From positions 28,581,504-28,645,503 of the forward strand of contig OZ037765.1 of assembly GCA_964035545.1 (NCBI GenBank): a DNA stretch of 64,000 bases, in the 5' to 3' direction. The position numbers and the translations under genes were made by a program. The stretch comes from Bugula neritina. Taxonomy: Eukaryota > Animalia > Bryozoa. The notes under the pieces were generated by a model. The model had not been told where the DNA came from. It saw only the letters and a list, made by a program, of their open reading frames with translations, and did no database searches. How positions within the stretch are numbered: position 1 is the first letter of the stretch; every line of letters starts with the position of its first letter. This document shows, piece after piece, positions 1-64,000 of this stretch.

Positions 1-955
1 TAAGGCCAGCAGTTTATATAACAGGATTTTTGGAGCCACTGTGGCCACTGTTGATAGAGCTGCTATACATGTTCACCAAGGGATGGTGGAACTAAAAAAA
101 GCAAACTTTTTAGAAGCTGAAGACTTCGCTTTGACTGCTATTGAAATTTTGGGAAAATGTGGGCAGAAATTAGGACACAATCTTTTTTCTTGTCATCAGT
201 TGCTTGCAGAATTATATCTGGCTACTGGAAATTTTGAAAAATCAGCAGAGCAGCTAGCTGTGTGCAAAGATCTGATCCTTCAATCCAGTAACAGTGGCTA
301 CGTTCTCACACATTCAGCCATTCACTTAGTTGATGCAGAACTCATTTATCAAGAAGCACTCAATGCCAAGAACGATATCAGAGCAAACCAGCTTTCACTT
401 GCAAAACAGTTGGTAGAAGAAGTAATTGAGTCTTTGAAGAAAACTGTTCATTTTACAGTTTCCGATAGTCATCCAGATATGGCAGCAGCTTTCAGGTTAC
501 TGGGACAAATTTCTCTGGCATTGGGTAAAAACTCTCTTGCAAAATGGTATACTAAGAAAGCACTTAAGGGTTTTTTGACAGCTTATGGTGAAGGCACCAA
601 TCACATTGACATTTTGAAAACATTTCTTGTTCTCAGTGAAATAAGTTTGCAGAAAAATCAGCTTCCCAATGCTCAAGATTATGTTAGAAAAGCACTTCCG
701 GAGTTACAAGAATTTTTTGGTTATGTCAGTAAACATCCACTACTAGCAGAAGCTTGGCACATTCAGTCTCAAATAGAACTAAAGGCCGGTGATAACCGCA
801 ATGCATTAGAGCACAGTGCTATGTCGATATACATGATGGAACAAACATTTGGCTGGAACTCCAAACACCCAGCTCTTTTAAAAATAGCCACACATTTTCT
901 TACGGTTTTTCTCATAATATACTTTAAAATAAATAGTATAGCGCAGATACTGTAA
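1..955 (+). CDS. C-terminal TPR region of a nucleotidyltransferase-TPR protein paralogue (5' part outside the window)
   Basis: Frame open from the window edge to TAA at 953-955; aligns by eye with the last ~315 aa of the protein at 13226-16751(-), e.g. shared HPDMAAAFRLLGQISLALG and HPLLAEAWHIQSQIELKA; nucleotides are a diverged reverse complement of ~13226-14180. Confidence 0.9.
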   Translation, partial: KASSLYNRIFGATVATVDRAAIHVHQGMVELKKANFLEAEDFALTAIEILGKCGQKLGHNLFSCHQLLAELYLATGNFEKSAEQLAVCKDLILQSSNSGYVLTHSAIHLVDAELIYQEALNAKNDIRANQLSLAKQLVEEVIESLKKTVHFTVSDSHPDMAAAFRLLGQISLALGKNSLAKWYTKKALKGFLTAYGEGTNHIDILKTFLVLSEISLQKNQLPNAQDYVRKALPELQEFFGYVSKHPLLAEAWHIQSQIELKAGDNRNALEHSAMSIYMMEQTFGWNSKHPALLKIATHFLTVFLIIYFKINSIAQIL

Positions 956-1167
956 AATTTTAGTGACATTACCTTGTCAAAAGTGCCGATGAGCTTGATA
1001 CATTTTAAATGATTGAATTGCTTATAAACTATATTATATATATTAACTATTATAATATATTAAAATTATCACAATGTAGCGCACTGATACAGTTCATGCA
1101 GCAGCAAATACTATTAACAAACAGAAATTATTATCATTATTATTATTCACCAGATATCTACTCAGAG

Positions 1168-1864
1168 CTAATAAAGTGCAACTTTCTTTAATGCTATGAA
1201 AACATGCGTGTTTTCATGTATGATGTGTGATTTTATTTAAAAATAGCACTGGTAAAATGGCACAGGTAAAAATGGCACCGTAAAATTGGCACGGTTAATA
1301 ATAGCATCGGTAATAGGCGCACAAATGGAAAAGCAGGAAAAATTTGCACACTGATCTTAAAGTTTCCCAAACCCCAAACTCAAACCCGCCTCTGAAACCC
1401 CCCCCCATCCTAAACATTTAACCCCACCCCAAACCTTAATATTGAAAAAGTGCCATTTTTACTTTCTACTTTGCAATTTGTGCCATTATTACGTTACCAT
1501 TTTTACCTGTACCACTTTTACGGACATCATTTCGTGTGAATGTCTCTCACAAGCTTTGCACAAGTCATAGTCCTGGCACATGCTAAAAATGAAATTTATA
1601 GAATATAGTAGAGTATTACAGTTGGTACTACAATCAGAAGTAGTAAATTTCCATTAACTCAAATGTCTAATTGCAGCAAATAGATAAAGGTATAAGCGCT
1701 TAGATTGCCACTCACCCACATTTGTATCTTCTACCAACAATTGGAGACTGCCCACAAGATGAACAACTTATTGCTTCCCTCCATTCTATTTGATCTGCAG
1801 TGTGATAATAAGCTCTGCTATAGACTACAGAACTATAGGCTATCTCCTCGCCCATGTCACGTGC
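1168..1864 (-). pseudogene. Partial pseudogene copy of the last two exons of the RING-ZZ-ZZ gene
   Basis: Reverse complement matches 12587-13012 (ARDMGEEI...CSSCGQSPIVGRRYKCG|MCQDYDLC...). The last exon is split by a 307-bp insertion (1222-1528) and lacks ~39 bp; no upstream exons recognised beyond ~1890. Confidence 0.85.
1222..1528. mobile_element. Non-autonomous DNA transposon (MITE-like) with AT target duplication
   Basis: Comparison with the empty paralogous site (tcatgtATttcgtg, reverse complement of ~12914-12927) gives AT|GATGT...ACATC|AT; subterminal ggcac(a/c)ggtaaaaat-type repeats at left are mirrored by gtgccattttta-type repeats at right. Confidence 0.75.
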
Positions 1865-3903
1865 CTTAAATAAAAAGCAAATTGGTCTAATCTCAATCCT
1901 CTGTTATTTTCAAGCACAAATAATATAGTCAACCAGAAAACTGCTGAGCTATCAAGTTTCTCCGCAACACTTGATCCTAACAAATTATTTGCAGCTAGAA
2001 GTTGGAACACACTATGATTTGGTGGGCTCAAAAGCCTAACCTTTTTACGTTATTGCAAGATTGAATGAGAATGCAAATTACATTATATTAAATATTCTTG
2101 CTTTTGCTTGAAAACGTTGAAGTAGAACTTTCAAATTATATCTAATAACCCTACTATTGCAAATCCTCAATTCAGTGTTATGCTGGCTTTGGATTTGTTG
2201 AACTCACTAAGTTATTGTATGTCATAGCCTTGGGTTTAGCTTGAGGGTTCGAGCTATTGTTGTGGAATTTCAGAGTATATATAAATTCCACTTTGTGGGT
2301 TATTGAGAAGAACCAATGCTATTACTTAATTTACTGGTTATTATTTGAGAAAGGTACGAGAGTATTCTGCGAGTAGATATGTATCGTAGGTTTGCCTATT
2401 ATAGAGGTCAAACCTATTTCCTTTATTATTAACCAAACAAAAACATAATTACAAATAGCAAAATAACAGTACACAATCAAAGAACACAACAGTAGCTAAC
2501 TACTCTCCAACTCTCTGGGCTGGCATGGTCACCTTATTATATACCAAGATACACACATTTACAGGCTGGCCAAAAAGCCTGAGCTTATGAGTAACACTGT
2601 GGACCCGCCAGCATATCATTGTCCATCACACATCAATGAAGTTCCTTAACTATATTTTACTGAAACTACTACACTACAGTGTTTCATTAAATTAGCATAT
2701 TTAGCTACAAAGGTTACTGTGCATTCATTTCAAAATAGATTAGTTGTTATTTTGGCAGCTTCCACCAAATTTCCACCACTATCATGATCTCTAACCCAAC
2801 CTTGGCAACATCAAGATTTTTTCCTACTAGTCATGGCATTTCATGTAGGCATTGCCAATAACTTCAGCAGTAGTGATTAAAAATATCTCATTTGTAGGGG
2901 TTATTCAAAGATATTCAAGCCAACAGTCAACCCCTAAATCTACTGCTTTTATCCTTACTGATTCAAAACAAGGATATAATAGTTATAGCTATGCCAGTTT
3001 GTAAATTTATATTTTGCATACCATATCAGATAATTTTTGGTTTGCTGTTACAAAGCCATGATTTATGTACTGTTTGTGCCAACATAAATATTTTCCTGCC
3101 TATACTACATATGATCAGCCATTTGCAAAAGATTTGGTAACTTACTGTAGAAAGTTATAGTAGTTATAATATATTGAGTTTTCTTTACACCAGCTTATCT
3201 AATTCACCTTACCTAATTCACCATATAAACACATGTGCTTTGTTACTAGCTGTGCAGTATCTACTCTGCAAAAAAGTGCTGTGTGTTATTTGGTCTGACA
3301 ACGGCTATAAAAGTAGAGGATAATGTCTTCAAGCAAATGTACTCTTCAAATCACCTAGTTGGGTTGACTTTATTGAAATATTGCATGAAAAACAGCTTCA
3401 CTGAAGTCTAAAGTGACTAGAAGTGTGAGATTAAAATTTGAACACAGGTGTACAAATTAACCAGTTTTTATAACATCTATGTTATTGTTTAATGAGCACC
3501 GCACACTAGAGCTAAGGTAAAAAGTATGATGAAATTTGATTAGACCACTTTATTTATAGTAGGAGCCCCTAACTATAAAAAGCCTTACAGGACAAAGCTA
3601 TTTATAATAAGTTTGTGTTATGTAGAGTAAACTCCTATTTATGGAAGTGATCGAACTAATCTAAAAATATATTATAAGCAAATGGATAGTGGGTAATATT
3701 ACCACACTAAAGAACTTGAAATCTTATAAGTTTTATTCTTATAACATATATTATATTACAGAAAATAAAACTGCCTTATTCTACCCACTGTGCTTATTCA
3801 TGTTGGATTACCCGAAAATTGCAGAAGCCCTATAATAACAGATAATGGATAGTGCTCTTATTTGGGTGAGACAACTCTATCGATGCTGGTTCAATATTAC
3901 ATA

Positions 3904-3948
3904 CACTGAACTGAAACTATAATTATAGTTAAAGGTTATAGTTCAATG
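3904..3948. mobile_element. 45-bp hAT-like mini element
   Basis: CACTGAACTGAAACTATAA...TTATAGTTCAATG flanked by attacata/attacatg (7/8 direct repeat); related copy at 17162-17199. Confidence 0.55.
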
Positions 3949-4268
3949 ATTACATGTACAGTAATCACTGATGAATCTATGACAGAACAGATGGGAGTGG
4001 ATTTGGTAGGAAGACAACTACCACTTCTAATAATTTCACCGTATACTCGAGTTATAACATAGCTGAATTTTCAGTCATGCAATCAAAACATAGTTTGTTG
4101 TTATTGCTTTGTAACATAGACGCAGGTAAAAATTTATTTGAATCAGAAAAGGAGACAAACAGACAAATGGTCTTGCCAAGCCTAAAATTGGTTGGATTCC
4201 AAATTATAATTTTATACGAGCAATCAACAAGTTAACTTCATGTTGCTGTTGAATAATCATAGTGATAA

Positions 4269-4620
4269 TGTAGTGAGTAGTGCAAGTACAAATACAGGAA
4301 TCGCCCTCTCCCTATTCTTGGAATACTTAGACTCTTATGTAGCAACCAATTAGCAGCTCCGGAAGATATGCTTCCGAGTCACGTGACACTTCCCGGGTTA
4401 ATAAGATTATATCACGTTGTTGTAAGCGGAGGCTTGTAGTAGTAACATGTGTTAGTAGTTGACTCTTGTATAGGATAATTTGATGTGATGTTTGGTTTAT
4501 GCTTTATTGTGGATAATAAATATAATTACTCGACAGCTACCCTAGTAATTGATAACAGAATAACCAGCTAACTATACGCAAGTAAATAACTCACGCTCAG
4601 TAATTGCACAAATTACAACA
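4269..4620 (+). repeat. 5' LTR
   Basis: Starts TGTAGTGAGT, ends AATTACAACA; direct repeat of 9178-9529; contains AATAAA (~4515) and GTCACGTGAC (4378-4387). Confidence 0.97.
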
Positions 4621-4621
4621 G

Positions 4622-4639
4622 TGGTGGCAGCGGTGGGAT
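4622..4639 (+). promoter_or_regulatory. Primer binding site complementary to tRNA-Leu 3' end
   Basis: TGGTGGCAGCGGTGGGAT, 1 nt after the LTR, is the reverse complement of ...ATCCCACCGCTGCCA-CCA, the 3' end of metazoan tRNA-Leu(AAG)-type tRNAs. Confidence 0.9.
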
Positions 4640-4655
4640 CTTGCGTATAGCAGTC

Positions 4656-5606
4656 ATGGCAGAAGACGGCACGGAGCTACCCATTCCACTGAATGAAGGT
4701 GAGAGAGATAATGTTGATATACCTGTGGAACCAGTGGTGTTAGATGAAGAAGTGAGAATTCTTAGAGAGTATGGTGAAGACAGATACCGGATGAAGGTGC
4801 CCACCTTCGCAGGCGAGGAAGCAGTGGAGCAGTTTATCCAAATATTCCAAGATGTGATGGAGATTTCAGAGTGGCCGCCAAGGGTGGCGCTGCTCAAGCT
4901 CAGGATGGCGCTGACGGGCAAAGCTAAGCCGTACGGAGCGGGACCTGACATAGACGGAATCTTTGCTTCCCTGCGGGCCCGTTTTGGCATCTCTCCCATA
5001 GATGCGCGGGCCCGTCTACAGAGGATGCGGCGTGATCCTCACACGTCACTAGAAGAGCACGCTGCCACGGTGTACCCATTAGCGCAGATTGCATTCCGCG
5101 ATCTGCCTCCGGTACACCGTGAGAGGTATACCTATGATGCCTTCGTGCAGTCCATCAACGACTTGGGGCTCCACCATCAACTCCAAGCGAGGGGAGTCAC
5201 CACAGTCGAAGATGCACTTGCGGTGGGAGAAGCCTATCTCTTGGCGACTCATATGCACCGCAACCGCGTGGCCTCCCGCCAGGTGACCACGGAGCACTCT
5301 ACTGCTCACACCGAATTAAATGCGGAACCCTCCGCGGTGGCTAGTGTGAACCAGATGTCACTAGCGTCAAAAATCTCACAGATGACTGACATGCTAGATA
5401 AACTGGTCACCACATTAGCCTCCCCAAGCCAGGTAGATACTGCCCGTGAGCCTTGCGGGCCGCAGGTACAATCACCAGGCATGGGGCACCACTTCTGCTG
5501 GGAATGCGGAAGGCCAGGACATTTCCAGAGAAACTGCCCTCAACTCTCACCAGGGTTAAACTACCCCGGCCCGCAGATGTTCCCACCTCCTGCGGGCCGT
5601 CTGTAA
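4656..5606 (+). CDS. gag: Gag (capsid plus CCHC nucleocapsid)
   Basis: First ATG after the PBS (MAEDGTEL); capsid-like KVPTFAGEEAVEQFIQIF...W; zinc knuckle CWECGRPGHFQRNC. Confidence 0.93.
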   Translation: MAEDGTELPIPLNEGERDNVDIPVEPVVLDEEVRILREYGEDRYRMKVPTFAGEEAVEQFIQIFQDVMEISEWPPRVALLKLRMALTGKAKPYGAGPDIDGIFASLRARFGISPIDARARLQRMRRDPHTSLEEHAATVYPLAQIAFRDLPPVHRERYTYDAFVQSINDLGLHHQLQARGVTTVEDALAVGEAYLLATHMHRNRVASRQVTTEHSTAHTELNAEPSAVASVNQMSLASKISQMTDMLDKLVTTLASPSQVDTAREPCGPQVQSPGMGHHFCWECGRPGHFQRNCPQLSPGLNYPGPQMFPPPAGRL

Positions 5607-7813
5607 ATCACCCAGGGAGGCCCGCGCGTCTGTCGCCCCGCTGGGCGCCGCGCGGAGATGCTGTGAAGTGGCGACCCCCGCGGCAAGTAGGCTCAAGCCA
5701 CTCGCCGCCTGGGTCCTCTACGCCACTCCGGCACCAACACGGAGCCGGCAGACGGTTGACCACAGAGCCTGCGAGGGAAACGGTACAAGCGCCGCAAGGC
5801 GTACCGCCCCAACCTCGGCAGCTGGTCAATAGTCGCCGCCAACCGTGGACCCCTCGACCCACAGCGAGGGAGGTGCAACCACGGCACACTCAATTGCAGC
5901 CGCACGGAAGTAGCTACTTCCTGCCAGGGAAGTTAGCCGGCAAGCCTGCCAACTTCCTCCTGGACTCCGGCTGCACCACCAACCTCCTTAGCCGTCAGTT
6001 CTTTGACACCCTCAGCGCTAAGGTCAAGGACAGGTTGGCACCGTACGAGGGGGATCATGGCACCTTGGCAGACGGGTCGTGCATTCCCTTCTACGGCATT
6101 ATTGAGCTAACTGGTTACGTCCGTGACCAGGCCATCCAAGAGACGTTTATCGTCGGGCAGCTCAACGAGGATGCTATCCTCGGGATGCCATTCTTACAAC
6201 GACACGGTTGTCGCATCGATTTCAGTAAATCTGCGATAATCATGGGCGACAAGGAGCTCGCTTGTGTCGATAAGTTTGGTCGTCCTCTAGCGGGAGCAGT
6301 GCAGGTAGTACGGAGCTGTACTATACCAGGCCACTCCCGGGCTACCGTCCGCTGCAAGGTAGACGGTGGCCAAACCTCTAAGTTGGGAGTTGTCGAAAGT
6401 ACGCACTCGAGAGTCCAACTTGCCCGTAGTTTTAGCCGGCTCACGGGGCAAGGAGAGATCTCAGTGCAGTGTGTCAACCCCTTCTCAGAGACAGTAGACC
6501 TATCACCCAGATCCATGCTGGGTCGCTTCCATCCTGTCCAGGAGGAAGCCATTGGGCCGTCGTCGGGAGCTACGACGGAAGGTCCTCAGCAGAGCCCGTC
6601 TCGAGGGCGGAGGACCGTCCCAACCCACGCCTCCCCTCCTCCAGGGACGCGTGGCTGCACAGGCAACGGGAAGCGCCAGGCTATGGCTAGGTTGCCACAT
6701 GGGTACAGTGAGGCGTTCAGCCACACAAACCACGGAGCCCGCCTAAATAGAGCAGGCTGCCGTGAGGTACCACGGGCGGCGAGGACCGCCCCTGCTCAGC
6801 CACTTCAACAGAGGGCTGACACGCCCCCGGAGGCTGCCCAGAGCCTCCGCGCCAAACCTGTATGGGCTGGTAACGTTAGGGAGCTGCCGAAGCTCCAGGA
6901 ATGCCTTCCTGGGGTGGTAGCCGACGTGTACCGAGCGAAACAGGAGGGGCGACGACCCAGTAGTACACAACGGCGACAGGGATGCGCCGAGTTACGGCTG
7001 TACTGTCAACGTTGGAGCTCTCTGCGGGTCGGGCCAGATGGTCTGCTAACCATGACCTTGGCCACCAACAGCAGACAGCCAGCCAGGAAGAGGGTTGTCT
7101 GCCCAGTTGCCATCCGCCGGAAGTTGATACAAGACACTCACGAGGAGACTCACGGAGGAGTCCAAGGGGTGGTCACCAAGTTACAACTCCGGTGGTACTG
7201 GCCTAACATGGAACGGGATATCCGACGCAGAGTGAGACGGTGCAAAGTCTGCCAGACCAACAAGCATAGCCGTCTCCCTGGTGAAGCGGGGCGGCAGACG
7301 CATTGTGCGAGAAGGTCTCGGCAGGCGGAGACTGTCAACCTGGCCGGAAACACCTCCATGACACGTCAGGAAGACTTGGCGAGGCGAGAAAGGCCACTTC
7401 CGTCCTTGAAAGTGCGCCCACCGCCCCCAACGTCAAGCCTGCCATCATCACCACTTCCGGAACCAGAAACAGGTCCGGAAGTGCAAAAACCCCCCGTGGG
7501 AGGGGCTCCGCAAGGAGATGCCAACATAGGACCAGCACCACACACTAGGCAACTTCCAGCGTGTCTCAGAGACTGTGTACGTGACCGCGGTATAAGCGGC
7601 AGTAACAAAAGTCTAGAGAGGCCTCGCATGGGAAAACAGGCAAAGAGCCGTGGGAGTTGTGATCACCACGAGAATCTCAACTTTTGCCTCGGCGGAATCT
7701 CACACGAGATTCATCCGCTGGAAGTGAAAAGCCCTAGTCACGTTTCACAACCACGCTGTCCGGTCTTTTCCTATGTTGATGCAGTCGAGAGTAGACGTGC
7801 CAGTAAACAGTAA
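5555..7813 (+). CDS. pol: Internally deleted Pol: aspartic protease plus integrase HHCC zinc finger, no RT, RNase H or DDE core; probably -1 frameshifted from gag
   Basis: FLLDSGCTTNLL and ILGMPFL protease motifs; THEETHGG...WYWPNMERDI...CKVCQ integrase Zn domain; no YxDD, RNase H or D,D(35)E motif in the 786-codon frame; frame is -1 relative to gag with GTTAAAC in the overlap. Confidence 0.88.
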   Translation, partial: VKLPRPADVPTSCGPSVNHPGRPARLSPRWAPRGDAVKWRPPRQVGSSHSPPGSSTPLRHQHGAGRRLTTEPARETVQAPQGVPPQPRQLVNSRRQPWTPRPTAREVQPRHTQLQPHGSSYFLPGKLAGKPANFLLDSGCTTNLLSRQFFDTLSAKVKDRLAPYEGDHGTLADGSCIPFYGIIELTGYVRDQAIQETFIVGQLNEDAILGMPFLQRHGCRIDFSKSAIIMGDKELACVDKFGRPLAGAVQVVRSCTIPGHSRATVRCKVDGGQTSKLGVVESTHSRVQLARSFSRLTGQGEISVQCVNPFSETVDLSPRSMLGRFHPVQEEAIGPSSGATTEGPQQSPSRGRRTVPTHASPPPGTRGCTGNGKRQAMARLPHGYSEAFSHTNHGARLNRAGCREVPRAARTAPAQPLQQRADTPPEAAQSLRAKPVWAGNVRELPKLQECLPGVVADVYRAKQEGRRPSSTQRRQGCAELRLYCQRWSSLRVGPDGLLTMTLATNSRQPARKRVVCPVAIRRKLIQDTHEETHGGVQGVVTKLQLRWYWPNMERDIRRRVRRCKVCQTNKHSRLPGEAGRQTHCARRSRQAETVNLAGNTSMTRQEDLARRERPLPSLKVRPPPPTSSLPSSPLPEPETGPEVQKPPVGGAPQGDANIGPAPHTRQLPACLRDCVRDRGISGSNKSLERPRMGKQAKSRGSCDHHENLNFCLGGISHEIHPLEVKSPSHVSQPRCPVFSYVDAVESRRASKQ

Positions 7814-7836
7814 TCAGATACCACTTTCATTCCAAA

Positions 7837-8884
7837 ATGTCTTACTATTCTGGATCGAAGGGTGAGTTAATTATGTTTTTGGTACGATAACTAGACTGCA
7901 TCAGTCAGCTACACTAGCTAGCTGGAGATTCGATAATGATAAACAGTGGTGGGAATACACGTCGACTTTGATTTTAAATAATCTGTCATAGCGAGTGTGT
8001 TCTCCATCAACTATTCATTAGCCTGAATCTCACGAGTGTAACTGAACAGAGTACCGGTCAGGCTGTACACGCCGACGGTGTCTCAGTGTATAATCTTTAA
8101 CACTGCTACTCTTTCAGATCACACTCGAGTGACCACCTCCCGGTCACGAGACCAGCCAACCTCTCTGTCTATGGAAGAAGAGCCTGTAATGGAGAATGGC
8201 ATACCAGTAGTACTCCGCCGACGACACCGTTGGGTGTCACCCACGACAGAGAGGAGAATTGAAGAAGCCTGGGGACCCAGTGGACCACACCGAACCTGCC
8301 AGGTCTGCTTTGAGGAGTGCCCGTCACACCGCTCCTTGCGTTTACATGTGGATGCCCATTTCCTACTCCACTTCTGTCCCTGCGGCTTCCACGACGTCTA
8401 CCCGTATCCCGTGACAGTACATAAGCTAAGCTGCTTCGCCGGAGAGAACCACACTGTTGATGAAGACAGTTTCCCCCTATACCTGGATGCCATCAAACCA
8501 GTCATCAGGAAGGCTATTACCCTGGCCGCACTAACGTCAGGGTTTCACGTACTGATACTATCTGCCCGCCATAAGTCCCCTATGGTTCAGGGCCCACCTC
8601 CTACCCCCGTCAACCCTAGCAACACCCCAGAAGTAGAAGAAACAACCATATCCCGTATCACGGAGACCCCCGTAACCCCACCAAGACCTAGCCAGCTGGC
8701 TAACGTAGAAGAGCGGCTTCTAAGACTGCAAGCCGAGTTCACACAACTTGCCCCTGACTTGCTGGATACGACGACAGGTCTATACCAGTTGAAGGACTCA
8801 GTGGGACGACTGAAGAGGCGGCTACGGGCCCGACAGGCTCGACACAGAGCACGGTCGCTACAAGAAGCAGAGTCCAACCAATGA
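7837..8884 (+). CDS. Accessory ORF3 of the LTR element: C2H2-like zinc finger, Pro-rich linker, coiled coil and basic tail; predicted two exons 7837-7861 and 8118-8884 (263 aa)
   Basis: CQVC-x12-HVDAH then CPCG...H...C; heptad-like LRLQAEFTQL...LYQLKDSVGRLKRRLRAR. aaaATG at 7837, donor AAGG|GTGAGT at 7862, acceptor tttaac...ctctttcag at 8117; the splice is in frame (MSYYSGSK-D-HTRV). Unspliced alternative start at ATG 8171. Confidence 0.75.
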
Positions 8885-9166
8885 GAATGCCTGGGGTAGG
8901 CACCTTCGTTGAGCTATAGCTCGTTTAGGATATGACGAGCGCTCCGACATTGGCCCGCGTGCTGGTAAGCACCCTCTCTCTTAATAGCTGACTAGATGTG
9001 TGTGATCGATCACCCTGTTGTCTTCTAATGTAAACGCTGTCGTGTTTAACTATTTCTTTTCTTACTCTTTGTGGGTTTACTTATGAATATTTCCTTTTTG
9101 GATTATTGTATGGTTTTTCATTATGTTTTTTTATTATTGTGTTATCAGAAAGTAGGGCTTTCTGCT

Positions 9167-9177
9167 GGGGGGGACGG
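9167..9177 (+). promoter_or_regulatory. Polypurine tract
   Basis: GGGGGGGACGG directly before the 3' LTR. Confidence 0.85.
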
Positions 9178-9529
9178 TGTAGTGAGTAGTGCAAGTACAA
9201 ATACAGGAATCGCCCTCTCCCTATTCTTGGAATACTTAGACTCTTATGTAGCAACCAATTAGCAGCTCCGGAAGATATGCTTCCGAGTCACGTGACACTT
9301 CCCGGGTTAATAAGATTATATCACGTTGTTGTAAGCGGAGGCTTGTAGTAGTAACATGTGTTAGTAGTTGACTCTTGTATAGGATAATTTGATGTGATGT
9401 TTGGTTTATGCTTTATTGTGGATAATAAATATAATTACTCGACAGCTACCCTAGTAATTGATAACAGAATAACCAGCTAACTATACGCAAGTAAATAACT
9501 CACGCTCAGTAATTGCACAAATTACAACA
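9178..9529 (+). repeat. 3' LTR
   Basis: Direct repeat of 4269-4620, followed by ATAA TSD. Confidence 0.97.
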
Positions 9530-9589
9530 ATAATTTATATGTTTAACAATTTATGTTAAACTATGGTTAGGCTATTCGCGTTCATACTC

Positions 9590-10130
9590 ATACTGATACT
9601 CACATAGTTGTGCATTATTTAAAAATCATTATTTATAATAATAGTTATATTTATAATATAGATATTTATATTAAATTTAATATTACTATTAGTATTACTA
9701 TTACTATTAGTATTAATATTACTATTACTATTACTATTAGTATTAGTTTTGATAACTAATTTATTCTTTAATTGTAGTTATAATAATAAATACATATTAT
9801 TAATATTATTATTATATTTTATGATAACTAGTATTATTAATTTTTTAATAATATTATAATTAATCAGTATTAATATTATGTTTAAATTTTCAATTACTTA
9901 TAGTTATACTTATAGTTATAGTTATACATTAACTATAAACTTATAATTAAGTTTTACTTATAGTTATAGTTATTGTAAAACTAAATGTAATTGTTAATAA
10001 GTATTTATATATTCATAATTTTAATTGGCTTGGAGTTATTAATTTATCATGATAAATATAATTATAATAATAATTATATTAAATATATTTATAATAATCA
10101 TAATGCCATAATCATAATGATAATGAGCAA
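9590..10130. repeat. Degenerate AT-rich period-3/6 low-complexity tract
   Basis: (tattac)n, (ttatag)n, (aat)n variants upstream of the first coding exon of the RING-ZZ gene. Confidence 0.8.
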
Positions 10131-10197
10131 ATCAATAAAATTATTTTAAACACAAATGCCAGGCATTTCGTACATGATGTTTATTTATTTTAGAAAA

Positions 10198-13012
10198 ATG
10201 AATTTTAATCCACCATCAAAGTGCCAAGAAGTTGAAGAGATCAGAGATGTGGTTACATGTGCCATATGTTTGGAACTGTTTGAGAATGCCCATTTATTAG
10301 CCTGTTCTCACAGTTTTTGCATGAGTTGCTTGAGAGAATTATGTTCAGAAATGGGCTCTATTAGGACTAGATGTCCCCAGTGCCGTGCAAATTCTGTCCC
10401 TCCTCTCTCATCACTTGATCAACTTCCAGAAAATGAGTTTGCAAACAAGCTAGCTGACTTGGTTAGAGAACAGGATGACAATCTTTCTTCTGGATGTATG
10501 TAGGAGTTTTAATAGCATTATTTTCACTTATTCTCATAGCAACTCAAATACTTCTATAATAATTAAAAACACATGCATATGTTATTTACATATGATAAAG
10601 TACATTAATACCGAAGTTGAGTGTTCACAAAGCTATGCACATACATTGCTGTGCAGTCTTTTGTACCTATATTGAAATAAAATTATTCTCTCTAACTGGA
10701 GCTGACTGCTATTAAAAGCTTTCTTGTAGGTATGCCAAGTTATAATCACTTTAGCATTCAACCAATTGTTAGATTCAGTGAGGTATTGTAATAATTTATG
10801 CAATTAATATTGTTTTAGGCCTCAGTTTCACTACCAGAGACTGAGTTTTAGTAAACATAATTTGATTTTCATTTAAGAAAACCAAAACTGAAGCGTGGGC
10901 TATGTTTTATATGTAACAGTTATTTGACCTCTGAGGCAAGTGAAAAAAGTAAGAAATAATGCAAAATCAGTGTAATTCAGTAATGAGTGCCCTACAGTTA
11001 TATTTGATGGATTGTTATATAAGGTGTTGTGGGTTATTGTAGTGGATACCGAAGAGTTGTATGTTGGAGAACTTTTAGAGCCGCAGAGCAAGCCCAAGAA
11101 ATTAACAGGAAAGAAAGTTGCACTTGCAATGCTTAAAGGTGCAGCAGCCGTGGCTTCATTGGGTCTTGGCGGAATATATTTTGGCGCTCAAGCAGTGAAG
11201 AGAAGAAGACGGCGTCAGGAAATGATGGCTCAAAACCCTCTGGAAAGTTTCATCTGCAGTAATTGTCAAAAAGCTCAAATATACTGCAAAAGTGAAGTCC
11301 GTTTTAAGTGTGGGTAAGTTTTTTTTAAAAGTGCGTTTTTAAGTGTCTAAATTGATATATCTCTGCAGGTGTTAAATATATTTTTAGCATAACATACTAC
11401 GCCCAATTATTATGCCAAAGTGACATGACTTGAGGACAACTTTTCTGTCAAAAAACTTGTTGCGAAACATGAGTATTTGAAATTGTATGTTGATTCACAT
11501 GATGTTCTGTTTTATTTTGACTAAATCCTGCTGTTTGGAACACTTTGATAGCACAATTTTTCATTGGTAAAAAGCTTTTTTTTAATGATAGTAGTGTAAG
11601 AGTAGATGTTCTACATAATTTATTGTTTTTTAGGTATCATGTTTCTAATTTTCAGTATATTTTTAAACGTACATAGCCATTTAATAGCATTAGAATGTAT
11701 TCTGATAGTAAAATTTTGAATAAGTATGACACCATACCAAAAAAAGAGAAGCTTTTGTTAAGGGTTTGGTATGTTTGAAGAGCTTCAATGTAGTTTGGCT
11801 GACTAAATTTTAAAGTTAAAGAACACTAGTTATTCAAAAGCAAATGCGAATCTCTGTGATCTTTTAAACGTTCTTAAAATCTATAAGTTGTCTGCCACTT
11901 CCCAAAAATATTGTTCTGTGTTTATCAAATGATGAGTTAAAGATCGTAATTAAAAAGTCACAAAACTAAAATGATGTGCTAACTAGGTAACTATTTGCAT
12001 TGCATTGCAATTGATTTCATTTTGTTGTGAGAGATGTTGAGTAAAAGTGGATTGTTTAGTAATTATTAGAGCAATTTGCTAGAGTTAGCTATTTAATTTA
12101 AATGCTTCTCTCTCATAAGTTACCTTTTATGGAATGACAATTCCTAATATTGTAGTATGTGCGAAGACTTTGACTTGTGTGAGAACTGTGCAACAACCAA
12201 TTCGTTTCAGCATTTGCATAGGGAAGACCATCTCATACTGAAACTGAAGTTTAAGCAGAGACGACAACTCCCACCAGGATGCCTACTCAAGTATAAAAAG
12301 GTACATCCTGTAGGTTTTAATTCATGGATGTAGAGTAGGCAACTCCTTAAATTTTAAAGTATGTGATGCAGTAATGTAAAATTATAATTCTTACTGGCAG
12401 GAATTAATTTAAAAAAATTTCATCCTTTTCTGTTTCTCCAAGTTTTACACATGCCTTGCAGTCAGTTGGAGTATAGAGGAACATTTATGGCTCTACAAAG
12501 TTTATTTGATTTTATTATATTTATTTATGTTTTACTACTAGGGAAAATTAGGAATTTGTTAGATGCCAGTCTGCTTTCTATTTAAGGCACGTGACATGGG
12601 CGAGGAGATAGACTATAGTTCTGTAGTCCATAGCAGAGCTTATTACCACACTTCAGATCAAATAGAATGGAGGGAAGCAATAAGTTGTTCATTTTGTGGG
12701 CAGTCTCCCATTGTTGGTAGAAGATACAAATGTGGGTGAGTGGCAATCTAAGTGCTTATAAGTTTATCCCTTTGCTGTGATTTTATTTATATTGACCTTC
12801 TGATTTAATAAATGATTGTAGTACCAACTGTAATACTCTACTATATTCTATAAATTTTTATTTTTAGCATGTGCCAGGACTATGACTTGTGTGAAGCATG
12901 TGAGAAACACTCACACGAAATACATGACAAGACACACGTTTTTATAGTATTGAATCACAGGGTGAAAGTGAACATTATTTCAGAGCCATTGATGAAAGCT
13001 GCACTTTATTAG
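10198..13012 (+). CDS. RING-HC finger protein with a hydrophobic/polybasic segment and two ZZ zinc fingers (putative E3 ligase, ~335 aa)
   Basis: Exons 10198-10495, 11043-11313, 12156-12300, 12587-12735, 12868-13012 join in frame through GT-AG introns. RING CAICLE...CSHSFCMSC...CPQCR; ZZ1 CSNC...RFKCG|MCEDFDLCENC...HREDH; ZZ2 CSFC...RYKCG|MCQDYDLCEAC...HDKTH. Confidence 0.88.
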
Positions 13013-13225
13013 CTTTCTGTAAATATCTAGTCAGAAGCAGTAAGGATAATGATATTAATTTCTGTTTGGTCATATTATTTTTTTATTGCATGAACAGCAC
13101 TATTGTGCTACATTACGATAGTTTTAATATATTTATTTATATATATATTTAGTGTAGTAAAAATTCAATCTTAAAAATGTGTCAAACTCATCAATATTTA
13201 TGGCAAAGTATTGTCACTACATTTT

Positions 13226-16200
13226 TTACAGTGTCTGTGATATGTTATTTACTTTAAAATATATTATAAGGAAAACCGTAAGAAAATGTGTGGCTGTTTT
13301 CAAAAGAGCTGGGTGTTTGGAGTCCCAGCCAAATGTTTGTTCCATCATATATATCGACATAGCACTGTGCTCTAATGCATTGCGATTATCACTGGCCTTT
13401 AGTTCTATTTGAGACTGAATATGCCATGCTTCTGCTAGTAGTGGATGTTTACTAACATAACCAAAAAATTCTTGTAACCCCGACAGTGCATTTCCAACAT
13501 GATACTGAGCATTGGGCAGCTGATTTTGCAGCAAACTTATTTCACTGAGAACAAGAAATGTCCTCAAAGTGTCAATGTGCTTAGTGCCTTCACCATAAGC
13601 TGTCAAGAAACCTCTCAAGGCTTTCTCAGCGTGCTGTCTTGCAACAGCAATTTCACCCAATGCCAGAGAGATTTGTCCCAGTAACCTGAAAGCTGCTGCC
13701 ATATCTGGATGACTATCGAGAACTTTAAAATGAACAGTTTTCTTTAAAGATTCAATTACTTCTTCTACCAACTGTTTTGAGTTCACAAGCTGGCTTGCTC
13801 TAATATCGTTCTTGGCATGGAGTGCTTCTTGATAAATGAGTTCTGCATCAACTAAATGAATGACTGAATGTGTGAGAACATAGCCACTGTTACTGGATTG
13901 AAGGATCAGATCTTTGCACACAGCTAGCTGCTCTGCTGATTTTTCAAAATTTCCAGTAGCCAGATATATTTCTGCAAGCAACTGATGGCAAGAAAGAAGA
14001 TTATGCACAGATTTCTGCCCACATTTTTCCAAAATGTCAATAGCAGTGAAAGCGTAACTTCTAGCTTCAGAATAGTTTGCCTGTTTTAGTTCCACCACCC
14101 CTTGGTGAACATGTATAGCAGCTCTATCAACAGTGGCCACAGTCGCTCCAAAAGTCCTGTTATATAAACTGCTGGCCTTAGCAAGATGATTCTTAGCTTC
14201 ATCATACTTGGCTAACTGTAAATAATATAACCCAATACTTATTTCAAAGTCTACAATAACCAGGCTGTCCTCTTTATCATCAAACAACAGCTGTTTTATC
14301 AGGGAGTAAGACATTGTGAGATTGCCAAACGATTTTAATGTTTTGTGATACCTTCCTTGATGGTAGCGCACAGAATCTGCTATAAATCTGATTTGTGCAC
14401 AGACTGCTCGACAAAAGTCAATTTCCTGAGGCGTTAAAAACTTATGTTTTTGTGAAACAATATAATTAATTTTTAAAAATAGTTCTTCTCTGCTTGTGAC
14501 ATCAAATGCTTCTTTCATCAAGTCAGCAGCGTCATCGAAAATTCTTTTGGATACTTCATATTTGCCCAAAGTCACTAGGCATTGTCCCTTAACTGCATAC
14601 AAATAGGCTCTTTTTACAAATTTGTCTTTGGAAGATTTATCCATTTGGTCAATCAGCCAGTCAAAATAATGCACTGCTTTAGCAAATTTTCCAATTTTAA
14701 ATAGTAGGTGTGCTACAATGTAAACCATGTCTTCTGAGCTGTCTTGAAACCTATGCACAAGACAAGTTGGATTATCTGGCACTTGAGCACCAAGAATACT
14801 TTGAACATGTTTCAGACCACCTTCATAGTCACCACAAATGTAGTGAAGCCTGCAGCGCAAAACCCAATCTGCTTTGTCAATGGTTATCGATTTAAAAAGG
14901 TCACCCATGCTCCATTTAAGGTTGATTTCTTCAGTTCCATTTTCCACAAACTTCAAAATTGATTGTTTGATAGGAACTAAGCGAGTAGCCATAGCTATGT
15001 AAAGCTTTACTGGAACAAAAAATCGGTCATCCGTTTTCTCAATGATATGTTGAGGATGAAATGAGAGTTCTTCTTTTTGTGTACCATTCTGCAGGTATGC
15101 TGAGGTACGGATCCATATTGCAGACATGAGCACAAACTGCATTGCAGCTAAATTTTCTTTGCTTAACCATTTTTGATTTGAATGTAGCTGTTCAAATACT
15201 TCCCATGCAGTGTCACACTTATCCATATTTAATGCAATTCTAATATTATGGGCCATTATTGTGGGATATCGGAAAATATCTGCTTTCACTTTTAAATTTC
15301 TCATGTCTTCATTAATGTCTCCTGGACAATAATCAAAGCTCTTTATATCCAAAATCAGCCGTTTCATGCGCATTTCTTCCAGTTGATGTCGTTGTATTTC
15401 GAGCTCTTCAAAATTTGTTTCAAAATCATGCTTCTGAAATTTAAAATCTTCTAGCAGAGCAGACCCATCCTTTTCTCCATCATGTGAGTGAATCAGTACT
15501 GTACTAAACAGCAAATCTGACAACCCTGCAACTTCAGTAACATCAGTTTGATTAACTGAGCTGATATAACGATCCATTAGCTCATTTACTGTCAAGATAA
15601 GAGTGTTTTCAGAGAGGCCATTTCCTGTTGGAATATTTCCTGCTTTTGGCAGAAGTCCATCAATTTTAAATCCACTTGGACCTTTGTCTACAAACCAGAG
15701 CTTTTCTTTTGCTTCATCAGATGTTGATCTGTAATTGTCATACAGTTCTTCTATGTAGTAGTATTTGAGTGGAGTCTCACCAAGGTTTGATATTCTGAAA
15801 TATGTATCAACTGCTAGTCTCAGAAAGTATGATTTGTCACTGTTTGGCTCAATTAAGAAGGCATATTCAAGGTCAGAGTATGGTGTTGCTTCACTCCTTG
15901 CTATGGAGCCTAAAGCAATAACGGCATAGCGGCATGGTGCATTTCCAAGTAATTTCTCGCTCGTTTCACAGATGTCCTTTGCGAACTTAATCATTTCACT
16001 TGTGCAATGTTCACTTTGACATTTAACATTTTCAACAAAATTATTTGCATAAAGTTCATTCTGTTGACTGAACATGTCACCCATCTCCATCTGCTCAATC
16101 AATTTCCCACATTCCATGAATCGAACATGGCAGCTCCTTCTCATAGAGTTGAGTTTTGATTTACATCGCTCAGTGACTTTTCTTAGTTCATCTACATTTT

Positions 16201-16751
16201 TCAAAGGGTGGCTTCCATCATACCAGTCACACTCTAGGTTAAATATTTTTTCTCGTATTTCGGAAATTTCATGCTCTTGGCAACGCTGTAATGAGGAATT
16301 CCATAAGGCATGTGCCTACAAATTATATGAAAAGTGAACTATGCAGCTGTTTTTCTTATAAAAAAATTCCTAATTTATGGATTGAGATAATGTAGTTTGA
16401 GTTTGTTTAGCCATGCTACTTTTATGTTTCATTGCCCCATGAATCATAAAATCTAATCAATTCACTCCTTCCTTTTGAAACACCAGTTGTTTATCTTGAT
16501 AAAGATGCAAGTGACTAACATTAACTGGCATAAAGTATACTTAGTAGAATGTAATATACTTATAGAACACCTACCTTGAGATAGAGAATCCATCTGTTTG
16601 GAGTTTCTCTTTTTTGTTTCTTGGCCCTTAGGGTATATTCTTCAGCCAAACTGTATAGGTGTTTATATTGTTGATGAATATCTTCAGGTCCATATTTGTA
16701 GTAATCTGCTTTGAAATCCTCTATGAATTTGTCCCTTTCAAAGACAGCCAT
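13226..16751 (-). CDS. GlnD/GlnE/DUF294-like nucleotidyltransferase, helical substrate-binding domain and TPR array (~1088 aa, 2 coding exons)
   Basis: Exon 1 16575-16751 (MAVFERDK...WILYLK) splices in phase 0 to exon 2 13226-16315 (AHALWNSS...). Pol-beta-fold motif YAVIALGSIARSEATPYSDLEYAFLI; helical KADIFRYP...WIRTSAY; repeated TPR helical hairpins with HP-x-x-A motifs. Confidence 0.88.
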
Positions 16752-16859
16752 TTATTCTCTTGATTGGTATTAGTACACAGTAAGCTACTTGTTAGTACTT
16801 ACACTTACAGCGTCACCACGCATCTCCAGCCTACTCGACTCGATTGTGATAGGTAACTG

Positions 16860-16975
16860 GACTCCCATTGGCTCCCTTTGTTTTGTTGCCGTAACAAGGC
16901 ATTGTATGTTATTCAATGGACACTGATCCAACCCAATAGCGTTCATCCAATCAGATGGTTAGAGTCACGTGATAA
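16860..16975. promoter_or_regulatory. Candidate promoter of the NTase-TPR gene (possibly shared with the divergent JmjC gene)
   Basis: Locally CpG-richer stretch 110-220 bp upstream of the ATG with CCAAT/ATTGG boxes (~16867, ~16934, ~16947) and E-box GTCACGTGA (~16964). Confidence 0.45.
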
Positions 16976-17161
16976 AGTTGCACTTTAACCCAACTTGGTC
17001 TCTCTCCACGATAATTGGTTATACTACAACAACCTCGATATTATAATTAATTTCTTGTTAATCAATGTAAATAATTATATTAACTCACTATCGATGATTT
17101 AACATCTCCAATCTCAACATTATTTTTGATGCTATGTAACATGAAACTTTATAGTAGTAGC

Positions 17162-17199
17162 TACTGAAGTGAAACTATAACCTAGGTTATAGTTCAATG
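17162..17199. mobile_element. 38-bp hAT-like mini element with perfect 8-bp TSD
   Basis: GTAGTAGC|TACTGAAGTGAAACTATAACCTAGGTTATAGTTCAATG|GTAGTAGC; same family as 3904-3948. Confidence 0.65.
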
Positions 17200-19446
17200 G
17201 TAGTAGCCATGTATTATTTTGCTCAATAAAGTAAAGCTTATAGTGCTGCTCCATGGCCTAATATTTTGTTCTCTGTTACATAGATATAAAGTATTTAGAA
17301 TTTCACTAGCATGGGTATCTTTATCAGGATTAGTGTCCTAGAAAAGTCTTCTTCATTACCTCGGAAAGTTTGGAAAAATTCAGTTCATAGATACTCAACT
17401 GTGCTGGAATCCGACTAGTATAAGACCAGGATAGCTTGCGTGTCAATATAATATACTTTGAAGTGTGCTGTATTTATTATTGTATTGTAAATGACACGGT
17501 GTCTTTGGGAACACATACTACTATATCAATTACTCATCAGTGGTTTAGAAGTCTGTATATTTGCAGAAAGACATTTTGTCTATTAATCAGTTGGCTGCCA
17601 TTTTAACGGCTAAACTGTATCTGCAAGTGTTTCATTGTTGGTGGTGTTTCATATTGTTTTTCCAGCATCCTGAGTGTTTATATAATATGGTGACAAATTG
17701 AATATTAAAATTAATGCATGGCATATTTGCAACTTAACACTGTTCTTAGTGCATTGGAACTGAAATAAGTTGTATATGTAAGTATAATTCGTTCCCTATA
17801 GCAGTAGGGGTAGGAAATTTTTCTGTGCACAAATATTGTTTATTTCAACATATGTCATATATAGCAAATACTACAACAATTACTGTATGTTTCTTTTAAT
17901 ATTAAATTGATAATATTTATGGAAATAATAATATTGTGTGGTTATATTACTTATATAATAGCTGAAATGTCTATTCCGATTATTGCTACTTTGAATTTGT
18001 TTGAATTCACTGCTAACTTGTGAATGTATTCTTGCAAGACTCAATAGTTCAACTGCTCAATAAGAAAAATTTGAACTCTTGCCAACAAACTAGATGCCAA
18101 CACAATTATATTATACAGATCCTGATATGATTCACTTATAAAATATTGTGTTTATTTATCACTGTTAAAGCAACAGTGTTCATTTATATTTATAGTTTCA
18201 GGTACTAGTGTAATTTCATTGTAGGTTCTACCTATAACTACTATAGCCAGTCACAACCCCTAAGTTTAGACAATTATACATGTATTGTGTTTTATTAATT
18301 GTCTATGCGATGCACAAATGCCCACACATATATAATAAACTATTTTAAAGGCTGCTTACTGGTGGACTGATTTAAAATATTGAGACCTGTAAGACTAGAA
18401 GTCAACTAATTTGATGTCAAAATATTATTCTTATCCTACAGGAATATTATATTAATATATTATTATATTAAAGAAATTGTTAAATAATTTTGATCATGAT
18501 TTAGTTTTACTCATGACATATGCTTGCAAAAATTTTACTTGCTTGATGTACACCAGAGCCTCGATCTAACCTTTTAAGTTATTGAAAATAGGCATATGTA
18601 AAAATCATATAAATACTAAGCCATAATATTTCAAAATTCTTCTGCAAACTAATCTTTAAATTTGTTTTGTAAGATTTTTCTTCTCTTGATCAGACTTGGA
18701 AACTTTTAGCCCAAATCCACATTATGGCAATGATGAATGGTCATATAAAAGGCCTGAGCGTGCTCAAAAGGGGAGGAGCCAATGACTATAAGTATGCTTT
18801 GAGATTTTGTTACTTTGACATTTTGGCTGTACATCTCATGCTGTAACTATTGTATATAAAAGCATTTCTCTCTATTGAAGCTATTTTCTTCTGGAACTGT
18901 ATTACATCAATATAGTTTGATTAGTGAGTTAAATCTACAATACTCTTTATAGTACTGTATTTATAGTTGATTTTTCAATTTACCTATGATATAAATAATT
19001 AAAATATAAACACCATAGAAGGGTCCTACTTTATAACTAGGGCGCCGTACTCATCAGCTAATCTATTGAAAATTACTTTCCTGGTGCTGCCCTAGAACTC
19101 TAGAACAGCTGATGCTGCATAAAATTAAATCAGATACCACTAAGTATTCTTGCTAATGATTTTTATTTAGTCATTTTTATGTTTATACAAAGCTTTTTTT
19201 AAAAAAAATAATATGAAGCTATGGATTTGCTCACTAAGGATCTGTTTTTACTATTAGCTACTGAAAGTATCAGTCGAGAGAAGTGAACATTGCAATATCA
19301 TTAATTACAGAAATACAATACACAAAAAACTCAGTTGTCAATGTATAAAAAGTAACAGTATTTTAAAATGCATTTATTCCTCATTTGTTTAGTCAACTGT
19401 GTTTTGGGAAATACATTGTAGGTTGTCGTAGCACAGCACGCCTAGT

Positions 19447-21578
19447 ATGCGTCTATCAAATAAAGAAAATATTTCTTTGAAATTGAAAGATGTCTACCAA
19501 GAAGCTTTGAGAGATGGAGTTTCTCAGTCTGATTTACACCAAGTGTACAAGAAGTTGGGTGTTGGCAAACTATTGCCAGCACCTAGCAGTGTATGGAATT
19601 GTGAGAATATGATAGTCTTTTATCTGTCGGCTATAATGACATGCATATTGATTTCTATATACTATGACGGTATGGATCCCAGATGCATTGTTGGTACGAA
19701 CTCATTTACTCAAGAACTGTCACGACCTACTTTTCAGTGTGATATGTGCAAAGATATAGACCAGGTTCCTACTATAGATGGAAATCTCTTAACTAAAGAT
19801 CTTTTTCTCTCAAAGTATGCTTACACTGGTGTTCCACTGCTTGTAAAGAATGGAGCTAAGAACTGGTCAGCTTTGCACACCTTTAGTTTCGACTATTTAA
19901 AAAATCTTTACCAACTAACGGATGGGGCATTGGAAGCTGTGGATGAAAACTGCCAATTTTTTCCCTACAAAACAACTTTTTCATCTCTAACAGAAGTATT
20001 TGAAATGCCAAAAGAACAAAGTAAGTTGGAGCCTGGGCAGCCAGAGTGGTATGTTGGCTGGTAAGTTAAATGCACTACAACCCACTAACTCATTGCACTG
20101 CAGCTCACTAACTCAATGTAAGGCACTAACTCAGTGCCATGTAGCTCACTAACGAAACCCAATGCCGTTAGTCTCAATATTTATAACATGAGACTTTGGA
20201 TTCGTTTTTGTATTCCAACTTTGTGTATTTATATCAATATGTAATGCTTTCTTATGAAATACCACGCTTACAACTTGTACATGCTGTTTGAAGGAGTAAC
20301 TGCGATCCAACCGTGGCAAAGGAACTCCGCAGCCACTACACCGTCCCAACCTTTCTCCCTGATGATTCAGAATCTAGCAATTTAGACTGGTTGTTTATGG
20401 GTGGATTTGGTGGTGGAGCTAACATTCATGTATGTAGAGGTTACAGCTACTGCTGCTCATGGTCATCTTGAATTGTTCAAAGTTACTACTTTATGTAAGC
20501 TGTTTATGTTTAGTAAGCTCAGCACAGTCCTCTTTTATTTTATAGAGCAATGTGTATCCTATGGAGAATAAAATATCTACTTTATTTATAGTCTGCTCAT
20601 AAAAAACTCCACCTAATTTGTTTAAGCTCAAATTATTTAGTCGTTTTAAATGTACATTTTATCTATGAAAAAGGCTTGAGGGTTTTATGCTGAAAAAAAT
20701 GTTATTGATAAAATGTTGCTTTTAATTTCTTTAAAATAAACAAAACTTTTAAATTCTAGCATGAAAGCTGTAGCAACACAACAACCTTCAATTAATATTA
20801 ATTTTCTTAAAATTTGAACACTTCTGTGTTGAACTGATTGCAAACTCAATAGATCTTTATTACATGGTGGTTAAATGTTAATTTCTGTAAGAAACATGAA
20901 CGCGTAAAAATCAGATTTTCTACTCAGTGCAAGCTTTTACTAAATAAATTAAGATGTGTTTAGATAATGGTTAAATTAAGTTCCAGGATTTAGCTGCACG
21001 TTTATTTACTCTGGGTATTATAAAGTTGTTGATACTAACAAAATTTGTAGTGAATTTTCAGATCTATTTTGTAATTGCCTTCTAGATTGATAGTGTTCAA
21101 AGACCCTCTTGGCAAGCAATGATTGCTGGGAAAAAGTCATGGAAAATAATACCATCTCCTGAATGTGATTCTGTGTGTAAATCACTGAATGCTACCATGG
21201 AGAAAGGTGATATCAGTAAGTTAACAAAAACTAGAATGAAATTTGCAGGTAAAGTGTCAATGCAATTATAATGGAACTGTAGCTTTTATATAATGCAATA
21301 TATTTAATCTTGGATGAAGAAATACATTTTGTAGGTAGTGGAAACTTTTAATTAAAAGAAACATGCTCAGCCTTTAGGTATTTGATCAGCTTGAAATTAC
21401 AAAGCATTATTGTGTGGTAACCTTGGGTTTGTAAGCTAACATTATTATTTGAGCAATGTGCATGCAGATGATGATTTTCATTTATCTTACAGTACTGGTG
21501 GACACAAACATGTGGTATCACTCCACATACATTCATCCTGGTGAAATGAGTATTACTATTGGCTCAGAGTATGACTGA
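19447..21578 (+). CDS. Membrane-anchored JmjC/cupin 2-oxoglutarate oxygenase (JMJD8-like/cupin-8 type), copy A, 321 aa
   Basis: Exons 19447-20060, 20294-20429, 21086-21215, 21493-21578 in frame; TM segment near the N-terminus; FLSKYAYTGVPLLVKNGAKNWSA; WLFMGGFGGGANIH|IDSV (HxD) and WYHST (distal His). Confidence 0.88.
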
Positions 21579-22006
21579 CAAGATATCTGTAATCACTCCA
21601 GCTGATATTTTTTCAGTACTACCTTCATGTCAATGTTGAGTTAATTTTAAGTGCTTTCTTATAATGTTTGATACTTTAATTCCTTTTCATCAGATACTTT
21701 TGTCAGTTAGTTAATGTTTTACTCTTTAAAAAACACGCATTTTACTTGTTACATTATTTATTCAACACATTAGGTACCATTTTCAAAATAAATGATATTT
21801 TGTATTTTCATATTCATGACAAATTTTAAGTAACTGAGAAGTGTTGCAAGAAACAGACCAAAACATAAATAATACCTAAACATTTAATGAAGAACCCACA
21901 GGTTTTGCTGTGCACAAAATACCATGACTATAACACCGATACATTATCAACATTAGTTACTGTAATTGATCAGCATACATACACTTATGGAGCATCTTAG
22001 GCACTT

Positions 22007-24819
22007 CTACAAACTTCCCCATTTCCCTAAGATGGTGTCTTTAATAGCATTGATATACTGTGCTGGCACCCAATATATCCAGTATTTTGAGGCTTCTGTG
22101 GGGCCAAGTTGAAGTCCCTAAAACAGATTTTACTTATATGTTTGTTTGACATAGTATTTGTATTTTAACAGACGTCATGATGTTAAATTTAAATAGTTGG
22201 TATATTCAACCTGAACTCAGCCAGCTCATTTCATTGGTGAATAAAGCAAAACCAGAGAATACTAGTATTTTTATCAAGAATTAAAAATGAATATTTCACT
22301 TGAACCACATCAAGCAGTAACCATGGATAAATCCCGCAGACAACAAAGTGTAAAAACCAGCTTTAATGTTACCCTCTCCTAAGACATTTGAGCGTATGGT
22401 AAGATAAGTTTTTTAAATGTTCCCTATTTGTAACTGAATGAATGTGCATATTATCTAAATAGTTGGCAATATTAGAATCAGCAAAACTAATCCACTAGGG
22501 CTAATAAAGCTTGTCTTAAAAACATGTAAAACAGAAAACCTCACTAAAAATGACAGGCCTGAACCTATGAAATGTTAACCTAAAGGTGTGCAATGCAATA
22601 CAATAACTTTGTTTGTGAAACTCACCAGCAAATGATACTCCTCATGGCCTTCAATAGGCTGTGACACAACGTCTTTGATGGACCCCATTTTTATTTTCTG
22701 AGTACGTTCTGCAAAAGAAGATTTTATTTATTCTAAAAATGTTCAAACTAGCCATCGTATTAAAGTTTAGATACACACTAGTCAAAGTAACTATTTACAA
22801 TAATGTTCAATACAATACAAATCATAATAAGTGAAAATTTATGATGGGGTATTCAGATTCAATAAAAAGAATATTTTACAATTAAAAGTACACGGTTTAA
22901 GATTCCCATCCAGCCTGTGGGTTTGAAAATTTCTATTCATATTTGTAGAATAGAAAGATGGATGGTGCAAAAGAAGAACAATGAGTTATATAAACACAAT
23001 CTATCAGCTGCAGTGTCGACAACCTTGCAGATGATCTCATAATGAGAAAACAATTGTCTAATTTCCTGCAGGCTTTTTAACTTTACTGCTTAAATTCATC
23101 ACAGAACCAGGTGCTGGTCATGACAAATAAGTTATATGATAATCAGCAGTGATAAACATAAACCTTAATAAGCATGATGGCAAATCAATAGGATATAATG
23201 GCAAACCAACAGGATATACTGTTATACATCCAGGTTGATATGTTATTGTTATGCTTCCAACAGCTGTATTCATTATCCAATTTTCAGTTCTGTTTGACTT
23301 TTAAAACAATAAACTGATTGAAAAATCGGATTCCTTAAAAAACTGATTTTTGTACCACAAGAATTGATGAAAAAAGTCACACCTTTTGTACCTATCCAGA
23401 GTTCATCTTGATCGAGTTTAAACGTGAGTCGAGTTTTGCCACCATATTTATTGTACATGCCAGAGAGAGGTGTTGGTGGAAGAGGTAAAGAGGATCCCTT
23501 AATACCAGATGCAACATCTTCTGGTTTCCCATGTTTATCAAGCACTTTTTTGTGGGCCTGAAAAGCATGTAGTATGAAGTAGTATTTTTGCGGAGGAAAT
23601 AAGGGAATAATGAATGTATCACGCAATGAACTAATAAACTGCTGCATGATCCATGACTGTTCGCTTTTCTAAAGCTGATTAAATAACACAGCATTAGAAG
23701 TTACGTAAATTCAGTACTAAGTTTAACAGAAAGCTGATCAATATGTCAGATACATTAAATATTAAACATAGAAACTTAGGAAAATAGAGACCAAATAAAG
23801 TATATACTGTAAAAAGATAGTAACTAATGGAGACATAAATTAGACTAACCGTTTGTTTGCAGAGAGGCTCCTTGCTGGAAACTGCTGCCGTGTCGTCTGC
23901 TAAGGAGCTGACAGACTTGAGATCAGGTGCTGCCGCAACTTTCAGCAGGTCATTCATGGTGGATCCTATCACCATGAACTTGTTTGAGCTCTTGGAAACT
24001 TTAAGTTGTTTGAGAGTTTGGTCATTCTGTGTTGAACCTACAAGGGATTTAGGATAGTAAAGTGAATTTGGAGAAAAGTTTCTTTCGCACTATTAAATTA
24101 AGGAAACTGAGAATACATCACAAATAAAACTAAACTGACTGCATCAAATGTTGATATTGACTGTGAATAAATTATAAAAAATTCAGAGTTTGTTTGATTG
24201 ATGCTAGTTTTAAAAAAATAAATGTAAAACTTACCTTTAAACATTACTTTCTGGGTAGCTACAGGGACCCCTACAATTGTCAAAAATATTGCAACAGATG
24301 CATATAACATAGTCAATTAAACAACATGCAGAGGCGAACGATCTCAAACTTGAAATATTACAAATTTACCTAAAAAGGAATTAAGTCTGAAAATCTAAAT
24401 ATTTTATTACCAGTGAGCTTTTCAATATCCTGCTTGAGATCTAATATGGTAGAGTTCAAGTCTGCTATGTGTTCATATTTCTTTTTATTATATATAATTT
24501 TAATAGGAATTGGTTCAGGGGGTGTGGCTACTACATTTGACTGATCAGTATCCATTAAAGTCTGTTCACATGTTTGTTCCTTTTCACATGAATTATTGTC
24601 AGCAGATGAGGTTGTAGCTGCTGCCAATGAGGTGTTAGCTGCCGTAGAGCCCTTAGAGTCAGGTTCAATATTCACTGAGGAGACGTCCATATTGCCAATA
24701 TGTAGGCATTCTTTCTCACTAACTTCATTTACTGTTTGTTTGGAGACAGCAGGCTCAGTGCCTGGCTCTTTATTAGCACTATCACCTGCATCCCTATCTA
24801 TAATCTCTTCACCATTCAT
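22007..24819 (-). CDS. UBFD1: Ubiquitin domain-containing protein UBFD1
   Basis: Exons 24411-24819, 24235-24270, 23850-24037, 23383-23557, 22626-22708, 22007-22117; UBL domain (IIYNKKKY...TGVPVATQKVMFKG), HKKVLDKHGKPED, LSGMYNKYGGKTRLTFKL, GLQLGPTEASKYWIYWVPAQYINAIKDTILG. Confidence 0.93.
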
Positions 24820-27800
24820 ATCTAAAGAAAATCTGAAAAAGTACATAATATTATTAAAACACAACCTGCTAGTTTGATTATGATGAGCAAAATATTTTAA
24901 GCAAGTGAAAAATTTAGTTCATTTTAGTGTGAGAAAATATGATACATTTATTGAAATCTAAATAATTATTCTAGCTTTAAAGAATTCTTATATTTCAGCA
25001 CTTAAAAAGCTCTCAATTTTTAAGCAGATGTAATGGTTAAAATATTGAAGTCAAATTTTACTCTCTTTAAATAAAACTTTCAAAAAATTGCAATTCAGAC
25101 ACTCAAAAATATTATGAAAAACAATTCAGTACACCTGTGCAAATATTATGCAATTTACAATGGTGGGGTGTTGGAACTAGTAAGTGGTATTAGTTTTACA
25201 TAGTTTATTATGTAATACTATTCAGATAAACTGTCTGACCCACACTCAAAGTTCAAATTTGACAGATGTCATCCATACTTTATAAATTTTTTAAAAATCA
25301 CTCAAGATGTTGCATAAGCTTAACCATAAACAAAACTACCAGACACATATTTATTTACAATGAATAGTTATTAAATGCTGTTTTAGACTAAATTTCCTAC
25401 TACTAAGTTTGGTAGTAATTTCCAAAATTATAGCCAGAAAGATGAACATCCGTATAAAAATAGCATAATATAATAACATAAGCTATACCTTTAATTCAAC
25501 GGCCACCTGTGCAGGACTACAGCTGTCCAGGTGAGAAACAAGCTATATTTAGTTTAAATTTTAAGCAATTGATAAACTTTTGGAGTTGTGCTTTCTATAC
25601 TAGGACAATTTTAAAATGTGTAATTTTTATATAAACCCAAGGAGTGATGTTTAAGATGTAGAGAAAAAAAACTGCATTATTATAAAACTTGCATACTTGT
25701 AGTTATTATTATGGCTTTACAAAGTCATAGATTCATGTTAGTAACCTAACAGTTTATTTAATGTGATTGGACCATGCTAACTTTAAAAACATTTTATTTG
25801 TCTACCAGAATAACACATGACTTGTGAATATTTAGGCATGTTGCCAGTTGATGAAAAATTTGTCCACAAATTGCATAGCCTAACAAGTTACTTTTATTAG
25901 CAGTATTGAGCTCAGTGTGCCACATTAGTTAAAACTTCGTATTTGACAGTACCAGCATGTGGGGCATAGTTGAAAAGTTAATACCATCCTTTCAAGTAGT
26001 TGACTAGTTTTAAATTAAGTACCTTCCTTTCATTTGATGCCATAATTTCACCAAACAAGTTACTCCCTGATAGTGCCTACATACTTTTCACTTAGTATTG
26101 CCTCCTACTACTAAGCAGTACTAAAGCCACATCAAAATGTCACCAAAAGATATTAAATCAAAATGTTTTACAACAATTGAAATAGATAATTTGATACACC
26201 CAACTTGGTGATAGTAATCAACCAGCATTCTAAGCTTTAATTCTGAATAAAATCCAATGTTCAAACGCTGCAGTACAAGTTTCTACGTAGTTTGCAAACT
26301 GCTGCAATATTTGCTGTAAATTTACTCTTAACATACTAGCTAAAATTAAAGACATTCATGTTATAGTGCTATATTAAATAAATCTTTCAACAACCTATTT
26401 CAAATTCATGAACTATGTAATAAATAAATTAAACAGAGCAGTCGGAAAAGTTTCGAAACTTACAATTGGAGTATGTCTACAAGATTTTCCAAAATATTTG
26501 TTATAACAGCAATCATATTTAAAACAAATCATAGTGAATAAGAAATAACTCAAATTACATTTACTTTCAGTCCTACTTATACTAGTAATAAAAATACATT
26601 ATTACTTGCTATAAATCTTTTAGTTCCAAGATTATTAACCTATGATTGATGATTACAGTTTTGCTGTGGCTTCATAGTCTATACTCTATATTCTAACATA
26701 TAATCAAAATACAAGAGGGTTATCACTCAACTAAAACCTAGACATTTAAAATAAAGATAGAAAATGATGCCCATCATCATGGTCATATTGAATTTTATAA
26801 GTGGAGAAAGGCTTTCTTTTTAAACTTAAAATTAAAAATTAATATTACCCCTAATATTTTAAAGAACAAATAATCATTATGATAAATAAATCAAAATTTA
26901 AATACTTAAATTATTAGTATAACTAAAGAGCAACTAAATCTTACCAACAAATATAACTAGCTGTACAAACTATAACTTAATCACAAATTTTAGTGGCAGT
27001 TTTTATCATTAGTAAAATTACTAAATTTTTTCTTTTCTACTACTGATACCTTAAAGTCTTAAACCCACAAGCTGAAATCACAACTCTAGTAATCTTTACA
27101 GCCTGCTTTAGTCCAAAGAGATGTTTTATTGTAAGTGTACAGATGTTTCTAGCATAAAAAAACAGTAAGTGGAATACTCACTACATAGAACTCCCAGCTC
27201 TAAATGTAGTTAAATGCTTTTGCCTGTAATGAGATGAGGAGAGGCAAATGTGACACTTTATGTAAGCTACTATAAGTGGCCTAACAACTTGAGCATTTAT
27301 AAACAATTTCATTGTTCTGCATACACTCAAAACGATTATGTGACAATGGTAGCTCTACCAGTAGTATACTAGATGAAATTTTACATAATAATGAAGGCAG
27401 TTATTATAAAGAGTTAAGTTATTACTCATTACCACTTACATAAGACTAAGTTAAGTACTTTATATTGTTACATAAGAATAAGAACTCAGAAAATCTGTCC
27501 GGTCATTATACTCACTAACTACAGAATTAGCATATGTCAGTATTACATTTAGTAGCTAATGATTTAACAATTTAATCCTAATGTCATATTTAGCATTTAG
27601 TTTTAGATCTATAACATTACCTAATTTGTCAATTTCAGTGTTTAAACTTCTGGTCTGTAATGATAAAGGCTAAAACTAGACACTTTAACTACTAGCACTA
27701 GAAGAAGGACTTCACTATTAGTATTAGTAATACAACTAGCATTTGTAGTTGTATTAATAATAGTAATAGACATAATTAATATTATAGTGATACTAATCTG

Positions 27801-29477
27801 ATACTTGAAGTTTAAGTAAGTGGTAGTATCATAATCAAACCCATTATGATTAGCATAACTGATTACGGTTACCCACGACTAAGTTATACAATTACAACAT
27901 GAATAAACATTTATTGATTTATATTCATATTGATAATATTGACAATGAAAAATATTTCAATTTTAATCATAATCATAATGAGTTAATCTAATAGTAATAC
28001 AATTAGTATAAGTATTACATTATAATTATTGTATTTAATTATTATTATCACTTTCATTATGATTATAATTGCCTATGATTACTAATACTAATAGTAATAC
28101 TAATACTAATCACTCAATCAGCAGATGAGACTGAGTATCACATTTTGATTTATTTTTAATTCTCCATTGATACCCAATTTCATATTCATTACGATTATTC
28201 ATTTTCATAAAATAATTCATATTCATATTGACTATATTTATTGATAATTACTATTATAACGATAATGATATTCATATTGATATTGAATTTGATACCCACA
28301 GTATCAGTATGAGTCACGGCCCTACTGATAATAATTATACATTATGATAATGATAATTTAAAATTTTAAATTAAATAAATTTAAATACTACAAGACCAAG
28401 TCCAAAACACGTTTACTTTTGCTTTGTGCTTATCGACTTTTACTTTTAGTTTTTTATTAGACATCAAAAATAAATGAGTGAATTCAATAATTTTGGTGAT
28501 AACTACGAATGTTTAAATTTTTCTTTTTATGCAAGCTTTTTTAAAATGAAAACTAAAACCAAAGTTTCCAATTGTTCAACGCCACGGTTCCTTTAGTCGA
28601 GAAATTCGAAGTGGGCACGTAAGACACCTTCCCGAACATTATTTACAACTAACTAATCATCTACATTCTACATGGTAATTTTGTAACTGAGATAACTCCG
28701 CTGTAAAACAGCTCTAGGTGGGATAACTCCATGCGCAGCAATAAAATGGTGTAAGACTGCGTGTTACAAACAATATTGTAGATCTCCATTAGAAAAAAAT
28801 AACCTCTTACAGGGTCCAATCATACTAAATTTTTCAGCACTATCACAAAAATAATTTATTTTACTCAAAATTTACAAAAATATTAAGGTTGTCCTATAGT
28901 AATAAATTGCCAGATGCATAGTTTAAGCCTCCTTATTCAACATATTGCAATTCGTATTACTTCAAATGCTTATTTTTGTGCAAAAGTGTTCAGTCGCTTC
29001 ATGAGACAGGCAGCTATACTAGTTTGGGTAGCATACACGACCACACCTATCTGCTTTAATAAAATTCGCTTTAAAATACAAAAAGCCAAAAATTTAAAAA
29101 AGAGACAATTTATTAAATAAAATCAACCCTACTATAGCTATAATACACTAAATGAATTGAATGAAAGTAATATTTTTATTTTTTATTTTCATAATGCAAA
29201 GAATTTCCACTATAATATTTTGTAACACAAACAGAGCATATAAACGAGTAAGTTATTGCTATCACTTTGCATTTAATTCAAAATGTGCAATGCGCAATAT
29301 GTAAAAAAATATTAGCTGTAAAAAACAGAGCAGGTTTATTTTTTAAAATTATTTTCAGTATTTACACAACAGAAACATGCTTTAACACTACATAGTTAAT
29401 TTACAGAACAGTTCTTTCATTACAAAATGTATTACAAAAGAATTACAAGGTGATGTATAATGGTCACCGCTACATAT

Positions 29478-32400
29478 TTACATATCTTCAGTGCTCCATT
29501 TATAAGCCTCAGCAGCCACAGCTTTTCGCTTTGATATAGACTGGAAATACTTTTTCTCGAACCCATTACCTCTGTCCACACCATCCCACCTATAACCTGG
29601 CCGAATCCCAAAACGATTGGGCTCAGGTGCAGGACCTCTATATTGAGGATATTCTAAAACAAAAACATGCATTATATTCTCACCTAGCAACAAATAAACA
29701 ACAAAATAAGTGAACAGGACAAACCTAAATAAATTTGTATGTTTGATAATAGCACTACTAAATGTCATGCAAAATAAGATCTCTTGAAAATAATATCAAC
29801 AAAAAACTAGTATTTCTACTAGCTGTGGTATGGAAAAACTTGAACACCAAAAAGGCTAAAAGAAACAAGCTGTAATGTAACCAGTTGAAACATAGAATTT
29901 TTTAGTTACAACTTTTAGTTATACGGAAAAGTCAGCACACAGTAAATTATTATATGGCAAATAATGGCAAATACAAACTTGGGGCTTTGGACTTGGCACT
30001 TTTCTTTTTCTTGAGAAATGCCAACATTGGATCACCATCACGATCTTGATCTTTGAGAAAGCTGTCTAGGTCAGCATCATCCTTTGTTCTAGCCAGAGGC
30101 TTGTTCATTTCATGTGCCATCTCAGTTATATGCTCTTTTTCAGCTGCTCCTTGCGCAACTCTACACATTAAAATTAGTAGTTTAGAGCTGACAAAATAAA
30201 ACTTTACTGATAAGAGTACAACTCAAGTAATATTTAAGTGCTTCACTATCCAAAGTCAATGAGTAAGTCAAAGGTCCGTGTAACCACCCTCCTAGGTATT
30301 ATCAGAGTTTTATACTGATGTGTGGTATTTTATTGGTTTAATCATCATCACCACAATCATCACTGTAAAACTGCGAAGTAATTAAAAAAGATGAATAAAA
30401 ATGCACATGTATAACCTAAATATAATTCTAATAAAGAGTAAGTAGTTTAACAAACAACAAACAAATTAACATTAATAAATTTAACAACATTATATATACA
30501 GCATACTTTTGTCACCTTTCTAGGAGAGATAGGTGCAGTAATGGAGAAATTGAAAAAAGCCTGTGTTCTAGAGTAGAAATGTAGCAAAATAAGTAATGTT
30601 CCCGCAAAAATTTCAACCCGAGCCCTAACCCAAAATCTGTAAGCAAATTTAAAGAACTTGGGCCATCTCAATTTCTCCAAACTTACAACTATAATTCCAA
30701 TCTCCAGTAAATAACAATAAGAAGTTCATTGAATACTTAGCAAATTTTCAACTAGTTATCTTTTACAATATAGATTCTGCTTTACTTGACGCTATATTAT
30801 CGAGGAAGCACATCTCACAATAATAATGGTTTACCCTTTATTCCATTTATCGTATTTTTCTTTCCACTCATTACTCTTAGCATCATCCTGCTCCTTTTCG
30901 GATGCCAAATTTCTTTTCTTTCCAGTCTTATCCCTAAAAACTGTATGGGCATTTTTTCCCAATACTTCATCATCTATCTAAAGTATTACAAAGAAAAACA
31001 ACTTTTATAAACAATTCATACAATGATGTCTAAAATGTGTCTGTTTCGTTAAGGTAATTTTGCTAGATATAGAATTTGACATCAGCAATGGCTTAATTTA
31101 CCTTATTCAAATAAGTAATAGAATTGTAATTATTAGTAATTGATAACATTTATGAACTACTAAATTGTTATCAAAGAATACAAAAATAGTATACAGTTAC
31201 AACATTCATCCTTTTCCTGTAATTAGTAATACCTTATTAAACATTTGTACTTCTTTCAATTTTAATTTCTCCGCCTCTTTTTTCATATCCTGAGCTGATG
31301 AGAGCCCAGCAATCTTTCCTGAAAGTGTTTTATTGGTTGTTATGGAATTATTAGACTCAGTGTTACTAATATTTTGTTTTCGTGGAGGTGAGCTGTCTGA
31401 GTCATTCCTCTTCCTTCTGGGTGGTGAGCTGTCTGAGTCATTCCTCTTCCTTCTGGGAGGTGAGCTGTCTGAGTCATTCCTCTTCCTTCTGGGTGGTGAG
31501 CTGTCTGAATCATTCCTTTTTCTTCTGGGAGGTGAGCTGTCTGAGTCATTCCTTTTTCTTCTGGGAGGTGAGATGTCTGAGTCATTCCTCTTCCTTCTGG
31601 GTGGTGAGTTGTCTGAGTCATTCCTTTTTCTTCTGGGAGGTGAGATGTCTGAGTCATTCCTTTTTCTTCTGGGGGGTGAGCTGTCTGAGTCATTCCTCTT
31701 CCTTCTGGGTGGTGAGATGTCTGAATCATTCCTTTTTCTTCTGGGAGGTGAGCTGTCTGAGTCATTCCTTTTTCTTCTGGGAGGTGAGATGTCTGAGTCA
31801 TTCCTCTTCCTTCTGGGTGGTGAGTTGTCTGAGTCATTCCTTTTTCTTCTGGGAGGTGAGATGTCTGAGTCATTCCTTTTTCTTCTGGGAGGTGAGATGT
31901 CTGAGTCATTCCTCTTCCTTCTGGGAGGTGAGATGTCTGATCCAATTCTTTCCTTTCCTGAAGGCAAACTGTTGCTGTCAACTTCCTGATTTATGGTAGA
32001 CGAATAACTATCTGTGTTATTCACTACAAACAAAAGAAATTGTTAGAAAGATATAATACATTAATAAAAAGTATGAAAATGTTTATTTTGATCTTGAAAA
32101 AAATATAAAATATCAGTAAAAGTGAAATATTTATTGGCATAATTAGGTGCACAATGATGTCTGGCATTTAATTGCCATAAATTTAGATATTTGTTTCAAT
32201 AAAATATTTATTGTTTCTATAAAAACAGTACTTAGTGCAGTACAAACTGCTTACTTTTAGTCAATTTTTTCCATTTCATATTTTCGCGGTACTCTTCCAG
32301 TTGACGCACAGCTTCAGGTCTTTCATCAATAATTTCCGCCACAGTTGGATTATCATCTTCAAGTTCACAGTCCGCAGGTAAAAGCTTTGCTAAGTCTAGA

Positions 32401-33092
32401 TCTTCGTCAACAATCTTCAGGCTGCACAAACATAAAATCATCTTTCAGTTTAGGTTAACAATTTAAGGGGCTTCATAGAATTTTTGCAAAATTTCCTCTA
32501 AATACTTTTACTGAATAATTACAACAAAATTTACAGGGTAGTTCAATTTGTAGTCAATGATCTTATTAGTGCAGTGCTCCCTCCGTATCTCACTAAGCTG
32601 CGGGTCTGAAACTTTAATTCATGACAGTAGAATACCAGTTTTAACTCATGGATTCGTTAAATTCAACCATTTTGCCCCTATACAGTATACACACCTGCAT
32701 AAGCCACAAAACAGGGGTTCAAGCCCTTATTGTGACCTATGAAATTCCGTGAGAACTGCATCTGTGAGATATGGAGGGAGCACTGTATTAGCTCATAAAC
32801 AATATTTCACCATCCAAATCAAACTGATAATAAGCTATGTATGAATGTTTTAAAACTCTTCAATTTGTATAATTTATGGCAACTTCATGCAGTATGTAGC
32901 TGAGCATGCTCAATTAAAAGAGAAAATAGAATTTATAGTATCCAAATATATATCAAAGTTTAATGTTTACCCTGTTGCGGGTTTCACAGAAGACAATTTC
33001 TTTCTCCTCTTTTTTTTCTTCTGTCCGGCATCAGCAGCTTCAACATCAGCAGCTAAATATCTTTTCAAGTACTCAGCTTTAGACAATGCCAT
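29478..33092 (-). CDS. BUD13: BUD13 homologue (RES splicing complex)
   Basis: Exons 32971-33092, 32255-32421, 31233-32023, 30835-30977, 29979-30160, 29478-29653; [13 protein letters not shown] start, SPPRR repeats, C-terminal [22 protein letters not shown]...YKWSTEDM. Confidence 0.95.
31375..31945 (-). repeat. Coding 36-bp tandem repeat, ~16 units (DSD[I/S/N]SPPRRKRN) in BUD13
   Basis: Unit ctgggaggtgagatgtctgagtcattcctcttcctt on the + strand; 16 SPPR motifs counted in the translation. Confidence 0.95.
32572..32785. mobile_element. Tc1/mariner-like MITE in a BUD13 intron
   Basis: TIRs CAGTGCTCCCTCCGTATCTCAC / GTGAGATATGGAGGGAGCACTG (21/22); flanked by TG and TA (degenerate TA TSD). Confidence 0.8.
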
Positions 33093-33699
33093 TTCAGAGC
33101 TGAATAAATTGTAATAATCAAGTATATTTAGCATATCCATGCAGCTTACTGACCAAACTAACAGTCTTCAACAAATATTTACATAACTAACTTGCAAGAA
33201 GAACATTTTGAACACTTGAGGTATTGACTAAATAATAATTCACTAATTCTCACTTTTAGAACAATATTTATGGTAACCGACTTAAACTTGGAACATAAAA
33301 ATTAAAACTTTTCATGAAAGAGAAAGCAGTTCCATCAATTTACACTTCACATACAAAAAGCACTTAGCAAAATAAACAAATACTAGAGTTGAGTCAAATA
33401 CCAGAGTTGATTTGACATTCATTTCATAGGCTGGTGTCACTGTCAGTATTATCCCCAAGTCAATACCACTGATTTATAACAAAACAATTTCTCTTGAAGC
33501 TGAGTTATTATCGTTATGTAAACAAAGATAAACAGCTGTTTAGCAAAATTACAGAAATTAAATTATATAAATTAAAAATTTTATGTGCTTTTATAGTTAT
33601 CACTGTTACTATCAGCTGTAAAGTAACTCTCTAGCCTACGAAAAACAAATTTCATTAAAAAACAGCAGTATCTGTTAAATTTTATATTATAAGTCTAAG

Positions 33700-34320
33700 A
33701 TTATTATTAAGTATTAGCATCTCTACAACATTAACTATAACTATCACTGTTAATTATTCTATTACTATCACTCTACCAGTATTACTATTACTACTAGTAT
33801 TACTAATATTACATTAATTATAAATATAACTATATTAGTATCACATTTACTAATTTAGTTTTAAGTTTTACTGAGTAAATTACTGAATAAGTAACACTTA
33901 CACCAACACTAATAGTAATAGCAATACTAACAGTAATACTAAGTCTAATACTAATACTAGTAATACCAATAGTAATAATAGTAATACTAATACTTATACT
34001 AATACTAATACTAATAGTAATACTTATACTATTACTATTAGTATAAGTAATTAAATTTAAATAGTATTAGTATTACTAATAGTGTAATACTGATAGTAAT
34101 AAGTGATACTAATACTATTAGTATAAGTATTAGTATTACATTTACTAGACTTACCGTCACTTAAACTAAAACTAAAACTTCAAGTTAAACTTAAAGTTAA
34201 TATTAATATAATTTAAATTATAATTATAATAATTATAATAATATTAATAGTAATACTCTAATACTCTAATAGTAATACTACGTCTAATCTTCATACTATA
34301 CTACTATAATTAATAAATGC
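33700..34320. repeat. Degenerate (aatact/aatagt)n tract
   Basis: Visible hexamer periodicity upstream of the BUD13 start codon. Confidence 0.85.
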
Positions 34321-35110
34321 ATAACTTGAAATATAATTTTTTCTCTTCATATATACTTATATTGTTTGTATTGTTTAAATTTAATAAATATCAATACTTG
34401 TAGTACTGATACATTCACTTTCAGTATTCACGAACTATACGGAAACAGGTCTAAACTAGAATAAATGGTTTGCTGATAATATAGCCTACATGCTGCCTTC
34501 AATATGATCGAGTATTTAACTCTTTGTAAGCGGTCGAGTATTTTCGTCCAGTTTAAGAGGGATTGCTGGGTTAGCATTACCGTAAAATCACAATGTTATC
34601 TTTTTTGTAAAAAAGTGTGTAATGATAAATTTTCTCCTCATAGACCCAATGATTTCTAGATATTAATTTAGTAACAGTTATCAACATTAATGATTAACTT
34701 GACTTTTAATGTTACTTTTACTTTTACTTTTGCTTTTAGTTCAAGTTCAAAGGGTACAACTAAAACTTCAACTCGAAAATGAAAATCAAAAAGGAATATA
34801 TTTTAGTTTTTGTTATATATCTTTATTTTAGCACTTGCAGTTGATATTTAAAATCTATTCGAATTTAACTCTAGCCCTAAGAGTAAGGCTATGAGTAAGT
34901 CAGTCTAATCAGTATCACTATGAGTATGAGACAGTGACAGTGATATTGTCATAGTGATAGTGATACTCATACTGTCACTTGAATAACACAAATTGAAATT
35001 TCAATCAAATAACTGTGTTACAAAAGTGCTTCATTACGATTATTGTCAAGTCAATTACTTGACTTTGATACAAGTTTTTTATAACTGTACATTGATCTTG
35101 TTGTAGGGAA

Positions 35111-38100
35111 ATGGCTGAAGTACCATCCTTGTTGTCAATGGATGTTAAATCTCCATTGGCCATGACTGGTGGCGGGGGTAATCTTGGGGAAGACTTTTTT
35201 GTCCGAGTTCGTGGCCTTCCATTTTCTGCTTCAGCTCATGAAATTGTGGAATTTTTGCATGGTGAGTAGTTTTTTTAACTAGACTATATATGTGCTCTGT
35301 AGGTTAAATGATGAACTGTATATACAGTTAGTTATTGTGATTTTTGCTAACATAGTGTAATGGATTTTAACGCTCTAGTAGTTATATCGCGTCACTATTA
35401 TAATTGACTTAGCGTAACTTTCTAAATACTGATTAACTGTTGTAATTATAACTAAGCTCTTAGCGTAATGATTGTGAATTGCCTTCCTATTTTTATTGTT
35501 TGTTTTTGAGTTACTGTAATAGTTTTTGGAGTTATGTTTCCCCGCCACTTTCTTTTTGCGAGATAATAATTAAGTATGTGAGCCGAAGCTCGGCCGAAAT
35601 CGAAGCCAAAGGTACGACTTTGGAAGGGTCTGCTCGAATCGGCTGAGTTTCGGACCCTCCAGTGGCGGGAAATTTTTGCAATGTATAAGGGCGAGCTTTT
35701 TCCAGTGCAAATCAGTTTCACACTGGAGCTCACCAAGGAAGGAACTAGATACAAATAAAGATCATCAGATTCAACTTTCAGAAGACTTTTTATTTCAACA
35801 AATAACAACATTGGCATGCAGACTACTTGGTCTATTTCATACAAACCCGTAAAATCATAACAATAGTAATGAACTGTACCTTTGCATTGAATTGACCTGA
35901 ATTAAATCCCTCAATGCAGCTCATCTACAGAGAGAAATACTTGTTATACTCTTATCGTTGTTACATCTAGATGTGCGAATTGTGGGTGGTGAAGCAGGAG
36001 TGACCTTTACATTCACCAGAGATGGCAGAGCAAGTGGTGAAGCATACATATGCGTACAAAGTGCACAAGATCAAGCTGTTGCTCTGGATCACAACAAAGA
36101 GCATATTGGCAATCGATATATTGAAGGTGGCTTTTAAATTCTATGCTCTCACTTTTTGGTACATGTAGCTCAACTCTGAGACTTAAGTACTGACTGTGAA
36201 TATTTTTGTGAATATTTTAGTTTTCGAAGCAAATAGAGAGGAGATGGAGTATGTTGTTAAAAAAAGTGGTCCAAATCCTGGCAATTCTACTGAAGGTGTT
36301 TTGCGGATGAGAGGTTTGCCCTTTGGGTGTAGCAAAGAAGAGATAGTACAATTTTTTGCGGGTATGGAATTTATGGTATTGTTTCCTACGTGGTGTGTTT
36401 TTTCAACTTTACAATTGCTGATCTCTATATGCTGATTCATATCACAGAAATCTTACTGCAAGTCTGAAACATTTCAATACTGGCCTGGCATAAAACAACT
36501 CTGAGCTGTATAATTCTCCGGCATCTCTGTATATCTTTTAGATGAACTTCAACTCATCAGCTACTAACTAACTGTGAATGTATCATTTACCCTTTCAGTA
36601 GGCTCAATGGGCTTATACTGGTATAATATTCGTGTTTGTTGTGTTGGTTAAATTGTGGCATGTGTATTTTATTTGGGAAGGGTATGAAATAGTGCCAAAT
36701 GGCATTACGATGACAACCGATCACCAAGGGAGGACTTCGGGGGACGCCTATGTTCAGTTCTCATCGCAGCATGTAGCGGAAAGGGCTATCACAGACAAAC
36801 ATACAAAGAGAATAGGGCACAGGTTGGTGGGAGCTGGGAGGAGGTCCGCGTAGATTTGTGTACAAGAGTGGGCTGTATAAGCAAGGTGGGATTGTGAGGG
36901 TTGGTTGGTACCAGGTCTGGGTTTGTCACTTAGCAGTCGACTGCATCTTTCCTTCAGTTGCACTTCTATATCAATATTTTGCATCATATTTTTCTGGATT
37001 TGGGAATTTCCAAGGCTCAAGGCAATGACTTACTAGCAGGTCTCAAAGTGATACATTCATAATTCATAATAATAAGCACAAGGAGTATAATGTGACGTGT
37101 AATATTCAAACATAAGTCACAAGAAAATAAGCTGAAATAGAACAATATTATAACATATAAGACAACTTCGTAATACAAAATTTGTTAGCTTAACAAAATT
37201 GGTGGTTGTCTGCACATGTCTACTCATAATGAGCTCTGTAAAGTATTGTAATTCAAAATTGTGTTTCTGATTACCTCGATTGTCATTATTAGTTTCGTAG
37301 TGTTTAGCTCACCAGGAATACTTTCAACACAGACGAGTGTTGGATACAGTGATTTGTAATTCTGCAGGTATATTGAGTTATTTCGGAGCACAATCATGGA
37401 GGCTCGACAAGCAGCTGTTGGGGGAAATGCAGGGGGCCCGCCTGGCCGTAGTAGGCCGATGAGGCCAGCTCCCTATGAAAGACCTGAAAGGTTCGGTGGC
37501 TCACGAGGGCAAGATTCCTACTTTCCACCTAGAGAGAGATATGGAGGTGGTGGCAGTAGTGGAGGGCATGGTGCAGGCGGTGGTCGATTCAGAGGTAAGG
37601 TATCTTGTTCATTGAGAGTTTGACACAACTCGCCTTATAGTGTGTGCTGTGTAACTCCTAACAGAATGTTAATGAAGTTTTACCAAGAGAAGTAGTTATA
37701 TTTGTGTAACTATTATGACTGAATGTTCTAGATTTTGGAGGTGATAGATACAACTCTGGTAGAGGAGGACGAGGGAGAGGGGGTCGAGGTGGCGCGGTGC
37801 GAGGAAGTAGATCAGGAGGGGGCAATAACGGCGCCGATCATTCTAGTGTTACTGGGCATTCAGTGCATATGAGGGGATTGCCTTTCTCTGCTAATGAACC
37901 TGTAAGTGTTCTGCGTTCCACTAACATGCTCATTGTATTCAGTCTAATACTATAAGTCTGATTTCTGAATCATTTGATGTTCTAAAGTTGTGTTTTGTTG
38001 ACTGAAACAAAAAATTAGGTTTTATGTTGCTGGCATACAGTGTGTTTTGTGGTATTTGATAGTGCAGTTATATTCATTATATCATCACCGTAAAAGATTT

Positions 38101-38722
38101 TGTCACAATGATATTCTGTTGTAAGGATATAGTGAGATTCTTCCACCCGCTGCCAGTGGTAGACGTTGTGATTGGTCTGAATGAAGATGGCAGAAAATCT
38201 GGAGAAGCTGATGTGGACTTTGAAACTCATGAAGATGCATGTGAAGCTATGAAAAAAGATAAATCAAATATGGGTAACCGCGGCCATTTCTTCTCCCATT
38301 TCATGTCTTCTAAGATTTTTGTCTCTATAGTCTATACATTATTTTGAAGTGCCTGCACAGAGCAGTCTAAACAGTTGAATACTATTGTTTCAGAGCACCG
38401 GTATATAGAGCTGTTTCTCAACTCCAGCTCTTACGGCGGTGGTGGAGGAGGGGGTATGCGTTTACAAGGAGGGGGATCCTTTCCTATGAGAGACAACTAT
38501 CATCCTTCACACCAGACTGGAAGACTTGGAGGCTCACACTATCAACCAGGGTGAGAATGTATAGCTTCTTGGTATCAGTCAGTCTAAGAACTTTATATGT
38601 TGTGGCAGTCACACTAACAAGCAGTATAACATATGGTGGTTGGCAGTACTGTTACTGCCATTTCTAAGAGTTGTGTAACTTGGTTTTCTGTGTTGAATAA
38701 TAATCTTTTCAGATCAGAATAA
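35111..38722 (+). CDS. HNRNPH: hnRNP F/H family protein (three qRRMs, Gly/Arg-rich linkers)
   Basis: Exons 35111-35261, 35971-36126, 36221-36361, 36681-36822, 37368-37594, 37732-37901, 38126-38273, 38394-38550, 38713-38722 (last exon uncertain); [68 protein letters not shown]. Confidence 0.93.
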
Positions 38723-40591
38723 CTGCCTACATTATTACTGAAATTGGGATTGTTCATGCTTGTCTCATTCATTGCCTCAATTAACCACCTAATTGGTGTG
38801 GTTGCATTTTGTAGTGAAATACCAGTAATTTGTGTCTATTTGAAATAGTGTCTTGTGTAAATGTGGTAGAAGGTCACAGTAAATAAGTTAGTAGCCTGTG
38901 TATGTTATATTAGTTGCTGAATTTGCTAGACTCGTTCTCTGAATGTTCTAAACCCGAGACCAGCTACTAGTTGTAGAATCTAGTATATATATGTTTGCTA
39001 GAATACTCTTTGTGTTTGTAGACTTGCTGAACGATATTCCAATAGAGCAGGTGAGCTCTAATATTCATAGTCAGGTCTCTTTTGCAGATCAATAAGTCAA
39101 TATATTTGAGATTGTCTTTTTGAGATTTCTACTATTTTTAATGCTTTTTCTACTACACAACGGCAGTGGAAGTGAAAATTAAAAATTGATGCACCCCTTT
39201 CAACTTTACAGTTCTATAAATCTACATTCTGATGCAATGCTTTTTACTATACTTTTAGATGTGTTTAAAGCCAATGTTTTTGGTGTATATGTTTTGGTAA
39301 TCAGTCCTATAAACTGCTTCCCAAGTTGTGCTCATGGCGCCATAATGTTATCTAGCAGTATATGCAGGGCCAGGTCATTGGCTCATAATTGTATATTTGC
39401 TAGTCTTATAATATTATGATTCAAGATGAGATAATTTTTTATATTGCAGATGTTGGAGGATTCTCGGATGACTTTATATAACTCTTCATTTCTCAATATC
39501 CTTCAGAATCTGTATATTGTAATAAAAGCTGCTATTATATAATGATTCCATTTCGTCTTTTATTTTAGTACATTCTTGCTTATCGATGTATATATTGCTT
39601 ATGTTAGATAAATCCCTCAACTAGTGTAAATCAAATAAAACTTTATATAATGAATATATAACACAACTAAGTTATTAGTTTTTTGTTAGTTCGTTTCATT
39701 AAATGAATAATTACTACAAAGTTGATATACACCAAGTTTCATCATCTCTAGCTCTAATTTCTTACCATTTCTATTGGGTCACATTATTTGGATTTTAAAG
39801 TTTTAGCTAGCTACAGACTACAGTATGTTGCTTACCTGTAATAGACTGGTGGTTAAACGGTTAAGAGAGAGGAAAATTGCTCTGCACAAATAGTACAAGT
39901 TTATAGCATTACATGCTTTGGCACATGCTAGTAATATAATTGTAAATAAAACTATGAGAAGCGTTGTTTAATAAGTAAACAAATTTATTCTGTAAGATTA
40001 TAATAGAAGACTGGTTGCTTTAGTTAGAAAAAGTTGCTACATCCTTCATCTGTTTAGGACTGTATCAGTTGCCATGCTGACCACGTGGTCAGTAGAATAG
40101 CAGGAGATCAATGGCTTTATTGGAATTTAAACCCCCTACCTAGTTGCAGCGCTGTGTCATACTATAGGTCAGATCATATGACTATCGTTTTCAGTAAATA
40201 AAAGTGTAACATATTAAATATGGCTAATCACTATTTATTAAAATCTTTTGTGGCTTTTGGCAATAGCTTGAAAATCAATGGGCCGCTTACGTATCACCTA
40301 TACAGCTGTAATCCTGCACGGGTAGCGTAACACTAAAGGTAGTTTATTTTATTATAAGATGCTATTTTTATAGGTATGCATTTTTCACTTTTATGGCTAT
40401 TATTTTAAAACCTGCCTTTAAATTTAGTAGATGAAAATTTATTTTGTAATGACATAATTTCATAACTAGTCGTTGTATATAAATAATGTACATTGTAGTT
40501 TTATTTATAGTAAAGTTTATGTAGCATCTTAAGAGAATGTGTAAGAACAATATATTAAATATACATTATATCTGTCAAGTTTGAACTTTGA

Positions 40592-41274
40592 CCCCCTATT
40601 CACACTTACCGTACCGTACGCCGTAACAGCAGATTTTAGCGATTCTTGTTAACATCCGGAATAAATCGTACTCCGGTATACGTTGCGGCGCTGATCAAGC
40701 AGTGCTTGATTCAAAAAATCACGGCGGGCTCCTATTGGGTAGAGTTGATCTGGTACTAAAATTTAAAGAACATTTTCGCTAGTTTATTTTAATCGCTTAT
40801 TTTTGATTTAATTTAATCAATTCAAAAGTTTTAAAAGATTAAAAAATCTTTATCCGGCTTGTTTGAATTAAACTTAGCTTAAAAATCTAGCTTTCCTTAA
40901 TCCCAAAATCAAGCAAACCAAAAACTTAAAAATGATTTGGACGGCTTAAATATTCATTATTTAAATTAGTTTGCACAATTATTTTAAAAACGAATATATT
41001 TAAAAGAAAGATTCTTTTTATGTAATTGCTTTTATTTAGTAAATAGCATTTGTATCACATCTTTTGATAAGAATGTTGCGAATAATTTGTAAATAATATT
41101 CAAAGGCGTTCAAATCACCGCAGACACGAGTTGGCTTTATTATGATTGATCACAGCTCACCGTCATGCATTGTACTTTTACGGCAATGTGTGAACACCCG
41201 TCGACAAAATGCAACAGCGTCGCCATTTTATTTTTGCTGTTACGGCGTACGATACGGTAAGTGTGAATGAGGGG
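40592..41274. mobile_element. Non-autonomous DNA transposon (PIF/Harbinger-like MITE)
   Basis: ~40-bp TIRs CCCCCTATTCACACTTACCGTACCGTACGCCGTAACAGCA / TGCTGTTACGGCGTACGATACGGTAAGTGTGAATGAGGGG; flanked by TGA and TTA (imperfect 3-bp TSD). Superfamily call is tentative. Confidence 0.8.
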
Positions 41275-41483
41275 TTAGTACTGGTTAAACAGCTGTTTAT
41301 CTTAATAGTATTACGTAATAAACTACAATCAACTCGGATAGTCAGCCATGTGCTAGTTTCAACATCTCACCATTGTAACTTGTATGATGTTTTGCAAGTT
41401 CAAATGCTGAATACTGCATCGCCTACATGCATTATGTTTCATTACTTCCTTGATAACAATGCTATTTTATACATGCTTTTCAG

Positions 41484-42166
41484 GCCCACAAAAAGTGCTT
41501 GATAAACATGGGAAACCAGGAGATATTGCATCTAGTATCAAAGGATACGCTCTACCTCTTTCACCAACACCACTTTCTGGCATGTACAATATATATGGTG
41601 GCAAAACTCTACTCACTTTCAAGCTTGATCAAGATGAATCAAGTTTTTGTGATTTGCCAAGTGCTCAAATGTTTTGGGAAATGATAAAATTCTGGCTAAT
41701 TTTTACATGTTTAAACTTCGCTGCCTGCATGATTTATCAGTTACAAATAGTGAACATTTAAAAAACTGATCTTACCATACGCTCAAATGTCTTAGGAGAG
41801 GGTAACATTAAGGCTGGTTTTTACACTTTGTTGTCTGCGGGATTTATCCATGGCTACTGCCTCATGTGTTGCAAGTGAAATATTTCATTTTAATTCTTGA
41901 TAAAGACATTAGTATCCTCTGGTTTTGTTTTATTCACCAATGAAATGAGCTGGCTGAGTTCAGGTTGAATATACCAACTATTTAAATTTAACAGCATAAC
42001 ATTTGTTAAAATACAAATACAATGTCAAACAAACATACAAGAAAATCTGTTTCAGGGACTTCAACTTGGCCCCACAGAAGCCTCAAAATACTGGATATAC
42101 TGAATGCCAGCTCAGTATATCAATGCTATTAAAGACACCATCTTAGGGAAATGGGGAAGTTTGTAG
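41484..42166 (+). pseudogene. Partial UBFD1 pseudogene (3' exons) inside the inverted duplication
   Basis: KVLDKHGKPGDIASSIKG...TFKLDQDE is truncated at ~41640; the ERTQKIKMGS exon is missing; last exon 42056-42166 has TGG>TGA at 42101-42103. Confidence 0.9.
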
Positions 42167-42674
42167 AAATACCTAAGATGCTCCATAAGTGTATGTATGC
42201 TGATCAATTACAGTAACTAATGTTGATAATGTATCGATATTATAGTCATGGTATTTTGTGCACAGCAAAACCTGTGGGTTCTTCATTAAATGTTGAGGTA
42301 TTATTTATGTTTTGGTCTGTTTCTTGCGACACTTTTCAGTTACTTAAAAATTCTCTTGAATATAAAAATATGAAATATCATTTATTTTGCAAATAGAATC
42401 TAATAATCTCAATAAATAATTTAAAAAGTTAAATATATGTTTATAAAGTGAAAATTTAATTAATCAACAAAAATATGAAAATATCTGATGAAAAAGAATT
42501 AGTATCAACCAATACAGAAAAAACACTACAAGGAAGCACTTGAAAGACATGATTGACATATGGTAGTAATGAGAAAATCTGCTAATTGTTGATGTCAAAA
42601 CATTTTCTAATATTTAATAGATTACAATACAACATGTATTCAAAATATCAGCTGAAGTGATTATAGAGATGATG

Positions 42675-45106
42675 TCAGTCATACTCTGAGCCAATAGTAA
42701 TACTCATTTCACCAGGATGAATGTATGTGGAGTGATACCACATGTTTGTGTCCACCAGTACTGTAAGATAAATGAAAATCATCATCTGCATGCACATTGC
42801 ACAAATAATAATGTTAGCTTATAAACCCAAGGTTACCACACAATAATGCTTTGTAATTTCAAGCTGATCAAATACCTAAAGGCTGAGCATGTTTCTTTTA
42901 ATTAAAAGTTTCCACTACCTACAAAATGTATTTCTACATCCAAGGTTAAATATATTACATTATATAAAAACTACAGTTTCATTATAATTCTATTGACACT
43001 TTACCAGCAAATTTCATTCTAGTTTTTGTTAACTTACTGATATCACCTTTCTCCATGGTAGCATTCAGTGATTTACACACAGAATCACACTCAGGAGATG
43101 GTATTATTTTCCATGACTTTTTCCCAGCAATCATTGCTTGCCATGAGGGTCTTTGAACATAATCAATCTATAAGGCAATCACAGATAAGCTAAATCTGAG
43201 CATTCATTACAAATTTTATTATCTACAAGGAAAGGCATTTTGTGGAAAAAAATAATGAAAGGAATTTCGTTAAACAAATGATCGTCATCTTTCTAATTTA
43301 AATTTCTTAAAATAAGAAAATTTTCGAAAAATATATCGATTTCAATTATTATTATCATTCAAACTTGTCCGTGGATAAGTACCACCAAGTAGTAAATATA
43401 TTATATCCACCAGGGCAGCTGGGAGCAGTCTGAGCGTTGAGTCACCAGTAACAAACATCTTGAAAGAATGGGTTAACTTATAAGTATAGTAACAGCCAAA
43501 CCCTGGAGCTTAATTTAACCATTATCTAAAGTCTTAACACATATCAATTGTCAATATAAACTGTATGCTCTGAAGATGACCAAATAATTTGAGTTTAAAT
43601 AAATTAAGTGGTTCTGCAAGCTATTTCTAACAAAGGTTTTAACTAGAGTGGATATTATATTGTGCATAGGACAAGCAAAACTCTCACTCTCTCTCATTGG
43701 ATCTTGTAGAATCCTAAAGGGCCCACATAAAGGAAAAGTAGTTTAAGACAGTGACTGTGAACAATTTAAGATAACAATGGGAAAGAGCAGCAGGGACTGT
43801 GAAATCGTTCAACCCTCTACATACATGAATGTTAGCTCCACCACCAAATCCACCCATAAACAACCAGTCTAAATTGCTAGATTCTGAATCATCAGGGAGA
43901 AAGGTTGGAACGGTGTAATGGCGGCGGAGTTCCCTTGCCACATCTGGATGGCAGTTACTCCTTCAAATAGCATGAACAAGTTGAACACATGGTATTTCAT
44001 TATAAAACATCCAGTCATTTACACTTCATAAAGTTTGAATATTAAAACTATTTTAAAGTTTCAAGTTACAAATCTCAAAACTACCGCATTGCATGGAGTT
44101 AGTGAGTTGTATTGTATTGAGTTAACGAGCTCACATGAAATATGAGACTATCTCTTGTAGAATAAAAAGTGCTACATCCTTGTTAAACCCAGGCACAAAA
44201 ATTGTCACTTCAAGTACAAATGACTTTTGTGCCTGTTTTTGTTGTTGAGAATAAATGATTTCAAAAGTCACATTTTTTCATGTTAGTCTCCAGCACTCCT
44301 GCACCCAGCAAAAGACACCACAGAACACATGTAGTTCACTCTCTCACACAAATGGGTAGACAATGCAACAATTATGAGCTAAGCAACAAAATTCGTCAAC
44401 ATCAAGCAAATATTAAAAGCATTATCTATAATTAATGTTGGTTAGAATTTCACCAAAATATAAAAATAATAAAATTAAATGAGTTCACTTACCAGCCAAC
44501 ATACCACTCTGGCTGCCCAGGCGCCAACCTACTTTGTTCTTTTGGCATTTCAAATACTTCTGCTAAAGATAAAAAACTTGTCTTGTAAGGGAAGAATTGG
44601 CAACCTTCATCCACAGCTTCTAATGCACCTTCTGTTAGTTCGTAAAGATTTTTCAAATAGTCGAAACTAAAGGTGTGCAAAGCAGTCCAATTCTTAGCGC
44701 CATTCTTTACAAGCAGTGGAATGCCAGTGTAAGCATACTTTGAGAGAAACAGATCTTTAGTTAGGAGATTTCCATCTATAGTAGGAACCTGGTCCATATC
44801 TTTGCACACATCACACTGAACAGCAGGCCGTGAAACCTCCAGAGCTAGAAGGTTGTTACCCACAATGCATCTGGGATCTATAGTGTCATAGTATATAGCA
44901 AACAACATGGATATCATTAAAGTCACCAGATAAAAGACTACCATATATCTACATTTCCATATGCTACGATATGCTGGCAATGATTGACCAACAACCAACT
45001 TCTTGTACACTTGGTGTAAATCAGACTGAGAAATTCCATCCCTCAAAGCTTCTTGGTAGACATCTTTCAATTTCAAAGAAATATTTTCTTTATTTGATAG
45101 ACGCAT
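42675..45106 (-). CDS. Membrane-anchored JmjC/cupin oxygenase, copy B, 321 aa
   Basis: Exons 44493-45106, 43825-43960, 43038-43167, 42675-42760; same exon lengths as copy A, intact HxD...H triad (IH|IDYV; WYHST). Confidence 0.88.
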
Positions 45107-47679
45107 ACTAGGCGTGCTGTGCTACGATAACCTACAATATAGTTTTCAAGATTGGTTCAACAACGGTCTACTTTTTCACAAAAGATTTAACATCTTCTAC
45201 TCTTTAAACATCAACAACTAAATGTTCAAATGAGTTTTCTGTTTACTAAGTTTCTGTGATTATTGACATTACAATGTCTACTTCTTTTAACTAGCACTGC
45301 AAGACAAGCCCCGTAAAAATTACTAGTTATTTTTCGTACACAAAATGGCTATGAAACTATTGAATGTATACATATCATTCAACCACAAATTACTACTTGA
45401 TTGTAATATTAACAGACATATTATAATAACAGAAATTGGTTTATACTTCTAGTTTATTTAAAAGAAAAATCCTGCAATGAAAAATTAAAAAAGCAGGCAA
45501 AATAACAAACGACCACAATGATCATACAATTGTAGAAATAAACACTGCAAAAAACCCTGAATAGGTATTCAGCTATATTCATACGACCAAATGATACCAG
45601 CAAAAATACCAGTAGTCTCCCTAATAGATTAAATATAAATCAGCGCATTCCCTTATCATTTAGGAAGCTAATCTTACTAACATTAAAACTGCAGTAAATT
45701 TCAAATGACTTAGATCTGGCTTTCTCTCAGATCTGATTAATAGAAAACAAGTAAGTAACTTTCCTTATCAGAGCATTATAAGTAGCTGCTAATAATATAT
45801 GATGTAAAAACAGCCAGTAGTAAATAGGTAGCTAAAACATTAAATTAGAATTGGAATTAGGTTTTAGAAAAATAAAATTGTCTTCTATTAGACTTTTACT
45901 TAATGATAAGATTGTGTTCTAAGCTTATAATCAACTTGAAAAAATAAAATCCAAAAAATCTTACAATGCTACTATTTACGAAAAATTGTCAAGTATGCTA
46001 GTAATAACATTAAACATCTTTATAATGGAGGTTCAAATGTTATAACTTTTGCAATATAAAAATGGGTAACAAACACTTAAAATGGCTTTTTATTCATACA
46101 GGTATTACATAAAATTTAATTATACGGAATCCCAATCTTTAGTGAGCAAATCCATGGCTTTTTATCATTTCTAAGAAGCTTTGTAAACATAAAAATAGCT
46201 AAATAAAAATTATCAGTATTTGAGACGATTTGATACAGCATCAGTGGTACTATTTTTTTAAAGTAAGAATAAAATTGTATAAGAAGTCAGAAAGCACTAG
46301 AGACCAATTTTAGTGATGTGGAAATTTTTTCAGTAAAATTCTGATTGATGCAGAGCTTAGTTTAAAGTAAGATCTTGCAGTTGCTATTGTGTTTATATGA
46401 TCTTCATGTACATAATATCATGATAAGCAGATAACCATTATGAGAAATTTTTATCAAACTTGCAAAAGGTTTCATCTTGAATAAAATTTCAAAAATGAAA
46501 AATGTACATGTTTAGTTTAGTTTCTTCAAAATGGTTCTAAAAATGTACAGTCAAATAAACTAATACTCAATAAATATATACTAAAATATTTATAATGTTC
46601 TAGAAATTTGGTTAGATATAGTAAAGCCAGACTATTATAATCCATGCTGTCAGAGTAAGTACTTGTCAAGCACTTGCTGACTTCTCAAGTACTTGAAATT
46701 CTTTTACTTAGTCTTTGGTTAACAATCAGTATTACCTGGCTTGCCTTTCTCATTAACTTGACTTAAAAGTTAAAACTGTTTAATAACTAACTCAAACTGC
46801 GAGTACAAGTATGAAAAGCTGACGAGTTAAATGTGGTATTAACTAAATTCACTTCCAACATACTTTGTAGCTAGTAGTACTGGTAGTACTACTACTAGTA
46901 GACTTACAGTTACTGTTAGTGTTACTTACTACTACTACTAACCTTAGGCTTAAGATATATAAATTATTTGCTTAATATTATTCTTAGTATTACTATTACA
47001 GTAATACTATTACTATTAGTATTAGTATTAGTATTACCATTAGTAATTCGTGATTAACATATATTTTAATTATTTAATTTTTGAATAAATTAAATTATCA
47101 ACTATAAATACATTGCTATCACGAATAACAACCTTAACTCACTAGTTAGACTGCCGGGTGCAATACAACACCAGAAGAAAACTGTTCCACTTCTAGTATC
47201 ATTCCTGTGGTTAGGTTTCCTTTAAATGTAATCAATAAGAACGCAATTTTGTTTCGAACATGGCTATAAGCTGTACCAAGTTAGCGGTCACTCAGTGTAT
47301 TGGTTGGGAGATGTTTGTGGGGCGAAGTTTACACGCAGAGTGTTTATAGTTTATGCAAACTGTGCACTTTGTCACCCAAAATCTAATGCTGTTTCTAGCG
47401 ACATTCATTTGTTTCGCTAGTGAAACGTTGCCCACGAGCTTTATCGTCATGAACACGATAATAACGGCAATACTTGTTGAATTTAATATATCCTCCGTCA
47501 TAGTTATTGCACTAAACAAAGTGAGAACTCATACTATAGCGTTTATTTTTGTAAACAGCACGTGCAAAGCATAGCAAAAGGATAACTCTTTCGCTCTAAA
47601 TCGAAGTAGGACCTCACTATTGCAAAAAGTTGAAAAACTTAGTATACAAATACTTTAACTTCAAGTCTTTAATTTAGTC

Positions 47680-48430
47680 TTATGTATTATTAATATTATA
47701 GTTATATAGTAAGGGGTATTCTAATACTAGGAATAAGTACTAATTTACTTATAGTTATAGTTATACTCATAGTCATACTGATAGTGATAGTGATACTCCC
47801 AGTTTAGTACTAGTTATACTTATTCTTATAGTTATTGTTAATGTTATTGTTATATATACTAAGTCCAATACTAATAGTAATAGTAATACTAATAGTAATA
47901 CCAATAGTCATAGTGACTATTACTGATACTAAACTAAACGTAGGTAATACTTATACTAATACTAATACTAATAGTAGAGTGAGTAATAGTAATAGTAATA
48001 CCTACTTTTATCATTATCATTATGATTATGATTATCATTATGCTTATACTTAATCTCATAGTTATAGTTATTAGTTATACTCTAACTTATAGTTATGCCT
48101 TATACTCATAGTTGTAGATTATTAGATATTTATTGTCATGCTGGTGATCACAGTATGGGTATGAGTAACTGAGTTTGCTGAGTCTAATATTATCATTTAA
48201 GCTTAGTTTTTACCCTTATACTTATAGTCATAAGTCAAACTTAATGCTATACTTAACTTTATAGGCTATGCTTATGGCTATAGCAAAACTTAAAGTTAAA
48301 GACCTAAGTACCTGTGTTTACAACTACAGTCAGTGTCACATTCACATTGATTACTTGTTACTTCAATATAGTAATAATATAAGTAATACTAATAATGATA
48401 GACTAAATTAAACACTAATAGTAATAGTTT
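47680..48430. repeat. Degenerate (aatagt/ttatag/ttatac)n tract
   Basis: Visible hexamer periodicity upstream of the qRRM paralogue. Confidence 0.85.
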
Positions 48431-49363
48431 ATTTGGAATGCGCATCTGATATCTCTATGTTTTTAGATTTAATATTTGAAAAATGAGTGGTTTTATTTGC
48501 TTTGCCTGAAAAGGTAGAAAATGTAGGCTAAGAGTAAGTGTTACAAAGGGCAGTTTTTCATCTTTAGAAAAAAACTCTTTACTTTTGAGGTATAAAAGAA
48601 ATGCATAAAAATGACAAATCTGTAACGCTGCATTGGTGGATTAATGAATTTTTGGAGGTACTGCTTTCATTTTTATTATAATATAAGAATAATATTATGT
48701 TCAAATTCTCCAATTTGACGTTTACCTGTACATCATTAAACATACTGAATTGTAATCTAATGAATCAATCAATTATTTTGTTACTAAGTTGATGTAACTT
48801 TTCAGTAAATGTAAAAAAATAATAATTTCTTCATTTTTTATGCTTGCTATCTTGTTGGGGAAGTTTAATTATATAAAGTATGGAGCCATTTCTATCAAAC
48901 ACACACTTGTCAGCCAATATAATTTTCAATGTATGAATACTAGTAGCATATTATGTCACCAAGTTTTTATTGCATACTGTGTTTGAGGTTTTGTAAATTT
49001 ACACATAAAATGAAATACAGAAGTCACAATTGATGCAATTCAATTATGGTCACCAGTAGCAACATTATATGATGTATGTCTAGCGAAATATGTCTTCAGA
49101 ATTGGATTAATATCTCGTCCATTTGAGGTAGTAGTAGAAATATTCTAGCAGATTCTATTAGGCTCTTAAAACACCTTAGTTTTACAGATTTCAAGTGTGC
49201 TGCACTTTGAGTCAGTTTACTGCTACTATTTACTTTTATGTTTTTTCTATAATGAAAATACATTTAACTTATACACTAATAATCACGATTTTTTTTGAAA
49301 ATTAGGCATGTGCTTTATATTGGGAAATATAATATATAGTATTTATATTTTTAGGTTCTCATC

Positions 49364-52223
49364 ATGAGTTCAGCTAATCAGTTAGTTTCAAAAACAGTCA
49401 CAAGAACCCTGTTGGCAGTCTTTTCAAGTCGGATTTCTCATTGTGAGAGACGATTGTTTTGCAATAAATTCTTGTATCCCATCAGTCATGAGCAACCAAG
49501 TAAGTGGAAAACTAAACTAATGACATAAACTTGAAAGTTGTTCTCAGTTAGAGTTTTATTTATCCAATTTCTTGTCTTGTTGTTAGTTTTCAAGAACTTA
49601 TCTGGAAGACTTTCTGTTTCGAGTAAATTTTTACCCAGGTATGTATTATTTGCTGTTTTTCAGCCATAAATACATAATATGATGAAAATTAAGAAAAGTG
49701 CTGGTTAACTTCAGTAGCTAGAATAGAATATTTAAAAGAAACTTTTCTTTTAAATGGTGAGTGATTTTTTACATAAATGTTGGATAGTTTGTATTTATCA
49801 ATGTGGTTCAGTATAATCAAATTGTTTTGAAGTCAGATGCGAACTTTTGGAGTGTGAATGTTTGTATAATACCTTCAAAAATATTAGGATTTGTAATTCT
49901 TATTAATAGATAAACTACTTCATCTGGTTTTTTCACAGCTCTTGGTATTTTTGTAGATGCATTGCAATGTTCTCTGTTACTCATTTTATTAGGAATAATA
50001 AATTGGCTAGAATGATTATTTTTCTGAATTTATTGCTGTGTTTTTTTACTAGGAGTCTTCAAGAAAATAGACATTTCACATTTTCAATTAGCAAAATATA
50101 TAACTATGTACAATGCCTTTTGCTGTTTTTCTCAACAAAACTTTGAAACATTGTCGGAAAGATCAACAAAGATTTAAAAATAAAGAGCTCTGATTTTCGT
50201 TTTAGCCTTTCAAAGCGTTTCTATTCTGATGATGCCAAATTGAACTCAACAAATGAGCACTTCATCATCCTTCGGGGTATTCCGTTTGAAATGACAGAAC
50301 AGCATGTTGTTGATTTCCTAAAAGGTTTGGCTTATATCATTCAAACATTAAGCTCTCCTCAAGTTTCTTTTATTTTTCCATTAACTTTCAATATTTTGAA
50401 GGAAAAACAGTTTTTTATAATAGACTAATAACTGTTCTGCTACTAATGTACAGGTGAAGATGTTGAACCAGTCAATGGTGCCAAAGGAATAACATTTATG
50501 CTAAACCTATCAGGATTGAGGACAAGCACTACCTTTGTACAACTGAATAGTCGGAGTGATGTTGATAAAGCTAAACTTCTACACCACAAATACATGGGAG
50601 ATCGTTATGTAGAAGGTTTGTAGTCGTTACACAGAGGGTCGGTAGTGAAAAATTTGCCAACTTATCTACCCCTATATCAGGCTTCAATAATTATAATTGA
50701 GTTACATATTCTTATGTCGAAGGACCTTGGTTTTATTACAATTTGAAGTGTTTTTTGAGCCAATCTAAAACTAACTCAAAATGCACACTAAAGGTGACTT
50801 TTATGTATGTTTTGTGAGTATAATGATCGATATACTATATTATAGGCTTATAGCTTTCAGCAATCATTTATTGCCTAAAAGTGAGTGAAAGTGAAAAGTA
50901 GGATTTCTTGATTTTTGTATAAGAGTTCCTGATAGGTCAACTGATAGCAATTTGCTGATCTCCCTTCATGTTATACATATGATCTTATCTTGTGTTGAAC
51001 TGCGATTATAGATGTCGTGTATTTCATTACTTTCCTGGTTGAAATATAATATAGTACCACTTACTGCGTGTGCTAATTATGCATTAATATGGTATTACGG
51101 GCATCTTTCATTTCTTCCCTAGTGTTTAGATCAGACCTAGCCAACCTAGAAAAAGATCTTGTAAAAGCACCTGAACCTATCAGAAGTGCAACTGGGCACG
51201 CAGTTCACATGGTTTCTATCCCCCAGCACACCAGTCAAGAAGTTTGTATTAATTTTATTTAAATATTATCTATTTTACTTGAATAACAAGTCTTTATAAA
51301 AAAATTAATTGTTTGAATATTTTGAGCTAGCCTGGAGATGTGTTGTGCTTAGGTTTCAACACCTCCTATACACATGAGATTGTGGGAGCACTAGGGCCTA
51401 TTACTGTGTTTATTGGCTGGTAACTTTGTGGCAAGTTGCTTGTATTTCATGTCTTGCAGGACATAAAGCAATTTTTTGCACCTTTACAAGTTGCAAAAGT
51501 AGAGACACGACTAATAAAAAGACCGAATTGGCAGACACACAAAGCCTTTGTGGACTTCCACAGTCATGCAGATGCTGTGGCTGCTGTTGAAAAGACTAGA
51601 CAAGAAATTTGTAAGTTTTTTGTTTCAACTCCAAAACTTTAAAAATAGTAGAAATGTTAAATTTTATTCTTATTGATGTATGTAGAACATGATGCTGGTA
51701 TAATCTTTCCTTTAAATACAGGGCTTATACTATTGCAGTGAAGTTGAATTCATTGGTAGTTGTGCTCTCACGAATTGAGAATAAACTAGTGAGCAGGATT
51801 GGAAATTATTCATAATTGCATCTTTAATGAAACATTTTTGCTGAAATAAGTTCAGTATATTAGTTTCTGCTAGATTGCATAATTTCCTGAGTGTAAATAA
51901 TTATCTTATGCATGGTTTTCTCTGAGTCCAAGTTTGTAAATAATAGATTTAGTGGTACAGTTTCTTATTAAAATAAAGTTTAGAAATGTTTGGTGTAGCA
52001 AATGACTGTCATGAATTCTCAGTTTCAAGAGAATTGCTAAATTCCCGTATAAAATAAGCTTCGACACTGTTGAACTAATGACTCATATTGTCATATACTG
52101 AAAATTATACTTGTAGGTGAAATGAAAGTCACTCTGAAATTAGTTTCATATGATGGTACATGCACAGCATATAACCAAGAAGAGGATAGCATAGTTGAGA
52201 GTAAACCAGATGTTCAAGATTAA
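49364..52223 (+). CDS. Divergent hnRNP F/H paralogue with predicted mitochondrial presequence and two qRRMs (~281 aa; GRSF1-like)
   Basis: Exons 49364-49499, 49587-49638, 50206-50324, 50454-50615, 51123-51241, 51460-51610, 52117-52223 join in frame. N-terminal ~69 aa rich in R/K/S/L with 2 acidic residues, ending KRFY|SDD; FIILRGIPF...YMGDRYVEVFRS; TGHAVHM...DIKQFFAPL...AFVDFHSHADAVAAV. Confidence 0.82.
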
Positions 52224-52915
52224 AATTGGTCAATTCCCTTCCATTTTTTAAATAAAAGTAAACATGCCAAAACAGTTGCTCTAGTTAGTTTTATTTAATA
52301 ATAATCATTTTGTTTAATATTTTCAATTTAATCTCACCATTGACTATGTTTATTTTTTATTATTTCACAAATAAATACAGCCTAATTAGGCTAATGGTAT
52401 CATTTTATTACAGAAATAAACAACTATAAGACTACTCACACTTCTATATAATATACTTATAAGGCAGTCAGAAAAATAATGTATAGTTAGATTTTCAATT
52501 AGCAAAATTAATAAATAGAGTTGCCTGAATACTGTGTAACTCAACATAATAACCATTATCAGTTTTCAACAGCTGTTGGATGGGACAAAATATTTTGGTC
52601 TAACTTCTACCAAACCCTAAAGCTACTAGTGTATTTGTAGTGAGAAATCTTAAGCAAAATATGCATTGAGTTACTAACCACAAAATTGGCTACTACCATT
52701 GTTAGTTCTGAAGCAGAGAGAGCATGTGGCAAAAAGAATGGGGATAACCACAAGCTGGTTACATAGAGCCTACATAAATTGATGGTAACCCAAATTCAAT
52801 TCTAGAAAAGGGCTTATTTAAAAAACCCGCGAAGATGTGCACAAAAATTCTAGCAAATTTTCACTGGCTTCCCTTGGTTTGACATTTAAATATAGCACAG
52901 TAGTTGATAGAGATT

Positions 52916-55900
52916 TCATTGCTCAGTTCCATAACTTGTTAGTCTGCCCCAAGTCTCGCTGGCCATACTGCGAGAGCAAGCTGATATGGCCGTAAAAAGC
53001 TTTGCAAAACCAGTCTCTCTTGGTCTTTCCAGTCCTCGCATTAGACGCCTCTTCATCACCGCTACAAACTCCTTGTTACTTAATTTCTCATCATCTACAA
53101 TAATCACAAAAAGTAATTTACTACTAAAATTGAAGGTCTTCTAACACCTCCAACTATTTCTATCATTAGAAAGCTTGAGAATCACTCATTTTATTTTAAA
53201 ACAAAATTAAGTTGTTCATATCACTAGATTATACACGATCCAGGAAGGCAGTGCTGTCCAATAAATGTATTACTCATATCTAGCTTTACCTTTATAATAC
53301 CTTCTCTAACGATTTTTCTTCATAAAAATAATATTTTCAAGTTTAATAATATAATTACCAAGCTACAGCAATCTGTAAACACTATTCTTTCTCAAGACAA
53401 CCAATCCAAATACTTTCTGGCTTTTGCAAGCTTATTCAATGCACAAGGCAAAAAAATGAAAACCCAATTACTTTAAACATTATCTCGATTAAAACTCCTA
53501 CAACTCCTACACCAGTGCTACATGTTGACCATCAAGTTTTAGTATTATTTCAAGACAACTCATGACAGTACCACCAGAAACTAATGAAATAAAACAGCCC
53601 GAGCTAATCTCCTTTTTCAATGAGTGAAAAAACTTACTGTTGTCATCAAAGATAGCAAATACTACGTCCACAAGATGGTCGGTTAGTTGAACTTTAGCAA
53701 CAGTTTTGGCCACGTGCTTTAGTGTGGGCTTATCTATTGCGGCCCCTGCCACATGATAAAATGTCAAGGCGGTGTCTATTTCATTTATACTCTTCAAGAC
53801 TTGAGCAAAATCATAATATTCTTGGAAGGTGATGCCCTGCAAATAATCATAATTCAATACACTTATATTCTATTGCATGTAGAGCTCAGATATTTCTTAA
53901 ATCTAAGCGTACATCACTTGTATAATTTTCAGCAAAACTTTTTGCTATGTCAGAGCAAAATTTGTAAATTCTATAAAAGAAAGTTCAATATGCTAAACAA
54001 ATTATTGGGAAGCAGACTATTTTCCTTCCAACATACTTAGAAGGTAAAAAATGAATTATTTTTTAAGAAAATAACTCCAAAATTTATATAAATAAACTTA
54101 TGGCACAACTATATTACAAGATATATTATCACAGGTCCATAAATATTAATTGATATACTACTGATTTATAAAGCATTTTACTTTTCACTAAAAATTAATT
54201 AGTTTACACCAAACTTCTGTTAATAAGTGTCTCTATTGTGTCTAGTTGTAGGATGACTATCGTGGTAACACTCACTATTAAAATCCAACAATTTTGTGCT
54301 TTCAGGGAAATTCACTCAATATATAGCATTATATTACACTACCAAGACTCAAAAATGAATACCTTTTAACAGATATTCAACACAGTTTGCTACTAAAAAG
54401 AATTTTATATTGTTCTATTTTAACCAGTTAATTTTATAAAATATTTGACAATTACATGAAGACTAGTTGATCAGCTCTTAAGAGTTGTGCTCTACTAGCA
54501 AGAATTGGAAAAGATAATAGAACCGAATGTTTCAAACTTTCTTATAATTAAATTGTTTCCTCACTCGTCTGCACACGCTAATTCTCTTCTGGTCTGAGAC
54601 GCCAGCATAGAGTAAAATCTGATTGGCGAAATCTCTTTCGCTAATCGTCTCGGCATCTCCTTCCTGTTCAGCTACTTCGTGAAACTGTCAAACAACATTA
54701 TAGAATTCATAGCCCAGCTAACTATAAACTACAATATGAATGCAAGAAGACATCAAGGTGTATTAGAGATAAGGATGTATATCTAATCAAAAGGAAACGG
54801 AATTTTGTGCTGTAACTCTTTAAACTGCTGCAAAGCATAGTTATAGTTAAAACTTTATCTTTAGACAAAAAATAACATTTTCCGCTAGTGCAGAGCTAAA
54901 ACACAATGCTTACATGAAATCGTTTCTAAAAAGCCAATGATATTGATATACCTGCAGCAGTTGGAAAGAAACACGCAGATTTTTCACGAGACAAATAATT
55001 TGAGTGGTATAAAGACTCAAACTGTGTAGATCAAAACTTGATTAAAATTATTTATAAGTTTCCAGCTGACTGGTTTTTGACTTGAAGAACATATATCAAG
55101 ACAGAAGAAAATAGCATACATCGTTGATTAAAAAATTGATATATTGTGAAATTGTGTTATAATCTTTTAATCTTTATCTCCCCTGTAAAGTTAAATGAGT
55201 ATAGAGTTGTCTCACCTCTATCCACAAGATCTCGTCGTGAATATCTTTGTGAAACTGAATAAACTTTTGGTAAGGTAACTTCTGATCAAGTTGGTCACCA
55301 AAAAAGTACTTGCTGAGAGCGCCATTAGAGTCAGTTTTGATGACATTACCAGTAGTTGAATGATCTCTATGCCTTTGACCCACAGTAGTCCTTGACCTAA
55401 TTATCGACTGAACCTAAAGAAACATTATAAACATGAAAAGCTAACTACGTGATATGGTAAACAAATGGATATCAACAACCAATGTATTACAGCAATAACA
55501 CAATGAGAGAAACTTAGTCTTCTACGCCTTTCAGTATTTTTGTTTGTAAATGCATTTAATACTGCTCACTCTTTCATATTCAGCTTGATCCAAATTTCCA
55601 TCTCCATTGTCATCAAACATTTTAAATGCCAACTCAAACTGTTTCGGAGGAGCTACAAAAATGAAACTAATGACACAATAAAACTTTGTCACAACCAAAA
55701 ATGGCTCACTATCATTTGAAGCCTGCAGAGTAGAGCCTACAATGGTATTAGAAAAATCTGGCAAAACTTCAAGAAAGTCCTAATTGATAATTTCTTGTGA
55801 AAGAGTATCTTTTAAATAAGTTCGAATGCAGACTAGCTAGTTAAAGTTACTGATGTTTAGTTCGAACAAGAAACTGTAACAGAACTTCCACTATACTTTA

Positions 55901-58900
55901 GAACATTAATGACACAAATTCTAAATATAATTCATTAAACAAAATGATAACACATGAGCTCTTAACTTTTAGTTATGAATATATTACTCAAGAGTTGGAC
56001 ACTATAGGAGATTGAAAAGACATGTTGACTACTTTTGGAAAAAATGTTGCCGCAGCCAATTTTATGACTCAGCATTGAAAGTGAGAATGATAAGATTTCC
56101 CATAATAGAACTTACTTGATAGTAGAGTTAGAAGAAGGATATAGTCTGAGAAAGATATGAGACCATGTGTCTCAAGATGGTAGAAAATGCTGTTTTTCCT
56201 CAACTTTAGCGATGAATCCTATAAGATTACGTATATTACTATAGTACAGTAAAGTAACAATGTATGGTATACATGTATATTTGACATGGACGCACACAGA
56301 GAGAGTAATATTGCAACAGATCAGGCCATGTACAAGTAGAAAGAATATCATCTTATTAAGAAAGCGTAAGCATTTGAAGAACATGTACAAACTAGCGGGT
56401 GGAAATTATGACAGGTTACAGAATGAAGTGCCGAGCTGGAGGTACAGTGCATCAGCCTGAGTATGCAACTTCAAGTTACATGTTTAGAGGACAACTCCGT
56501 ATAACATATTTTATAGGATATTTGAAAGAGAGGCGCCAGGCGAGATTTCAATCTGCAGAATTCGGACACCAAACACCTCAGGCTAGTAGCCAGTAAATCT
56601 AATGGTATTACACATGCGTGAATAGAAGCCTGGACAGAGAACAACCTAAAAAACTAGACTAACAAAAATTCCAGTATCTTATGTTTATATACTGCACAGA
56701 AAGGATTTAATATGAAAAATTCCCACAACTGATTTATATGAAATGGCATTTACAAGTTAGAAATATCAATGGAAGGGTAATTACAGTGTATAAAACTGTC
56801 AACATAATATCAATAGAAAATTAGTATTATATGCTGTGTATAAATCTAAACAATGTGGAATATATATCAACTATTTACTTAACTAAACACGTGTCAAGGC
56901 AATGCACACATGCATATGATTGGGTGAGTTCTAAATGTATGTCACATTGTTATTAATGTAGCCATAACCAACAACTGCTGTAAGTTGAGCATTAATTAAA
57001 TTCAAAAGAACATTTCTCTATTACAAGAAAATAATAATTAGAGAGAATAATTTGATATCATTACACGGCTGATGTTATATTATGTTATTGTCTGTATCAT
57101 GGTATAAACTTTGCCAGACCTACAATGGTGATCAAAATGATGACAAGGTTACGATTTATATTGTTATTTACTGATTTGGTGATCCAAGGGTTCAAACCCC
57201 ATTATAAGCAAATGGGGTTTGAACCCTTGGATCACCATTAATAAATTATAATTTCACATTTGAAAGAGATATTTTTGTCCTGTTCAATGTCCTATTCAGA
57301 TATCTACACAGATAATGATTGCATGCAAATTTACAAAAAAAACCTCCAGCAATAAATGAGCAGCTTACTAATATGATAGATTTAGCAGAATAAAGCTGCC
57401 GTTAGTTTGGAGCATCAAACATTATTCTAGTGAGGAGCTACAGAAATATCATTTGTTTAAGAAATTATATTACCATATAATATGGTCTACTAATTAAGTT
57501 AGCAATGTATAGTAATAAGTTGTCCTAGGCGATGTAGAGCAGGTAGCACACCACTAGATACAACTACACGAGTAAAAGCCTCCATTGGCATAATAACCTC
57601 GAATTCTAACATCAACTCTAAAGGGAGGGGGCCACCACGCATCAAGTGAACAATCATTCAAAAGAAGTCAAGAGGGTCAATATGGTGTATACAAGCGCGT
57701 TAGCCAAAACTAAGCACCGCACAAAAACCCAGATTTCTTTAAGACAAAAACATTGTTGCCAAATTATGCAATACAAGAGTGTTACTGTCGCCAGTTCTAC
57801 ATCAAACTAGTATTATTAGAAAATGCTCTGCCTATGGTAAGCAAGTGGGTGATTTCAGTGGTCACAAGAAATCCACAATACAACCATATTCAGCAATGAT
57901 TGGCACAAACTAAAGCTGATATAAAGAGCCACTTAATTTATTAGTATACAGTAACCGTATTACCACCTTATACAGGGAATCCTTGAGCTAAAATGTACAG
58001 AAAAAAAACCTGATATCTCAATATGAAAGAACGAGATAAGCATATAACTGGGTTACTCTTACACTGTTGGTTTAACTGAATTCTACATTCTATCTCATGC
58101 CATTAAGTGATACTATGTCACTTAACCATATAGCAAGTTTTTATTAAAAATGGTGATGAGTAGTAGTCACATTGAATTGAAAAAGTGATGACCAGAAGAT
58201 TTACTATTGATAACATGTCTTTAATATGTAAAATATATGAAAGCTTACAGCTTAAAGCTGTAAAAGGGTTTATATTAAGCCTCCTATTCTCACAACTGGG
58301 CAGTGCTGATACAAAGGGTCAGATAATAGAGCTGAAGCTGTGAGACTGTAGAACTAATATATTATTGCGGGGAGTAAGTACTGTGAATTATAACAGAGCC
58401 ACTAGAAACACACTGTCAGCAGACTAGTTATGAAATTAGAGTGTGTAAATAATGATAATGGTGCACCTTACCACTGACAAAGAGTCGACCTGTAACACAC
58501 AACATGCATGGTTTAAGAACAGCATTACTTTATAGGAGAAACTGTCAACTCAATTCAAACTTCATGTCATTTCAGTTGTCTCAGTAACACAAAACAGAAT
58601 GTGATAATATGTCAAGCGTTGGTTTATAGCACACACAAACACTATGTTTCCACGGCTATGACTGCTCATTATATTAGAATTTAGATGGATTGAAAAAATA
58701 CAAGGTTCAATGACCCCCTCCAGAAAAGGCAACTCCAAATAAACCAGTGCATTAACTCCGCCCCCAATTATAAGCAACAGATGACGTCAACGCATAATGT
58801 AAACAAACATGGCTAACATTGGTTTAGTTTTAATCTCTGCTGTTTTTCATTATACATTTATTACTGTTAAATTAAATTTATTACACACCAAAATTTAGAC

Positions 58901-61107
58901 CTGTATTATTTCTGGTAATTTCAAGAAATTATTAAATATATTACGTGTGCATATGTGTAGGTTTAGCAATTTAGATGAAAAACAATAAGCCAAAATCTAT
59001 TGAGTTAAACATGTTAGAAATTAAGACACACGTCAGTTTTAAGCTTTGACTGATTATTATAATCATTATTTACAATCTTTAATTGTTTGCTGTCAAAACT
59101 GTTGACCCCTGTCTTTTCAATAGTATTAATTAAGCAATAGCAACCTGCTCCCATAAGCACTGCAAAAAGCCCTCCGAGTTTATTAATTTACTAAAGCAAG
59201 CTAGCACATGCAGGTTAAAGTCTCATTCTAACACAACCACTCCTATTGGTTGAACGATACAGATGAATCGCTAAATGGAAACATAGTGCACGAGTTTACT
59301 AATGCCTTATCAAACTATTAGGTTCTGAGACAATTTAAATGACTTAGGTTTGAATTGAGGTGACAGTCACTTTGAAAACGGTTACATATATACACAGAGG
59401 TGTAGCCATACTTCCGGGACATTATTTTACATGGGACACCTTCATCTTTCACATCATCCACAGCAGTAGATGATAGTTTGTAATATAAAGAGATAGAATG
59501 TAACAGTGAGCTATACATATCTATTCACTAGCCAAGCTACCTCTTGCTTTACATTGTCACTTTAGTTAAACATTCAACCAGGTCTTGCATTTAGGGGAGA
59601 CAGTAATTATAAGGTAACACAACTCATATTAAAATACTATATTCTTTTACCTCTGGATCAAACTTCTTGAACTTATCTAGCCCATATTCTACAACATAGT
59701 ATATATCAAATACTAACCAATGATTCTCGTAAGGGCAGATAACTTTTACATTACAAATCAAATAACTCATTAATTACGGATTTCATACTGGTACTTTGAA
59801 AGCATTTTAATGATATAGGTGTAGATAATAAATAGTTCACCTAAAATATGTGTAATTACTGTTGATTTCTAATTATTAAGCTGCCCTATCACAGTTGTGA
59901 AATTAAAAATCAAAATTAGTAAGGATTAAATATGATATTAATCTACTCAGGTTTCGATAGCAATAAACGACGTCTTTTTCTTTAGTAAGTGCAAGTTCAA
60001 TTGATTTAGATACAATGATGTTTGACATTGCAAGATATAAGCTGTTTTCCTGGTAATCACATTGACTAAAAAGTAGTAAAAAATCATCAGCTAATCAAAT
60101 GACAGAAAATATCAGATGCACCCAATATGTTAGCAAACATTTATCCACAAAGGTAAGGGTAGTGGTTGACTGCCCCTCACCCTCAGGCTGCAAGGAGCCA
60201 GGCATTAGAGACCTGACAAAGTCTTCAGGTGTCATGTATATCTCATGATTTCCATCCTCATGCTTCACCTTCAGAGTGGCAAAGTATCGGAATATCTTGT
60301 CGGGTGTAGAATAATTACGAATTCTATTCTCATATTCCATAATCTGTCAGAATAGACAACCACCAATTACCAACCATGTTGGACATAAGAAAAACAAGTA
60401 TAAACTAATAGCAGATATTATATATTAGAATACACACTCGTTTTTCCCGAAATGTTGTTTTCCTCTTCTTTTTCACTTCTGCCACAACCATTTCTTCTTC
60501 ATCGTCCTTTTGGGAGTCAGCAGCACCAACAATTTCTTTTTCTCGGGCCCCGACATCTATATCTAACCATTTAATGAAGGCAGTCCCTCTGCAAAGTCAG
60601 AATGTCAAGCTGTACTCATCCAGCAAAGTTTCAATAACACAGTATTATCCACAGCAGTGAAAACAAAAATTGTTTCAGTCACAAACGCGTGAAGACAAAC
60701 TAATTAAAACTACAAAAAATTAAGATCATTATGTTTTTTACTCGTGCCAACTAGCATATAAGTGCCCAAATAAAATAACACGGGGATAGAATGAAATCAT
60801 TAGAGGCAGATCAGTTGCAAAAACAAATCATGTATAAAATAATGACTTACTTGAACAAAATTAGCGTTGCAGTTCCTATCAGAAAACACGTGTACACTCG
60901 TTGGAGAAAACTGTTTGGCTTCGCTTTCTTTTGTTGAGAAAAACCATAGTATATACTTTTCCCGGAAGTTGATGGAGAAGCAGAAATGGTTCTAATTGCT
61001 GTAAGTTGATATGCGCTGTTGGTGAAGTCATAAACTTTTGTATGAGTTCGGCCTCTGGAGCACACAACACTCACAGAAGATCTCCATAAGGCCAATTTGC
61101 TAAGCAT
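52916..61107 (-). CDS. MICU1: Mitochondrial calcium uptake protein 1
   Basis: Exons 60851-61107, 60438-60588, 60181-60343, 59651-59688, 56116-56218, 55570-55652, 55216-55413, 54538-54684, 53638-53836, 52916-53094; presequence, KKKRK polybasic stretch, [35 protein letters not shown]-hands [14 protein letters not shown] and [24 protein letters not shown]. Confidence 0.95.
57177..57237. repeat. Perfect 27-bp inverted repeat with 7-nt loop in a MICU1 intron
   Basis: TGGTGATCCAAGGGTTCAAACCCCATT-ataagca-AATGGGGTTTGAACCCTTGGATCACCA. Confidence 0.92.
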
Positions 61108-61419
61108 TCTTAACTTCAAATGCTACAATATAATATATGGCACATGGTGGTGATTATTCAACATGGATGCTAGATTTGATACGGATGCTGAGACACCTTA
61201 AACTAGTAACTACACTTGTAACATGACACTGGTCAATGGTGTTGGATTTTATTTCTTGTACATACTGCAACTTAAAACACAAATGCTTCCTGAGTACATT
61301 TATAAGTACTTATAAAACCTCAATAAAAAATAATGTTTCATACAAGTTCAAGTGATATATGAAATATGAAATAAATGAAATATTTGGAATCATAACGATA
61401 AACTATCAATTAGAGGCAT

Positions 61420-62540
61420 ATATACTGTTATTACTATTAGACTTAGTATTACTATTACTATTATTATTAGTTCAATTATTACGCTCACTCTTTCTATTAG
61501 TATTAGCATTACTAACTAAGACATTTACTATTAGTATTACTATAAGTATTACTAATAGTAATACTAATAACATTATTAATACAAATAGCAACACTAATAG
61601 TAATATTAAAAGTAATACTATTATTGTATTATTAATACTAATAGTAATTCACTGATAGTAATTGAGTAATTACCAAGTATAATAGTAAATGTAATAGTAA
61701 CACTGATAGTGATAGGCTAATACTGTAATTTAATAGTAATACTATTAACTATAGTCATAATAGTGATAGTCTATATTTTATAACATTTACATTAACTTCA
61801 ACTTAAAGTAATAATTAACTAATTAAACTATCGCTATTCACTATAACTATGAGTATTACTATCAGCATCATTATCAGTATGTCTACAGACGCACTCACAG
61901 TCATAGTGATAGAGTCTATAATCTATAGAGTCTAATACTAATAGAGCCAGTTAGTGTTACTGTTAGTGTCCGTGTTAGATAAGACACTACAATAATTACA
62001 TTTACTGATTAGTGTGATTACTATGAGCATAACAGTGTAACTATCACTATAAGTATAAGTATAACATTAACTATAAGTATAAGTAGAAAGAAGTATACTA
62101 TTAATTATAACTATAAGTATAAGTATAGCTATAAGTTATAAGTATAACTATTACTATAACTATAAGTATATAACACTAACTATATAACTATAAGATAATA
62201 ACTAATAAGTATATTGTTATTAAAGTATAACTAATACTAATAGTATTACTGTAATACTAATAGTAATTAGTAATAGTAAATGTAATACTAATAGTAATAC
62301 TAATAGTAATAGTAATACTAAATACTAATAGTAATAGTAATACTAATAGTAATAGTAATACTAATAGTAATACTAATAGTAATACTTGATACTTATACTA
62401 ACTTAGTATGAATATTGCATTAAATAACTAAAATCATTATGCTTCAGTATAACAGCATGACAATCACTATTAGTATAATTTCTAAATTATTAGTATAAAA
62501 TTGAAGTATAGCTATAATTATTTTACTTTTAGCATAAGAT
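61420..62540. repeat. Degenerate (aatagt/aatact/ataagt)n tract
   Basis: Visible hexamer periodicity upstream of the MICU1 first coding exon. Confidence 0.85.
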
Positions 62541-63688
62541 AAAGATTAGGTTTTGTCAAAATCAAAACGACCAAAGTTTTCAAGTTGTTCTATATGCAGT
62601 CGGCTGGCTCGACATCCAGTAGTTATATATTTTCTGATTGGCTTATTTAGGTAGCGCCTATAATTGGTTTATTAATTCTAAACGCACAAGTTGATGTTGA
62701 TGTCAACGTCATGGCGCACACGGGCACTCTATAGTGCACTCTCAGCTGATACATCTAGTTTTACTCAGAATTTTATGATTATTTACACTCCCAATAATAT
62801 CATGTCACATGTTCACCTAGTGACACTGACAGTGTAGTTAGTGTAGTCTGTACCTAGTTTGGTGCGATATAGGCCACAGCTTTATCTAAGTCAACATATT
62901 TATATATAGGTCGCATCATAATACTACTCTTATCTAAAGTTGCTTTGCTGAAGTCGTGTTGTAGGTACCGATGCTTATTTATCTACACTTATTAATTATT
63001 ACGGACAAGTTTCCATGGCCACCAGATATTTAGTTGTCTCTCTTGGTTATAAGCTGGCTTTAAGGTATCAATGAAACAAAATTTTATAAATTGATGATTA
63101 GCCAACATGTTGATTTCTATGTATTGACATTTGATCAACTTTATTTAGGCACTAGAATTTATGGTGAGAATTACATAATACAACAACTGCAATAGAAAAT
63201 AGAGAAAATAAACTTAACAAAATTCTTCTTATATAGCAGCAGCAACTGTGTATTTTATGCAGCATTGCCTAAATTGTAACAGAATTTAATACCAGTGTCA
63301 AGATGTATTCTAAAATAAACATTCTCTGTAAATACATAATATTTGGGCAAACATTGGCTAAATTGTCTAAATTTGTATGCCATTTAAGCTTTCATCACAT
63401 AGAATTAGATGTAATACTGATAAATTAGAAAATATATTTTATTATTTAAGCTGTACCTACTAATGTGACATGTATACATATGATACACATTTGAATAACA
63501 AATAAATTAAAATATAATAAATAAAATACTAAATATATTACTATCAACTAAGTGAATTTTAAAATTAATATATTAAAATAAATTCAAAGAATAATGTAAG
63601 CTGATTACAAAATGCTAGTGTAAAATTGTAAAAAAATAAATGGAGGCCTTCCCACAATGCATGCAGTCGCTGAAGTGGAGTAGCTCTA

Positions 63689-63801
63689 CTAGTTGAGCAT
63701 ACGACCCTTCATGAAGTTATCTCTTAGTTCTTCCTGCTTGATGTCACTAATTCTGAACTTTTTGCAAACCTGCTCCCACTTGGAAAAGTTGCTTTGGGAA
63801 C
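63689..63801 (-). CDS. Probable terminal coding exon of an unidentified gene continuing beyond the window
   Basis: Acceptor attgcag then phase-1 frame SQSNFSKWEQVCKKFRISDIKQEELRDNFMKGRMLN-TAG, followed by AT-rich 3'UTR-like sequence; frame and identity not confirmed. Confidence 0.4.
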
Positions 63802-64000
63802 CTGCAATTGATAATAAGAGTTATCCTCTCTATAAACAAATCACTACATCCTAGAGGACAACCATATTCCAAGTGTCAATACACTGAATGGTCTCATCTA
63901 GAGAACTAAAAGCTCTGTAATAATTTAGAGATATGCTTGGAAATAAAAGAGCAAGTCATGCAAGTAACTGGCTAAAAGGAACCATTCCAACAGAATCTAC

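Follow-up and report, generated by a model that had tools for sequence, protein, structure and literature searches.

The 64,000-nucleotide stretch of the Bugula neritina genome that we analysed, hereafter the window, carries a two-exon animal gene whose product joins an enzyme domain to a TPR superhelix. Both sequence and modelling support the enzyme domain as a bacterial-type nucleotidyltransferase (NTase) of the GlnE/DrrA/DUF294 clade. The gene belongs to a large family, until now undescribed; we searched the literature for animal enzymes of DUF294 or DrrA type and found no paper on them. The explanation that we favour, with somewhat more confidence than doubt, is that of a real animal gene, transcribed and selectively maintained, encoding a cytosolic DrrA/GlnE-type NTase that, judging from its sequence, is probably active and acts as a TPR-directed protein AMPylase-type enzyme.

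The features of the gene are collected in Table 1, where residue numbers are those of exon 2. The structure models were built from this exon only, and exon 1 was compared separately in searches.

Table 1. Position of the gene, its twin and the main protein features within the window (aa, residues of exon 2)
Feature	Coordinates	Strand	Basis
Gene, two exons, 1088 codons	16751-13226 (including stop)	minus	reading of sequence
Exon 1, ATG at 16751, 59 codons, phase 0	16575..16751	minus	read from sequence
Intron, 259 nt, GT..AG	16316..16574	minus	spliced contigs and paralog comparison
Exon 2, 1029 codons, enzyme and TPR body	16315-13229, stop 13228-13226	minus	open frame
N-terminal long helical hairpin, aa 1-123	15947..16315	minus	helices 2-31, 41-71 and 84-123 in model
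Pol-beta-type nucleotidyltransferase core, aa 124-300	15416..15946	minus	DUF294 match; strands 130-135 and 149-155 in model
Catalytic motif GSIARSEATPYSDLE, G136-S137-x10-D148-x-E150	15866..15910	minus	translation
Invariant E180	15776-15778	minus	alignment of 32 relatives
D219 of FKIDG, invariant later acid	15659..15661	minus	translation (FKIDGL at 15670-15653)
HEPN-like/KNTase_C-type helical domain, aa 306-476	14888..15400	minus	VIA matches; invariant columns
VKADIFRY	15289-15266	minus	translation
TPR solenoid, aa 484-1028, about 26 helices, about 13 TPR pairs	13232..14866	minus	Pfam and full model
Duplicated unit common to twin: gene, about 135 bp 5' and about 670 bp 3'	12559..16887	minus	blastn
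Inverted twin gene, 3' end: last 317 codons and stop	2..955	plus	tblastn, 84% amino-acid identity

No other ORF in the window exceeds 800 aa, and those reaching 200 aa are the tail of the twin, a few short ORFs and a GC-rich element at 4641-8884. Exon 1, in which no signal peptide was evident on reading the sequence, aligns with residues 3-54 of Watersipora subatra P0003 (43% identity, E 2e-8), and this alignment stops exactly where the homology of exon 2 starts.

Transcript contigs from three studies attest to expression and splicing of the gene, since they skip exactly the 259 bases of the intron, with CT..AC ends on the plus strand. The transcript evidence consists of contigs only, 3-5% diverged from the window. 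Just 7 of the 39 variant letters in the spliced contigs agree with the twin copy, implying that the contigs represent an allele or strain form of the window gene and ruling out the twin as their source. A retrocopy was ruled out too, because the genome holds no third high-identity locus that could explain the exon joint.

The single 3.1-kb exon, the bacterial-type domain and a host known for bacterial symbionts could together suggest that the gene is a bacterial contaminant or symbiont DNA inserted very recently, a reading that we regard as already refuted. The gene lies inside a 35.6-Mb contig and has a spliceosomal intron, which the transcripts lack; the position of this phase-0 5' intron is common to paralogs only about 34% identical, and in Watersipora, Branchiostoma and Owenia the orthologs and paralogs belong to contigs of chromosome scale. 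The GC content of the gene is 0.38, against 0.34 for the window.

In the protein, the hG-S...D-x-E motif, the FKIDG segment, the helical domain and the TPR repeats described in the earlier note are all present at the same positions, and its assignment of a bacterial-type NTase fused to TPRs is borne out by the matches given below, which place the enzyme in the GlnE/DrrA/DUF294 clade. G136, S137, D148, E150, E180 and D219, together with K344, R349, R403 and Y407 of the helical domain, are invariant among 32 aligned relatives (bryozoans, further contigs and one Rickettsiaceae MAG). The motif is retained in 20 of 20 sampled paralogs, in the amphioxus and Owenia domains and in almost every bacterial domain scanned; a single domain from Jidaibacter, P0255 d2, gave no clean regex match to GS-x11-D-x-E. 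Profile alignment places it on the GS...SDLD of DrrA, that is, G98/D110/D112, residues whose roles have been described (PMC8097203). E180 and D219 may correspond to D150 and D249 of DrrA, the carboxylates on later strands that make up the rest of its two-metal site.

The Pfam model DUF294 (PF03445) matches residues 110-170 with 28.8 bits (gathering cut-off 21), while the window protein has no SidM_N match at E 0.01 and does not reach DUF294_C either. Among the 32 family members, 30 match DUF294, 12 match SidM_N and one matches DUF294_C, a model that matches the bacterial relatives.

AlphaFold predicted a Pol-beta NTase fold (pLDDT 86.2, pTM 0.89; full-length exon 2, pLDDT 82, pTM 0.78), and Foldseek matched it to DrrA (E 3e-5) and to two GlnE domains (E 5e-5 and 7e-5), with probability 1.0 for all three and the next matches at E >0.4. 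By VIA, DrrA scored Z 25.7 over 318 aligned residues out of 339, the GlnE domains Z 19.8 and 19.3, and unrelated NTases below 8. DrrA was also the sole profile-to-sequence match below E 0.01 when the family profile was compared with the PDB (E 0.0015). Catalytic residues invariant in 32 relatives and a fold match at Z 25.7 put these features far beyond chance. Modelling confidence was low in the loop after D219 (aa 190-240), which contains an invariant GNIPTGNG.

The best structural match is thus the AMPylation domain of Legionella pneumophila DrrA/SidM (PDB 6yx5, 3nku, 3l0i; SidM_N PF20879), even though the sequence identity is only about 15-17%. The match extends from the N-terminal helices through the NTase core to the helical C-domain: the N-terminal hairpin of the window protein corresponds to the first helices of the DrrA domain, the VIA alignment to 6yx5_B extends over model residues 1-465, and the helical domain matches residues 209-345 of 3l0i with Z 9.3. 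This last domain (model residues 310-470) also matches HEPN proteins, with Z about 7-7.7. Beyond the enzyme the two proteins differ, as DrrA continues into a Rab1 GEF and the PI4P-binding P4M domain, whereas the window protein continues into its TPR array and shows no GEF or P4M domain by Pfam in its C-terminal half. DrrA is moreover a secreted type IV effector, while the window gene is host-encoded and has an intron.

The AT and AR domains of Escherichia coli GlnE (PDB 3k7d, 1v4a) have the same fold, an NTase plus a helical domain, and the same motif class as the window protein. GlnE modifies a protein tyrosine, but it consists of two tandem NTase modules, is PII-regulated and lacks TPRs, and no sequence-level match was found. 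What the window protein has in common with GlnD and canonical DUF294 proteins is the detection of its NTase core by the DUF294 model above the gathering score. The score against the NCBIfam GlnD equivalog NF001265 was 14.9 bits, with a cut-off of 799, and Pfam found no HD, ACT, CBS or cNMP-binding domain in the window protein; we take canonical DUF294 proteins to have the order cNMP-binding, CBS, DUF294 and DUF294_C. The UniRef name of the Bugula fragments, 'Protein-PII uridylyltransferase N-terminal domain-containing', is therefore misleading.

DrrA and GlnE are protein Tyr-AMPylases with the motif G-x11-[DE]-x-[DE] (PMC8097203). In the mechanism that we favour, a two-metal site formed by D148, E150 and the invariant E180 and D219 would move an NMP, most likely AMP from ATP, to a protein hydroxyl side chain, with the HEPN-like helical domain acting as the nucleotide- or substrate-binding part of the enzyme. 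The TPR array may hold or select the target protein, or else bind a ligand that licenses catalysis, so that substrate presentation would be akin to that by the TPR superhelix of O-GlcNAc transferase (OGT). That the protein is catalytically active, which nucleotide it uses, what it modifies, what its TPRs do and whether it takes part in immunity or conflict are points that we infer; the gene model, spliced transcription, the fold, the conserved catalytic residues, purifying selection, the size of the family and its taxonomic distribution rest on the results given here.

The target of the NTase might not be a protein. Enzymes that make nucleotide-derived signals or oligonucleotides, or that nucleotidylate small molecules or RNA ends, do occur in the Pol-beta NTase superfamily; weak VIA matches to ANT(4'), AAD(9) and HalB (Z 6-7.5) were found, and the earlier note had raised the option of a nucleotide-messenger synthase. 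Kanamycin/aminoglycoside NTases, Hailong HalB and the CD-NTases are the models for such activities. We nonetheless consider a non-protein target unlikely, given that the three strong structural neighbours, DrrA and two GlnE domains (Z 19-26), are all protein-modifying, that Foldseek lists DncV, CdnE and tRNA CCA-adding enzymes only with E >0.9, and that a receptor-type partner domain was not seen.

Consistent with the separation from cGAS/OAS-type NTases proposed earlier, the Mab21/CD-NTase fold was not matched by Foldseek (DncV, E 1.3-2.2; CdnE, E 2.3; TM-scores ≤0.17), nor did the Pfam Mab-21 model match the window protein. The animal cGAS-like receptors and OAS (Mab21-type) have only a concept in common with it, that of an NTase with recognition, often expanded in invertebrates. 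They form a separate clade of nucleotide-messenger makers, with no structural match beyond the minimal Pol-beta core.

A protein-directed enzyme could also run the reaction in reverse. GlnE uses one active-site motif class for both adenylylation and its removal, and the deadenylylating domain of GlnE (1v4a, Z 19.8) matches as well as the adenylylating one (3k7d, Z 19.3), so that the fold does not fix the direction of the reaction. The window protein could then be a nucleotidyl-removing or bifunctional enzyme, like the N-terminal domain of GlnE, erasing AMPylation introduced by another enzyme, possibly a bacterial effector. We find this very unlikely: the best match by far (Z 25.7) is to DrrA, a forward AMPylase, and the sequence carries nothing that distinguishes the reaction direction.

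The protein could also be a pseudoenzyme, with the NTase fold kept only for binding and the protein serving as a TPR adaptor or scaffold. This appears improbable, because invariance of the metal-binding acids, the GS motif, K344, R349, R403 and Y407 in the aligned relatives, and retention of GS-x11-D-x-E as far as amphioxus, Owenia and nearly all of the bacterial domains, would be unexpected after loss of catalysis.

In the full model, the enzyme half runs straight into the TPRs. Pfam assigns 64 bits to TPR_12, with TPR_16, TPR_8 and TPR_2 above their cut-offs and a further match to TPR_10; these scores are weak in the subfamily of the window gene, the expanded paralogs reaching 250-760 bits. 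By Foldseek, the TPR half resembles substrate- or peptide-binding solenoids, with matches (E 1e-8 to 1e-5) to APPBP2, the OGT TPR domain, LGN, APC/C subunits, IFIT5 and MalT domain III. OGT, whose TPR domain is among the best of these matches, is an analogous combination of an enzyme with a substrate-selecting TPR superhelix, but it has the opposite domain order, an unrelated catalytic fold and chemistry, and is a single-copy housekeeping gene. Pfam found no NACHT or NB-ARC P-loop NTPase in the window gene or in four scanned paralogs.

The second copy that the earlier note had seen at the window edge is indeed there, its 317 codons occupying 2-952 on the plus strand, and the remainder lies upstream of the window (contig positions 28579369-28581503). 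As a whole, the twin comprises exon 1 (98% identical to that of the window gene), a 257-nt intron and 1029 codons, without gaps relative to the window gene. Blastn of the window against the twin region gave 90% identity over 3.9 kb and 88% over 0.37 kb.

Window gene and twin are under purifying selection, with dN/dS values of 0.38 for the enzyme half and 0.40 for the half with the TPRs. The synonymous divergence of the pair is ten-fold lower in the enzyme half (dS 0.045) than in the TPR half (0.30-0.49), meaning that the pair is mosaic, probably through gene conversion. Positive selection as the cause of the faster TPR divergence was rejected, as the two halves agree in dN/dS (about 0.4) and the difference lies in dS.

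The genome contains at least 64 family matches, 53 of them with open frames of at least 860 codons. We read 20 paralog loci in sequence and judged 40 paralogs from the genome match table; the long frame begins directly after a TAG acceptor at the homologous codon in 19 of the 20 sampled. The subfamily of the window gene is old and small, with two copies here, as an inverted pair, and a co-linear ortholog in Watersipora.

An exhaustive profile search combined with name look-ups returned relatives from Branchiostoma, the annelid Owenia, Rickettsiales (Ca. Jidaibacter, Rickettsiaceae) and Chlamydiae. Word-index searches had yielded no names beyond Watersipora and Bugula, since longer proteins fall outside their length window, and a bryozoan-only distribution was rejected on finding Branchiostoma, Owenia, Jidaibacter and Rickettsiaceae in the profile search. 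With a predicted fold, a multi-copy and patchily distributed family and a gene that is transcribed and spliced, none of the conditions named in the earlier note as refuting its reading holds.

The nearest non-animal relatives are NTase-TPR and other multi-domain NTase proteins from obligately intracellular bacteria: those of Ca. Jidaibacter acanthamoeba (WP_161791869, KIE04896), Rickettsiaceae MAG proteins, and Rhabdochlamydiaceae and Parachlamydia-like proteins. In the Rickettsiales, the NTase is already combined with TPR_12 arrays, as in the window protein. The bacterial relatives are often giant (3000-3700 aa) and can have two NTase domains or an F-box name, and some begin with a methyltransferase-like or signal-peptide-like N-terminus.

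In the tree, a long, fully supported branch separates the bacterial relatives from the bryozoan clade. The free tree, which has no outgroup and is effectively unrooted, splits the bryozoans from amphioxus plus Owenia; a single animal clade was not rejected by the AU test (p 0.37), and non-monophyly of the animal sequences is thus not supported. Horizontal transfer, as proposed in the earlier note, is plausible as one or more old events, in either direction, between animals and intracellular bacteria (Rickettsiales, Chlamydiae). The one-big-exon layout is no sign of recent acquisition, because 19 of the 20 sampled paralogs have their intron at the homologous codon and the family also occurs in Watersipora, Branchiostoma and Owenia.

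The size and make-up of the family bear on a further reading, in which the protein would be a sensor-effector of innate immunity or genetic conflict: the TPRs would sense a danger or microbial ligand and thereby activate the NTase, whose AMPylation targets would be a pathogen protein or host proteins of trafficking or translation. Such a role would come on top of the AMPylase-type explanation and does not contradict its chemistry. Taken as a whole, we hold it to be possible, though tentative. It is favoured by the lineage-specific expansion, with paralogs in same-strand tandem arrays on C5, C6, C2 and C7, by TPR numbers that differ between paralogs (about 8 to more than 40), by the mosaic history of the twins and by a fusion to an OTU protease domain in Owenia. 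In intracellular bacteria, moreover, the relatives are effectors of DrrA type and giant F-box/TPR proteins, and the family is expanded in amphioxus, whose innate immune gene repertoires are large (PMC8195603).

Against an immune role, the scanned copies revealed no signalling domain, whether STAND NTPase, Death, TIR or of another type, the TPRs show no excess of dN/dS over the enzyme half, and PADLOC gave one marginal match only. A small subfamily, co-linear across species, also fits a conserved partner better than a diversifying receptor.

In the reviews consulted, animal AMPylation is credited to FICD and SelO alone, with GS-ATase and DrrA given as bacterial only and the DrrA/GlnE fold treated as bacterial (PMC8097203), and a 2015 survey placed DrrA-like proteins in Legionella alone (PMC4454073). 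The folds of FICD/HYPE (Fic) and SelO (pseudokinase) are unrelated to that of the window enzyme, while the chemistry is possibly alike. As a more speculative proposal, which we would not yet expect to hold in full, the family could be a further class of animal protein AMPylases, of DrrA/GlnE type, with which effectors of the intracellular Rickettsiales or Chlamydiae would share an ancestor. Its expansion in bryozoans, lancelets and some annelids would have produced TPR-guided sensor-enzymes that nucleotidylate host or microbial proteins in infection, symbiosis or colony allorecognition.

If the family is active, it would represent a third enzyme class for animal nucleotidylation. Bryozoans have dozens of copies in each genome, every enzyme being joined to a putative TPR targeting module of its own, and the family is found also in amphioxus and an annelid. 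Its close kinship with proteins of obligate intracellular bacteria makes it a concrete case in which to study gene exchange between endosymbionts and animals, and the family may show the adoption of an effector-type enzyme by its hosts.

The window gene is read from the sequence as a two-exon gene on the minus strand, extending from 16751 to 13226. Its 3.1-kb frame is the sole ORF longer than 800 aa within the window, and the three motifs quoted in the earlier note were all found in the translation at the places where that note had put them. Exon 1, which was compared separately, matches residues 3–54 of an annotated Watersipora subatra protein (P0003), whose residue 55 is where the homology to exon 2 begins. 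Both structure models were built from exon 2 only, the exons never being joined for a search or a fold; in what follows, residue 1 is the one encoded by the first exon 2 codon. Elsewhere in the window, four overlapping ORFs of 205–275 aa occupy both strands of one 0.8-kb stretch (31206–32033), which is stop-poor and probably repetitive or compositionally odd.

Features of the NTase-TPR gene and its twin in the window
Feature	Position	Strand	Details
Exon 1	16751-16575	minus	ATG at 16751; 59 codons; phase 0; 3' border AAG/GTAGGT
Exon 2	16315 to stop 13228-13226	minus	preceded by TTTGTAG; 1029 open codons
Motif GSIARSEATPYSDLE	15910-15866	minus	translation
Motif FKIDGL	15670-15653	minus	translation
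Motif VKADIFRY	15289-15266	minus	translation
Twin gene, 3' end	2-952	plus	last 317 codons; 84% identity

Parts of the gene are present in public RNA runs labelled with the same organism. When contigs (not raw reads) from four runs, belonging to four studies, were compared with window 12700–17300, three runs (X1, X2 and X4) yielded a contig omitting exactly 259 bases, between 16314/16315 and 16574/16575. The omitted bases have CT..AC ends on the plus strand, i.e., GT..AG on the strand of the gene. The contigs are 95–97% identical to the window, the twin-copy letter is present at only 7 of the 39 listed differences, and the enzyme-half search of the genome found no third locus above 39% identity. 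These observations rule out a retrocopy or the twin as the source, so the joined contigs are spliced RNA of the window gene, from another allele or strain. Separately, an X4 contig (depth 43.6; window 12734–12990) has a junction of 12734 with 12867, bounded by GT..AG on the plus strand. This is evidence for a spliced transcript of that strand, located between the twin genes and immediately 3' of the NTase-TPR gene.

The enzyme half scored above the gathering threshold of Pfam DUF294 (PF03445; 28.8 vs 21 bits). In alignment A1, which compares residues 1–520 with those of 31 relatives, the invariant positions are G136, S137, P145, S147, D148, E150, N177, E180, G215, D219, P229, K344, R349, R403 and Y407. 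The AlphaFold2 model of this half (mean pLDDT 86.2, pTM 0.89), a check that the earlier note had proposed together with Foldseek, folds like DrrA and GlnE. Foldseek gave only four significant PDB matches, namely Legionella DrrA (6yx5_B, E 3e-5) and, from E. coli GlnE, the N-terminal domain (1v4a) and the C-terminal one (3k7d, chains A and B); everything else had E >0.4, with DncV and CdnE only at E 1.3–2.3. An independent VIA search returned DrrA at Z 25.7 (318 residues aligned, rmsd 3.9, model residues 1–465), GlnE at Z 19.8 and 19.3, and two further DrrA entries (3nku, Z 12.0; 3l0i, Z 9.3), all others lying below Z 8. HEPN-type helical domains matched residues 310–470 at Z ~7; the C-domains of GlnE and DrrA belong to the KNTase_C/HEPN clan (PMC3710099). 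At the sequence level, the A1 profile found DrrA among PDB sequences (E 0.0015), and both the GS...SDL[DE] stretch and the VK.DIFR helix line up in that alignment. By motif, Pfam score and fold, the window protein is thus a member of the GlnE/DrrA/DUF294 clade, in line with the GlnD/GlnE/DUF294-like type that had been proposed. It is nevertheless not GlnD, nor a canonical CBS-DUF294 protein, nor DrrA proper; and it is not a cGAS/OAS-type enzyme, which the earlier note had also anticipated. Domain scans detected no NACHT, NB-ARC, Death, TIR, CBS, HD or ACT domain.

The active site of DrrA comprises G-x11-D110-x-D112 plus D150 and D249 (PMC8097203). The glycine, D110 and D112 correspond to G136, D148 and E150 of the window protein, and E180 and D219, both invariant, are candidates for the counterparts of D150 and D249. 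All of the closest structural relatives (DrrA and GlnE) add a nucleotide to, or remove it from, a protein tyrosine. Given this structural kinship and the invariant active-site residues, the modelled protein is most likely a protein nucleotidyltransferase. Action on non-protein substrates appears improbable beside these relatives. GlnE and DrrA, acting in both directions as a group, give some room to an enzyme that works by de-modification, which we regard as very improbable. A pseudoenzyme is also quite improbable: GS-x11-D-x-E is kept in 20 of the 20 paralog loci sampled.

The long TPR array claimed to follow the nucleotidyltransferase is borne out by several Pfam TPR models matching the C-terminal half and by ~26 paired helices spanning residues 484–1028 in the model of the full exon 2 (pLDDT 82, pTM 0.78). 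The best Foldseek matches of this model are peptide- or substrate-binding TPR solenoids; for the TPR half they include the degron receptor APPBP2, the TPR domain of O-GlcNAc transferase, LGN, APC/C subunits, IFIT5 and MalT domain III.

Searching the 216-Mb host assembly with the enzyme half, to obtain the copy number that the earlier note had suggested counting, returned 64 matches, 53 of them in unbroken frames of at least 860 codons and most in same-strand tandem arrays on contigs C5, C6, C2 and C7. The window occupies G000:C1:28581504–28645503 of this assembly. A Bugula neritina database fragment (P0109) shows 96% identity, so the assembly belongs to that species or one close to it. Contamination was excluded. 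The paralogs scanned contain the NTase, the helical domain and TPRs and nothing else, with TPR_12 scores of 250–760 bits and frames of up to >1900 codons. In 19 of the 20 sampled paralogs, the long frame opens straight after a TAG acceptor at the homologous [AS]-H-[AG]-[IL] codon, and the 5' intron is therefore older than the family expansion. Some copies are damaged: L024 has a shortened N-terminal frame, L032 an internal TAG, and stops or split frames occur at G000:C5:15101497–15102495, 15116096–15117468 and 16121154–16122529; the arrays therefore include a minority of decaying copies. The window gene and its twin are the sole members of their subfamily in the genome, and the paralog nearest to them shares 39% identity. 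Both have divergent TPRs (64 bits) and are co-linear with Watersipora P0003 and several other proteins. Judged from these sequences, the subfamily looks like an old, stable branch, not a fast-expanding array.

The window begins inside the second copy, as had been noticed. The whole twin (locus L021) has an exon 1 that is 98% identical, a 257-nt intron and 1029 codons with no gaps. The twins are convergent and ~12 kb apart, the unit common to both being limited to 12559–16887. Between them lies a GC-rich element (window 4641–8884, 0.51–0.56), whose plus strand has ORFs of 321, 786 and 268 aa. Purifying selection acts on both twin copies. By the Nei-Gojobori method, dS is 0.045 (dN/dS 0.38) over codons 1–520, the enzyme half, and 0.30 (dN/dS 0.40) over codons 521–1029, the TPR half, within which codons 521–720 reach 0.49 (dN/dS 0.35). 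Such a ten-fold difference in dS suggests that the pair has a mosaic history, with either gene conversion affecting the 5' half or an exchange of TPR segments. Faster adaptive change of the TPRs is not supported, since it is dS that steps while dN/dS stays at 0.38 vs 0.40.

Word-index searches, which miss much longer proteins, gave named matches only from Watersipora, Bugula and one Rickettsiaceae MAG (P0055). A bacterial origin of P0055 is supported by the ParE fragment at the end of its contig. When the profile was searched exhaustively against 1.84 billion representatives, 2326, 1708 and 846 proteins were found at E thresholds of 1e-3, 1e-10 and 1e-30, respectively. The 20 whose names were looked up include Branchiostoma belcheri, B. 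floridae x belcheri, B. lanceolatum and a further Rickettsiaceae MAG. Four Branchiostoma models (P0214, P0215, P0216 and P0242, one of them annotated 'TTC28') each comprise two or three NTase-TPR units, probably through a merging of tandem genes. A protein of the annelid Owenia fusiformis (P0250) combines an OTU protease, two NTase domains and TPRs. Two proteins of Ca. Jidaibacter acanthamoeba, an amoeba endosymbiont, measure 3000–3700 aa and carry two NTase domains each among TPRs (P0251 and P0255); the UniRef name of one, F-box-containing, suggests host-directed effectors. A bacterial genome scan located relatives with Pfam SidM_N, DUF294 and DUF294_C in Rhabdochlamydiaceae and other Chlamydiae. 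L041:295–3012, from a Rhabdochlamydiaceae MAG (G001 C5), encodes 906 aa with a SAM-methyltransferase-like N-terminus, the NTase and a short TPR-like tail; among bacterial sequences from assembled genomes, it has the best score (E 2.6e-48) with the animal-dominated profile, P0055 aside, which is itself a row of that profile's query alignment. A profile built from the bacterial members recovered Parachlamydia-like and Bacteriovorax entries. Other relatives lie on contigs with sparse short ORFs, a pattern typical of eukaryotic DNA.

In a 100-row tree, all bryozoan and taxon-unlabelled sequences form one clade (SH-aLRT 99) opposite the 16 bacterial rows, the nearest of which, L041 and P0055, are both long-branched. 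With amphioxus, Owenia and Jidaibacter domains added (69 rows), the bryozoan clade is supported at 100/100, and amphioxus (100/96) joins Owenia (94/80) amid Rickettsiales and taxon-unlabelled long proteins, on a weak backbone (48–72). Judged by sequence relationships, the family occurs patchily among animals, with its concentration in obligate intracellular bacteria. Gene exchange is the natural explanation, and the event underlying the bryozoan genes took place long ago. The proposed horizontal acquisition is plausible to that extent, in one or more events and in either direction: the trees were built with no outgroup, and an AU test did not reject a topology that unites every animal row and sets them apart from the named bacteria (delta lnL 4.3, p 0.37).

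In the papers searched, the animal AMPylases listed are FICD and SelO, GS-ATase and DrrA being treated as bacterial (PMC8097203), and one survey detected DrrA-like proteins in Legionella only (PMC4454073); our literature search found no paper on an animal NTase-TPR family. The members of such a family may also serve as immune sensor-effectors, a tentative suggestion that would add to, and not contradict, their reading as protein nucleotidyltransferases. As protein nucleotidyltransferases, they would transfer a nucleotide, by default guess AMP, onto a protein, with the TPR superhelix binding either the substrate or a licensing ligand.

What the first reader, a model, noticed from the sequence alone, without database searches (positions are those of the whole stretch)
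49364..52223. A local hnRNP F/H duplicate that appears to have gained a mitochondrial presequence: possible independent invention of a GRSF1-like protein
Seen: a 7-exon gene about 11 kb downstream of hnRNP F/H on the same strand. Four intron positions and phases match the neighbour (FLK-G| vs FLH-D|, RYVE| vs RYIE|, TSQE| vs ANEP|, QEI-C| vs SNM-E|). The middle qRRM and all Gly/RGG regions are gone. New 5' exons encode ~69 aa rich in Arg/Lys/Ser/Leu with only two acidic residues, ending KRFY|SDD, an R-3-type processing motif. The first qRRM keeps RGIPF and RYVEVF; the last has lost them (VSIPQ, MKVT). Established: qRRMs bind G-tracts; GRSF1 is the mitochondrial family member, described as vertebrate-specific, and helps the SUV3-PNPase degradosome resolve G-quadruplex mtRNA. 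Inference: this invertebrate lineage separately built a mitochondrial G-run-binding protein from its own hnRNP F/H.
Basis: partly seen in the sequence, partly recalled or inferred. Interest (0 to 1): 0.86.

Follow-up and report, generated by a model that had tools for sequence, protein, structure and literature searches.

The report
Bryozoan mitochondria-targeted hnRNP F/H duplicate
A moss animal (bryozoan) copied the gene for a nuclear RNA-binding protein and added what looks like a mitochondrial import signal, independently of the similar event that produced vertebrate GRSF1; import is untested, and the protein probably does not do GRSF1's job of unwinding G-quadruplex RNA.

Summary
The gene is real. 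In the Bugula neritina complex it has seven exons and 281 codons, and RNA contigs from four studies join all exons. A trans-spliced leader 9 nt upstream fixes the start codon. Watersipora subatra has an orthologue and a further paralogue directly behind its own hnRNP F/H, with homologous basic, acid-poor N-terminal exons.

The fourth is diagnostic. It lies four codons earlier only in bryozoan hnRNP F/H and the duplicates. Trees agree, although AU tests do not reject a GRSF1 grouping (p 0.10, 0.08).

Mitochondrial import is likely (about 0.8) but untested. The G-quadruplex part is not supported: the mitogenome has no canonical G4 motif, and the G-tract-binding residues are incomplete in Bugula and degenerate in Watersipora.

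Best reading: a second, independent recruitment of an hnRNP F/H copy to mitochondria, as a remodelled two-RRM RNA-binding protein under purifying selection (dN/dS 0.13). An earlier scan note (s1-481163) had already reported trans-splicing on other genes of this genome.

The parts
49353..49363 (+). Splice acceptor (AG at 49353-49354) that receives a roughly 22-24 nt spliced leader, followed by 9 nt of 5' UTR
   Evidence: mRNA contig L012 carries 22 nt before 49355 that are not encoded within about 10 kb upstream but match a multicopy leader-plus-GT-donor element on C8; in-frame TAA inside the leader
49364..49499 (+). Exon 1: start codon and first 45 residues of the presequence-like extension; phase-1 intron follows
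   Evidence: same phase in Watersipora orthologue
49587..49638 (+). Exon 2: residues 46-62 of the extension; phase-2 intron follows
50206..50324 (+). Exon 3: predicted MPP/Icp55 R-3 site KRFY|S (50213-50227) and start of domain A (qRRM1-derived, loop 1 RGIPF)
50454..50615 (+). Exon 4: body of domain A, to RYVE; loop-3 Arg and the loop-5 upstream basic residue are replaced
51123..51241 (+). Exon 5: fusion exon, 5' part like hnRNP F/H exon 3 and 3' part like exon 6, marking the loss of qRRM2 and the Gly-rich linker; ends at the bryozoan-type phase-0 intron
   Evidence: fusion origin is inferred from the flanking phases and similarity
51460..51610 (+). Exon 6: body of domain B (qRRM3-derived, remodelled, family motif KAFVDF)
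52117..52223 (+). Exon 7: last strand of domain B, family motif SY.G.[CA]T.Y, acidic tail, stop
35111..38554 (+). Parent gene: canonical three-qRRM hnRNP F/H (8 coding exons, 431 aa as modelled; 3' end not checked by RNA)

Best explanation
Origin (well supported): hnRNP F/H was duplicated in tandem in an ancestor of Bugula and Watersipora. The copy lost qRRM2 and the Gly-rich regions by an internal deletion and gained two upstream coding exons once. Targeting (inferred, about 0.8): the roughly 69-residue basic, acid-poor extension is a cleavable presequence. The protein enters the matrix through TOM/TIM23, MPP cuts after R67-F68 and an Icp55-type peptidase removes Y69, leaving a 24 kDa two-RRM protein. 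Function (inferred, about 0.7 given import): it binds single-stranded mitochondrial RNA as an accessory factor for processing, stability or translation. Domain A keeps part of the qRRM loop surface. Domain B has lost it and instead carries a conserved Lys/Phe pair on beta-3, a loop Trp and a new C-terminal motif, pointing to a new binding mode rather than GGG encaging.
For: Splicing and expression; start codon fixed by the leader. Orthologue XP_067948759.1 at 37% identity, plus a third paralogue, directly behind Watersipora hnRNP F/H, with identical intron phases 1,2,1,1,0,1 and alignable N-termini (score 22 against -25 +/- 10 for shuffles, 0 of 2000). Derived qRRM3 intron shared by four bryozoan hnRNP F/H genes and four duplicate B domains, absent from barnacle, shark hnRNP H and fish GRSF1. 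Tree: duplicates plus bryozoan hnRNP F/H 95/85, 100/100 in one reduced set. Another bryozoan has hnRNP F/H about 200 bp from the MICU1-like gene with nothing between. Net charge of the first 40 residues is +5 to +7 with 1 acidic residue, like fish GRSF1 and the MICU1-like neighbour; none of 113 hnRNP F/H proteins reaches +4 with at most one acidic residue. dN/dS 0.13 in the RRMs (p 4e-5) and 0.63 in the extension. Both domains fold as RRMs (pLDDT 78, best match Glorund qRRM1, Z 13.9, rmsd 2.2 over 89 residues).
Against: No localisation experiment and no TargetP/MitoFates run. At 69 residues the extension is longer than the usual 20-60 (PMC7723863). AT-rich non-coding DNA gives such a charge profile in 5.5% of draws. 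The third Watersipora paralogue has no clean R-3 motif. AU tests do not reject duplicate plus GRSF1 (p 0.096 and 0.083); with the window protein alone support falls to 53/100; lineage-specific residues split 6 to 7. RNA binding is not shown, and the mature protein is slightly acidic (pI 5.8). No other lophotrochozoan was sampled.
Confidence: 0.57

Rival explanations
1. True functional analogue of GRSF1: mitochondrial, binds G-tracts, melts G-quadruplexes and helps SUV3-PNPase degrade G-rich antisense RNA.
For: The long protein-coding frames of the mitogenome lie on one strand with GC skew -0.164, so antisense RNA would be G-rich (96 GGG runs against 62 in shuffles). SUV3 and PNPase domains are in the genome. 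Bugula domain A keeps the Arg, aromatic and Glu positions mutated in GRSF1 by Pietras et al. (PMC6028389).
Against: AT 70.8%; zero four-tract G3 motifs on either strand even with loops to 30 nt; only two G4Hunter windows. The loop-3 Arg and loop-5 basic residue of the qRRM consensus (PMC5449602) are replaced in Bugula domain A; each Watersipora A domain lacks at least one of the three key residues; all B domains lack them.
Confidence: 0.12
2. Not mitochondrial: a cytosolic or nuclear RNA-binding paralogue whose N-terminal extension is a disordered, basic by-product of exonised AT-rich DNA.
For: 5.5% of null peptides have the charge profile; dN/dS of the extension is not significantly below 1 (p 0.33); a language-model search of residues 1-76 gave no usable hit.
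Against: The profile is kept in three genes of two genera despite low identity, an R-x-Y|[SC] motif sits at the same aligned place in two, the Gly/RGG regions are lost, no K-[KR]-x-[KR] signal was found, and relaxed sequence with conserved charge is typical of presequences.
Confidence: 0.17
3. Mitochondrial, but acting through protein contacts (for example as a mitoribosome or RNA-granule subunit) rather than as a sequence-specific RNA binder.
For: Canonical qRRM contacts are eroded while domain B is strongly constrained (dN/dS 0.07); RRM proteins of a Toxoplasma mitoribosome structure match the same profile (9i05 chain Xk).
Against: Domain B gained an exposed Phe and Lys at RNP1-equivalent positions in 4 of 4 copies, which suits RNA contact; no partner evidence.
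Confidence: 0.09
4. Ancient orthologue of vertebrate GRSF1, retained in bryozoans and lost elsewhere.
For: NCBI's automatic name is GRSF1 (KAF6041428.1); the Atlas feature search ranks GRSF1 first for the Watersipora protein (0.94); AU p 0.08-0.10.
Against: Derived intron shared with bryozoan hnRNP F/H only; GRSF1's presequence is one exon ending in phase 0, against phases 1 and 2 here; fish GRSF1 lies beside a RUN-FYVE gene, not hnRNP F/H; GRSF1 groups with vertebrate hnRNP H in the concatenated trees (87/89 with one environmental row, 87/80 and 49/83).
Confidence: 0.05

Closest known systems
Vertebrate GRSF1 (G-rich sequence factor 1)
   Same: hnRNP F/H-derived qRRM protein, basic acid-poor N-terminal extension, loss of Gly-rich regions; three ancestral introns in common.
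   Different: Two domains (qRRM1 and qRRM3) instead of three; different presequence exons; different qRRM3 intron; different neighbours; G-recognition residues eroded; mitogenome G4-poor. Pietras et al. (PMC6028389) describe GRSF1 as vertebrate-only and the only mitochondrial qRRM protein, having run localisation predictions for just three non-vertebrates.
hnRNP F/H / Glorund family
   Same: Direct parent; qRRM fold with C-terminal helix on domain A (best structural match Glorund qRRM1); four shared introns.
   Different: About 31% identity to its neighbour; qRRM2 and Gly/RGG regions gone; N-terminal extension gained; domain B remodelled.
ESRP/fusilli
   Same: qRRM domains; present separately in this genome at C1:3.58 Mb.
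   Different: Separate locus and separate branches in the domain tree.
General pattern: relocalisation of a duplicate by de novo presequence gain
   Same: Presequences arise easily from arbitrary N-terminal sequence (review PMC4585086, citing Lemire et al. 1989).
   Different: I found no description of such a case for a qRRM protein outside vertebrates in the paper searches.

Membership tests
GRSF1 | Three qRRM domains | tested here: not met
   Two domains, of qRRM1 and qRRM3 class
GRSF1 | One clade with vertebrate GRSF1 in a protein tree | tested here: inconclusive
   ML trees join the duplicates to bryozoan hnRNP F/H (95/85, 100/100, 53/100); AU p 0.096 and 0.083 for the GRSF1 grouping
GRSF1 | Shared gene structure (qRRM3 intron position, presequence exon) and neighbourhood | tested here: not met
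   one fish GRSF1 gene examined
GRSF1 | N-terminal presequence-like segment (Arg-rich, acid-poor, amphipathic, R-2/R-3 site) | tested here: met
   Sequence features only; criteria from PMC7723863
GRSF1 | Import into the mitochondrial matrix | not testable with these tools
   No predictor or experiment available
GRSF1 | G-tract contacts (Arg, aromatic, Glu) in every qRRM | tested here: not met
   All three present only in Bugula domain A (residues from PMC6028389)
GRSF1 | G4-rich mitochondrial genome as context | tested here: not met
   0 G3 four-tract motifs, AT 70.8%
GRSF1 | Cooperation with SUV3-PNPase | not testable with these tools
   Domains of both found in the genome; interaction untested
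hnRNP F/H qRRM family | RRM fold of qRRM type and descent from hnRNP F/H | tested here: met
hnRNP F/H qRRM family | Full loop consensus: RGLP[WFY], (R/K)-x5-RY[VIL]E[VIL]F and a basic residue in loop 3 (PMC5449602) | tested here: not met
   Domain A partial (His for the upstream basic residue, Leu at the loop-3 Arg position with Arg one residue later); domain B absent
hnRNP F/H qRRM family | Gly-rich/RGG low-complexity regions | tested here: not met
   0 RGG, 3% Gly

The most novel reading that the evidence does not exclude
Bryozoans independently repeated the origin of GRSF1, and the protein works with SUV3-PNPase to clear G-rich antisense mitochondrial RNA even though the mitogenome cannot form canonical G-quadruplexes. 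G4 pressure would then not be what drives qRRM proteins into mitochondria.
Probability: 0.15. Interest if true: 0.8.

Novelty: new variant of a known kind. Interest (0 to 1): 0.56.

Why it matters
The standing account is that GRSF1 is the only mitochondrial qRRM protein and arose because vertebrate mitogenomes became G4-rich (PMC6028389). A second, separately dated recruitment from the same parent family, in an animal with an AT-rich, G4-poor mitogenome, gives a natural comparison: it can test whether G4 load explains such recruitments and how a qRRM changes its binding surface afterwards. It also shows that the database name GRSF1 for the Bugula protein is a best-hit label, not orthology. The excitement is limited because presequences arise easily and neither import nor RNA binding is shown.

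Tried and rejected
Shared introns as proof of local origin: rejected for three of four, which are ancestral. An alternative last exon at 51722 and an alternative exon 3 acceptor at 50053: both hit early stops, and RNA shows neither among the listed joints. A cis 5' UTR exon near 47300-47600, my first reading: not found; the extra bases are a leader. Origin of exons 1-2 from another locus: single copy in the genome. Return of domain B to a canonical RRM: Pfam RRM_1 scores are no higher than for the parent's exon (19 against 19 bits), so only the residue-level observation stands. Lineage-specific residue counts: uninformative, 6 to 7. Metagenome scan for further orthologues: 18 loci, all ordinary qRRM proteins. 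Atlas search of the N-terminus: blank. Placing the duplicate-free bryozoan L014 as an outgroup: unresolved, so it may show loss rather than the ancestral state. RUN-FYVE neighbour for vertebrate hnRNP H: not within 10 kb in shark, two other look-ups failed. Recalled Drosophila CG11726 and Toxoplasma mL182 leads: nothing useful in papers. I ran four trees containing the duplicates and two AU tests; all are reported.

Full report
Observation. The seven exons given under parts join into 846 nt and 281 codons, with GT-AG introns of phases 1,2,1,1,0,1. RNA contigs from four studies show all six joints, and single contigs of 954 and 1466 nt span the gene. The 1466-nt contig encodes a 284-aa protein already in the database (P0019), whose cluster includes KAF6041428.1, auto-named GRSF1 of Bugula neritina. 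The window's non-coding DNA is only about 71-90% identical to that assembly, so the window is probably a sibling lineage of the B. neritina complex (inference); RNA support is therefore from a close relative, not the same animal. The three extra residues come from a 9-nt indel at the end of exon 1. Between the two alleles dN/dS is 0.13 over the RRMs (6 non-synonymous, 12 synonymous; p 4e-5) and 0.63 over the extension.

Start codon. The mRNA has 22 nt before the acceptor at 49353-49354 that are not encoded in the roughly 10 kb upstream. A nearly identical sequence, followed by a GT donor and a conserved hairpin-forming tail, occurs in about 15 near-full-length copies on contig C8, with diverged copies on C3 and C5; Rfam has no match and I found no clear Sm site. 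I read these as spliced-leader RNA genes (inference). The leader holds an in-frame stop, so ATG 49364 is the first AUG and NCBI's ten extra residues are probably a modelling artefact.

Relatives. Watersipora subatra XP_067948759.1 (457 aa, 37% identity) lies directly behind Watersipora hnRNP F/H and is followed by a third paralogue of 237 aa. Its first six intron phases equal those of the window gene, including the two inside the extension, and its domain pair is internally repeated. The two extensions align far better than shuffles (0 of 2000), so the extension was gained once, before the genera split. A metagenome fragment (L007) holds a further domain-B exon. In another, unidentified bryozoan, hnRNP F/H ends about 200 bp from the MICU1-like gene that also follows the duplicate in the window; whether that is the ancestral state or a loss is unresolved.

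Origin. Domain A is of qRRM1 class and domain B of qRRM3 class; exon 5 looks like a fusion of parent exons 3 and 6. The phase-0 intron of qRRM3 is informative: it precedes the FF dipeptide in barnacle, shark and fish GRSF1, but lies four codons earlier in all four bryozoan hnRNP F/H genes and all four duplicate B domains. This derived shared state places the duplication after a shift in the lineage leading to bryozoans; other lophotrochozoans were not sampled. GRSF1's presequence is a single exon ending in phase 0 and its neighbour is a RUN-FYVE gene. The concatenated tree gives duplicates 100/99 and duplicates plus bryozoan hnRNP F/H 95/85; reduced sets give 100/100 and, with the window protein alone, 53/100. 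AU tests do not reject a GRSF1 grouping (p 0.096, 0.083), branches are long, and GRSF1 is represented only by teleosts. Taken together I put independent origin at about 0.9.

Targeting. The first 40 residues have net charge +5 (Bugula) and +7 (Watersipora) with one acidic residue, comparable to four fish GRSF1 proteins (+5 to +7) and the MICU1-like neighbour (+6); 113 hnRNP F/H proteins average -3 and none has +4 with at most one acidic residue. The third paralogue has no acidic residue in 44. An N-terminal helix is predicted at low confidence, and there is no strongly hydrophobic segment. R-x-Y|S in Bugula and R-x-Y|C in Watersipora fit MPP plus Icp55 processing (PMC7723863). Against: the length is at the long end, AT-rich DNA yields the charge profile in 5.5% of null draws (with the motif, 0.1%), and presequence-like segments arise easily (PMC4585086). 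No predictor could be run. I estimate import at about 0.8.

Function. Both domains fold as RRMs (mean pLDDT 78; best match Glorund qRRM1, Z 13.9). G-tract recognition needs RGLP[WFY], (R/K)-x5-RY[VIL]E[VIL]F and a basic loop-3 residue (PMC5449602). Bugula domain A keeps loop 1 and RYVEVF but replaces the other two positions; each Watersipora A domain lacks at least one of the three residues mutated to abolish GRSF1 binding (PMC6028389); all B domains have lost them. B domains instead share Lys and Phe on beta-3 (4 of 4), a loop Trp (3 of 4) and SY.G.[CA]T.Y (3 of 3), with dN/dS 0.07. The mitogenome (C321, 15,248 bp) is 70.8% AT, has cox1 and eleven other long frames that I recognise as mitochondrial genes on one strand, GC skew -0.164, and no four-tract G3 motif on either strand. 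The most likely role is a matrix RNA-binding accessory factor with a changed specificity; a GRSF1-like G4 role is possible but unlikely (about 0.12).

Verdict. It is not a member of the GRSF1 family, but resembles GRSF1 in origin and probably in location. I found no paper describing it. Novelty: new variant of a known kind. Interest 0.56.

Noticed in passing
window 49353-49355; G000 C8 11.85-13.14 Mb (L053-L056, L064-L066), also C3 and C5: The mRNA carries a roughly 24-nt leader that matches a multicopy leader-plus-GT-donor element with a conserved tail: candidate spliced-leader RNA genes. No Rfam match; three papers held the search terms and the one I opened does not list bryozoans among trans-splicing animals.
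   Followed up: partly
window 19404-23550 and 41490-45149: Inverted segmental duplication (88-96%) flanking hnRNP F/H; one copy lies between parent and duplicate and includes a partial UBFD1-like gene and a second copy of a 205-codon first exon.
   Followed up: no
window 4269-9477: Element with identical 300-bp terminal repeats and gag/pol-like frames, probably a recent LTR retrotransposon; observed only.
   Followed up: no
window 13226-16204 (-) and 1-957 (+): Intronless 992-codon frame with DUF294 nucleotidyltransferase-like and TPR matches, with an inverted 90% copy at the window start.
   Followed up: partly
window about 52900-61119 (-): EF-hand gene that I recognise as MICU1-like; tail-to-tail with the duplicate, and directly beside hnRNP F/H in bryozoan locus L014.
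   Followed up: partly
G000 C6:11174072-11175412; C17, C73, C214, C4: A full cox1 copy on a chromosome (possible nuclear mitochondrial insertion) and other cox1 sequences that look like they come from other organisms in the assembly.
   Followed up: no
P0003, P0055, P0122 (teleost GRSF1) and P0007: Several fish GRSF1 proteins have internally repeated qRRMs (7, 5 and 4 domains), paralleling the internal repeat in the Watersipora protein.
   Followed up: no
PDB 9i05 chain Xk and 9g6k chain Lz (mL182): RRM proteins of mitoribosome structures (9i05 is Toxoplasma) match the family profile at E about 1e-9 to 1e-8; possibly another qRRM-like protein in mitochondria.
   Followed up: no
window 33700-34950, 46850-48450, 61400-62500, 9600-10150: Six-base-periodic AT-rich tracts flank probable promoters, as noted earlier for this genome.
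   Followed up: no
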